The translations under genes were made by a program, and so were the position numbers. A DNA stretch of 63,887 bases, counting the filler, from Basidioascus undulatus (lineage: Eukaryota): NCBI GenBank assembly GCA_000826855.1. It is 4 parts of 4 records of this genome, joined end to end, with 100 filler letters (N's around TTAATTAATTAA, not from the genome) between each part and the next. Parts side by side here need not be neighbours in the genome. Positions count along the whole stretch, not along the records: positions 48,033 to 63,887 come from JTLS01000620.1; 3 more parts are not named here. One strand, given 5' to 3'. The notes under the pieces are model-generated. The model was not told where the DNA came from. It was given only the letters and a program-made list of their open reading frames with translations, and ran no database searches. Numbering within the stretch: the stretch's first letter is position 1; each line of letters opens with the position of its first letter. Shown here one piece after another: positions 1 to 63,887 of this stretch.

Positions 1-1625
1 CGCTCTCGCAGGCAAGGACACCTGGGAGGACGACTTCCTGATCGCCCGCCGCAGTACGTCTTCTTCCTTTTCCCGCCAAACATCCTCCCCACCCAATTAA
101 AGTGACTTCTCATGCACTGTCGCTCGGGCTTGAGTTCAAGTGCTGGTGAGTTTCTGCTCCTTCTTTACGGCCAATGAAGAGTATTTTTTCGCGTCCTAGC
201 CTCCGGGCGAAGCCGATCTCAAAAAATCAAAGACAAGCATATGACTGAGGCCTCCCACCGCTACTTATCCACGCTTTGCGCCTACCCAAGCGCACAAAAC
301 AAGAAGCTGACGTTGCCTACAGACCTTTCTCACAGATGAAGATGCACCGCCATCCCTAAGCGCACCCTTGCTGGTTGTTCTCGCTGAGCGAGGTGAGTTG
401 CTTTCAACCTAGATGTATGCGTGCAGGGCGGAGAGAGAGCGGACCGGGATGATGTTGCTCTTTATTCTTCACTTTCTCACGGAGCGCCGAGGAGGATGCT
501 CGCTGGAGACAACAATTGACATTTGACACACTTTTCTGAACCGGTCGCTTCCTCTGATCCTTGCACGCTGCCACCCAAGCTGAAGTACCACTAGGCTGAC
601 CTGCTACGGTAGTTTCACAGGTGCCGACAGTAGGACTCCTCCCCACAGGGTGGACGATGGAGGATGCGTCCTAGCAGGGGGGCAGGGTGTCCCCGGGGAG
701 GGGAGGAGATGGGGGGGAGGTTGTCTCGATGAGTGAGTTGCACTTCCTTAGCTAGATGCCACTGTACGCAGCGCTCCGAAGCGTGCATTGCTGTTGCCCG
801 TTGAGCGCTAGTGTTGGCTCCAGCTGATTTGGCACAGGGTAAGACGCGCGGAGGGCCCGATGATGAGCATTTGCACGCTAAGGCGTCCTCCCAAAAGGAG
901 GGCGCCGATGACCCATCTTATTATACCCAAATTTCTGACGGGCCCTCCGTCGCGTCTTGATGACCGTCCCCGTGTTGAGAACAGCGCGCTGACTTTGTCC
1001 TCTTTCCTTTAGTGCTTGGTGTCGTCACGATGTAGTTCACATGAATACATGAATTCAATGACTGCTTGTGGCATGAGTGGAGCGCAGGTCAAGGCTTTGC
1101 CGCATCACGGTGTCCACAGTAATGTTAATATTTAGCTCGATAGCATTCCGCCGCATCAAGGTGTTGGCGAGAGCACTCGAAGCGGGCGGGCAGCGCAGAG
1201 CGTCGGCGAACGGCAAACAGGCGAAAGACGATGCGATGCAAGTTGATGCGAGCGCTACAACACCCTGTAACCTTCGTCTTCCGCTCGTTAACATACCATT
1301 CGTATTCCCTCGGGAATTTTACATGCGGCTACCTGCCGGATTTCGATGCGAGCAAACCGTGCTGCGGTTCGTCGCTGTCGAGGCGTCTGCAGTGTTGTCA
1401 GTGTGTCCGCGCCCGAAGTAGAGCGGAGCCTCCGCTACTGACCGAGGTCATTTGAAAGTTCTGTTTCCCATATGAGATCGCCTTGGACTGAACGAATGAT
1501 TAGTGATTCGAAGGAACCAACCCAATGGAACAGAGCGTTGCGGAAGCGGAACCAAAGCCTGCACCGTCGATGACACCGGCCCAAAAAACCCTCAACTGGG
1601 AAGGCCCACCCTCTCCCAGCTCAGT

Positions 1626-4600
1626 CTACTCAACCGCCCTCATCTGAAATATGGAGCCCAACAGAAGATGTGAGTGATTCCTCCGGGCCTGATTCGGGAA
1701 GCAGGGATGTCTCCAAGTTCTCTTCTTCAAAGTGACACGCAGGCGCCATTGCATCGATCCGTGGGGCGTCAGATGGTGCTTCTTGACCTTATCTACACTG
1801 ACCAGCGTCTTCTTCCAAGAATTCCTCGTCTCGGAGATCACCCGCTAATGTATACGGCATCCGGATGTACAGATGCCGCAGGGCGGTTGAGGGGGATGTG
1901 GGACGACGTTCAGGAACCCCCGTCGTTGTACGCCTCGCGGCAACCCGGTGATGCTCGTAGTGGTACTTGCACGGCTCCGACGCGTGTTGGACGATGTGCT
2001 CATCTTGGTCTTCCTGAAGAACCGTGACATCCAATGCCATCATCGCCGTCCTCAATTTTGCTTCAGGCTGATGCCCACATGTGTACCCTGTCGCTGCCCA
2101 GCCGTCTCAGTGGTTTGATTTCGGTGAGTGGTTCAACAATGAAGGTGTTGGTAGAGGCTTGCTTGATGTGTCTTTGCGCTTCCACGGATGGCGGCGTCCT
2201 TGACTGAGCCGCCAGATGGTGTCCGTTTACCCACTTGAATATTGCTGAACGCACCCCTCGACTTCACGTCTGACTCCAATCTTCGACTCGACTTACCGAA
2301 CTCCTAGATTTTTTCCCAGACTTTGACAAGGCATCTTCTGTAGCAGGACATACCGTGCGTCCCTCGCCCTGCTTTCTGAGATGCAACGTTCCTGGATGTG
2401 CACCGACTCGCAGATTGCGCATCAGCGGTCCCAAGGACTTGCAATGGCGCTGAAAAAACTACATGGAATCTCGTTAATACTGATATTCTTCAGCCTCTGC
2501 CTCTTTCGCCCTGCCTAAATCGGAAGCTGAGCAGCTGATCGGCTGAGCCGTTCTTCATGCCTTAGCAGAATGTTGCAGCAAGCGTCTGCGTCGTGGTGGG
2601 ATAGCCAAGTGCGCGGGTGATTGATTATATTGAAGATCGAGCAAATGGCTGCTCAGAGAGGGGCCTCGGATTGTTCAATATACTCGCTCATACTGCAGCC
2701 GGCATTCTAGAGAAATGCACGCGCTACAATGATGCACGCTATTCTACCTTTCTCCACTCATGACGGCTACTCTGTTTCCCCACACCTGATCACCAAAAGC
2801 CTGAAACATGGACTGGTATCATGGCCACAGGTATATCTCGCCCGTTCACTTTCGAGGGAGGTGAGTCGTATCCGCACTGCTCCCGGCGCCCTACAGAAAA
2901 CAGTGATTATCCTTGCATGAGTGTCTTGCACTACGACCTGCCCAATGCAGGTCCACATGGTGCTTTAGTATTATGATAGTAGATCATGTAGGCCGTTCAA
3001 TGAAATGCTGGGGCAGTGTACGCTGACAATCGCACTTGCCGGTTGCTCTTTCTAGCTCAGCCAGCTCAGCCTCAGCACGCAACGGTGAGTCCTCCCGAAA
3101 GACGTCGGTGATCAATGATCAGAATTTTTGTACTCTCTTCCGGAACGTCGTGGGGCGCTGTCCTCCGCGTGTTGTCGAGATCAACCTCCTCCGTGTCGGT
3201 GAAGGTCACATCCTGCATGCAACAGTATGGCATTTGGCGGGAGCAACGCTGACGAGTTCGCGCATAGTGCATTCCCTCTTGTTGGAATTCACGAGCAATT
3301 TGAAGTAACCATCACTTCATCCAAACAATGCATGTCCGTGTGCTTTTTGAATGCTTGTGCTGCCACTCACGTACAGGCAACGCGTGGAGGGCGGCGAGAA
3401 GCTGCATTGGATAATGAGTGTCTGCAGTCCCAAAGTCCCGGTATCTTTATAGACTCGTCAGTACCGATGAAGTCTACTAATCCATGCTTCTGGAGAGACA
3501 CGGCCCTGCGCAGGCGTAGACCCGGAGGTCCGATAAGCGTTCAGCACGCCCAGGCTTGAGGACCGTTTTTCCCCTCGTCGTCGCGTGTTCATCTTGAACT
3601 GCTCGCTATGTCACAGGCCTCCTCACGGTCTCTGGTTGCACGGATACATTATGAAATTTTGCATGCTCAATCGTGACACGACCCACTCCATAGCTTTGGA
3701 CCCAAAAGCAAGTACCGTCATGAACAGCGCCAGACCCCTGCCGATGGCCGTTTTCTCCTCCGCGACTGGAACGTTCCCACTCGCCTCTTTCACTATTCTT
3801 CGCATCACAGCCTCTAGCGGCCCGTCCTGAGCTCGACATGTGGATCCGAGGACGCGCTCTCCAATAACACCATCAAGACAGATCAGCGCCAACAGGAAGT
3901 CGAAGTGCCTGTCAACGCTTCGTGTAGAGGCCTCGGCGACGGCGCGCGAAAAGTAGTAATGGAGAAGTTTAATAGACCTTCCCATGAATATGAGAGAGGC
4001 TGGATGCCCTGAGGGAGCTGGAAATGCTCGAGGGTGGTGTGCATAGCCAGAGAAGCGTCAGGAGTGGGGTGAGATTCGGTTGAGAGATCAGTGCGCTGAC
4101 TCGCACCGTGGCCATAAAAGGTTCCCCATAATCAGGCCCATCCTACTATCGGAACGATGTGAAGGGGACTGTGTGAACTCACCCACGGAATCATCCACTG
4201 AAGTCGTTGTTTGCCCCCTCGACATAACAACACATCAGAATCCCAATCACTTCCACACTTTTCACGTGCACGATAGACTCTCGATGGTTCCAAAGCTGTT
4301 AAAACATATCTACATCCCACTAAGCTACACGTCCAGCTCTCGAGCAGGAGGGACCATGCGTACAGTGTCAATGAGAGCGGGAAAGTATCGTGGAACATGC
4401 TCAGCACCGCTTCAGCGAAAGACGAAGTCGCTGCCCGCAGAGCCTTGCTGAGCGAAAGGACCAGCATCCAAAAAGGTATATCGTATGTAACAGTCGTACG
4501 GCAGTTCTTATACGTCGGGCATTGCCACCACTTGACTGAAAGCTGGTGTGTACCTAGCGACGCAAACACGCAGGGCATTGGTCGCGTCCCCTCACGCTCA

Positions 4601-4930
4601 TCCTCAGCAGGAAGCGCTGCACGAGTACTGTGGGAACACCTGCAGAGAACAGTCCTTCCTGAGTGGTGGCCCAGCTCTTTAGATGTCCGGGGAGCACCGG
4701 CGGTAGCCTTGCTCCAGCTCACATTGATCTCGTCGTCGTTGAGTCCCTGGGCAAGAGCCTTCAGCAGAGGGAAGTCCTGATAGCCATCAAAGACGAACGA
4801 GGCGAGCTGAGAGAGACGTTGTGGGGTTCATGCTTGACGAGGCGCGTCGCTTCTTTGTAGGCAATTTTGGACGGAAGGGGAAGAGGACAACCGCAGTTCG
4901 TGCCGTTGAAGTGGTCGTTGCTTGCGATGG
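1626..4930 (-). pseudogene. Decayed Cys-rich coding relic, possibly transposon-derived
   Basis: Broken minus-strand frames with protein-like segments (CVFASLGTHQLSVKWWQCPTYKNCRTTVTYD; HFDFLLALICLDGVI) and several TGA stops compatible with CGA>TGA decay. Family not securely recognised and boundaries approximate. Confidence 0.25.
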
Positions 4931-5310
4931 AGCTCAAAATCGGGTGGTTCGGGGTGGGGAGGACGCTGCTTTTGGGAGGTAAACTCGATGATGGTGGAAC
5001 GGAACGAAGAGGAGAGGCCGGGCGGGCCGTCGTGTAGAGCCGCAGGCGAACGCGGACGTATATCGCGCAGACCGGACTATATCGTGAATGTGGCCAGATG
5101 TTCTGAACATTGTGCACTCTGTACATAATGCAAATATATGCCAATGAGAGAATACGCGAAAGCACACATGGGTTCTCGTTACTTGGGTCTGGCGTTATCG
5201 CATACTGGTACACAAGGACTGCGGACGCTCAGCCTGCGGCTCGATGCAATCAATTCTCTCCAGCATTGCCCACTCCCTGTACCTCTGCTATTTCCCCCAC
5301 AAGCTACTCG

Positions 5311-6822
5311 TCAAGCTTTGATTGAATAAGAAAAGGCGACAGGAAGGTCGCCGTGTGCCCGCGCGTATTCTGCGTGAACGTCGGCTTGCAAGGCTTTCAG
5401 TTCGGCTTCAGAGTGTCCAGAACCCACGAGGGTAGGCATGAGAGCCCTATGGAAGCAAGAGGTAGGTCAAGTCCCAGTAAGAAGCGGATAAAGGAAGTCG
5501 AGGTCACGCACGGAATGGCAGACTCCACGTCGAGCATGGTGAGACGGCCGACTTCCTTCAGGCGTGCGTCTGTTGGTCATAGCCATATCAGCCACACGGT
5601 TATGAGAAGTTCGTTTAAGAACAAACTCACCAGTGTGCCACTCGCCGATAGGGATTCGCTCGAAGCGAGTTTCGCTCTGCCGGATGATCTTCTCCGCCTC
5701 GAGCTTGCCGAAGTATTGGGTGACTGGAGGTACCAGGCTTGTAAGAAAGAAGACTGCGAATGACGAAGAAGTTACTTGGTTTTACGTACTTCTCGAGATC
5801 ACGGACAAGTCAATTCCACGCTTTTCCCACATGCCCAAGACGCTCTTCCAGAGCTTTTCTGACGCGGGGCCGTTGGCTTGCGACGATTCCTGGACGACCC
5901 CGAGGTTCGGCTCAATGTTGAGGAGCACGCCTCCAGGGCGCAGAAGCCGCAAGCAGCCCCGGATGAGCGCGTGCCAATCGGTGATCTGGTGAATATTTTT
6001 GGACGCTCAGCGTGCTTCAAATCTATGTAAGGCTGCCACTCACTCCGAGGACGAGGAAGCGGACGTGAACGACGTCAAAAGAGCCTTCAAGGAAACGATC
6101 GAGCTCTTTGGTCACATCACACAGCTCAAAGGAGAGGTTGGGAGGGGCGTCCCTAACCAGCAGCAAGTCAATGCTCTGCACTTGCCCAGAAGCTCGCAAT
6201 GAAAAGACGTACTCCCGCTTCACCGGCACGAAGTCGATGCCGGTGACTTTCGTAGTGCTGAACTGTTGGGCCATTTGGACAGCCCTGTTGGCAGAGGTAA
6301 GCAAACCGAGGCTCAAGACCTGAAAGAGACAGAAAAGGGCACACCAGGTTCCAGAGCCTGTCCCGACGTCCCTGTAGCCAAATCCAAAGGTCAGAAGCGA
6401 GAAACCGGCTGGTGTATGTGTGAAGACTTACAAAATCTGGGGCTGTGTCCCTTTCTCGAGCTGGCGCTTGACTACATCCTCCACGGGACCGAAGTAGAGT
6501 TTCTCAAGGTACAAGCAAATGGCCTGATGCTGTCGAGCGGCAAGAGGCGTGAGGGCCTTACGCTGGACCCAGCTGAACTGACTGGTCCCTTACCTGAACG
6601 TCGAGCCGCTTGAGTTCCTCATCTGGAGGAAGGGTCTGTTAAAGTCGCCTGAAAAATGTCGGAATGCAATTATCGACTTACCGTCATTCGGAAGGTGGTA
6701 TACCTGGTTGGTGTTTTGGAACCTGCGGCCTGCGACGCGGATGAACACATCGAATCTCATCATTGGGAGGCATAAGCGAACCTACCTTGATCATAGCGAT
6801 AGATGTCCTCGATGCTCGTCAT
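5311..6822 (-). CDS. Class I SAM-dependent methyltransferase (LaeA-like fungal family), multi-exon
   Basis: Spliced translation MTSIEDIYRYDQ...YHLPND...DVGTGSGTW (SAM motif I)...KVTGIDF...NLSFELCDV...SFDVVHVRFL...LLRPGGVLL, ending YSIKA-TGA, with GT-AG introns. Confidence 0.85.
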
Positions 6823-8432
6823 TTCGATGGTTCTGAAGTAGGAGGGGGTTGTGAAGTGATGGGGAGATGATAGAGATGAGGGATGAAGCAGCTCCGGTCG
6901 CTTTATAGACGCACGGCAGCGCACGCGGCGTTACACCTTGGGTTCGCTGAGCTTGAGCTAGTCTATGCGTCGAGGCGGGGATGGCAGCCCCGTGACCCTA
7001 GCACTTATGTGCGGCGCCCGAGATGAGCACAATAGCGATGTTACGTTGCAGAGATTGTGCGCGAGCGCAGAAAGATACGCTTCTTGGCCGACCAGAAAAT
7101 AGGAATAACCTGACACACGCAAGCGCTGTAGTCACGCGCTGTGTCGCTGCGGCTATCTTTTGCAACATGATCGATGCATTCGTCTGTACATTGCGCGTTT
7201 AGAAAGTACATTAGCTGTAGCAAGTGAACCTTTGCGGCGGTTGGGCGTTGCGACGTGTCGGCTGGGCACCGAGTTGCAAGTTGACCGGCACAGTGCTCGA
7301 GGAGAAAAGGAAGAGCCTGGCCAGTTATCGCAGAACGCATGCTATGAAACTAAATTACTTCCTCCAGTAAGTGTTCTGTAGGAAACGAATCGTGATCCAG
7401 TGAGCACGCCTATACCCAACGAACGTGTCAGCCTAAGTAATCCTGTACGGTGAGAACGTCTTGCCATAAAGTGGGACCGCGTAAGCAGCCGTAACGCCTC
7501 AGAGATTTCCAGTGTGTTTCGACGAGGTTATGCGCATGTGGCGTCCCCATCAGGAAACCTGCTTGCAAAAGAACGCAGCTATTCGCTTCATGGGCGTGCT
7601 TTGCGGCTCCTGAATCCGAGCAAGTAGAGAAAAGACTCACTTGCTTTTGAGCGGACGAGCTCAGCCCTGCTTTCTCTGGAGGAAGCGTTCAACCTCCATT
7701 TATTCTCGAGAATGAGGCACCACTCCGAAAGAACGTTAATCGAGCGAATTAGGAAGGGGAACGATTGATACTTGTTTACCGTTCGCCAGCCCCTTGAGGA
7801 CCCGCCGCAGATGACGAGTCAACGGAGCATCCAGTCGAACGTTTCATTATTTATTCTTCCCCCTCAGAGAGGTACAAAAGAGCTCACCTCGCTCAGCACG
7901 AACTTCCCATCCGTACCTATAACGAGGCATGCCAGCCGCCCAACGATGCCGAATCGAACGTCAGCGTACTTGTTCTCTGAGTCGTGATATGGGATGGAGG
8001 GGAGAGGGCGACCCAATATTCAGTAATCTCAAGTAGTTTCGTGCTTATTCGCCATGAGCACCTCGCTGCTAGCCTCGAGAGGAGGGCTTGGGACTTAAGA
8101 ATTGTGACATCCAGCGTGGTCGACCTTCTCGTTGTTCTGAATGAGAATGACGAGCAAAGGCTCACCAGGAGGAATATATGGCTGGGTGGGTTGAGAGACC
8201 AGTGAAGAGGTCAAGGCTGATCTTTTCAGGTCGACCGGGAAGCCTGCAGTCTCAGCATCCGCACTTCCAACTTTCAATGACGCTGCGCAGTGCCACTCGC
8301 CCAACAGATCGCTCTATTCCTCACCAAAAACACAATAAAGTGAATAACACCACCTTCTCTTCACATCCCGATCTACCCCCAACGCAGCCCCCGCTTATCC
8401 TCTTCGCCAATCTCCTTCCCCACTCTTCACGC

Positions 8433-8772
8433 CTACCTCTTCCCCTCCCCCTCCTCCGTCCCAGGCGTAACGACCTCCGGCTCCCGCCACGGTCCAAACA
8501 CCCTCCTGCTCGGTCTCGGTTTGGTGGGCGGGCCGGGCCCAAGCGGCTGCTCGCGCACGCGCGCGCTGCCCTCCTCGTCCGGGTCGCCCTCCTCCACGAG
8601 CGCGATGTAGGGGAGCGCCGGGTCGTACTCTGGGTCGGGGGTGTCTACTGCTCGGAACCCATCGTTTGGAACGCCGTCGTTTTAGTCATTGGGAGCTTTG
8701 GGTGAAGTTGGGAGAGGACGCACATCCACCTTCTGCTTCGAGCCTCTGGATCCACTCCGGCGTGTCAGGCAT
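8433..8772 (-). CDS. Small acidic hypothetical protein, one intron
   Basis: ATG in a CCACAGCGAC context, a GTGCGT...CAG intron and GC3-rich codons (DTPDPEYDPALPYIALVEEGDPDEEG). No recognised domain. Confidence 0.4.
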
Positions 8773-9438
8773 GTCGCTGTGGCTGGCGAGGGTGTGTGTC
8801 CGAGCTGCGTTGAGATAAAGTCACGGAGATTGCGAAGTGCAATGCAGAAGGTCCCACGCTTTCAGAGGTATCCCCAATTCCGGGCGACGGAGCCCTCGAC
8901 GCAGCGGCGAAAGCATGAGCGAGCTGTGTCCCGAGTCTGTTCACCCTGCCCTGTCCTCCCGTCGTCCCGTCAATGCAACGAAATCACATACCCAACGACA
9001 AGCAAACACATGCAGAAACAAGGCGTTAGATAAGATCGTTAATCACTAAGTAGTACAAGTATAATCATCAGAGGTCGTGGCAGATTGAGCGGGGTGGGGA
9101 TCGTGGGTGTGGATGTGTGATCGTAACGATGCAGGGGATGAGGAGGGGGGTGATGCTCAAAGCGGACCGATCGAAAGAGAAGAAAAGACGATCCAGAATA
9201 TCGCAAGACGAGAAGGGAAATGTGAGACGGGGAGAGATAGTCCAGGGGTATGCGATGCGAGCTTCCTCCACCATATAGAGATGACATAACAAAGCGAGAT
9301 CAGGTGAGATGGGAGAGGGGAATGCGTAGGTATAATTAAGGGGTGGTAAGTATTTCCCCGGGGGGGGGGGGTATGCGATCCTTGTGGGCACGAGTAGAAA
9401 GAGAAAAAGATGAAAGAAAAGCGAAGATCTCCTCCTCC

Positions 9439-12400
9439 TCAACTGCTCTTCTCCGCCTGCGCCCCGCGTCCGCCCACAAGTCTCTCAAGCTCCTCCCCCA
9501 TCGCCAGACTAAACCTTTTCTCGTTCTCCTCGCCCTCCGCAGCGGGGCTCGCCCTCGGCGTCGTAACCCTCGGCGCCGTAAGCACATGCCCGTGCGCCCT
9601 AGTCGTCGTGATCCCCGAGTCCAGCAAGACCGTCGCCAGATCCGGCGGACTCGTGCTCGCAACGAGGTTCGCGACGACGCGGTTCGCCTCGTCGTTGCTC
9701 ATCGGCAGCGAGGGGTGTGAGTCGGCGGAGGAGGAGGAAGGGGTGGGAGGAGGGAGGGGCGGCATCTCGGGGAATGGGAACGCGGGCGAGCCGGGCGTGG
9801 AGGCGATGGACAGGGAGGAGGTGGAGGTGCAGTATGAGGAGCGGGTGAGGGAGGGCGCTCGCGTGAGGGGCGGGTCGCGCGGGCGCACTTCGGCGGCGGA
9901 GGAACAAGAGGAGGGGGGGTCGGAAGAGAGCGTGGAGGTCGGGAGGAGCGTGGGGGACTCGGGCGGGAAGACTGCCTCGTAGCATGTGTCGCACGCGCGT
10001 GCGGGGCGCGGCTCGCCGCCGTCGTCGTTGGTGATGTCGAATGTCTGTTGCGGGAGAACATCATCAGCGACCCTACACCATCAGCGACCCTATCCCACGC
10101 ACAAGGGCGAGAAGGGAACGTGAAGGACGGAGAGGAAGGAAGAAGACGGGGAGAAGAGACGCACCCTCGTCGAGCACCAGTGACAAACCACCGCCCCACA
10201 CATCCGACAATGATGCTTTCTCCTCCACATCCCAAACACCTCCGCGCAGCTCATGCACGCGTTGGCCTTCTTATCCGGCACCCAAACCGGGGCGGCATAA
10301 TGCTCGACCACTCTCATCTTGCGCTCCGCCTTTTCCGGCGTGCGCAGCATCTCGACCCCCACGCCCGCGGCGCCGCGGGCGGCGCTGATGTCCACGCCCG
10401 AGAGCGTCCGCCCCCTGACCGCAGCGAGCGGGACAGCCGCCTGCGCTATCGCTTGCAGGGAGCGCCGGCGCAGGCGGCGCGTCCCGTCGTCGGGAAGGGA
10501 GGGGTGCGGAGGGGGGGCGTCGCTCGTCTTGAGCGTGCGGAGCGCAGAGAGGAGGTCGTTCTTTGCGCCCCGAATCGCGTCGAGCCACTCGTCTCGCTCT
10601 TCGGTCGATTCTGCGGCAAGAAGCGGGGCATGAGCATCACAGGTGTAGTTGGCTCAGCAAGGGGAGAGAGGAGGGCGAAGGAAGGGACGGCAGTGAAAGG
10701 GGGAGGCGGGAACGCACCCGTATAAACAGCAAAGCTCTTCTCCGAACTAATAACCTGGAAGCTCCTCCCCTGCCGTGCGCCCCCAAGCTCATCATCAACC
10801 CCGACAACCGTAATGTCCTCGAGGTCCAGCTTCCGATGGAACTGGTAGCTCTGCCCGGGCGCGGCAATGTCGATTGCGTTCCCCCTGCTGGCGCTTGGGA
10901 AGGGCAGGCTGGGGGTGTGCCTGTGCCTGGGGCCGGAGGAGGGCGTCGCGTTCGTCGAAGAAGACGAGGAGTTGGGGAGGCTTGTCGGGCGCGCAGGGGG
11001 GACGGGCGAAGTAGCCTGGGGAGAGATCGTATCCCCTACGGCGCTGGCGAGCCCGCCGACGTAGGACGTGGCGGAGGAGGACGAGCCGTACATGAGGCAG
11101 TCGTTAAAGAGGAAGAACGCGCGCGGCTCGTCGCGCTTCCTGCAGACCTTGGTGAGCCACCCAGCGCGGACGTGTGTCCGCCCAGGCACGAGGAGCGGTG
11201 CCGTCAGCCCGGAGAAGGAGCGCTGGAGCGTCAGGAGCGCGAGGGTCTGCGCGTGCTGCGCCACATGCGTGTTGATCGAGTTGGCGACTGCGAGCGGGCG
11301 AGCGAGAGTGAGCATGCGCGGGGAGATAGGAAAGTTGGGCAGAAAGATATAGGGTAGGGAGGATAGGGAAGAAGGCATACCGTCCGAGACAATCCCCACC
11401 GCTTTCCTCAATCCCTCCCACTCCTTCCCGCCCTCCTCCGTATACTTCAGAATCTGCTCAATCATCAAGCGGTACCTCGGCACGCGCTGGACGATCCCCA
11501 ACAACTTCGCGCCCAGCCCCAATCTCTCCCACTCGGCGCCGCCGCCGGACTCGGCGGCAGCCTTCTCGGCGGCGCGGACGAAGGACCCGAAGGCGGGGTT
11601 GGAGAGCGCGAGGGCGTGAAGGGCTGGCTGGGACGTCTGGAAGGAGCGTACGAAGGGCGTGTAGAGCTTGAGGAAGGGGAATAGCGCGAGGAAGGTCGGC
11701 GCGAGGGTGAGGGTGTCGCGCGCGCGCTGGGCTTCGGGGGAGGGGGGGAGGCAAGGGGAGAGATGCGTTTGCAGGGAGCGGAGGAGTTCCCGGTTCGTTT
11801 GGAGGATATCGAGAAAGTGCGGGAAGAGCGCGTCGATCGTTTTGCGCGGGAGAAGCGGTGCGGGGAGACGCGGGGGGAAGGGGGCGTCGGAGGAGGTCGT
11901 CAGGGATGTGGTGCTGCTGTCCGGGTTGTGGGCGGCTAGGAGGGGGGAGAGGAAGTACTGCAGATCCAACGACGCAAATGAGCGGGTAATTCTTGGGAAA
12001 TGATGGGAGAAGAACTCACCTCCCAAATACCCTCCAAATCGCGCACATAGCTCTGCTCAGTCTCGAGCAGTTCCAGCGCCGCCCTCCACCGCTTCTCCGC
12101 GCGCTCCTTCCTCAGCGCGGGGCTCATGCCCGCCTCCCTCCCCGCGCTCGTCAAGCTCCTCCTGACGGCACGCTGGCCCAGCGCAGGGCGGAGGGTTCCC
12201 GAGGGGCCCGTGGGGGGAGGACCAGGCGAGGCGGAGCGCGGGAACTCGAACGAGGCGGGCGAGTCCTCGGGCAGGGAGTCGAAGGACCTGATGCTGGATG
12301 TGGAGATGCGGTGTGTTGACGGCACGCTGGGCACGGAGGAGCGCCGGAAGGTCGTCGGGGGGGAGAGGATGCGGTGCGCGGACGTAGGGGGCGTGGGGCG

Positions 12401-12457
12401 CGAGGAGGTTGCCGAAGGGGGCTGGGCGGCGGGAGGGAGCGGCGAGGACACCGACAT
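9439..12457 (-). CDS. don1: DH-PH-FYVE Rho/Cdc42 GEF (FGD / Ustilago Don1-like)
   Basis: DH domain (ELLETEQSYVRDL...LLGIVQRVPRYRLMI), PH domain (GWLTKVCRKRDEPRAFFLFNDCLMYG...SSEKSFAVY) and FYVE domain (WVPDKKANACMSC...RRKHHCRMCGAVVCHWCS...RACDTCY). An alternative in-frame ATG lies at 12517. Confidence 0.88.
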
Positions 12458-14535
12458 CGCTGGGGGTGTTTGCGATTCGATGTGGACAGATGGATTCCTG
12501 TGCGAGTGAAGGTCCATGAGCACCCATTTGGGACTTAGTGTCCCCTCCCTCTCAAGTAGACCGCACGCACGGGCAGGGGTCAGTCTAGTACAGCAGTAGC
12601 AATCTTCTCCCCTCTCGCCAAGTCGTGTGCGGTATGCAAGTGAGCGTGGGGTCGTCTCGTCGTCGCCGTTGGTTGGAAGTCAAAAGGGGGAATCGAGGAT
12701 GGTCGCAAGTGGGCAAAGTGTTCAAGTGGAGCCGCGTCTGCAGAGTCTGCATCTCGATAGGGGTCAACACCCGTCCCTCCCTCTGTCCGAGCGGCCCCTG
12801 ACTCAGAGCGAGCGAGCGAGCGACTAGCACCCGCTCATCCCCTGGCTGCAATCCTGCACTCTCTCTCGTCATCGTAGAATGAAAACTCACTGGAAGGGTA
12901 ACGGTGTGCAAGAGGAAAAGGTATGACAGCTGAAGCGAGGACTGAGGACGCTTCTCCGCACACGACCAGTCAAACGCCCGTGCGGCCGCACGCGCGTCAC
13001 GCAGTTGTTCATTTTCCTTTCCCATTCGCGTCCCTCTCTTCCCTGTACAAAGTCCCAACTCTCTTGCACTCGACTCAACGGGTCCGGTCTGACTCGACAG
13101 CTGCTGGTCGGGATGCGTGATTTGCATTACGCCCATCGGTATGCACATTCGCTGGGTTTACTTGGGTTTGCTGGGCCGCAGCTCGCGCACGGCCGGGGCT
13201 CCTGTGCGAGTGAGTGAATTCGAGAAGGGAGAAGAAGCGGGAAGGAGGGTCTGGGATGGTCGGGGGCGGGCCGTCGGTGGAGTGGGGAGCGGTGCAATTA
13301 TTGATGGATGGTGGTGGATTGGTGTATGGTGGTCGTCGGAGGCGTTGAGCAGAAGTGCGATATTTCATACATTTTCGGAGACGCCAGTGATACCGGGCAG
13401 GCATAGAGAGACATAGAACGTGGACGCATACACTTCAGTTCAGTGGCATTACAGTGAAGTTCGTCGAGCTACGGCAGCACTCAGCGTTGAAAGTTCGTTT
13501 CATAGCGGCATGAAAACGCGATCTCCATCCTTTGCCCTGCCCACGATCCTTTTTTTTTTTCCTACGCCAAGCACCTTTCTCATCACCTCTCACCAAATCC
13601 TCTGTTTCTGACTTGTTCAAAGCTGAGTTCGGTTTCGTCTCATCGATGAAATCCTCTTGGGCTCCCAACCCGAAGGCAGCCCAACACTGCTGTCCTTGAT
13701 GTGACCCGGCTACCCGCCCTACACCTGTTTCAAGGTTGAACCACCACCCTCGATGTGGACATTCAGCCTCGATCCGCGACCTGTATCCCAGTCTATGGAC
13801 GCTGGCTTACGCAGTACGCAGACATCGAGACACCGAGGGGCGTCCGTCTCGGCACTTCTCAAGCAATGTCACATTATCAGTCTCTCATACTCAGCTTAAC
13901 GCTGCGTACGACCACGTGGCTGATCCTGCGACACAATCAATCAGTACGCGCGCAAGGCATGCAGGGTATTGGCTAAATGTGGGAATCTCGTTATCACTGT
14001 GCCGTACGAGGTACCGGCCAGGGTGGATTTTCCGCGAAGACCGTTTCGCTCCGAGAACTGGTGAACTTGCTGAAGCAGCATGTCCGGCTTGAAGCTTGAG
14101 CCTTTGAGCACCCGCTCTGCCTCTACATGTATACTCCGTGATGCATCAATCACGTTTCCGAACATTCTGAACAAGTTCTCCGAGCACCAGTGTGTCTGTC
14201 GTTTCAGCGGCTGAGGGACTGGTCGACATCCAGAGTGTGCCCACCGGATAAACTTCGTGCATCGCGGGTTTATGTCAGAAGTCGACGCTACTTACGGTGC
14301 ATTTTTGGTCTCGGATCCTTTTCCACACCACGGTTTCTGCTCCCAACGTCAGATTCTTGAGTCTTGTCGTGTCCAGTCAGCAGCGCCAAACGATCAAAGT
14401 GCATCGGTCTCCACAATCCACGAAATGGACGGGCACGAGACAATGGCGTTAATTCAGTATTGATTCAACAGTGTTCCTGTTCCGTGATATTACAGTGCAA
14501 TGCAGCCATCCGCATCCCTCACAGCGCTATACAGC

Positions 14536-15559
14536 CTACGCGATGCCGTTGGCCTTGCACCACTGACAGTCCCGAAACATATTAGCGCTTGTTCAAGTGA
14601 AATGTAAGGTACCCCACGCACCTCCTTATGCGTAGCCCAGTCCTCGCGCTGGTGCTCGACTGAGCAATACGCAGCGCCCTTGCAGCGTGTGCACATCGAG
14701 TTGCAGGGAGCGCCGCAGATCTCGCACCACCAATTCTGAAGCGAAATGAGCTTGTCGATCTCATCGACAAAGCCGTCAAGCGGGTCGCTGGTTGTCGAAG
14801 CACGCTTCAGGAGATCGAGGCGTGTTGAACGGGGCTTGCCCAGGCGAGCGCTGCGTAGCACGGCGCGAAGGAGAGAGTCTGGTCGCGGAGGAGGCATGGC
14901 TTGCCCCGATCGAACTGCAGCGAGGATTTCCGAGCGCGGCCGGCGAGCATAGGCAGAAGCGAATGCATGCGAGTAGCCAGAATCCCCGAGAACGATGCTC
15001 GGGGTACATCGCAGTCACAAACTCGCCCCCGCTCGACAAGGACAGAGGTGCCCCGGTGAAGCTTGCCCCAATGTTTGACGTCGTGGACAATCGGATCGAG
15101 ACCACCGCTGAGCTGCTTTAGCTGAGCAAGGACAATAGTCTCGTACACAGAGTGTTGCCATTCGACATCGGCGTCAGGATGCTGCGATGCAGGGAGCTGC
15201 GAAAACTGCGAGAACATGAGGGGACCCCTGGTGGGAAGACGATGTCTGGTCGCGCGGAAAGAGAGTGGCGAAGTCGAGGAGGTCTGAGGTGGGCGCTTGC
15301 CGAAGGGGGACAGTGCGATCGAGGAAGCGAGCTATGACAATGAGCTCGGCGAGCTCCAGATCCGTCGCGAAGAGCATGCGGACATCCTCACTGATTCCAT
15401 CGTCGATAGTTCCAGCGCAATGCGCAGAAATTGCGAACCCATTCGGCGTCGAGACTCGCATATTGCTGAGTTGCGACTCGACCTTGGCACCGGGCGAGAC
15501 TCGCAACGCAGACCGACGTCGCGCTCGCTGACGGTCTGCCTGCGAAACTGAAGAGGCAT
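14536..15559 (-). pseudogene. Frameshifted gene with C-terminal MYND zinc finger
   Basis: CEICGAPCNSMCTRCKGAAYCSVEHQREDWATHKE|intron|WCKANGIA*. The upstream coding-like sequence is split across several frames. Confidence 0.7.
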
Positions 15560-15860
15560 TTCGATCGAGAAGATTAGGGAGATCGACGTGATCAGAGAAT
15601 TAGGCGAGTGATTATGGACAGGAAGAGGGAAAGGAAGGGAGTGAGTGAGGGGGTCGTTCGAGGAAGCACGAGCGACCGTAACCGATGAGGGACGGCGGCC
15701 CTCATAAGCATCTCAGCCTGCTTCACTTACATTACATTTCCCGTCTAACTTTTTTTCTGATTTCCAGAAGGACAAGTAGGAAATGGGAGACCAACAGTCA
15801 ACGATTACAGGCAGGCGGGTTGTTGTGGGGTCTGAATTTTTGACCTCAAATCTTACACAA

Positions 15861-15931
15861 GGCGAGATGGCCGAGCGGTCTAAGGCGCCAGACTAAGGAT
15901 CTGGTCCGAAAGGGCGTGGGTTCGAATCCCA
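15861..15931 (+). tRNA. tRNA-Leu(AAG), 3' end cut by the contig end
   Basis: GGCGAGA TG GCC GAGCGGTCTAA GGC G, anticodon arm CCAGA-CTAAGGA-TCTGG, long variable arm, T arm GTGGG TTCGAAT CCCA, then Ns. Confidence 0.93.
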
Positions 15932-16031
15932 NNNNNNNNNNNNNNNNNNNNNNNNNNNNNNNNNNNNNNNNNNNNTTAATTAATTAANNNNNNNNNNNNN
16001 NNNNNNNNNNNNNNNNNNNNNNNNNNNNNNN
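15932..16031. other. Artificial contig-joining linker (N44-TTAATTAATTAA-N44)
   Basis: Identical 100-bp six-frame-stop linker found three times in the window. Confidence 0.97.
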
Positions 16032-17508
16032 GATGTTGATCTGTCGGCGCTGGATACGGATCATGCCCCACCCCTCCCAGACGACGTACGCCACCGCGAG
16101 CGTGCCGAGAAGGATGCGGCGCTGCCAGTCGGCGTGACGGCAGAAGATCCACCTGTTCCAATTGCGTCAATCCCAGCGAAGTAGTGATGCGCGGTCTGGA
16201 AAAACACGCACAGCATGAAAGCGAGCTTGAGCGAAAGGAACAAGAGTGGCACCGCGATCTGCAGCAAGCTACTGAGGTTGATAACAAGGATGCTTGCCGG
16301 CCTGCGCGCCTGTCCGTCCTGCGCCCCCGCAGCGCCCTGGCCGGCCCCGTGGCCATGCAGCCCTGCAAGGAGGGGCGCGAGCGCGGCGGTCGCCGCGGCT
16401 GTGCGGCGGCGGGAGGACGAGGAGGCCGAGCCTGTGCCGGAGCTGGAGCTGGACGAGGTCGGGGACGAGAGGGAGGCGAGGATCCGGATCTGAGAGGTGT
16501 GCTGCAGGAGGGTCTGCATCTCGGCGAGGATGGGCTGGTGCGCGAGGGAGGCTGCTAGCGCGCGCGTCGCGCGGAGGCGCGAGGAGGGGGTCGCCCATGT
16601 GGAGGGAACGAGGCGGAGCTGGGGTTGGTTGCTATTTGGTTGTGTGGGAAGGGTCAACCCAAAGCGGAAAGGAGAGGGAAGAGCGAGAACGACACACTCG
16701 ATCTCCTCCACCTCATAGACCATCTCCTCTCCCTCGCGTTCCGCGCGCTCCATCTGCAGCCCGCCCAGGACCCCCACCGACTCCTCCCACTCCAGCACAG
16801 CCTTCTCCGCCTCCTTCCAGGCCGGCTCCCACTCCCCCTCACCCCTCAGGACAGCGAGCGCGCGCTCCGCCCTGCCCGCATAGAACGTTTGCAGCCTGAC
16901 GAGGCTGGCGTACGCATTCGGCAGCGCGGCGGGGGAGAGCGTGCTGAGGTGGTGTGCGAACGTGTGGAGCGGGTGCGAGGGGGAGAGGACGAGCGGCGGG
17001 GGACCCGCGGAGGAACGGGAGGAGCGGTGAGAGGTGCTGCCCGTGCCGCTGGAGAGGATGGGAAGCGGGTTTGGGAGGATCGGCGTGGGGAGGAGGATGT
17101 TGGATGGGCGGGCTGCGCCGGGTGCGGGCGATGATCGAGGCACAGGTTGGGTCCACGCCTCGGGCTGGACGACGAGGTGCAGCGTCGCTGGCGCATCGGG
17201 CCTTGTCTGTCCGACCCAACAATTAGCCTCACCTCACGAGCCACCTCAATGAACCCAAGAACCAAGCCACGCACCTCCCCAAGCTCCTCACCCAGAACTC
17301 TCCCGTCCTGCAGCACCCTCCCCATCCTGACGAGCCGCTGACCATCCACCCTCGGCAGGCCCGGCTCCCACGTCTCGGCGATGCGCCGCTTGAGGTCGAG
17401 CACCGTCGACGCCGCGGGGACGCTGTATGTCCTGGGCGGGCCGTCGGTGAGGCGGATAGAGACGTGGACCTCGGAGGAGGAGGCGCTGGGCTGCGGCCGG
17501 GCAGACAT
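16032..17508 (-). CDS. Ubiquitin-like domain membrane protein (Usa1/HERP-like ERAD factor), 3' truncated
   Basis: N-terminal UBL (VHVSIR...STVLDLKRRIAETW...PRVDGQRLVRMGRVLQDGRVL) and a later hydrophobic segment (LLQIAVPLLFLSLKLAFML). Runs toward the contig end. Confidence 0.7.
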
Positions 17509-18087
17509 GGTCGTGGTCAGAGTGGTCGGAGAGAGTGAGAGCCAGCGAGAACGAATGCCCGGTCGGTGAATGCCCGCCCCCGCCGCCCGAGCTCGCGCGA
17601 CGACGTGGAACGTCATTCCGCCAGCCTCGCTCGTATCGCCAACTTGCAACGCAAAATTTCCCAAAGTTTGGCCTTGAAGGGTCTACAAAACATCCCAGAT
17701 CTTTCAGAGGCACTGAGTTATCAGTCCCAAGCTAGTCTGTTTCATTCACCAGCTGCAGCGCACTTCGGTGGTACGACAGCCTGGCTGCGATGTCTTAGAC
17801 TGAGCGGATACAAAGGTTGCTACGATAATGCACCGTAGTTGCGTTCATTGGGCATGAAAGAGACAGGCAGTTGTTTTGGCCTAATTCTCGCGTGAGTTGC
17901 AGGAACAGTGTCCTGTGTCTGGCTTCGACTCGAGAAATTGGCCGCCCGCTACAAAGAAGGCCGTATCATCTTCGAACAAAGTCTTCCAGGACATGCCGTG
18001 TCATTGTAAGCAGGCATCCAGCGCGTGCCTTTCATAAAAAAGGTCCCAAATGCATACGGTAAAGGAAAGGTATCAATGCAGCCCATC

Positions 18088-19143
18088 TCAGATCGCCCCG
18101 ATTCTCTGCGCCACGCGGTCTTTGACAATGTCGAATGCGCGCATCTGCCCAGCAGAGCGAAATTTAGTTAGACGAGTGTTCGAAGCCGAGCGGGATGGGA
18201 AAGCTATGAGGGAAGAGGTCTGGAGGAAAGGACGCACGATAGTTTGCTCGTTGATAACGATATCCGACGTATCCGCCTTAGGCCTGGGCACCCTGCTCGC
18301 GATCGCCGTCGGGTCCGTCTCCAAAATGATTCTGTTCCCCCCGTCCCCCATCCCCCACGCCCCATGCACCTCACCATCAGCACCTCCTCCCCTCTCCCCC
18401 TCTGTTCCCGCAACGCACCCATCGTCAACGGTCTCGTCCAAAGCGAGGAGGACGAGGTCCAAGTTCTCGAGCATGGAGCGCTTCTCGACCTGGTGGCGGA
18501 GGAGCATGCTCACGGCGTCGTGGAAGGCGTTGAGCACGGACGAGAGCATCAGCTCGTTCTCAGATGCGGGGCCGACGACGTAGAAGATCAGGTCGAGCGC
18601 GGGCTTGTAGAGCACTAGGAGGTCCGAGTAGAGGATGATGTCGCCCGCTGGAGAAGAGGGTATGGGGGCGTCAGTATGGGTTGGGGAGCGAATCTGGGCG
18701 GTCGAGTGCGTGAGAGTGTGGTTGAGGATGCCAGCCAACCCCGTGCGGGTGGGGCGGGGCCATCTTCCAGCGTAATGCGGCCTACATGACCCGCACCCCC
18801 GCCAACAGCACCAGCATCCCAGATCCTCTCCCCTGCCTCTCGCTCGTCCGTAGCTCCCCGCGCACGAACTCACCTCCCCCCTTCTTAGTCTTCTCCCACA
18901 AGCCCTTCTCAAACGCCCGCTGCTCCTTCACACTCTCGAGCTTCTGCCCGGGCGTCGCGCCGATAACGTCGCCCCCCGTCCGGTGCGTGGGCGCGTAGTA
19001 CTTGGCGAGGAGGCGGTTCCCGTCCGTGTCGAGCACGAGGACGGCCGTCGTCGTGTACAGGGAGAGGTTCGTCTGCCCGGCACGATGGACGGAGGGTGAG
19101 GTTGCGCGGGGGAGTCGGAAAGGGAGGAGGGGTGGCGTACCAT
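18088..19143 (-). CDS. RET3: Coatomer subunit zeta
   Basis: [27 protein letters not shown]...[15 protein letters not shown]...[10 protein letters not shown]...[25 protein letters not shown]. Confidence 0.95.
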
Positions 19144-19852
19144 CGCTTGCGAGGGAGATTAAGGAGGAGCGAAGGAAGAGAGGAAGATGTCTATGTGGTT
19201 ACGCGGGGAAGGTGAGGGTGAGTTGCGAGTGTGCGAGGCAAGCACGCCGGGACGCGACGGCGCGTGGCAGCGATGCTGACTAAGCAGCGGGCGGTCTTCC
19301 TTCCGGAGAAGCACAGTGTATTCAGTCAAGACCAACAAGAAAGCGGCTTGTGACAGAGAAATATTAGGTGGCGGGTGGCCCAACATGAGCTCAACAACAT
19401 AAGGTGACAAGGACGATGCTAACACGCCCACGACAGGCAGTGCGATGCTGCAGTCGTCAAAAAGTTGATCTCTGACTGCGTTTCAATCCAAGATATCAGA
19501 TAAAGGAGAATATGAAATAAGGTCAGCATAAAAAGTGGCCAACAGAGACTATCAGTAAGGAGAGACAGGCGGCTAGTGCCTCGACCACACCCGACCGATA
19601 TCCAGCCCTACACAAGGACATCTTTCCCGCGTTGTCCATAAGACGACGGTCGAGGGCTTGAGGTTACTAACGGGACGTTGGGTATTGTTCAGAGGTTAGT
19701 AGGGAGATGGAGAGCGAGCATTGACGGGTAATGGGTGAGTCGATGAAGGTTGAGCGTAAGTGCTTCTCGCTTACGCAGGACGATCTCCCGCCATCCCCAC
19801 CACGCACTGCAACGTCAGGATATCAAGATAGTCGGCGTTGAACGCCATCAAA

Positions 19853-20825
19853 TCACCCAACCATGCTCCTCTTCCTCCCGCGCATGCGCACATCCTCGAG
19901 CTTCCTCCCCACGCTCTTCCACTCCTTCGTCCCCGCCTCCTTCGCATACGCCTGCAAGACGCGCTCGAACATCTCTGCGCTGCCCGGGTGCGTGGACGCG
20001 AACGCGCGCTCGAGGACGTACAGGTCCACGGCGCGGTCCTCCGTGCTCGAGGGCGACGAGAGCGGGACCTGCGAGGAGAGGCCGAAGTCGATTAGGTATA
20101 GCGTCGGCGGGGAGGGGACGAGGAGGAGGTTGGAGGTGCTGTGTGGAATCAGGGGAGTTAGTGAGGTGGTGAATGGAAGTGGGAGGAGAGGAGAGGGGAC
20201 GGACGTCAGGTCACCGTGTATGAGTTCGGCGGCGTGTAGACGAGCTAATTGTACGCCGATGAGATCCATCAGTTCCGCTTGAGAAAGAACGCCCGTCAGC
20301 ATACATAAAATGTCCCAAATTTCAAAGCAAAACTCACCTTCCCCCATCCCAATATCCGCCAGTTTCGGCCCATCCTCCTCCAGCACCACCTCCCCCTCCT
20401 CATCCTCCTCTCCTTCAACCTCCCCCTCCGCTCCCCCGCCCAACCACTCCCTCACGCTCCGCCCCTCAATCCACTCGATTCCCAGCACCCCCGCATCAGC
20501 ATCCACCATCCTGACACCAGGGACCTTCACTCCCGCGCGCCCTGCCTTCGCGAGCGCACGCGCCTCGGCGAGGATGCGCGAGCGCGTCAGCTGCGCGTCG
20601 AGCGTCGCGTGGCGGTATGTCTTTGGGAAGCGGTATTTGAGGAGGAGGTCGGGGAGCGTCGGGAGTAGGGCGGGGGAGCGGTACACTTTCTGTGAGGGGG
20701 GCGTGAGCGGGGTGTGTGAGGGAGGTGGGAGGTGAACGGACTGCTTCAGCGCCTTGCTTGATGAGCGTCGCGCTCTTGATGAGGCTCTGCGTGGGGGAGC
20801 TCGTGGGACTAGATGTTTCGCTCAT
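19853..20825 (-). CDS. BUD32: KEOPS complex kinase Bud32/PRPK
   Basis: LIKQGAEA...KYRFPKTYRH.TLD...EARAL...IHGDLT...LIDFGLS...EDRAVDLYVLERAFASTHP...VRMRGRKRSMVG. Confidence 0.96.
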
Positions 20826-21531
20826 TGAAGATGAGGAGCAGTTGGTGGTACCGTTGTGGTTCGGGGATGGGATGTTGAAGGAGAGCAGCACGAAGTCGCG
20901 ACGAAGACCTCGCTCGGGATTTGTACGTAAACATCCTTACGCAGTTCGACTGCCAATTTCACCCTTGCAGTGCAACTTCACTCCCACTCCGCCTTTACGT
21001 AAAAGACCTTACAGTCTAACAGTCTTGCTCTAGTGAATCTCATCTACTTTTCCAGGTATTCTGACATTTGAACCGGAGGCTACTGTAGCATAGTGGGGTA
21101 CACTTATGGAGACCTTCGCGCTCTGCAAGAGAAGCCGTTCTTGCCGTATCGAGTCGTTTGAGCTCGCTGTGCGACTAGAACAGCAGGCGACGGTGATATT
21201 GAACTTCTATACCGAAATAATGTTTCGAAATATGCCACGGCCTCGCAGTCGAACAGTGCGCATCGGTGTTCCCTCGCAGTTCACAGTATCTCGGCGCAGC
21301 ACTGGGCACTTCTGCGAGACTGCGGCCTGGTGCTGACAGCAAAGTGTTTATGCATGGGGGCATGCGGAGCAGAAACCACTGAAGGGAAGGGGGCATGAAT
21401 CGCGTGAAGATGAATTGATTCGTGGGCAAGTATGGCAGCTTACTACGCCTTGTCGGAGACAGAAAGACTCAGGCTGTCGAGTGCAAACCATACAAACCGC
21501 ATACGACATTCGCAGGTACCAGCATGCATGC

Positions 21532-22572
21532 TTACTCGACATACTGCAAACAGCGCCCGCTTAAGTTTGAAAAGAGCAGCCGCGTTGTTTGTGAAGCCAC
21601 TCACCTCCATCTTCTTCGTCATTCCGCCGTCGAGCACGATTTCCTGGCCTGTACCCACACTCTCGTCAACATAAGGCAGGCGACAGCGGCGATACGAACA
21701 AACGTACCCGTCACGAACCCCGCCGTGCTCAGGTACTCCACAGCGCCGAGCACGTCCTCGACCTTCCCCGCGCGTCCAACAAAGTGCTGCGCGTGGTCCG
21801 CCTCGCTCAGTCCCTCGTCCCACGCCTTGCCCGCCTTGTCCCCCTCGGCGTTCTCCGAGTCGACCACGATCCATCCGGGCACGATGGCGTTGACGCGGAT
21901 GCCGTGGGTGTTGCCTAGGGACGCGGCCATGGCGTGGGTGAGGCCGAGGATGCCCGCCTTGGTCGCCGCGTACCTAACGACGATTTGTGAGCGAGGAACA
22001 AGACTGGAAGTACGGAAGTGATGCAGCATACCCTTCAGAGTTAGGCTCGCTCATGTGCGCGCGCGTAGACGAGATGTGGACGATCGCGCCACCGTCTTTG
22101 CGCGCCTGCGTGCGCTTGAGGAGCGGGATGGCCGCCTGGCTAACGAGGAATGTGCCCGTCAAGTTGGTGTCGATGAACCTGAAATCAATAGCATTAGCAT
22201 TAAAACTTCCCACCACCTTGAACCCAAACCGCACTTCTTCCATTCCGCCACATCAACAGTCTCCATGCTATGCCCCTCCGACCAGTACGGCCACGCGACG
22301 CCGGCGTTGTTCACGAGCACGTCTAATCTGCCGCCGCACCATTCGCGGACCTGCGCGAGCGCGCGCTTGACTGCGTCCGGGTCCGAGATGTCCGCGACAG
22401 CGTGTCCCGCGGCAGAGTACGACGCGAAGGCCTTGACAGCGTGCGAGAGCTCGGAAGCGTTCGAATCGAGGAGGAAGACGCGGTGGCCGCGCTCGAGGAG
22501 GAGGCACGAGAGACCGCGCCCGATGCCACGGCCGGCGCCAGTCACGAGGTAGGTCAGCGGTGAGGAGGACAT
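21532..22572 (-). CDS. Short-chain dehydrogenase/reductase
   Basis: [32 protein letters not shown] (catalytic YxxxK), [20 protein letters not shown], and a short terminal exon YVE*. Confidence 0.93.
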
Positions 22573-23253
22573 GGATCAGTATGAGTTCAATGATGATGGT
22601 GATGGTGACTGGGAAAGACGACAATGATGCCGGCTGCGTCAGAGAGGCGGTGGCCTCCACTTTCAAGTGGAAAAGACTCTCATCAACCCGCAACTAACCG
22701 TCTTCAACATGAACTCGATCGTCGACCATGCATGCAGACGCAAATCGTCGAAGGTAGCGCACTGCGCTCAACGCAGCGCTTCGTGAGGCGAAGACCAAAG
22801 GGGAAGGCAAACCGAGAGCAGGGGCGGAAGTGCGAGAAAATTTAATGCACGCTCAGGCTCTTTTCGCGTCCCCACATCCCAATACCTAGATTATCACAGT
22901 TTTATTATTACTTCGAGACTACGTTATTTTTCTTCAGAGCTCACATTCCGGCACACAACGGCGGGAGATGTGGGGGGCGATGCGAGACGCAAGCTAGTCG
23001 TGTCTCCGCCTTTCCCGCTCCCCTGCGCACTTGCTATGGCTGTACATCCAGGGCACCTCATCTCACTTCGCATCCCGCACACAAAACAACATGACAGCGC
23101 GTTCCCGCCTTCAGCATCCGCACGCACAAAAGAGCCGTCGGCGCAGGGCTGGGTTTCTTCATTCTTCACCCGTGCACCCACCGCTGCGCCTGCCCTCTTC
23201 GCCAACGACTCTCGCTTTTTTGTTCTACCCACACCCAAGCCGAAGAAGTAATT

Positions 23254-24263
23254 ATGAAGATCTACGGTGCATCTGTCGCTTTTATCGGTCTCGTTGGGTG
23301 CGTTAGCCGGGGTCTTTATCGGCCGAACTGGGATGCTGACGCGGTGGAATGCAGATCCGCGGCTGCTCTCACCGTCAACACCCCCCCAAGTGCTACGCAA
23401 TGCCAGCCGACCGCCGTGAGTCTCTGGAAACCCTCTTTGCCCAGTTCAGTTCTGGATGCTGAACCTGTTCGTACTACCGTCAGCTGCAATGGAGCGGTGG
23501 TTCCGGCACTGTCCGACTGGCGATTATTCCGGGCGGTCAACCTGGCGCGTACGTACCTCTGGTTTTGCGGTTCTGGGAAGATTTCAGGGTGGAAGTGAAG
23601 GCTCATGGTGTAAGGATTCTCCCACCTCCAGTGCTCCCATGGACAGCAGCATTCCGAACCAGAATGCTCCCCAGGGCTCGTACCCGTGGACGGTCAATGT
23701 GAAAGTAGGCCGTTTGCTTCTTCCACAGGACTGGAATAATTTTGACAGGGTGTAACTGCAATAGGAGGGAACCAGGGTAACCGTTCGCGCCACGGACGAC
23801 ACGGGTGTGTCCGTCTACTCCGACGTGATCACCATCCTCAGCAGCGGCGACAGCAGCTGCATCGGTCAGAGCCAAACGGCCAGCGGTGACGGCTCGTGAG
23901 TCTTGGAGACTCTCAAACCTTTTTTTGCACAAGTGTTAACCGCTATCGTTCTTGCAGGTCCCCGCCCCCCGGTACCGACTCGGACGACTCCCCGTCCAGC
24001 CCCCCTCCGTCGTCCGGGTAAGCCATCCTCACGGCAGTCGCTCACGAGCAAGAGTGACTCATGTACGGTATACCTTCGGAAACGGCGGCTCTTCCGGCGG
24101 TAGCAGCAACAACAACAACAACGGCGGGTCGAGCCCGTCCGCCGGCACCAGCCCCTCTGCGACCGCCACCGCTCGCGCTCGCAACGGCGCGTCGTCGACC
24201 CTCGCAGGCAGCGCTGCCGCTGGTCTCGCCGGTGTCGCGCTCGTCTTCCTCACTCAGCTCTGA
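23254..24263 (+). CDS. Secreted Ser/Thr/Gly-rich, probably GPI-anchored cell-surface protein
   Basis: Signal peptide MKIYGASVAFIGLV, LTVNTPPSATQCQP...YPWTVNV...TILSSGDSSC typical of basidiomycete small mannoproteins, and a hydrophobic C-terminus NGASS...LAGVALVFLTQL. Confidence 0.8.
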
Positions 24264-24916
24264 AGCGGTAGAATAAGCCCCCGCTATGATAGCTCTGTCA
24301 CATTCCATCATTTCACCGTGTTTATCTGAATACGTACATGTGGAGGGATTGTGTCACGGACTTGACCTGTTGATTTGAATGCATGAAGCATGCTCTTTCT
24401 TTGAACATTCGAGACTTGGAAGTGGAAAATGTGCTTGTTCATCTGCAGGAGGGTCAAAGCGGTGTCCTGAGCGTGATGCACGTAGACCGCTCGCTGGTCG
24501 TCATGCCTGATGGCCTGATGCTTCTAGGCGAAGCATTTCGCAATTCAAGCTGATAAGCCCTCCTCTGAAGCCTCATCAGATATACATCATATATAGTGAT
24601 AGGACTGTTTTAATGTCAGGCTTACAGACACAGCGCAGTCTTACTTCGAACGAAATAGCTGTTCACCGGACGTAGCTACCCAGTAAATGCCGGCACAGGC
24701 ACCGTCGACAAAACAACAGCACGGAAACGAACGCCTTCGGTATATATCTTAGACAGTAATAATGTACCTTTTTCTTGCAATCAGAATTGTCAAGTTCTGA
24801 AAAGCGATGCAGAACAGAAGATTGTGACGACTGGGAGATATTCTGGTGCTTCGACAGAAACACTGCCGCAGTCTCCCCTGTGCTCTCGCCTACGCAAGAC
24901 CTGTGCATGCAGAAAT

Positions 24917-24978
24917 AGTGAAGTGATCTAAAAACAACGATGGAAAGTGAAGGTGATCTAAAAAAAGAACGATGGAAA
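24917..24978. repeat. Imperfect tandem duplication of about 30 bp
   Basis: GTGAA(G)GTGATCTAAAAA..AACGATGGAAA occurs twice. Confidence 0.7.
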
Positions 24979-24999
24979 CTCCTCCTTCCCGTCATCAAC

Positions 25000-25539
25000 C
25001 TAGAAAACCAACCACGCCATCGAGGAATAATAGACCGGCGATAGGGGTCTAGGGAGTCTCCGTTCCCGCACGTCCTCGTCCACCAACGTCTTCGCGTCCG
25101 CATCCTCGTCTCCTTCCATAACCCCCCTCGGTGCTATAGTTTCCAATGCAGAGAATGCACCCTTGTCCGACACCACTTCCGCCCCACTCCGACGCTTTGA
25201 CAGGAGGCGATAGAGGAGCAGGTAGAGGAGGGCGCCGAAGACAGTCACAACAATCGGGGCTGGAAGTCGTCGGTGGGATGTCAGCATAGAAACAGACAAG
25301 CAAAAGCCGGAGAGAAGAGATAGGTTCTCACAGATGCAGATGAGGATAACGAAGCGAGTGGGGAGGTGGTAGACTTCGTCACGGCAGCCACCGCTGTAGC
25401 CAGCAGAGGATAAGATCAGAAAGCTACACCAGGGGATACTGGAGAGCTCCGGACGCACGCTGGAGGCGTGCCATGTGCGTCCAAAGCACAAGACCCGGCG
25501 ACGCTGGAGGAGGTGGCTCGCGGGATGCTGCATCGACAT
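25000..25539 (-). CDS. Small single-pass membrane hypothetical protein
   Basis: Two canonical introns (GTGCGT..CTGAT..TACAG and GTGAGA..CTGAC..CCAG), a TM segment VILICI.PIVVTVFGALLYLLLY followed by basic residues. Confidence 0.45.
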   Translation of the reverse strand: MSMQHPASHLLQRRRVLCFGRTWHASSVRPELSSIPWCSFLILSSAGYSGGCRDEVYHLPTRFVILICICENLSLLSGFCLSVSMLTSHRRLPAPIVVTVFGALLYLLLYRLLSKRRSGAEVVSDKGAFSALETIAPRGVMEGDEDADAKTLVDEDVRERRLPRPLSPVYYSSMAWLVF

Positions 25540-26286
25540 CGAAGCCGCCTGAAGTCAGGACACAAGCTACAAGCTGCAACAGCATCGCTCGCGTTTCTCA
25601 CAGCGGTAGCGCAGCGCAGACGACCAGTTGACCAACGAGTAGCCCCAAAGGAGTTTGCAGGACCATCGCTTGCTGTATGAGGAGGCCAAGAGAGGAGAAC
25701 GTGGGGAGTGATCAGGCGACAGAGCGCAGTTTCCCCGGCGTGAGCTTTTAACGTGTCCTGCGTTCCGGCTCGGCGCGGTGGACTCAAACCGTTTCCATTT
25801 GCGCAGCTAGACGCGGAGGCTGATAGGGCATGGGTGAGCTCAGACACTCTTGAGGCTCGGCCGGAGGCAAACATATATTCAATGCCGAGCGGGTGTATGT
25901 GCAAGGGGAAGGTTGTCTTGAACCAGTTGAACCAGGCACGGCATATGCCCCTTCCGTGGAAGAACCGAGAGGACCAGAAACGCGCAGACTGGATTGCATG
26001 GACAAATAACTTGTCCGGCCTGCTTGCAACGTCGAAGCCGCATGAGATAGGAACACACTAATTTATTTGCCAACATATAAGAGAGACGGAGGACAATGAA
26101 AAGCAGTCAAAGAAATGTCGTCATTGTTCTGTTGGCTTCCGCGCCCACCGCGCTCGCTGACTGGCCTCCGGAACTCGCAATCAGCCGGCCAGCTCATCTG
26201 CTCCCTCGCCGTTCCCTCTTTCCTCCACACCACCACCGCTCAACCGTCCACAACCCCTTACACAGCCACCCACAACAGAATCAACA

Positions 26287-27757
26287 ATGTACGTGCATTC
26301 TCAATTGCCTTGATCGCTAACCTTGCCGTCTTCTCAATCGTTCCGTGACGCTGACTTCGGCATACTGGGTATGCAGGGCGCACACTCTCCCCGAGCTGCC
26401 CTACGCGTACGACGCGCTGGAGCCCTTCATCAACAAGGAGATCGTGCGTGTACTTTGTCTCAACCCCTGTGAATAGGGGCCGTACTGATGGTCGCGGTTG
26501 AGCGTTCGCAGATGGTACGTCCCGGCACCGTTGGGACGGACGACTATTAGGGATGGGTGTTGACCAGCGAAAGCGAAACAGACTCTCCACCACACCAAGC
26601 ACCACCAGACGTGCGTCTTCTTTCCCTAGCCTTCTTGAAGTGTGGATGAACATTGACATGGTCTTCTGCCCACAGCTACGTCAACGCCCTCAACGCCGCT
26701 GAGAAGCAGTTCTCCGAGGCGCAGTCCAAGCAGGACGTCAAGGCGCAGATCGCTCTCCAGTGCGTCTCTATATGTCGTTCATTGCGAGGAGGGGCGTAGC
26801 TGAATAGATCACGGTGACAGGGGTGCTCTCAAGTTCAACGGCGGTGGTGAGTCCTGCGTCTTCGTCTACAGCTCGCTGGGCCGGCTTTCTGAACAGTGCT
26901 TCCTCACAGGCCACATCAACCACTCCCTCTTCTGGAAGAACCTCGCCCCGGCCTCGTCCGACTCTGCCAAGCCCCGTACCGGCGGTGCCTTCCAGCAGGC
27001 CATCGAGCGCGACTTCGGCTCGCTCGACAACCTGTAAGCGCCCTACAGCCCTTCCAGTCGTTCAACAGCTCTGCTGACCGTGGACGTCTTTGCGGAGCGC
27101 AGCAAGAGCGAGTTCAACGCTGCTGTGAGTGAGATGACGTTGGGCGATCGTGGGCGGTCTTGTGCTGAGCGGGAGATGGTGCACAGACCCTCGGCATTCA
27201 GGGCTCCGGCTGGGGCTGGCTCGTCTTCAACTCCAAGGCCAAGAAGCTCGAGATTACCACCACCGCCAACCAGGACCCCGTCACTCCTCGTGCGTCTCCG
27301 CTAGCACGGGACTTAAGGCTACGGATCGCATGCTCACGTGCCGCTTTGTTCTAGCCCTCGTCCCCATCATCGGCATTGACATCGTACGTTCTCCCATCGA
27401 ACATTGGGGAGTTGGACGCATGCTGACGGTCGTCATCTGCAGTGGGAGCACGCGTTCTGTGCGTTATTATCACGCGGAGGGAGGTAGCTATGACGTTAAT
27501 GACAACTTGACGTAATGACTGCAGACCTCCAGTACAAGGTCCGTTTCTCTTGCAACTTGCCTTGTGAAACCGCCCCCTGACATTACATTATTCACGAGCA
27601 GAACGTCAAGCCCGACTACCTCAACGCCATTTGTTCGTCCTGCTCCTCGTGCTGAGCGATCTGTCCTTCCAGTCTTACACCGTTGTTCCTGCCACCTCCA
27701 GGGAACGTCATCAACTTCGAGGAGGCGGAGAACCGCTTCAAGGCCGCCTCTGCGTGA
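26287..27757 (+). CDS. SOD2: Manganese superoxide dismutase, 14 exons, no targeting peptide
   Basis: [37 protein letters not shown]...[13 protein letters not shown]...QGSGWGWL...NQDP...[28 protein letters not shown]. Confidence 0.96.
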
Positions 27758-28292
27758 GCAAGCGCCCTTCGCGACCACCCGTACGCGAGCATCTCCGCGT
27801 CACGGTCTTGATGTCGAAGTGACGGTTGCGCTAATGCCTTACTTCCTTCCATGTCTAGCGGTACCTCGAAGCTGTGAGGGATGAGGGAAAGGATACTGAG
27901 TTGTTGAAATTCGATGAAGAACTGTTGACCATGAACCAGTTGCGCTGCTAGTGATTCTTGCCATTGTGTGGTGTTGTCGCTGCTGAGCTGCGTCTTACCG
28001 GGTTGTGTCGATATGCTCTTCATTACACAGACCTCGAAGTACGGGGTTCGTGGAGACGACAGAATACAAGAAAATACAAGAAAAGAGCGATGTGGGCGGG
28101 TAGGTGTTTACATCCGAAAAGCAGTCGGTAGAGGAGCGCTCAGCCCGCCTCAAGGCGAAGCTCGTGAGCGCCGCCGAGTCAGTCATCGTCCGTCACTAAT
28201 CATCACAGTCCACGCACGTTCAAGTTCACAGCTCGGTCAGCACTGAGCTTCCGTCAAGACATCATCGTCTTTGTCATGGTAGTAGGTTGCTA

Positions 28293-28944
28293 AGCATGCC
28301 TGGCACATGGCGCCCGCGGCTGGCGCCGAGCAGACCCTCTCAACGACGATGGTGTGAGGAGCTGGACGATAACTCGGTATGCAGCGGGCGACGAGGCCAA
28401 GGGCAGCGGACCGGAGGTCGACGTAACCCTCCGTCGAGTGGAAGGCGGGCTTGTTCCGGAGTGGCTTTGATCTTTCAGAGCGGCGGAGCTGGACGTTCAG
28501 GGCGTTCAGGGCGATTTCTTACTCCCTACGAATCCCTCGAAGGTCGTCTTCATCGGCGCCGGCATCGGCCTTACTCCCCTCATCTCCTTCCTCCGCTCGC
28601 TGCCGACTTCTACAGTGGTCCTTGCTATCCTCTCTGTCCGCCCTCCCGACCTCGGTGCGACACGCGCCTTACTGTCTCCGCTTCCCCCGCCTCACGCTGA
28701 GGTGCATCTCTTTTCTGGTGCAACACCCTGGTCGTCGTCCTCCACAGCCACCGCAGACTTGCGCATTGTACACGTGCCCGAGCGGCTGAGTGCGCCGCCC
28801 CTGCGTGCGCTTCTACAAGATAGGTGGACGGACGGCGCGATGTTCGTGTGCGGGCGGGAGGAATTTGAGCGGATGGTGAGGGATGCTCTGGGTGATCTGG
28901 GAGTTGCCGAGGAGCAGGTGACAGCTGCGAGCTTTGGGTATTGA
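28293..28944 (+). pseudogene. FNR-family FAD/NAD-binding oxidoreductase remnant
   Basis: HMAP...TL/NDDGVRSWTI...VVFIGAGIGLTPLISFL...MFVCG...SFGY*. Carries a 2-bp frameshift near 28338 and an in-frame TGA at 28468-28470, and the N-terminus is missing. Confidence 0.75.
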
Positions 28945-29205
28945 ACACGTATGATGGCACTGTCTCAACATTTAGAAGCTGTTTGTTGTTGTACTTGGGA
29001 TGTGATATCCTCGCGCTGGCAATCCCCTTTCGCATGGTGCATCACGGCACACTGCAGCTTGCATCGGTCATGAGATGAGGATTGGCTGCCCCCTCCACAT
29101 ACCATGCTTCCATTGTCCTCAATCAAATACTTCGATGTAGTGTGTTGTTAGAAACTGAGGAGCCTGGTCTGCGTAGAGAGTGCTCACATGCGCAGCAGTT
29201 TCATC

Positions 29206-29766
29206 TCAGTCTCCGTCTTGCTCACTCCAATTGTCTGCTTCAGAAATTGTAGATGCGCTTCTACCAAGTCCGTATAAGCTCGTCCGCTCAGTGTGCTCCC
29301 AGTGCTCGAACGTCATCCGCTGCTGAGCGGCGAGCGCGAGCGCTGCGGCCGTCTCTCTCTCGAAGCCGCGGTTGGCGATGACGCTGTACGCGGAGATAGC
29401 GCGGTGCGGCACCTTGATGGAGAGGAGGAGGATATGCTTGATTACGATGATGACGGTCAGGCACGCTTGGTACTTGTCGGCGACGAAGAGGACTTCGAGG
29501 CAGTGGTCGATCGATTCGGTGAGCGCGTGCGCGACCCGTTCCGGGTCGAGCAGACAGAGGAACGAGCGGAGGACCACGGCCGACTCGGGTATCTTGAGCG
29601 AGCAAAACTTGTTGGCATCGTTCTGGGAGAGGGAGAACATGTCGCGGAACACGAGCGAGTGGAAGCGTAGGAGTCTGGGGAGACACGGAACAGGATGTCG
29701 TCGACGGAAATGAGCGCGATGCCGGCGTTTGGGGTCGTCGAACTCAGGATGGACCGTGGGCGACAT
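29206..29766 (-). CDS. BTB/POZ domain protein, possibly decayed (local compensating frameshifts)
   Basis: HPEFDDP...LLRFHSLVFRDMFSL...IPESAVVLRSFLCLL...VLFVADKYQ, matching the fungal BTB pattern. Confidence 0.75.
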   Translation of the reverse strand: MSPTVHPEFDDPKRRHRAHFRRRHPVPCLPRLLRFHSLVFRDMFSLSQNDANKFCSLKIPESAVVLRSFLCLLDPERVAHALTESIDHCLEVLFVADKYQACLTVIIVIKHILLLSIKVPHRAISAYSVIANRGFERETAAALALAAQQRMTFEHWEHTERTSLYGLGRSASTISEADNWSEQDGD

Positions 29767-30562
29767 TATGAATGTGGTGTTGGAGAGAGCTCGGGGCTCA
29801 TGGCTTCACGGACATGCCTGAGAAATACGCAGCGAGACACGGCGGAGTTTCAGACTTGGAATGCACTGCCGGATCAAGCCTGGCTTGTGCATGCAATGGA
29901 AACGTAAAATAGCTACCGTGAGAGTCACAGGACAGAACATTGGTTCGTAACCTGTTGTTCGAGAGTATCTGGCCTCAGTTACACTGCAACTAATAAGGTG
30001 GCCTTGACATTCGATTTCAAGCGCCTCTTATATGCTTCTAAGACAGACCGGAACGGATCCCTGACCTCTATCCTCGGCTGACCTCATCCTCGCAGCAACA
30101 GCAGGTGTAGTGCTTCGACTGATCCAAAAAGCATTCATCCTACTCTCCGCAACCGACCAATCAGTAAACACGGCGATGTCTCCTGAAAAGCCGAAAGGCT
30201 GGGCAACTGGTACAGGATGTCGACGGCGTCGCCGCTCATGTGCTGTACTTCCGAAGGTGCTCGAGGTCGTTGCCCGTCGAAGTTGGCGCTCAAGATGCAT
30301 TTCAAGCAGTGCGAGCAGTCGCCACTCCTAACTACCTGCCCCGGCAGCGCAAGACAGCGTGGCAACCACCAAAAGCTCAACCCCGTCTGTGACCTTCTAG
30401 CTCGATAGCCTGGCAGCGTGCACGGCGGCACATGACAACCGGAAGCTCAGCAAGTATTGCCTGTTCAATGCGTCGCCCCTCCCCTCTCCTCTCCTCCACC
30501 CTACCCGGCTCCTCTTCCCCCTCTCCCTGCGCCCTCCCCCTATCTCCTTTCCTCTCCAAGTA

Positions 30563-31850
30563 TCACCACCGGCACTCCACCCTCCCCGCCCTAACCAGGC
30601 CCCTGAACCCTTTGAAGGGGCGGTACTGCGCATCCCCCGCGACTTTGAGCTGCTCGACGCGAATGCCCGACTGCGTGTGCTGCGGGATCGTGAAGTGCAC
30701 CGAGAAGGCGCGGGACGGGCGGGGGTGGGGGTCGCTGTGCAGTCCATGCATAGATGGGGGATGTCAGCAGGGAGGAGAGAGGGAGAGAGAGGAGAGAGGA
30801 GAGGGGGACGAGGGAGAAGGGGGATGAGGGGGATGAGGGGGAGAGGCGTGGAGGAGGAAGGACGCACGAGCTCGTAAATGTCCCGCTGAGGGAAGGAACC
30901 GCGGAGTGTGGAAGATACGGAATATCCCATTTCAATATCTGTCCACCCTTCCCAAAAATCAGCAAACCTTCCCATCACCCAGAGTCGACAGTGACAGAGC
31001 GAGCAGTCCAATCCCGCACCTTAGTACTCGGATCAAACACGTACCCTCCACCTCCTCCCGCCCCATCCACCTCGCGGCGGGGCGGCAGCCCCGTCGTCGC
31101 TGCGCTCGCGCTCAGCGCGCCCTTGCCGAGGTAGATCTCGATGCGGACGGACTCGAGCGCGCGGCCGGGGAGGCGCGAGGATATGGAGATTTCGAAGCGG
31201 CCTGTACCCATTACCCCACCACACGCTGTTAGACCGAAACTCGGGGGAGTTGGCAAGTGGAAGGCGGGGATGAGGGAGAGGGGAGAACAGGGGAGAGGGG
31301 CGGGGGAGGAGGAAGGAGAGAAACCTTGGTTCGACGCGATCGACATGCTAGACTTGACGGCGAACGGCAGCGGGTGTTTCCCCGGCGCCGCGGGGGTGAT
31401 GCGCGGAGCGGAAGAAGAGGCGGAGGTGGAGGGCGGGCCGACACGGTACCGCATCAGCTCGAACCGCCCGTCTGGAGGGATGAAGGAGAGGAGCTTGTCG
31501 CGGGCGAAGCGCTGATGACTGCCAATGGAGACAGAGGTCGTTAGAAGACGGGAGAGAGGAGAGGACAGAAGATGGGAAGGGGAGGAGAGAGAAGTGGATA
31601 GAGAGGAGAGAAGGGGAGCGGGGGAGGGGAGATGGGAGGAAGAGGGAAGGACGGGGAGGAGGGAATAGGGAAGACGGAGGAGGGAGGAGGAAGGAGGGAG
31701 GGGGTAGAGGAGGGAGGTGATGGGGGGAAAAGGGATGGGAGAGAGGAAAGAGGGACAAACCGGATGCAAGGGTGGAACTGCGGGTCCTCGAGCGCTGCTG
31801 GGTTTGTGAAGGTGAGGAGGAGGTCGGGGGTGCCTGGAAAACCGATCGCA
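30563..31850 (-). CDS. APM3: AP-3 adaptor mu subunit, 5' part missing at the contig end
   Basis: GTPDLLLTFTNPAALEDPQFHPCIR|HQRF...LSFIPPDGRFELMRYRV...ILKWDI...SGIRVEQLKV...YRPFKGFR...GRVECRW*. Confidence 0.88.
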
Positions 31851-31953
31851 TCGTAAGTTTTAGTTTCGGGTTGAGGGGTTGGGAAGGGCAAGACCGGGAG
31901 AGGAGGGGAGGGGGAGGATGTGTGGGTGCAGGGAAGAGGGGGAAAGGATCAGG

Positions 31954-32053
31954 NNNNNNNNNNNNNNNNNNNNNNNNNNNNNNNNNNNNNNNNNNNNTTA
32001 ATTAATTAANNNNNNNNNNNNNNNNNNNNNNNNNNNNNNNNNNNNNNNNNNNN
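31954..32053. other. Artificial contig-joining linker
   Basis: N44-TTAATTAATTAA-N44. Confidence 0.97.
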
Positions 32054-35000
32054 CATCATAGCCCGGCCCGACAGGTCTGGAATCGAGGAAAGAGAAGGAG
32101 AAGGAAGAGGAGGAGCCGGCGCCAGCTGAGGAGGAGGAGGCTGCCGCCGCGGAGAGCGGGGCAGAGGCGGACGAGAAGGAGGCGTCGTGCGACGATGCCG
32201 CGGACGAGACGGCGGCGACCATCAAGCCCAACGCGTCCGCGTCCGACGACGAGGCGGAGGAGGCTACCACCACTGCCGCTGCGCCCGTGCCCGCGATCGG
32301 GCTCCCGACCCCCAAGCGCCGCGTCTCGATGCCCCCGCCGCCCCCGACCCCCAAGGGCCCCAAGGCGCGCCTCGTCATACACAAGCTCGTCCTCATCGAC
32401 TTCAAGTCGTACGCGGGCAGGCAGGAGATCGGGCCTTTCCACAAGGTGCGTCTTGCTGGCACCCCATTTCTCGAGATGCGTAACTGACTCTCGCCAACAG
32501 TCCTTCTCCGCCATCGTCGGTCCCAACGGGTGTGTCGTCTAACGAGCGATGATGACTTCATTTATGTGTAGCTGATAGCCCAATCCGCGCAGGTCCGGCA
32601 AGTCCAACACGATCGACGCGCTCCTCTTCGTCTTCGGCTACCGCGCGTCCAAGATGCGCCAGTCCAAGCTCTCCGAGCTGATCCACAACTCGGCCGACTT
32701 CCCCGACCTCGACTCGTGCGCCGTCGAGGTGCACTTCCGGGACATCATCGACCTGGTGCGTTCTCCTCCCTCCTCCGCCCCTACCAATTCCCCCTTTCCG
32801 CCCCTCGATCCCGATTCGCAGTGGCTGACGTGCGTTCGAGGACAGCCCGGCGTGGACAACTTCGACGTCGTCCCGAATTCGTCGCTCGTCGTCACGCGCA
32901 CCGCGTACCGCAACAATTCCTCCAAGTACCTCATCAACGGGCGGACGTCCAACTTCTCCGAGGTGACCACGCTGCTCAAAGGGCGCGGGATCGACCTCGA
33001 CCACAATCGGTTCCTCATCCTTCAGGTGCGCTTCCTCCATCTCGCCATCTCCTCTTCCCCCTTCCCTCTTCCCTCCCTCTTCTGTATGGGAACCCCGCCC
33101 GACTGAAGAGGACCGGACGGCGGGACAGGGCGAAGTCGAGTCCATCGCGCAGATGAAGCCCAAGGCGCCGAGCGCGCACGAGGACGGCCTGCTCGAGTAC
33201 CTGGAGGACATTATCGGCACGTCCAAGTACAAGGGTGCGATCGACGAGAGCCTTGTCGACGTCGACTCGCTCTCCGAGGAGCGCGCCGAGCGCCTCGGCC
33301 GCTTGCGCATCGTCGAGAAGGAGAAAGGCACGCTTGAGGTGCGCAGCTTGCTCCTCTTCCTTGGGTTTCTCATTCGTCACTGAGGCGTGGTGGGTGCGTA
33401 ATGGGAATAGGCAAGGAAGAAGGAGGCCGAGGAACACCTCCGCGACCTCAACGCGGTTAGCATCGCAAAGTCCAAGCTCTACCAGTGTTACATGCTCGAC
33501 CTCCGCAACAACCTCGAGATCACGTCCAAGAACATCGTGCGTCCCCTTTCTACCCCGCTGCGACCCCCACCTCAAGTGCAGAGCCTGACTTGAACCACGC
33601 TGCTATCCACAGGCCGACCTCACGGCGTCCCTCGCGGGCGAGGAAGCTAAGTTCGCCGGGTCGAAGGACGAGATCGCGCGGCTCGAGAGCGAGTACAAGA
33701 AGATCGAGAAGGAGTACAAGGTGCGTCGCATCTGGTAGTGGGTCGCGGGACGCCCGGATCCCGCATGCTGAGAAGGCGCGCTTGGTGTGTACAGACGCTC
33801 GAGGCGCAGACCAAGAAGGCCGCGAAGGAGCTCGAGGACCAGAACAAGGAGAACGTCAAGCTCGAGGTGAAGAGCAAGGACCTCAACACCAAGATCAAGA
33901 AGCTCAAGAAGAGCGTGACGGACGTGCGTTGTGCCCCGCCATCCCTCACTTTCTTCCCCGCGAATCGGACTGACCGTCTGATGACTGCGCAGGAAACCCA
34001 CGCGCGCAACGAGGCGATCCACGCGGTCGACAACTACGGCGAGGAGATCGAGAAAGTCCGCGCGGAGCTGGAGGAGCACGAGGCGGGCTTGGGCGACGAG
34101 GAGGACAAGCTGGAGAAGATCATTGACTCGCTCAAGGGTGCGTTCCGTCTTCCTCCCCCACTCCACCCCACATCACTTCTTCACACCTCTTCGCATCACT
34201 GACATGCGCTTGAGAGCAACACAGACAAGACGCAAGCCTTCACCGACCAGATCGAGGCGAAACAGAAGGCGCTCCAGCCATGGCAGGCCAAGATCGCCGA
34301 CAAGCAGGCCGCGATCGACGTCGCCCAGTCCGAGCGCAGCCTCCTTGCCGACAAGGCCGAGGGCGGCGCGCGCGCGGTCGAGGAGGCGGAGGAGAACGCC
34401 GAGAAGCTCAAGGCGGAGCTGGGGCATAAGGTGCGTGTACTCGAGGACTGAGGTGGGAGGGGCAGAGGCTAATGTGTGGTCGGACAGGGCGACACGCTGG
34501 AGGAGCTCAAGCTGGAGCGCAAGCAGCTCGAGAAGCAGGTCGCTGCTGCGGAGAAGAAGCTCGAGGTGTGTTCCGCGTGAATAGCTTCCCACACAGGAAA
34601 CCTGCTGACTCGGATTGCGTTTTCAGCAAATGCGGCCGATGGACGAGAAGCTCCGGAGCAAGGCGTCGGGCTCGCGCCAGAAGGCGGACGAGGCCAAGGC
34701 GTCCCTCGCCGCGAATCGCTCGCACGACGCCGTCCTCGCCAGCTTGACTCGGCTGCGTGATCAGGGACGGGTGAAGGGCTTCCATGTGCGTATAGCCGAG
34801 ACGCACAGATTGCAGATGTCGATGCTGATATGTTTGATTCGCACGCAGGGCCGCCTCGGCAACCTCGGTGTCATCGATGACAAGTACGACGTGGCGATCA
34901 CGACCGCGTGCGGCTCGCTCAACCACTTCGTCGTCGACACGGTTAAGGCCGCGCAGACGTGCATCGCGCACCTGCGGGACAACAACGTCGGGCGCGCCTC

Positions 35001-37776
35001 GTTCATGGTGCTCGAGCAGCTGCCCGAGCGGGACCTGTCGCCGATCCAGACGCCGCAGAACGTCCCGCGCCTATTCGACCTCGTCAAGCCCAAGGACGCG
35101 ATCTTCGCGCCCGCGTTCTACAAGGCGCTCGGCAACACGCTCGTCGCGCGCCACCTGAACCAGGGCAACCAGATCGCGTACGGCGCGACCCGCTGGCGCG
35201 TCGTCACCCTCCAGGGCAACGTCATCGACACGTCCGGCACCATGTCCGGTGGTGGGAACAGGGTCCTCAAGGGCGGCATGAGCTCGTCCTTCGCTGCCGA
35301 CGCGGTCGCGCCCGACGTCGTCGCCCGGTACGAGCGCGAGCGCGAGACCGCGGACGAGGAGCTCCGCATCTTCGTGGAGGAGCGTCGGGCGGCCGAGGAG
35401 GAGCTGCGCGCGCTCCAGAAGCGCGTGCCGGAGCTCGAGATGGAGCTCGAGAAGATCGAGCTGGACGTCGCTAATGGCGAGAAGCGCATTGCCGAGGCGG
35501 AGAAGCGCGTCAAGGAGCTTCGGTACGTCTGTTTCCGTTCAGTCCATCGTTCGGTAGACTTGAGGCTGACTGTCCGAGCCTTCCTGCAGCGTCCAGAGCA
35601 AGCCCGACGCCGGCGAGGCGAAGCGGATCAAGGCGCTCGACAAAGAGATCGTCTCGCTCACCAGCGAAGTCGAGGCGCTGCGTGAGAAGTCGGGCGCGAT
35701 CGAAGAGGAGATCCGGACGCTCCAGGAGCAGATCCTCGAGGTCGGCGGTGTCAAGCTGCGCGCGCAGAAATCTAAGGTCGAGGGGATCAAGACGCTCATC
35801 AATCTCGCGTCGGACCGGATCACCAAGGCCGAGGTCGCGCTCGCCAAGGCCGAGAAGGACAGCGCGCGCCTCGAGAAGTCCGTCAGCACCAACGAGGCCA
35901 AGCTCGAGCAGCTCCAGGCCGAGCTCGAGGAGGTCACGCAGGCGGTGCGTGGCCGCGCGGAGGCCGTCGAGGCCGTCCGCAAGGACGTCGAGGAGGCGCA
36001 GGACGTCATGGAGGCCAAGCAGGAGGAACTCAACGACGTCAAGGGCCGGCTGGACCAGCAGCAGGAGGAGATGCAGCAGTTCCGGGAGATCGAGGTGCGT
36101 GTCGTGCGACGTTACTTGCATAGTGGGTTGACACTGAGGGCGGTCGCTGCAGCTAGAGTACAAGCACCAAATCGACGAGAGCAAGAAGGTCCTGAAGGAT
36201 TGCGAGCACAAGCTCGGCCACTATCAGGAACGCTACGCGAAGCTGGAGCTGCACGATGTCGAGTGCGTTCTCCTTTTCTCCAATGTGTCGGCGCACGCTT
36301 CTGATCCGTTTCATTCCACAGCGACGAGGAAGACGAAGACGAGCCTGCCGAGAAGCCAGACGGCGAGGCCGCGGAGGGCGCTGAAGCAGGCACGGAAGGC
36401 AAGGCCGACGGCGAGGACGCCGAGGGTGACGAGCAGCGACCGGCCCGCCGAGCTCGACGAAACAACGAGCTACAGGAGTACTCGCCGGACGAGCTGCAGG
36501 ACATGGACCGCGACGACCTCAAGGCCGAGATCGCTGTTCTCGAAGGTTCGCCTTCATTACTCCGCTTCCTTCTGGCTGGCTGGCGGCTTATTCTGGCCTC
36601 ATTGCAATAGAGAAAACGGAGAATGCCAAGGTCAACCTGAGCGTGCTCGCCGAGTACCGCAAGCGCGAGAAGGAGTTCCTCGACCGGGCGCACGACCTCG
36701 ACTCTGTCACGAAGCGGCGAGACGAGGCCAAGGCCCGATACGACAGCCTGCGCAAGCAGCGTCTCGACGAGTTCATGGCGGGCTTCAGCGTCATTTCCAG
36801 CAAGCTGAAGGAGATGTACCAGGTACGTTCGCACCGGCCGTTCCTCGATCCACGGATAAAGGCTGATCGGGTGGGACGACGGACAGATGATCACCCTCGG
36901 CGGTAACGCGGAGCTCGAGCTCGTCGACAGCTTGGATCCGTTCTCGGAGGGCATCATCTTCTCCGTCATGCCGCCCAAGAAGAGCTGGAAGAACATCTCG
37001 AACCTGTCTGGCGGTGAGAAGGTGCGCAGCCCTGCACCAGCTTTCCTCACACCGCGCATTCGCTAAAGCAGTTCCACCCATAGACTCTCAGTTCGCTCGC
37101 GCTTGTGTTCGCGCTGCACGTCTTCAAGGTATGTTGCTCTCATCGTTCCAGAGAGCTTGCTCGTTTGGCTGACGCTGTTGCTTTCAGCCGACACCGCTGT
37201 ACTTCATGGACGAGATCGATGCCGCGCTCGACTTCCGGAACGTCTCGATCGTCGCCAATTACATCAAGGACCGGACGAAGAACGCCCAGTTCATCATCAT
37301 TTCCCTGCGGTATGTCCCTGCGACTCGCCTATGACCCACATTACTGACTAGCCCGGTACTCAGGAATGACATGTTCGAGCTCAGCCACCGCTTGGTCGGC
37401 ATTTACAAGACCGCGAACTGCACAAAGGTCCGCCGTGAATGAGCAGCTTCTCTACGGACATATGAGCTGACTCCATGCTTTCACACAGTCCATCTCGATC
37501 AACAACGATCCGCTGAAGACCATCGCGCGTCGGGCAGCTGGCATCCCCCCGACTCCCGCCCCGCCGAAGGTCATGCCGACGCCCGGTCCAGGAATGGGCC
37601 GATATGCAGGCTCGGTCGCACCAACGCCCGGCCTGGGAATGGGTAGGTACGCGGGCTCGGTCGCGCCGACGCCCGGCGGTGCCCGACTGGGCCGGTACCC
37701 TGGCTCCGTAGCGCCCACGCCGGCAATGCGAAGAATGCCCGGTTCTGTTGCCCCTACCCCTGCACCACCTTTCTGA
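32054..37776 (+). CDS. SMC4: Condensin subunit SMC4, N-terminus truncated
   Basis: RLVIHKLVLIDFKSYAGRQEIGPFHK, Walker A GPNGSGKSN, hinge GRLGNLGVIDDKYDVAITTAC...SGTMSGGG, signature LSGGEK, Walker B YFMDEIDAALD. Confidence 0.97.
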
Positions 37777-38602
37777 GTTGCCGTTCTCTTCGCTCTTCGC
37801 TCATTTCTGCCTTTCTTACTTCGATTTCCCGTCCGTGTCTTTTCCTCGTTACTCGACGTAATATTCCCCATCTGCTTTACATTGGTTTGCGCTTTGTTGT
37901 ACGGCTTTATTCTGGATATACCATCACTTGCCTGCTCAAATCATTTGCCCCGCATGCATCAGCATGACCTGTGCTGGGCCGAGGGACACAAGCGCTGTGT
38001 TGTGGTTGAGCTTGGGTTGAGCCGCCGACACTGGAAACACCACGCTGACAGTGGGACCAATAACACGGACCATCTCGCATTCAGGGCTCAGTGATACTCT
38101 TCTCAGCGTGGAAGAGCTGTCTGTCTGCCCACGTACACCTCATCCGCCTCTTGGATAAGGCACTTTAATGAAGAAGATGTGAAATAGAAGGATGGCAGTT
38201 GTGTGAAAATCTGCGTGCGGCTTACGTGCGGCATACGCAACGTCAACCGTCTCTAGTATAGGCGCTAGCTTTCCTGTCTTACGTGTATATTCTCAGCGTG
38301 ACCAATACGGAGCAGGCACTGTCATGCTACACGGCGTGGGTAAGATTCCTATCATGTCGATGCTCGCTTCGGACCTCAGTTGCGTTCGCTCCCCTGGACA
38401 GGAAACGACCCTGGCAAGGTTCCCATGACATACTTCCTGTTCAAGCAAACATTTGACATACTTTCAGGCAATCGTCGTTCGTCTTTTCTCCCCGCGGTCA
38501 ATCGTCGACTCTCCCCCGTCTCAAACCTTCTCATTTCCACCGCCCCCAGCGCCTGAAAGACCCAATCGCGCATAACAGTTTCTTTCTTCAAGACCCTCCA
38601 GC

Positions 38603-39367
38603 CTACACCCGAGCATAGCCCTCAGCACGGGCACCCCTACCTCCAGAAAACGCTGCGCCGGGACCACCAATCTCCGCTCCCCTCGCCAAGCTGCTTTCTG
38701 TGCCATATAAGGCCAACATCAGCTCTAATGTTAGACCGAGTAAGGCCCAAGACGGAGAGGCTACCTTTTCTTGGTCAGGTCGCTGAGTCTCGGAATAGAG
38801 GGGGACCAGGATAAGGAAGATCTCGTCTGGCAGACCGTCCTGGTCTGCGCCTAAGGTGAGCGCCACGGGCGTGGGCTTGTCTGAGCCCGGGCACGGGCGG
38901 TACGGGACGAAGACGGCAGATGGTTCAGAGGTATCCTGAAGTTCTTGTCAGGACAAAAGGTATGACCGAGGATTCAAGGAGAGAGGGCGCACCTTCCACT
39001 CTAGCCCTCCGAATGTAACGTGGTATTCCGTGCTTCCCCGTGACCAGGACCAATATGGAGTTCAACCCCGTTCCACCTTCCGTCAATGCTCAAGCTGAGA
39101 AGAGGGATCCCCCATGGAACACTCACCTATTTAAAAGCCCTCCTGAGTTCTAATTGTCCCAACGGACTTCCGCTCTCCATCGATCTCAAACGCGTCCTTT
39201 AGCCAATAGATCAAGCCCACTTGAGTGTCCGTTCTGGCGTCCGCAAGCGTTGTAGTCTTGCGCCCGCGGAAACTGCACTCGGTGGAGAGTGTGTGCATTG
39301 GAATGTCGTTCTCCATGGAGCGGAGCGTCGAGTTCAGTGTGTCTATGTTATCGACGTAGGCTCGCAT
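38603..39367 (-). pseudogene. Decayed spliced hypothetical gene
   Basis: Coding-like segments joined by a GTGCGC...TTCAG intron (...GLPDEIFLILVPLYSETQR) with an internal stop. Family not identified. Confidence 0.3.
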
Positions 39368-40421
39368 GTTGGCGAGGGTGAAGGAAAGGAGGCACGTAGT
39401 GGTTGGTTAGAAATGAAGGTGCAACTATTCCCTTATATGTCCTCGCGGTGGTCTCTGTCGGCCAATGCCCTGCAGTAGTCTGCAGGTACCCTGGTGCGGG
39501 GAGCCATCCATGTTCAGCGATATGACGACGTTGTCAAGCGTTGTAGCACAGCACGATGGTACCGGCACATTATTCTGCAGTATTAAGATATGAACTAAAT
39601 ATACAACCATGCAGCGATGCTTGTGATATACGTTTCAGTATAAGAGAACCACTGTGGTACCCTTGTGGTGTGGAGCCTCTACGGCGAGTCTCCCCAAGGC
39701 CACGTCTGGTCCCCGACGCCAGGCCGTGCGATCCGTTCAATATACTGGATTCGCGCAAACACCCTCCAGGCAGCTGCAAAGGCAGGCCGGCTCTCTGGTG
39801 TCCTCAAAGACGGAGTAAGGCGCTTCAAACCTGTCGATATATGCGGTATCGATGGTACGTGCCTGTCCTTCATCAGGAGACCTGTCAAACCACGTCCTAC
39901 AGCCGTCACAGTCCTACACTTAACAATGCGCCGGCTATTTCTACCTACTTCCCAGTGATCTTATCCTTTCTTGTCCTTTGGGCTTCAACAAGACACGCCG
40001 GAGGCCTGACGCGCACCTGTGTCACTGCCGCGAAATGTACGCACACATCCTTAGCGAGGCGCCCGCCATCGTTCGTTTGTTCGATATATAGGGTAACCAG
40101 CCCCTCCCATACAACGGAATGTTGAGTCAAGACGTCTTTTTCTGTTTGCATGCAGGTGAGAGAAGAAAAGAAAACAGGAATGGAACGACGTGCGACGATG
40201 CGAGAGACAGGGCGAACTCGAAAGAGAAGGAACGAACAGGCAAGGGTGAACCTCCATCGAAGTCCATACCCCGCCCAACCAACCAACCGACCAACGACCT
40301 AGTTCTCCTCTGCCCCACCCACCGCACCTTCCCACACTCCTTCCAACCAACTCAAAACCCAAGCTATTTTCGCCTAAAACAATCCCAGTCCTTCACCAAT
40401 CCCTGCTTCCCAGCCCAGCCC

Positions 40422-42822
40422 TTACTCGTCTGCCTTCGCCTGGCCCTTCCGCTGGGTAACACCCGGCTTGGCCTTGTCCGCCGCAGGGACGACCGACCCG
40501 CCCGCGGCGGCGGTTTCCTTCGCGCCCTCCGGCGTCTTCCCGTCCGTCTTTTTCGCCGCCTATTCCACGTACGCGGGATGAGCATTCCCGCATTAAGGCG
40601 GGGAGGAAAGGGGAAACGCACGATAGGCTTAGCCGCAGGCTTCCTCGTGCCGCCGATGAGGCCGAAGAGGAGGCCGAGGAGGCCGAAGAGGGTAGCGAGG
40701 GCGAAGCCGAGCGCGCCGGCGGTCTCGGGTTTGGCCTTGATGGCCTCAACGGGGTCGAGCTTGGCGTGGGCGATGAACTCGTTGAGCTTGGCGCGCGCAA
40801 ATTTGACGGGGTCCGCCTTCCAGTCGCCCGCGGCGGCCGCCTTGTCGTCGCCAACGTTCTTGTCCAGCGCGGCCTTCTCGAGCGCCTCCTCGAGCGGACG
40901 CTTCACGTGGAACGTCTCGGCCGCGAGCGCCTTCGCGTCCTCGGGCGAGTAGCCGACGTAGATGTTGTCGAAGAGGCTGCCGGCGGAGAAAGACTGCGTC
41001 AGCACGAGTTGGGCTGCAAAGGAATGAGCACTGGAAACCGACGCACATCGAGGGAGACATGGTCCAGATCTCAAAGCCGACGCCGGAGATGGGGTTGAAC
41101 TTGGACGGCTGCTTGTCCTCGTAGTACTACAAGTTCAGGTGGCATTAACAAATGCGCGTATAGGAAGTGGCGAGAGTTGCGTACGTCGGGATTGGCGATC
41201 TTGCGCGGCGCCCAGATGCCCTTGTAGAGCGGGTTGTCGATCAGAGGAGCGTACCACTTGCCCTTGTCTGTTATCGGTCCCTTCCCAGTCAGCGCATTCC
41301 ATCCAAAGCAGAGACGTTCGGAATCGGAAGAAGGACGCACACTCAGGGTTGGCCTTGAGCGGGCGCTTCCAGGGACCGCAGCCGGGCGCGTCCTCGCAAA
41401 CGGGGTTGGCGATGAGGGGCGGGACCCAGTCGCCGTCCTCCTCAGCGTCCCACTCCTCGGGCTTCTCCGCGGCGGGGTCGGGCACGGTCTGGGTCTCGGT
41501 CTCGAGCCAGCCCTCGGGCATCTCTGCCTCGTCGTCCTCGATCTCCGCGGGCGCGTCCTCGTCCCAGTCCTCCGGCTGGAACCCACCGACACCACCATCA
41601 GCACCTCTACCTCCTCGAGGAATTTCGAGAAACGCGAACGTACCTTGACAGCGTCTGGGTCCGCGATCTTCGCCTCCTCGACCCAGTCCTCGGGCTTCTT
41701 GTCCTCCGGGTCGTCAATCTCGGCGGGCGGGTTCACGGGCGGGTTGAAGTCTTCCAGGAGGCTGCCGGTCTTGACGGACTCGTCGTTGATGAGGATGTTG
41801 AATGTGTTGTCAGGGCTGCGGAAGGGGATCTTCGTCAACCAGCAGCTCTGGGGCTGTACAGGAACGTGAATTCGAAGACGCACTTGACGATGAGCGTGTA
41901 GAGGGTAGAAATCTTGGAGTTCTTCATCAAGGGAGGAGACTTGAGGTGCTTCTCCTCGACCTCGCCGGTAAGGGGGTTCTGAGGATTCGGGCGGACGCGT
42001 CAGAACAGGCTCCTGACCATAGGAAAGCCAAGGCAAGACGCACGGTGTGCTTGAAGATGAAGTGGACCTTGTTGGTCGCGCCGCACTTGTCGGGACCGAA
42101 CATGCTGTAGGGGACCGATTGAGCCCCAAGTCGGCCTAGAAATACGAGTGGAGGCATACGCACATGGTGTAGGGAGTCTTGTCCGAGAACTCCTCCGCCT
42201 GAACGCCGTTCGCGCTCTCGCTCAACAGCTTCAGGTACGCGCCGCCGCAGTCAAGGCCCTCCTGCATCCCAGAACCATGTCATGAGCACCCACATATTCT
42301 ACCTAGCGCTGTGAAAGCCCACGTACCTGCAGCTTGACCTCGTACTGGACGACGAGCGCCTTCTCGCCCTTGGTGTCGACGACCTCGTCGAACTGGGCGG
42401 AGATGGCGTGGTGCGCCGCCTTGTTCTTGGCGACAAGACCAGCGTCGCCCTCAAGACCAGGGTACACGGTGGGCTCCTCAACACTCCACTGGCCGACGTA
42501 GCTGAACTGCCTGCACTCCCCCGAAAGTCACATCAGCCTCCGGCTTCTGACACCTCACATCCTCCACCCGGAGCGATCCACTCACTCGCCCTGGTCGGTC
42601 TCCTTGGTAGCCTGGGAGGGATTCCACCGGGAGTCCCAGCCAACGTCGAACTGCTCAACAAACGGAGCCTTGACAGAAGTAGGCTGCAGGATCGGGAGCA
42701 AGGTCAGCTTCCGAGCTCGCTCGAGCTGCTGCCGTGCGGATGCGACACACGGTGTGGACCGCCTTGTCGGCGACGGCGCCTGCAGCGAGAGCAGCGACGG
42801 AAATGAGCGTGGCTCGGCGCAT
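40422..42822 (-). CDS. CNE1: Calnexin
   Basis: Signal peptide [45 protein letters not shown]-domain repeats [12 protein letters not shown] and [14 protein letters not shown]-terminal TM helix. Confidence 0.96.
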
Positions 42823-45369
42823 GGCTGGCCAATTCTGAGGAGAAGGAGGAGATGGGGCGGAAAGGAAGGGAGCAAACGAGCAAAGGAAGTAGTTCAAGGT
42901 CAAGAGTGCCAGCGAGCTTCCCCCGACGCCGATTTCGGCGCGCTGCGGCCCGCGGATGGCAACGTGTTCACTGCCAATTCGACGCAGCCGCTTTCAAGTT
43001 TCCAGACCTTTCTTGGGCAACTCGACTGCACCGTCTCATATTACCCTGATACTCTATTCGTTTCATCACATTACTTATGTTAAGGATCGGCAAAATAGAC
43101 CAGTACTTCGACCGGCTTGTAAGTGGAGCGAGTTCGCGAACCGGTAACGAGCCTCTTCTTTTCGCCGCCGACTTCCACTCCTGATGAAATGACAAAACGC
43201 ATAGACCGGAGGTATGAATTCCATGCAACCACATTCTGAGTTCAATACAAGCTGTCAGGCACAGCAGGACGTCACGCCAGAGCACTTCGCTTGGAGTCAA
43301 GTTCCGGAGCGAGGTGCGGCCTGCAGGTCATTCGCTTGGGATGCAGAGATGTAGATTATGGATAGATGCAGCCGGAACAAGATTTACTGCAAGAAGTGTT
43401 TTGGTTAACACTTGTTAAGTAGTCGTTAATGGCTGAAGAGTGTACGTCGCTGGAGGCAGTCTGCTTTCACGTCGACAAGGTGCCGTTGACTTTCTCACGA
43501 CCAATGGGCTAGGATTCTCTTCATCTGTCAAACGAATGAAAACTGTTGCTAAATCGCATCTGATTTGGTTAAGCTGCTGACGATTCGCTATCAGCTACGT
43601 GTTGTGTCTGGAAGCTCAACAACCACCCCTCTGAAGACGGTCTCCCTCCGAAATGCTCTCATTCCGAGAGGCAAATCAAACTCAGAGCCTAAAACTTTCA
43701 ATAACGATATTCATCGGCCGTGCGCATACCTAATATCAGCCAAACGTGTTCCCATAGAAGCATGCGCAGAGGACCGGTCGCAGCTGCAAAACTCAGAACG
43801 TCAGTGCGAATCTGTAAACGCTTAGACCTTGCCAAAAAGCAGAGCAGCGCACAGCCCAGAAACTTCTTTCGAGCGGCAGTTCAGCGGCTCCGCCCTCCGC
43901 CGTGATCGTCGCCCACAGCGTGCCGCCGCAACTTCCTTGAGCGTCGCGGCCTTCTCACTCCCACCCTCATCACCGCCACTCACTGACTCGCCATGTCCGA
44001 AGACGACCACAAGCTGTTTTTCAGGGGGGTCCCGGTCAGAATTCACCTTCTTCGACAATTCGGTACTCCCAAGGCGAGCAACGATCCATTCTGTAGCGCG
44101 TCAGGCGACGTCGAGCTGGACTTCTCCGTCGCCAGGAGTACATCCTAGAGCTCTTCGAGGGCTAGTTGCACGGGAGGTCAGACAGCTTCGGGAGGAAGGG
44201 GTCGTTGAGCAAGGACGCCGCTAGTGCTTACAGCCCCGCTAGCAACGGCCTCCCGTCGTCTCCCATAACGGCCGCGAGCTATTGAATAGTTTATTGAAGA
44301 GTTAATATTGAGATACTGAGTTTTGCTCAGATAAACTCTGGGAGATGTGCTTGAAACGCGACTACTTGAGGACTCGCCTGAAGTGTCAGCAGCGGAATGT
44401 GGTTTGAATGCGTGGTTATAAGAGATTGTAGTCGGGCCTTAGTTAACGGTCGGTGTCTTATGGTCGACCAAAAAAGATTTCAGGGTAGTGTTAGACCAAT
44501 CCAACGTGGCAAGCGGTGCAGTCCACAAAGCGCGGTCTGGCTGGGGGCGGTTGAGGCAACCGCCAGTGTGTCGTGAATGCTGGGCCAGCTTATTGATTAC
44601 TACCCCAGGATTCTTCCAGTTATACTATCCTTCAATTGATGGCCTTACGCCGCGCTGACTTGGCCTAAAAGACATTGGAGGAACGGGACCTACCTCCAAA
44701 AGGGTTTCAGGTCCGCCTACAACAGTGCAGTGTCGCCTGGGATTTACGGCCAGTAGCATTCACAGTTTTGTTGGTTGTTACGTAAATATTTGAATGAACA
44801 TTCCTGGAAAGCCCACCACAACGAGCGCTTGGTGCAAATGTGTTATTCGGTCTCGCTGTCAACGTCTGACAGTTGTGAGCCTGACAGCGTGACAGCTACT
44901 GCCCAGCCGGAACAGTCAAACTTTACCGGACACCACCACCATCTTCCCCTGCACACGCTCGCTTCGCACAGCTTCGTCTCGATCATAGTCCTTCGATCGG
45001 ACATTCCACCGCTCATACGGAGCACAGCCGGAACAGGAATCCCCAGCTCGACAGATCAAGCACTGCCCGCGTCCGACCAATCATACTAAACAAACCACCT
45101 TCCAAAGCGTCTGCAGAATGTGCAAGCACGAAAAGTAGTACATGATGCTGAGAACCGACACACATAACCGAAAACATGAGAAAACGAAAAAAGGGAAAAC
45201 GACCGCGAAACCTCCTCCTCCCCTCGTCCCACTACCCTCGTCTACCCATCCACCGCACAGATACACCCAACCTCGGACCTCTCACACCTCACCACACTCC
45301 CACCCGTCCCTGTCCCGCCCCGATCCGGCCCGTCTCGCTCCAGCTCGCGGTGATCACAAGCGTCCCGCC

Positions 45370-46594
45370 TCACAGTGTACCGGGCTCGGCCTTCTCGATC
45401 GACTCGAGGCGGGCGATTTGCCTGTTGCGCGGGAGGGAAGCAGGGGGTCAGCGGCTTGGCGCTTAAGAGAATAACGGTGGAATGGGGGGAAGCAGACGAA
45501 AGGGGTAAGAAGAATCAATCCACTTACCTGTCCCTCAATGCCTCCTGCCACCGCCCCAACTTCGCCCCCTCATGCACGGGGAACCCAAAGATCTTCGGCC
45601 GATACCTCTCGGCCTTGGCTGCAGCCCCGGCCGTACTGCCCTGTGCCATCCCCGCCGGGCCTCCCTGCCCCCCACCCTGGCCGCCGGTGCCGGAGGGGAG
45701 GGGCGCCTTGGCGGGTACCATATGCGGGTAGACCATGAACAGCATCGCGGGGAACGACGTGCCGAAGTACGCTCCGTCGATGGAGCCGTGCCGACTGGAC
45801 TTGGGCGAGTAGATGTCTTCGCAGCGCGGGCAGTAGAGTTTTACCGCCTTGGAGTAGGGGATGTCCGAGAGACCGACGGGCAGGAGCGCTTGGGAGTAGC
45901 AGAGCACGCGGGGGCAACGCCCGAAATCGGCTTTTTTGTACTTGTCCATCTGCGGTGGCCGAGGGATGGAGTCAGTCTTCGTCGTGAGGAAGAGCGAGGG
46001 CGGGGTAGAGGAAGGGATGGGGAGACGAGGAAACGGAAAGATTGGAAGGAGAGAGGGAAAGGGAGGGGTGGGAGGAGGGAGGAGAGAGAGGAGGGGTGGA
46101 ATGCGGAGGAGGGAGGGTGAAGGAGGAGGGGAGGTGCAAGGTGTGGAGAGACGCACCATTTTGGCGAGCCCCCGGGAGGTGGTGATGAACCGGGCGTGGA
46201 TGAGGCCGTACAGGTAGCGCGCAGAGTTCTCGATTGCCTCGCGATGCTCGTCGTCCAGGTCGTCCTCCTCTGCGGTCCAACCCAGCCCATGAGAACAACG
46301 AAAGAAGGAGGAAACGGTGAGAGGGACCCACCAAGCGAGTCCGTGATCAGATCCAGCGCCTGCGAATAGTTTTGCACGTCGTTGTTGAGGCCCGTAAGGT
46401 TGAAGCGGTCGAGGATGTACTCCTCGTCGACTTCGCAGAAGTACTCGTTGCCCTGTCCCATCGCATCCCACCCACACGAGTCTGAGCTGGGAGAAGGGAG
46501 GAGGGAGGGGGGAGGGACGGACCTTGGTGGACAGGAACCACGAGATCCACGAGTTCGAGTACGACTCCTCCGAGCCGGTCGAGAGGTCGTCCAT
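45370..46594 (-). CDS. CKB1: Casein kinase II regulatory beta subunit
   Basis: [32 protein letters not shown]...[10 protein letters not shown]...FGRCPRVLC...[12 protein letters not shown]...[13 protein letters not shown]1 versus CKB2 subtype not tested. Confidence 0.95.
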
Positions 46595-47182
46595 CTGCTT
46601 ATCCGTTCCCGTCCCACCAAACATCAGCTCGCGCTTCGCTGACGCGTGAGTGGGCCTGGGACTCGCTGTGTGAGGGAGAGGAGGTGGCTGAGCTGAGCGG
46701 GGTGGTGGGGGGAGTGCTGAGGCCGCGAGGGGGATCGGATGCGATTCGAGGGGGCGGGAAGGCTCGTGAGGTGGAGAAGGACGGAGGGAAGGACGTGTAG
46801 GAGAAGGCAGGATGGCGGTGAGAAGCAGCCAAGTCGCGAACGCGGACTAGTTGAGGCTTAGATGATTAAGCCGTTCGCAGGAGGTGTTGTCGCTGGGCCT
46901 TCTGGGCCTTCTCACTGGCGGCTTGCTCTGAAAGAGAGACCAGGAGACATCTGAGAGTGTTCCGACGACAAAAACAAAAATGGGGATATTCGGTACAATC
47001 GTACGGCGGTCAGAAGGCAGTAAGAGCAGCTGGCGCAGCGACATAACCGACAAGTGACAGCCGTGACATCTGTCAATCCGCGGTTCATCCGAGGCCCTCT
47101 CGCTCACGCAGCGACGCAGCGTCATAATGCCGCCTCACCCCCTCCCCCTCACTCGATCTCAACGCCTCACACAACACCCCTC

Positions 47183-47890
47183 ATGTCGGCCTCCCCACCT
47201 CCCACGAAAATCCTTCAGCAGCAGCGGGGTGTGCGCACGACCTCAGGGCACCCCGCGCACACCTCCTCCCCTGACGCCGACGCCGAACCCGCCCTAGACG
47301 TGGACATCCTCCGGCAGCGCGCGCGGTGCGGGCTGACGGACGCGCTGGACCAGGTGCGGGTTGGAAGGAAGTGTAGGTTGGAGATGGTTGCTGAGTGGGG
47401 GGGGGATAGGTGTCCGGGCCCAAGACGCTGGTCATTGATCCGGGGCTGGCGGGGCCGCTCGGGTTGGTGACGGAGGTTTCGTTGCTGAAGGTGTGTCTTC
47501 CTCTTCTGTTCTTACTGGAGACGCATCTGAGTTGGCTGGTGAGTCTTTTCGCAGCACCACGGTGTCGATAAGATGTTCTGGCTCGAGCCCGGCCCGTTCA
47601 CCTCCTCCACCCCAGCAATCATCTACCTCTCCCGCCCCTCAATCCGGCACATGAAGCTAATCGCCACGCAAATAGCGGCGCACCTCTCCTCCACCTGTTC
47701 TTCTGCCTCCACCAACCACACGTACACGCTCCTCCTAGCGCCGCGTAGCACGAGCCTGTGCGAGCGGGTCCTAGAGGAGGAGGGCGTGCGGGGGCAGGTG
47801 GACATGCTCGAGTATCCGCTTGAGTTTATACCCCTCGAGGAGGACGTGCTTAGTCTGGAGCTCGAGGGCGTAGCGAGGGAGGTGTTCTTG
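47183..47890 (+). CDS. VPS33: Vps33 (Sec1/Munc18 family), 3' truncated
   Basis: GPKTLVIDPGLAGPLGLVTEVSLLK|HHGVDKMFWLE...LCERVLEEEGV...LEFIPLEEDVLSLEL. Confidence 0.92.
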
Positions 47891-47932
47891 GTGAGTGGGG
47901 AAAGGGAGAGGAGCGAGTGGCGAATGAGATCG

Positions 47933-48032
47933 NNNNNNNNNNNNNNNNNNNNNNNNNNNNNNNNNNNNNNNNNNNNTTAATTAATTAANNNNNNNNNNNN
48001 NNNNNNNNNNNNNNNNNNNNNNNNNNNNNNNN
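47933..48032. other. Artificial contig-joining linker
   Basis: N44-TTAATTAATTAA-N44. Confidence 0.97.
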
Positions 48033-48109
48033 ACTGACGGGCCCTGTCAGGAGTGATGAACGCAGGCTCCTGAACCTCAAGCTCACCACTCTCGAGCAGG
48101 CGCTCAAGA

Positions 48110-49579
48110 AGCAGCTCCTCGGCGAGCCACTCCTCCGCGAGATCTGCGAGAAGACCAAGGAGGTCCTCATGCGCGAGTCGAACGTCGTGCACATAAAGGC
48201 ACCGGTCACTGTCGTCGGCGACATTCACGGGTGAGTAGCCGAAGGTGGGACGCGATGGAGAGCGAGACTGAGATTGGGGATGCTTGGCGGGTGAGAGCCA
48301 GTTCTACGACTTGATAGAGATCTTTCGGATAGGTGCGGCGCGGAGACAGGGCGTTTGAGAGGGAGGGAGGAGAGACTGACGGAGGAAGGGGCGACAAGGC
48401 GGGTACTGTCCCCATACGAACTATCTATTCCTCGGTACGTCCATCTCCCCTGAAATGCATTTCCGCTGAATATGCTCATTGTTGAGGTTTGAGCATGCAG
48501 GCGATTACGTCGATCGAGGACTCTTCAGCATAGAGACCATCTCCCTCCTCACCTGCCTCAAGCTCCGCTATCCCGATCGCGTCCAGCTGATCCGAGGGAA
48601 CCACGAATCAAGAGCTGTCACTCAAGTGCGTTCCGTACTGCCTTTCTTACAATGAAACGCGTTGTTGAGGGCAGCTTGCCGTGGGCACAGACATACGGGT
48701 TCTACACCGAATGCGTACGAAAATACGGCTCAGCGAACGTCTGGACCTACTTTACCGACATGTTCGATTTCTTGACGCTTTCTGTCGTCATTGATGATCG
48801 GATATTCTGTGTACATGGCGGTGCGTGGCTGCCGAGCATGGAACAGGGATAGGCAAGCGCTGAGCTGTGGCGGGGTCGGACAGGTCTTTCGCCTTCAATA
48901 CACACCATCGACCAGATCAAGATTATAGATCGGTTCCGAGGTGAGGATTCTGTCTAACAAGCGTTCTCAGTGAGACATTTGACTGAACGTGTTTGCCGCA
49001 CAGAAATCCCTCACGAAGGTCCGATGGCGGACCTCGTCTGGTCCGATCCGGATCCCGACAAGGAGGAGTTTGCCATTTCGCCTCGGTCCGTTTTCACACA
49101 CCCATCCGCCCCATTTCCCCATGCTCCGGCTCACCCGCCTTGGCTTTCAGAGGAGCGGGGTACACGTTCGGCGCGCAGGTGGTGCGCAAGTTCCTCGAGC
49201 TGAACGGGATGAACCACATCCTGCGCGCGCACCAGCTGTGCATGGAGGGGTACTCGATTCTCTACGACGAGCGCCTCTCGACCGTCTGGTCCGCGCCCAA
49301 CTACTGCTACCGCTGCGGCAACAGCGCGAGCATCCTCGAGGTGGGCCCGGGGGGTGAGAAGCACTTCAACGTGTTTGAGGCCGCGCCGGAGAATGAGAGG
49401 TGCGGCGTTGGTTGGGCGGGGATGAGGAGCGTGGACTTACTGTGGGTGGGTGGTTCAGGGACGGACCAAATCAAGCGGCGCAACAACAAAATAAGGAGGT
49501 GGGGGACCGCACGCGGGTTGCTTCGGTGGGGGACCCGGCGCTCACCGTGCTTCGTTTGCAGGTTACCTACTTCTTGTAA
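48110..49579 (+). CDS. PPG1: PP2A-like Ser/Thr phosphatase Ppg1, 5' truncated
   Basis: [54 protein letters not shown] and a C-terminal YFL. Confidence 0.9.
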
Positions 49580-49783
49580 TATTTTTTGCCTGTATGCTTG
49601 CTTTGTAATTGCTCTACGGACTCTCGCATCATACCCCGTTCACCGAGGCTTTGATTTCAAAGAGCTTGCATCGTCATCGCGTTGCCTGAAGAACTGGGCC
49701 TGAACTGCGAGTCACACCCGCGTGTGAAAGAGATGCTTGATTCGCTATAAGTCTCTGGAAACATTTTCCTTTTCTTGCAGCCG

Positions 49784-49829
49784 GACAGAAGGCCTCAGTC
49801 GAGAGCGACAGAAGGCCTCAGTCGAGAGC
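49784..49829. repeat. 23-bp tandem duplication
   Basis: GACAGAAGGCCTCAGTCGAGAGC occurs twice. Confidence 0.85.
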
Positions 49830-51568
49830 ATATAAGCGGGGCGGACGGGAGAAAGCGGCAGACGGAGCGTTGCGGCGGCGCACCTCGCCGTTTCTTCCGC
49901 TGGGTCACCTTGTCCGTCTGCTTGCCTCTCACTATCACATGCACAAAACCGCAAAGATACTCGAGCTCCCGCCAGTCTTTCACGGCCTGCCTGTGGGCCG
50001 GCTCACCCAGCAGAAGCGAATCATCCTCGAGTCGATCTACCTCCTCCATCCGCACCTCACCCTGCAGGAGCGGAAGGAGTCAGAACTCCCCGTTTCCCCT
50101 ATCTCACCACGCCTGCCTGGTTTTGAGAATGTGTTTATGGCTCTTACTCTACGGTAGCTTCTTCTCAGGTCTCAGCAGCGGTACTGAGGCCGTTACGAAG
50201 TATTGGGCCACTCGCGCTGCTAACCGCGCTTCGGACCCGGCACTCGCGTACTTTAGCGAAGCATCACTGGCCTCAGAGCAGCCCAGCAACGGGTGACTTG
50301 ACCGTTCTCAACTCGCAGATCATTCTGGAAACTCTGCAGACGCTTATGGGCGGGCGTCACCAGCGACAGGAGCGTCGGCGCTGGCGAGGCTGTGGGCCGC
50401 CACCGCGACGCGGAGGGACACGAGAGCAACACGCCAAGCTCGCCGGCGTCACTCGACCAGGCCAGCAATGGATCCTCCTACCCAGAAAACACGCTCAACC
50501 TGGCTGAGTTCCTCATGGGTGAGCGGCGCTCTACAGGGGGGGAGTCGAAGCGCGGTGAGAAGCACTGACACTGCCTAATGGGCTCCCTGTTCGTCAGCTT
50601 TCGACCCAGTCTTGTTTGGTGAGCTGCGGGTATTCTAAAGCTTCTGTTCGTTCCTGACAAGCAGGAGCGCCACCATGCCGCATAGGCTAACCAGGCTGGC
50701 GCAGGACGTCGAGGCGGAGCAGCGACACAGACGGTTTGATGAAAGAACGCCCGATTACATATACTTGTCATATAGATATCAAAGAATGTTCAAATCCTGA
50801 ACAACCGGCAGCTGGCTTCAGCACGCTTTGATGAAAGAGACAGCTGAAGCGTTGAGCGACTCGTGTACTATCGAAACTTCTTGCACTCGAGAGGGCGTGA
50901 ACTTCAAGATATCTTTACTTGGTAGTTTCTCAGGCCGAGGTCAAACACTTGGTGCATATGTCTACAGATTTTGTTGGCGGAAGAAGCCCGGAACATGAAA
51001 CTGTGCTTCAAGAGCCCGAGCTCATTGCGCAATGACGATGCTCCGAGTTCAACTCAGCTGCTGACATCGACTCCTGGCCCGCTCTGCTCACGACCACTAC
51101 CTACCGCATGCTCCTCTCTGGATTCCTAGGGAAAGGGCATTGTTCGGTCTTTTCTTGTCCACTTTACTCTCGGCTTGCGCGAACTGACACAATTTTGCTG
51201 TTCAAATCGCTGCATCTCTCGCCATGCACATCCACCATCTCCCCGCAACAGTTCTTCAGGATATCGGGTCGTACCTTCTGCTGGAACGTCTGAACGAACG
51301 AGAAACGTGGAAGATACACGCCTGATTCCGATTCACTTGCATTTGAGACCCAAGTATACGGAACAGCACAACACTGATTTATATTTTCTATCAGTATCTT
51401 GTCGGGTTTGGACAGAGTGGTAGGGATCGCCCGTAACAATCCATGCGACCCAGCCCTTCTTCAACGCAGCCCGACGTTAACAACGACTCATCCCACCAGT
51501 TCAGCGTAGCGTTCGGATACTTACAGATGGATGGAGTGTGTTCTCTAATACTCTATCCCGCTGACTAC

Positions 51569-51868
51569 TCATCTTTTCATCTTGTAACCCCATCGTTCCT
51601 CGCCCTCCCTACTGTCCCAGTCTCCGAGCGGCGCCTGCTCGCCCCTCCAAGGCGGACGGCCATGCCGACCGCGCCCGGGCTCATACCCCGTTCCTCCCCG
51701 CTGGGCTATGAGCACCACGGGAAGGATGAGGAAGACCGCCAGGATGAGCACGCACGTCGCGTACGCGAGCGTGAGCTTCAGGTCTCGCGCTCGGCGACGC
51801 GGGTCGTCCGGGCGCAGGAACGGAGGGTCGGGTGGAGGGCTCGACGAGTCGCGGGGTAATTGGGGCAT
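51569..51868 (-). CDS. Small single-pass membrane hypothetical protein
   Basis: MPQLPRD...RRRARDLK then LTLAYATCVLILAVFLILPVVLIA (TM), with GC3-rich codons. Confidence 0.5.
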   Translation of the reverse strand: MPQLPRDSSSPPPDPPFLRPDDPRRRARDLKLTLAYATCVLILAVFLILPVVLIAQRGGTGYEPGRGRHGRPPWRGEQAPLGDWDSREGEERWGYKMKR

Positions 51869-53706
51869 TGTGGAACAGGTTATTTTCCTCAAGTGGAGGG
51901 GGAATGAAGAAAGTAGACAGCCGTACTGGCCCAAGTAATTGGATTCGAGCTGAAAAGGATGACCTGTACTCTTTGCAACGGCGGGTCGAACGACCTTTTC
52001 TCTTCAATGCAGGCTCGGGGACCTATGTAATGCATCTTTTGTTTGACTTGGCCATACGATTGGCAGAGCAGTGCAGGCAGAGTGGTATCGCGAACGAGGA
52101 TCAGCCACGAAGTTCAATGAAAATGACCGGGTTACGTAGCCTGAAAAACGCTTGCCTAACAGTTTGTATACACGCTTTTAGACACCTTAAGGCCCTGTAC
52201 TTATGCTTTCTAGTCACAATGCGCATCCGAATCTCTCTGATGAACAGTACAGGTCATCGAGAAAGGTGTCTAGCAAAGAGGCACCGCCAACTCGGTCTTC
52301 AAAAACTCCGTCGCACGGTATTCAGGCTTTGAGTGAAAGAGCCAAGCTCATGTGGCATAAGTATTTGGCATAAAAGGCGAGGACACAACAAGCCCGCCCA
52401 GCACCGCGATCTTGTGCCAACAGGCTCATCCCCAGCCTTCCTCGTCTCCCTCGTGGGTGGTTCCCCAATGTTCTGACTTGGTAAACCTTGGACTTACGAG
52501 AGCCTGGCGTCTCTTTTCGTTCGGAGTCGTTCGGGCATCCTAATAGAGGATGCTTTGGGATGCTCAATGCAAAATAGCCGAAGATTTCTGACTTGCACGC
52601 ATCGGCATCCGACCTCGTCATTGGAGGTTACCGTGCCGCCGCACCTTTGACAGGGCGGCGGCGGAGCAGTCACGTCTCTTCCCTTTTTCGCTTGTGAGCG
52701 GCCTCGCGTCATAATTCAGGAGTTGAAGCTTCAGTGGCATATTATCTTCCGCCTCATGTCTCTCAACTTCTTTCGGAAGTATAGGTGCATTTTAGCAGGC
52801 GAGAAAAACAGTGGTGGCCTTTGCGTGGAAACAAGCGTAGTGTTGAACCTACTCAACAGCATCTGGTTTATATTTCGTAGCTTTTGAACTACGATCAACT
52901 TGGGGCCCGAAGTTCTCCCGGGAAGTACAATCCGATGTCCCGAGAGCACCAAAGCCGCTGGCGGAACGATGAAAAATGTGCCTGACCCTTATCTAATAGT
53001 GGCCTGATTGTCGTTGCCACGAGGGTCGGAGACTTGAAGACACGCGACGTCCACTCCTCGTCTCCTTCCCCCGTGTTGCCGAAACGACAGTCGGAACAAG
53101 AAGTAAGCGAGCCGGAAACTTAGTAACCCGGGTCTACTGAGTTTGTCATGTGGCAGTGTGCATGTGGCAGTGCGCAAAACGTTGAATAGACATGTTCCCA
53201 TCTCACAGCGTCGGAAGTGATGTCCAAACATGAAAGGGCTGTCTGGGTGTAAGTTTGTTACACGAGCGGACATGAGCGGAAATTGCATGCACATGCCACC
53301 CCAAATCCCCGGGGGTATGATCATGAATACCACCGAATTGTCGTAAGATCTATTAAACGAGCAATCTCGGGCGTTTTGCGGCATGGCCCGAGCTCTCGGA
53401 GGTTGACAGGGCTCGGACGGAGAGGGTGGAGTGTAACGTTTGTTTTGACGCGAAGTCGTTTGGATTCCGGGGGATACACCGCATGGCCTGTCTTCCCTCC
53501 TCCGCTCCTTCCTCCGCTTCTCCCCATCGCATCGGCGCCTCGCCGCGATCCGGTCTCCGTCAAGATGATGTACCTCAAATGTCATTTTCTCCGGCTCTGC
53601 TTTCGCCACCACCATCTACCTTTTAGTCTACGCCGCCCGGATCACACTTTTCCACACCGCAGCCCAACAAGCCCAAGAACTTTCCATTCCACTCACACCA
53701 CCTCCA

Positions 53707-54872
53707 ATGTCACGACGCAACAAGGCGCATGTTTCGGTCGCGTGCGTGCCATGCAAGATGTCGCACATTGCCTGTGATCGTGAGCATAGTTTCTATCCCC
53801 TGCTCAGTAAACGCACGCTAAGAGTGTGACCTCTTAGACCGACGGCCGTGTAGGCAGTGCGAGCGACAAGGGAAGGAAGCAGCCTGCGTCGATGCTGTGG
53901 TGCGTCCTCTTCTTTATGTTACTCCTCATGAGTCGAATTCTTACTGAACGAAATAAAATCCATCTCCAGCACGCCAAACGAGGTCGTCCTAAAGGCACCG
54001 TCAAGTCGCAGAAGGACTCGGAGACGAGCAGCAGTCGCTCGGACAGTCCCGAGATAGTGCCCTCCGCCCCGGACCAGCGCGCCTTTCTCCGCCGCCGCAC
54101 CACCCAGCCAATAATCCGACGAACGTCGAGCACCACCGCTCGGCACCGCACGGCGAGCTCCCCGCCGCCACGCACTCGTCCTCCTCACAGCACCCACTCC
54201 TACACACCCTCGCCAACTTCGACCGCTTTCGGCGTTCCCGACACGGATCTTCTCGTCGATTCTGCTCTTACTCAGATCTTCGCCATACTCAGCGGCCCCG
54301 CACACATCCTCTTTCACGCTCCCTCGGACCTCAGCTCCCTCTTCGACCTTGTACCGCACGCGCACCACCCGCGCCTTGCCGCAGCCCAGGCGCGCCTCGC
54401 GTGGGGCGAGCACGCCCCGACCGAGCAGATGCTCATGCGCGACCGGCTCGGGCGCACGATGGAGTACGAGGTGTCCCTGAGCCAGGAGCGGGACGGTCTG
54501 GTCCGGGCGCGGATTGGGGCGGTGAAGGAGGGGACGTGGGCGGGCTGGAGGAAGGTGAGTGCGCTGCAGGTGCAGAAGGACTGGGCTGGGAGGCACACGG
54601 GTGAAAACACCCCCCTATTCTCTCGCACCCCGCTCTACCACACTTCTCCCTACCATCCAACCATCGAGCACGGACGCGCATCGAACCCACCGGCGTCGGT
54701 GCCTTCGCATGTCGAGCAGCCCCGAGCCGGCACTTCCCATTTTCTTCGCTTCCTTCCTTCTCCTCCTTGGTCCGAATACGATGAGGATTCTCAACCTACC
54801 TGTGCTTCCGGGACATTCTCCACTTCTAATCTGATCACCGCACCCAAGTCTCTCGCTGCACTTCTATGTTGA
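53707..54872 (+). CDS. Zn(II)2Cys6 transcription factor (Rds2/Ert1/AcuK-AcuM-like cluster spacing)
   Basis: Spliced N-terminus ACVPCKMSHIACD|HRRPCRQCERQGKEAACVDAV|HAKRGRPK. The zinc cluster is not visible in the ORF track because of introns. Confidence 0.82.
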
Positions 54873-54897
54873 AATGTTGTATTGCCTACCTCCTTCG

Positions 54898-54937
54898 TAG
54901 CTTATTGCTTGTGCTTATAGCTTATTGCTTGTGCTTA
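54898..54937. repeat. 20-bp tandem duplication in the 3' UTR region
   Basis: TAGCTTATTGCTTGTGCTTA occurs twice. Confidence 0.85.
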
Positions 54938-55308
54938 ATCCGAATTTGACGACGACGAAAGTTTCCAATGTAATGAGTCTTGACATTGTTAATTTACGAT
55001 GAACTAAACGTCTACTCTTTGCAGTCCTTCGCCGCGGTGCACCGGGCCATGCAGTGTGTGTTACCTTTCGAGCGCGCCCGCTTCCCTTGATCTAAGTCAT
55101 GGTCGCCGGACTTGCTTTTCGTTTGGCAAGTCTTGGAAGAAAGGCAGCACTGGATAGAACTTGTGGTGACAGCTTGCCCCTAGTGGTTCCTCACTCAGGT
55201 TACAAACTACGGGCTGCGCAACAGCAACAATTTGCTGCAGCTAATACCTACAAACAATCGCATAATTTCACGGTGTTACAGTCGCAAGAGGCTGCCTAAT
55301 GATCCCTA

Positions 55309-56302
55309 TCAAACGCGGTGTGACTTACACCACTGCGGGTCCAAGCACGCCCCGGAGTAAGAAAGCGCACGGCGGAAAGCGAAGCAAGTGACGGACCTTC
55401 CGATGTTTTGCCCAATCATGCCACTGATCCTATCGTGAGCACTACGTCGCGCCCTTTCAGGCGTGGCACGCCTGCGTACACGGCTTTCCGCAAACTTCAC
55501 ACCACGACCCGCCAGTCTCGAAAAGCACCTCGACCTTGTCGAGGATTTGCTTGATGGCAAGATCTCGCTGACTAGGGGGCAAGTTCACAATGGGTATTGC
55601 CGTCGAGTTGAGAAGAGCAAGACGGGACGCGCGAGGTTTACCGATCCGGAAGGTGCGCAGAAGAAGACGCACGAGGTCGGACCGAGGCGGGGGCGTGAAG
55701 TGCCGCGTTAGGACGAGACGGAGGCGGGGGCGGGAAGTGCCGCATTAGGACGAACTGCACCCAGGTAACGGGTAAATCGGAAAGGATGCGATATGGGACG
55801 TTCGAACACAGCCAGCTGTACGTGCAGTGCGCTTTGAAGAGCGCGGGGTCGTCGTCGTTCGGCTTCATCGGACGGAGGGTGTAGTGGTGAAGGTCTCGAG
55901 CAATGAAGCCGTGAACCTCGCCGCTCAGGTCGATCGAGAAATGTATACCCGCTGGCAGATAATCGAATCGACCACCAAAGTGGCAGTACACGGGTGGGGT
56001 CCTGCCAGCGACGGCCTGCATCTGATTGTTGACCTGGTCCTCAACATCCTCGCAACAGGCCTTGATAAGCGGATCGAGGTCGCCCATAATGCTTGATTCG
56101 AGATGAGCAGAACCATGAACTCCTGTGCGGCAGGGACGGGGGTCCTCGAGGTAGGGAAGGCAGTACTGAGGTCGAGCGTGAACGCTCCGAGAAACTGGCG
56201 GATGACGAGCACCCGTCCGAGGTAGCGGATGATGCCGATTTCCTCGTCTTCGTGAGACTTACGAATGAAGATCTTTTTGAACGGGCTGATAGAATCGATC
56301 AT
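55309..56302 (-). pseudogene. MYND-finger pseudogene, paralog of 14536-15559
   Basis: WCEVCGKPCTQACHA*KGAT*CSR*DQWHDWAKHRK|WCKSHRV*, with three in-frame stops and frameshifts. Confidence 0.75.
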
Positions 56303-56982
56303 ACCCGCGCCGCAGCGGACAAGGCCGAAAGCGGAGGGAAGCGAAATGTCGATGTGTTTGACCAGCTCGCCCGAGCATCCGCACTAGTGACGATGCGAGG
56401 ATCATCAGTCCGGACAGTCTCGAGGATGAAGGATATCGATGGCGTAATAGGCATGACTGAGGAGGACGCCGCCTCGAACGCGAAGTCGTTGAAAGTTAGC
56501 CTGGGGGTGGAGGAAGAAGGTGGGCAAGGAGTCGGGCGGGAGCTCGAACTTCGCAGTTTTGTGCACTCCGCTGGTAGGTCGCCAAATAGACAATTGCTCC
56601 CAATCCGGCTTTGGCCGCGTAGCAGACGAGACTTCATTGGGAAGTACAAAACACATGTACGCGACTCTATACAACGAAGGGGAGCAACCTACCCTCTTCC
56701 CCGTCGGCGCCGCAAAACGTTCAGTGTGCGTCTCCGAATCCCCAAATGGGCGAGCTGAGCCATCCAGCCGCCACGCGCAGCCCCATTCACGCCCTTGGCC
56801 CAGGACAGTGAGACGCCAAAGCTCAGTGGGCTTATCCGATTCTGGAGAAAGTCCACATCGCAGAGGTCGCGCAGAAGTGCGCAGGTCTGCGAGAAGGAGA
56901 CACAGGTGGATAGCGTGGGCAGCTCATTGTGGACGAGGACGAGAACTTCGGCGGGAAGCATGAGAAGCGACAACGAGGTCAT
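56303..56982 (-). pseudogene. F-box protein, frameshifted
   Basis: MTSLSLLMLPAEVLVLVHNELPTLSTCVSFSQTCALLRDLC is an F-box pattern, and the continuation switches frames. Confidence 0.6.
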
Positions 56983-57856
56983 GTTGAGAGATGTTTGGTA
57001 TGCGGAAGGGTTACTCGAATGAAGTTGACGCAGGAGGTTGAAGGAAGCGATGGTGATGGTAGCTCGTCAAGCCCGAGCTTCCGCTGGCAGCAACCGCGCG
57101 CCAGCCTCGTCATGGGGCTTCTACCGAAGAAAGCCTGAAGCCACTTTGAGCACTGTAATGGAATGTAAATTCACAAGGAAATACTAGGCTCCAAAAGGGC
57201 TCATGGTAAGGCTCCTAGATGAACAGCACCGTTGCTAGTGTCCCTCCTTATGCGAGCACAGGGACTTTTTGCGAGACCCATTCTTGCCGCCGCTGGCCTC
57301 GTCCGTTTCAAAAGCTGCCGAAAACCCTTCAGGAAATCAACCGTCTGTCCCTTTGTAGCTGTGAACATCGTCTTTGTCCAGACAGCGTTGGAAAGATAGG
57401 TTTTATCTGCAGTATGCGCACAGCTTCGGACATGCACGACACGCACCGCCTTCAAAACTCGGCATCCAGCAGAGCTCAACCAATCTTCGTCCACCTGAGG
57501 TGAAAGGAACTCGAAGAGTTTAATTGGTCCACAACCCATTTCGCATTCCCAAGTATCTAGCAAAGTCAACGGGCGCCTTCGGCTGGCTGTATCATCGGCA
57601 GTGCATGCGGTAGCAGGCACGAGCGGATGAGAGATACAGCTGGGAGCCGGGTAGGACCTGGAAAAGATAGATAGAGAAACTTCGGTTTCGTCAAGGCCGC
57701 TTTGTGAGTGTCAGACATAACAGTTCTGCGACAGCCAAGTAAGCAGCACGTCTCAAGGTCAGCCCGGCACATACCGAGCTCAAGCTGCCCATTCTGTCCA
57801 GCCGCACCGTCAGTCTCAGTTCTCACAGCCTTCGCAACCCCGCTCAACTCACAGTA

Positions 57857-59595
57857 TCACATCTCCCCCACCTCCCGCAGGTTCGCCTCGAAGCTCTCCA
57901 TCAGACTGTCGTCTCTCCAAATCTCAAAGTCCTCCGCCTCGCCCGCCCCCGCGTCCCTAGCGGGGCGGAGAAGCTCCCCGGCCGGCTCCTCGAACTCGAC
58001 CTCGAAGTACTCCGACTGCGCCGCGCCGTCGCTGCTGCTTCCCTCGACGGTAGAGCCGGTCATAGAAGATTGGGCGGAGGGGCCGTGGTGCCAGAAAGTC
58101 GGGGGGAGGACGCTGTGCAGGGGAGGGGGGGCATTCTCGCTTCCGGGGATGATGGGCAGAGATAGTGTGGGGAGAGGGAAGAGCGCGGATGGGGCGTAAG
58201 GGGAGGAAGACGCGTGCGAGGACAAGGCTGCGGCCGCTGCGGCGGCGGAGGCGAACAGCTTAGCTTGGTAGCGGTCGAGGGCGACGTGAGCGGAGGGTGG
58301 CTGCTCGGAGTGAGACTGCTGGGACAAGAATTGGGAATTTAAGTCCGAGAGGAAGGCAGGCAGAGTGGGCAAAGGGCGGGGAAAGAATGCGACCGTAGAC
58401 GCACAGGGATCTCGGCATGTGGAATTTCCTCAACACGGCCTCCGCTGGAACTTCTCAACGATCCGCGCATGTCCTCCACCATATCGCTCTCCGCATCGGC
58501 AGCGGGAGCGCCATACGGCCTCGGCGGCAGGTGCGAGACTGCAAGCGCATGGGGCTCGTAGGCGAGCGGCTGCGTTAGGAGAGTCGGCGTGTTCGCAGGG
58601 CGGTACGGCGTAGGATGGAAGAGGGAGGGCGAGTAGAGTGGTGCGGGGTGGGGAACGTGCCGCGGGGCGTTAGGGCGAGAAGGAGCAGGAGAGCTAGACC
58701 GCTGTGCGGGGGCATGCGCGTGGTAGTACGACGGTCCGGGCGAGGCGAACGGGACTATTGCTGAAGGCTGCGTGTGGTCCGAGGGAGGCTGTACGAGATG
58801 GTAGTGGTAGTCGGGCTCGTTGTCGGGGAGCAGAGGCTGGAGATGGTGCGGGGGCAGGTCGAGCGAAGACGCTTGAGCGGGAAGCGCATAGGCGAAAGCG
58901 GGCGACTGCGCCTGCGGTGGTGGGTACGAGGCGGACAGGGGCGCCGACGGGTAGAGCGAGGGCTCGGGGCCCGGCGTGGCTGACTGTCGGAGTGCATTCG
59001 ACGGGGAGAGGGTGGATGTTGCGGTTGCGAGCCAGTACGGGATGGGGGAAGGCGAGCGGCGAGGGTGCGGAACCTGCAATGATTTGGAAGATTTCAGCTT
59101 CGACAGACAACATCCAACGGGACTGAAACTCATGACCTTCATATCCCGTCCGACCACCCTAGAGCTCCTCATCGACTTCGAGTCCTCCTCGACCACGTCC
59201 TCGGCGACCCGCGCCGTCCTCCCCATGCCCCTCGCCTCGCTCGACAGCCTCGCCCGCCCGCTCCCGCGCGTCTTCCCGAAGGCCTTGTCGAACTTCGCGT
59301 TCAGACCGGTGGCGGAGGAAATAGAGCTGCCTCGTGCGCGCTTGTTGAGCTCACGCAGGTCGTCGCCGACGGACGAGCGCTTGGTCGGCGTCGAGCTCGT
59401 CGGTGGAGAGGGAAGGCAGTGTGGTTGCCGGCGCACGGACCTGCACAGGGAAATCAGAGGTTTTCGGATATCCAAAAGACTGAGAGAGCTATACCCGGGG
59501 TATCGGGTGAAGCGACCTGCCGGCTTCGGATCCCTAGGCGAGGGCGACGAAGAGCGGTGCGAAGACGAAAGCGAAGGAGGAACGGCGTGAGGCAT
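57857..59595 (-). CDS. Pro/Ser-rich low-complexity hypothetical protein
   Basis: Long ORFs 58339-59745 and 57857-58372 can be joined by a GTGCGT...CCCAG intron. No domain recognised. Confidence 0.6.
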
Positions 59596-60754
59596 TGTGG
59601 CTGCGTAGGTGAATGTGGATCGAAATTGTATCTCCCTCCAGTCTGGTACGCAGGCGACAAAGTGGGACGGAGGGCAGCCAGTGGGGATGATGGTGGACGG
59701 AGGGCAAGAGCCGTGAGGCAACCAGAGCAGAGATGTAGCCATCAAGATGCGTGTCGACAGGACTTCGCAAGCGATGAGGCGGTTTGTTGCAGACTGGTTG
59801 CTTCCTCGCCCAGCCCAGGAAGACGAGTACGTCTCGCTTCCAGCTCAAATGACGGTCTTGTAACGGAATTCAAGCAAATCAACTGTGGAAGCTCACTGGC
59901 AATCGTATTGCAGGCAAGCGGACTCGCTTTGCTGTGTGGACCCCAGGCATTCCGTCCGTCACTAATAGAGGCACACAGAGAAGATTCTTATCAGGAAATT
60001 TGAGAGTTCATAACGATCTTATGCCTTTTTTGTGTCGGACATTTGTAGGGGCAGCAGCCTCGGCAACGTCTTGGGAGCTTATTGCATTGTTTCTTTCAGC
60101 ATTCTACATGATACACGGTCCTTCTGTCTACGAAGGTGAACCAGACTGGGATATATTCACTCTTTATGAGCTTGAAGCTCGCACAAAGTGATGCACGCGG
60201 GGACTCAGTAAGTCGACATGCGGTTGTGCACCTTGCCGATCATTTTTACAGCGTGCTGAGCTTTGAGTGAGCACCGGAACTTCTAAAAGTACCCCAATTA
60301 AGGTAGAGAGGACGATAAAAGACTATTTCCTCCCTGATTGTGACGGGACTGGTTAGAGATCAGCGCGACTGCGTGGCGGGGGTGTAATGCGTAGGCGTGG
60401 TCCACGTGATTTCTTCTGCAGCGGCTGACAGTCAAACTCCGCGACCCAATCCCCGCTCTCCGTGCCACTCGGGCTTCCAGCCGTCGTGTTAGACGGACGG
60501 ATTCCGGTGATAGTCCCTTAAAAACACGCTACATATATATATGAATGCATGCACCTTGAAGTTCAGGACGGAGCGGGCAAATCTTCAAGATCATCCCTTA
60601 CCTGACCTGTCGAAGACGCAGCGGCAGCGGTTACACCAAGGCCGGCCCTTCCGGTGCAGAGCGAAGGGACGCTCCTAACGTCTCTTGTCCCCATCTGTAT
60701 CCCTTCAGATCACCTGCGTCCACGTTCTCCATACAGCCACCCTCGTCGTTCGCC

Positions 60755-62413
60755 ATGCCACATTCACAGTTACCCTTCCAGCCGCTCTCTTCCGGTCTTC
60801 TCTGGGGTTTCTACAGCGCCCACATCACGGGCATGGTCCTCCTCACCCTTCTTTTCCTCACCACCGTTCTCTATCTCAACCGTCACGCAACCGTTCCCAC
60901 ATTCTTTCTCGTCCTCGCCCTCAACTCTTTCTTCGCGAGCATGCTCGCCTGGACCGGAAACGCTCGGGTGGCAGAGCCTTCGTTCGAGGTCTGCCTCACC
61001 TGCGCCCTTGGCTTCCTGTCCGGCACAGTAGCACAAGGCGCGGCAGCCTTCGCTCTGATCCTCAAGGTTCGTCTCCCCTTGGAGGGCGGTTAGGTATTAA
61101 GGTATTACGAGTTTTCAGACTTCTCATTACCGGCAGATTTGGAGCGTCATCGTCGACTACCGCTTTACGGACTCGCCGATCTGGACGCCATTCTTGGTCG
61201 CGACGCCTTGGCTTGCAGCGGTCCCTACATTCATATACGCTCTCGTCGTACGCATTTTTACCCCAGTGGAATCTGAAGTGCGGCTTATTAGCAACGGGCA
61301 GTGGGGTCTGCGAAATCGATCGCGCGTCGTCCGGACGGATACTTATTGCATGTTCCTGAACCTCGATATGTGCGTCCCCTTGCTCATTTACCCAATCAAT
61401 ATCTGACAGCGGTGGATAAGTCATTACGGAGCGGTCTTCGCTGCCGACGGCTTTCTGTGGGCATACTGCGCCTTCGCATTCCTGCTGTCCCGCTGATACA
61501 TCTCCACAGCATCCTCACACTGCTCTTTGCCCTGTGGTCGGTGATTGTTTATCAACTCAAGCACCGACATGTGAAGATGCGGCGGCGGGTGGACCTCCCA
61601 CTATTTGCTCGGGTACGTCAATCTCATCAATTTCCGGTGAATTCTTTGGGTCTCAACAGCCTCAACCCTCGCAGGTCCTTGTGTTTTGCCTGTCCGTCTT
61701 CCCCACCTAGAATCTCTGTAACGAGCTGATCACCCTTCCCCATCCAGCTTAGCCTTGATGACAGTCATTATCACTTTTAACAACTAGTAGTTTGCTCCTC
61801 TGAAGCGGGCGGTGCTCCCGAGGCTAACTTGCGACCAAATTTCAACAGTCGTGTCGGACGCGTCCAGCCAGGATCCAACATTGCGATCGCGAGCATCTCG
61901 GTCGCTGTATTCTTTATATTCGGTGAGATTTTTTGGTTCAAAAAGTCATATGTAGGTACTGAGTACAGTTGTCTCTCTAACAGGTTCACAAAGAGTTTGT
62001 TTCCACCTTAACTCTCGTTCGGAGACGCCTCAGCTTGACACCCATTCCCAATCTCGCAGGACGTCCTCCGGACATGGCGACTGATCAAGCCTGGCCACAC
62101 CACTCCTTCAACAACGGTCGCCTCATTCTCCACCAAAAGCAGATCGACTCCTTTCCACCCCTCGAATCCTCTGCGCTCGTATGAAGGGCGCCCCGTCGAT
62201 GGGATTCGAGTCTCACGCGTCGTGCTCGTTGACGAGGAGCTGCATTGTCCTACTTACGTGGGCGGTGGGGGTTTGAAGGCCTATCACACTTGGGATGATG
62301 ATTGGGGGTCGGAACACTTTGAAGAGATAGGAGACGGAGGGGCGCCTATGTACGAGCTGAAGTCAGTCGCTGCGAAGAAGAGTGTTGAGACGGAGGTGGG
62401 AAGAGCTGTATGA
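60755..62413 (+). CDS. Multi-pass (probably 7TM) GPCR-like membrane protein
   Basis: Successive TM segments, loop Cys residues (EPSFEVC and DTYC), and a last helix VAVFFIFG|SQR|DVLRTW assembled with an 11-nt exon at 61984-61994. Confidence 0.7.
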
Positions 62414-62884
62414 AGAGGAACGCGTTGTATGTAGACCTACAGTTCCACACTTACTTTTCGAGGAGCCTCTTGCACAATGTGTCAGAGGCATGGAAAGGTC
62501 ACCTCGACCTCTGAAAACGTGGGTGCAGCTAGGCGGGCAGTGAGGAACAGTCAGCCTTCCCCGTCTTCACCAACTTATGTCCAATTGCAGAAATGTGCAA
62601 CGTGGGAAGTCCCTTGTCCTGTATTATAATTAATCATCTGCATGACTGTAACGAGGAGACGCCGGCGTTCAGGTACTTTCAGTCAAGAGCACCTGCGGCC
62701 AGCACGGTTCCCCACAGAGAGTGACCATAGTATCCCACTGACTATTTCATGCACTTATGGATTAATGTCTTCCTACGGTACTTCGCTTTGGCATTTACCG
62801 TAACGCCTCCCCGGTCTATACGTTGGAGATAAATCTTAAGTTGAGGGTAAGCACATTAACCTCTGTTAACAAGTGGCAGTCGAG

Positions 62885-62957
62885 ATCAGGGGGTTGCAGG
62901 TTCGATCCTTGCGTCGGTCAAGGCTGGCTGGCTCAATGGTAGAGTATCTGACTACGA
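62885..62957 (+). tRNA. Circularly permuted tRNA-Arg(ACG) candidate (3' half 62885-62920, 5' half 62922-62957)
   Basis: 3' half A TCAGG GGGTT GCAGG TTCGATC CTTGC GTCGGTC A precedes 5' half GGCTGGC TG GCTC AATGGTA GAGT A TCTGA CT ACG A. All four stems pair when the halves are swapped. Confidence 0.8.
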
Positions 62958-62969
62958 CTTATTTAATAC

Positions 62970-62974
62970 TTTTT
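62970..62974 (+). terminator. Putative RNA Pol III oligo-T terminator
   Basis: TTTTT begins 13 nt after the anticodon-side end of the tRNA 5' half. Confidence 0.55.
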
Positions 62975-63389
62975 GCTTCTGCACCTATTGAAGCTGGTCC
63001 TGCCGTGCTGGCTGAGTTCGAGCCATCAGACTTATTTGCTCTCAGCAGCGAAAGTCTGCAGTCTTGTAACGTGGCGTCTCGATATGTATGCCGGTCACCC
63101 AAATCCTTTCATACCCAAGATCCATGAAGGAGAAGGTACGACAGACCCTGAATGCAATCAGGGTTTCCCAATAGAATACTTAAGGGTTGCGTGCTCTCCT
63201 GCCGGTTTACTTGGGGCCGGTTCGCTGTCGAAGGACAATGCACTGGTCGATGGGGAACGTCGAGCTGTCAGGTAGCTTCAGACTTTATGCCATTGATCAG
63301 CATTGGTAATCAGGGGAGAAGGCCAGTTAGAGGAAAGATTAGGTGCAATCTGATGAACAGCTCTGAAGAGTCGGTCGCTCATGTTTTAT

Positions 63390-63887
63390 GTTTTTGCGTT
63401 CAAGACCACCTTCATGTCTGCCCCTATCCTCTGCCACTTCGACCCCAACCTCGAAACCATCATCGAATCTGATGCTTCTGACTTTGCCATGTCTGCCATA
63501 CTCTCTAAAGTCCACTACAACAGTCTCCTCCACATGGTCACTTTCATGTCACACAAGATGACACCCTGCTGAACGCAACTGAAAGATCCATACAAGGAAC
63601 TCCTTGCCATCATCTCAGCTGTCAAGCTCTGACGCCAGTACCTCGAGAGCCTCCCAAAGCTATTCCCATCCTCACTGACCACAAGAACCTTGAATACCTT
63701 CAGACAGCCCTCATCCTCTCCTGCAAACAAGCTCGCTGTCTGAGGAGATCAATCATCACAAGTACTCCATAGACTACCACCCCAGGATCAAGAACGGCAT
63801 TCCGCTTTCCTCGAGTGGAACGACCGGGCCCTCCAGGCTCAGTTCTATTCCGGACTCAAGCCGAATGTCAAGGATGCCCTTGCGCTC
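63390..63887 (+). mobile_element. Degraded Ty3/gypsy LTR retrotransposon fragments (RNase H, then gag)
   Basis: APILCHFDP..TIIESDASDFAMSAILS...KELLAII...TDHKNLEY with stops and frameshifts, then [24 protein letters not shown] (gag). Confidence 0.88.

Follow-up and report, generated by a model that had tools for sequence, protein, structure and literature searches.

A tRNA-Arg(ACG) gene stands back to front in the DNA analysed here: its 3' half lies upstream of its 5' half on the same strand, a single A separates the two, and exchanging them yields a complete cloverleaf. The locus is real and tRNA-derived, beyond chance. From its sequence and from contigs built out of reads, we consider it probable, though well short of certain, that the locus belongs to a multi-copy family of working tRNA-Arg(ACG) genes, nuclear and circularly permuted, in a basidiomycete. 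The copy at hand appears slightly diverged, with two private C>T changes that keep their pairs as G-U.

The window, by which we mean the whole stretch of DNA analysed, comprises 63,887 bases in four chunks of about 15.9 kb (1-15931, 16032-31953, 32054-47932 and 48033-63887). Each of the spacers between them (15932-16031, 31954-32053 and 47933-48032) consists of 44 N, TTAATTAATTAA and 44 N, and neighbouring chunks may be non-adjacent in the genome. The permuted locus sits inside the last chunk, at least 854 nt from any spacer or end. For comparison with reads, contigs were built from read words in three runs: X1 and X2 are genome read sets that differ in depth and contig number and are possible sources of the window, and X3 is not on record as RNA, nor is any other run that contains the stretch. 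On re-reading the sequence, we found the coordinates, the single A, the order of the halves and the T5 run all as given in the preliminary description of this DNA. The features, in window coordinates, are these.

62829..62834, + strand: ATAAAT, a weak candidate upstream promoter element, read in one copy
62870..62884, + strand: leader CAAGTGGCAGTCGAG, common to other family copies; five contigs in X1 and three in X2 match the window from 62870
62885..62920, + strand: tRNA 3' half, positions 38-73, 36 nt, from direct reading, ARAGORN and a pair check
62899-62908, + strand: B box GGTTCGATCC, within the 3' half
62921, + strand: intervening sequence, a single A between A73 and G1, present also in a 56-nt contig of about ten-fold depth
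62922..62957, + strand: tRNA 5' half, positions 1-37, 36 nt, from direct reading, ARAGORN and a pair check
62929-62939, + strand: A box TGGCTCAATGG, within the 5' half
62958..62969, + strand: trailer CTTATTTAATAC, its first 7 nt common to 3 other contigs
62970..62974, + strand: T5 run, a candidate RNA polymerase III terminator, from the sequence; the chance of such a run is 0.7% per 20-nt stretch

The 3' half holds A38, the 3' strand of the anticodon stem (TCAGG), the variable loop GGGTT and the T arm (GCAGG/TTCGATC/CTTGC), and it ends with the acceptor 3' strand GTCGGTC and the discriminator A73; CCA is not encoded. The 5' half starts with the acceptor 5' strand GGCTGGC, followed by TG, by the D arm (GCTC/AATGGTA/GAGT) and by A26 and TCTGA, and closes with the loop CT-ACG-A, the anticodon-loop part of which reads C32 U33 A34 C35 G36 A37. 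With one half ending at A37 and the other starting at A38, the break falls exactly at the 37/38 intron site, as had been claimed. By this arrangement the leader and the trailer would be the 3' and 5' parts, respectively, of a 37/38 'intron' that has been opened.

Scoring the re-ordered sequence had been suggested from the outset, and the 72-nt sequence obtained when the halves are swapped by script is called by ARAGORN as tRNA-Arg(acg); in circular mode the program finds the same tRNA-Arg gene in the native 73 nt. All 12 of the 12 universal nucleotides examined are present (U8, A14, G18, G19, A21, U33, G53, U54, U55, C56, A58 and C61), and all 21 of the 21 stem pairs form, 15 as Watson-Crick and 6 as G-U pairs. 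The call and the pair check thus agree with the mismatch-free cloverleaf with six G-U pairs that was first described. The usual tertiary partners (R15-Y48, A26-G44, G46, Y32 and R37) are in place. Standard scanners had been expected to overlook such a gene, and they do: ARAGORN in linear mode reports no tRNA in the native 500 nt or in the whole window, whether introns are allowed or not, and the Rfam tRNA model at its gathering score misses the permuted locus, its sole match in the window being a cut-off tRNA-Leu(AAG). Another Rfam tRNA match, at 62922-63014 (17.1 bits, E 3.3), was rejected; its 'T arm' (63016-63024) is unpaired.

As a control for chance, the whole 63.9-kb window was scanned as circularised 110-nt pieces, with the reversed sequence in parallel. 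A tRNA call spanning the junction was made in 18 pieces, 14 of which lie at the permuted locus. The 4 remaining pieces represent 2 places, near 1549 and 46441, with poor folds, mismatches and no T-loop consensus. These calls were rejected because of the poor folds and because their rate is the same as in the reversed sequence, which yielded 2 pieces, both at 1 place. Nowhere else in the window is there a T arm or D arm of the permuted tRNA, and the locus is therefore not half of an ordinary gene.

The tRNA-Leu(AAG) gene (15861-15931, + strand; Rfam tRNA, 32 bits) is the only other tRNA in the window's other 63 kb and is cut off by the end of the first chunk. It is ordinary and intron-less, and permutation or introns are therefore not universal among the tRNA genes of this fungus. 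An 8-mer, AAATCTTA, occurs upstream of both the tRNA-Leu gene (15848-15855) and the permuted gene (62831-62838), at different distances; with two cases it is given no weight.

By its protein-coding sequence, the host reads as a basidiomycete nearest to the Tremellomycetes, though without a close match to any named species among the proteins compared, in line with its first description as a fungus. For an SMC4 hinge exon in the third chunk, the best full-length named matches are Tremellomycetes (Cutaneotrichosporon, Kwoniella, Tremellales and Cryptococcus) at 64-69% identity, with other basidiomycetes at about 56-63%; the highest-scoring row bears the name of a moth but has only 57% query coverage at 55% identity. 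A PPG1-type phosphatase exon in the same chunk as the locus has mainly basidiomycete matches at 83-86%, with plant and insect rows at about 50%. The gene just upstream of the locus has short introns of 51-135 bases, 5 of 7 with GT..AG ends, which fits a fungus. This protein-coding gene (about 60755-62467, + strand) ends about 400 nt upstream of the permuted unit, and its first listed exon is membrane-protein-like with no Pfam match. It is a contig of X3 that skips these seven stretches, and X3 therefore looks like cDNA. At the locus itself, an X3 contig of 93 nt over 62878-62942 stems from another copy, and other X3 contigs continue past the T runs; we do not interpret the X3 contigs here, since they show no starts, ends or strand.

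A permuted order could in principle be an artefact of assembly, in a window pasted together from four chunks and among short-read contigs that break at the permuted repeat. The single-copy flanking contigs, with depths of 16.6 in X1 and 47 in X2, stop at 62899 and restart at 62935. Yet in both X1 and X2, which differ in depth and contig number, the junction is spanned by contigs assembled directly from read words; the preliminary description had called for raw reads to confirm the locus. A 56-nt contig over 62891-62946, the same in X1 and X2, starts at position 44 and takes in the T arm and acceptor 3' strand, A73 with the spacer A, and then the acceptor 5' strand and D arm as far as position 26, with only 2 differences from the window. 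Two more diverged contigs also cross, with 6 differences over 62890-62946 and 9 over 62882-62964, both crossings sitting at the ends of long contigs. Because X1 and X2 are flagged as possible sources of the window, this is a test of the assembler and not of a second isolate. Misassembly is nearly excluded by the read-derived junction contigs, and the locus lies within one chunk, clear of every spacer and end; we regard an artefactual order as very improbable.

The depth of the 56-nt contig, 175.4 in X1 and 472.7 in X2, is about ten times that of single-copy sequence in both sets, a ratio that comes from single-contig depth and gives only a rough copy number. Summed depths of about 2000-5600 at the locus were not used as a copy number, since they add up short overlapping contigs. 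At least 5 contigs carry other upstream flanks, those that match the window from 62870 differing before it, and downstream the contigs part from the window sequence at 62957, which is exactly position 37, or at 62959, 62960 or 62964. The unit shared between copies therefore spans about 62870 to 62957-62964 and consists of the permuted tRNA with the 15-nt leader and 0-7 nt of trailer. Varied flanks around a tRNA with a short leader and trailer are what tRNA genes of one family with a conserved intron look like, and the best reading of the contigs is that the permuted layout is multi-copy, in what appears to be a dispersed family of roughly ten or more. The preliminary description had allowed that this might turn out to be a unique, decayed locus; the junction contig of about ten-fold depth and the varied flanks speak otherwise.

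The copies also seem to bring their own terminators. In the window the T5 run begins 13 bases after position 37, against a background of 465 T5-containing stretches among the 63510 20-nt stretches of the window (0.7%). Among 5 other groups of downstream flanks, compared through multi-contig consensus strings with 62-70% agreement, T5 occurs within 8 nt of position 37 in 3 and T4 in 1, with none in 1.

These flanks bear on another account, in which the junction is a 1-nt spacer between two ordinary, head-to-tail, intron-containing tRNA-Arg genes, the window copy being a remnant and the working genes ordinary. Tandem duplication is the standard origin model of permuted genes in the available part of PMC3978253. 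Sequences weakly resembling the trailer together with the end of the 5' half are found at 62729-62756 and 62996-63037 (+ strand), with an exact GACTTATTT at 63029-63037. As vestiges of a tandem duplication these look-alikes were rejected, their scores falling within those of shuffles (5% and 14% as good) and of random genomic pieces. The second T arm or D arm is absent from the window, none of the 3 runs contains a contig with a joint that 'goes back' or a contig that fits the stretch twice, and T4-T5 directly after position 37 in several copies would stop RNA polymerase III inside the 'intron'. We judge such a pair of ordinary genes improbable.

The excess of G-U pairs had been put down tentatively to C>T decay, and this holds for some of the pairs only. 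At 62909 and 62925 the window has T where every covering contig has C; in X1 either base is covered by 10 contigs, in X2 the first by 10 and the second by 11. The two bases are positions 62 and 4, where C gives G52-C62 and C4-G69. Thus, two of the six G-U pairs (52-62 and 4-69) reflect private C>T changes of the window copy, both of which turn G-C into G-U and break no pair. Three others (2-71, 6-67 and 10-25) lie inside the contig of about ten-fold depth and are therefore family-wide. The sixth, 27-43, involves 62947 and 62890, one base outside each end of that contig, which is where it would be expected if the copies vary at both partners; the variants themselves are not visible in the contigs. 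The left end of the contig (62891) is equally compatible with branching just past A73, as expected of ordinary genes sharing the 3' half, and this counts against the preferred reading. The window's own two T's are in no read-derived contig, an absence that decides nothing since contigs drop rare variants. The original choice between a functional gene and a recently permuted pseudogene is in this way narrowed and only partly settled: the locus is not a unique decayed one.

A family of copies may nevertheless be a family of non-decoding repeats. A tRNA-derived dispersed repeat could comprise permuted pseudogenes, a SINE-like RNA polymerase III retro-copy (derived from a tRNA transcript, circular or tandem) or a Y-RNA-like, tRNA-shaped non-coding RNA, the unprocessed transcript then being the product. 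The locus is multi-copy with diverged flanks, its box order is wrong for TFIIIC, and degenerate retroelement pieces lie 400 nt downstream. The Rfam YrlA model, moreover, matches 62866-62972 (+ strand) with 29.8 bits (E 6e-4). That score is far under the family's gathering threshold of 69, and columns of the outer stem are marked as mismatched, so the locus does not join YrlA (RF02553). As regards retroposition, the trailers differ from copy to copy and carry separate T runs, in place of one shared tail. At the window copy, the only one fully readable, there is neither a flanking target-site duplication nor an A-rich tail, and the combination of shared tail and target-site duplications expected of a tRNA-derived SINE or retro-pseudogene is not seen. 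The DNA between the unit and the retroelement pieces is single-copy. A mimic or pseudogene, finally, need not keep an intact anticodon loop, a split exactly at 37/38 and every universal nucleotide. A decoding tRNA is favoured by the intact loop and the universal nucleotides, as well as by changes that preserve pairing and by terminators specific to each copy, and we hold the non-decoding forms, all taken together, to be unlikely, if considerably less so than a remnant of two ordinary genes. As to the neighbourhood itself, the piece about 400 nt downstream is a frame-broken RNase H segment of an LTR retrotransposon (63357-63569, + strand; Pfam RT_RNaseH_2, E 2.7e-13), and the last 170 or so bases of the window, 63716-63887, are a high-depth repeat in the read sets.

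On the preferred reading of a working permuted family, the signals for transcription deserve attention. Permuted tRNA genes, a textbook curiosity of one red alga, certain green algae, nucleomorphs and a crenarchaeon, are tied to endonucleases that recognise a bulge-helix-bulge and to TFIIIC-independent, TATA-driven transcription. In the permuted gene the B box (62899-62908) comes ahead of the A box (62929-62939), an order unsuited to TFIIIC. The search for an upstream promoter yielded nothing convincing: within 105 nt upstream the only TATA-like word is ATAAAT, 56 nt before position 38, and a scan for bacterial-type promoters and terminators gave nothing relevant.

Folding of the precursor is likewise accommodating at best. 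In the predicted fold, the leader pairs with C35-A37 and with the trailer in 12 pairs with two bulges, beyond the anticodon stem. An alternative pairing joins C32 to the G three bases before the 3' site, and pairing of this type near the 3' site is as in eukaryotic pre-tRNAs. The leader pairing has an energy of -6.4 kcal/mol, a value also reached by shuffled leaders in 9% of cases and by random genomic 14-mers in 5%, and we therefore count the precursor structure as permissive and not as evidence. The whole precursor folds no better than it does with shuffled flanks, and in the best fold the 5' cut site lies within a helix, so that a clean bulge-helix-bulge is lacking. Left unconstrained, the minimum-energy fold differs from the cloverleaf (-27.4 kcal/mol, versus -24.8 kcal/mol with the cloverleaf constrained), and closing the acceptor stem with only 2 nt imposes strain.

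A maturation pathway for such a gene can be proposed. RNA polymerase III would transcribe the leader, the 3' half, the A, the 5' half and the trailer and stop at the T run. The body of the transcript would fold as a tRNA, its acceptor stem closed by A73 and the A, while pairing of leader and trailer would lengthen the anticodon stem. The tRNA-splicing endonuclease would then cut at its canonical sites, after A37 and before A38, and a heal-and-seal ligase of the fungal Trl1 type would join A37 to A38 to give a 73-nt circle. RNase P would open the circle before G1, the extra 3' A would be trimmed, CCA would be added and A34 would be converted to inosine. Were RNase P to act first, a nicked two-piece tRNA would result in place of the circle.

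Two intron-containing genes in tandem were probably the source of the permuted layout. The available part of PMC4090602 reports an intron in 132 of 143 tRNA genes of Cryptococcus neoformans, and with most tRNA genes intron-bearing in this related fungus an origin by tandem duplication is easy to imagine. The locus would thus fit a simple origin, in which duplication takes place where nearly all tRNA genes carry a 37/38 intron.

A working fungal family, if true, would mean that ordinary opisthokont splicing and end-processing enzymes and RNA polymerase III handle permuted genes, in a genetically tractable kind of organism for studies of circular intermediates, and that standard tRNA finders silently miss a whole isoacceptor family in fungal genomes. 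A bolder proposition, to which the sequence lends something less than an even chance, is that every tRNA-Arg(ACG) gene of this basidiomycete may be circularly permuted. In that event, the reading of CGU, CGC and CGA would depend on cutting, circularising and re-opening the transcripts of about ten back-to-front genes, all by enzymes usual in opisthokonts, namely a Sen endonuclease of the 'ruler' type, the ligase Trl1, and an RNase P whose substrate would be a 73-nt circle containing the 1-nt spacer. The permuted tRNA would then be the first outside algae and archaea, and RNA polymerase III would prove able to transcribe genes in which the B box precedes the A box. The YrlA model, for its part, is a useful existing route to genes permuted at 37/38.

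Our findings add to a broader picture of tRNA gene permutation. Soma et al. 2007 and Maruyama et al. 2010 reportedly described circular permutation in tRNA genes of Cyanidioschyzon merolae, of green algae and of the nucleomorphs of chlorarachniophytes. The available part of PMC3978253 lists Cyanidioschyzon, prasinophyte green algae, a nucleomorph and Thermofilum pendens, with intervening sequences of 1-74 bp (1 nt in Thermofilum pendens), breaks mostly at 37/38 in the green algae, TATA-like sequences upstream and T stretches downstream as typical features, and maturation through a circle that is then opened by RNase P and tRNase Z. Auxenochlorella and chlorarachniophyte nucleomorphs are later additions in what is available of PMC12633428, and in the accessible text of a 2026 review (PMC13578239) the hosts are still algae only. 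Among titles and the beginnings of abstracts on fungi, Tremellomycetes and opisthokonts, outside subscription journals, we found no permuted tRNA gene of a fungus, which accords with the earlier statement that none was known. In metagenomes, a search with the exact T-loop-to-D-arm pattern gave 0 matches, and a relaxed Arg(ACG) pattern gave 5 loci, all of them ordinary tRNA-Val/tRNA-Arg arrays in normal order and none a relative. In these marine-type loci (L001-L005) ordinary tRNA genes are densely packed, with 6-8 of them per 0.9-1.3 kb and some only 2-7 nt apart, and the arrays include tRNA-Val directly before tRNA-Arg(ACG); they are unrelated to the permuted gene.

With the genes of Cyanidioschyzon, green algae and nucleomorphs, as far as the available sources describe them, the fungal locus shares a 3' half upstream on one strand, a T stretch after the 5' half, the 37/38 break that is commonest in green algae, a normal re-ordered cloverleaf and an unencoded CCA. 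It differs in its opisthokont host, in forming a family of about ten where those organisms have one gene per anticodon, and in having a 1-nt intervening sequence without a clear bulge-helix-bulge or an upstream TATA. The maturation of algal permuted tRNAs has been shown by RT-PCR, whereas that of the fungal tRNA is a proposal. The tRNA-Tyr(GUA) gene of Thermofilum pendens (Chan, Cozen & Lowe 2011, as cited in the accessible part of PMC3978253) has the same one-nucleotide intervening sequence; unlike the fungal locus, it is archaeal and single-copy, with its junction in the T loop, and its acceptor loop is larger because CCA is encoded.

Two further systems help to place the locus. The intron-rich tRNA genes of Tremellomycetes, as the available part of PMC4090602 presents those of Cryptococcus neoformans with their 37/38 introns, share its cut sites and splicing enzymes, and the fungal leader and trailer behave like the two ends of such an intron; the Tremellomycete exons, however, stand in normal order. 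The bacterial Y RNA-like YrlA has the same outline in its primary transcript, namely a T arm, a closed acceptor and a D arm on a stem formed by the two ends, an outline that a precursor permuted at 37/38 necessarily shares. YrlA is bacterial and lacks the anticodon stem and loop, whereas the fungal locus is eukaryotic and has the full stem and loop. In comparison with these systems, the fungal locus is a known kind of gene in a kingdom with none described.
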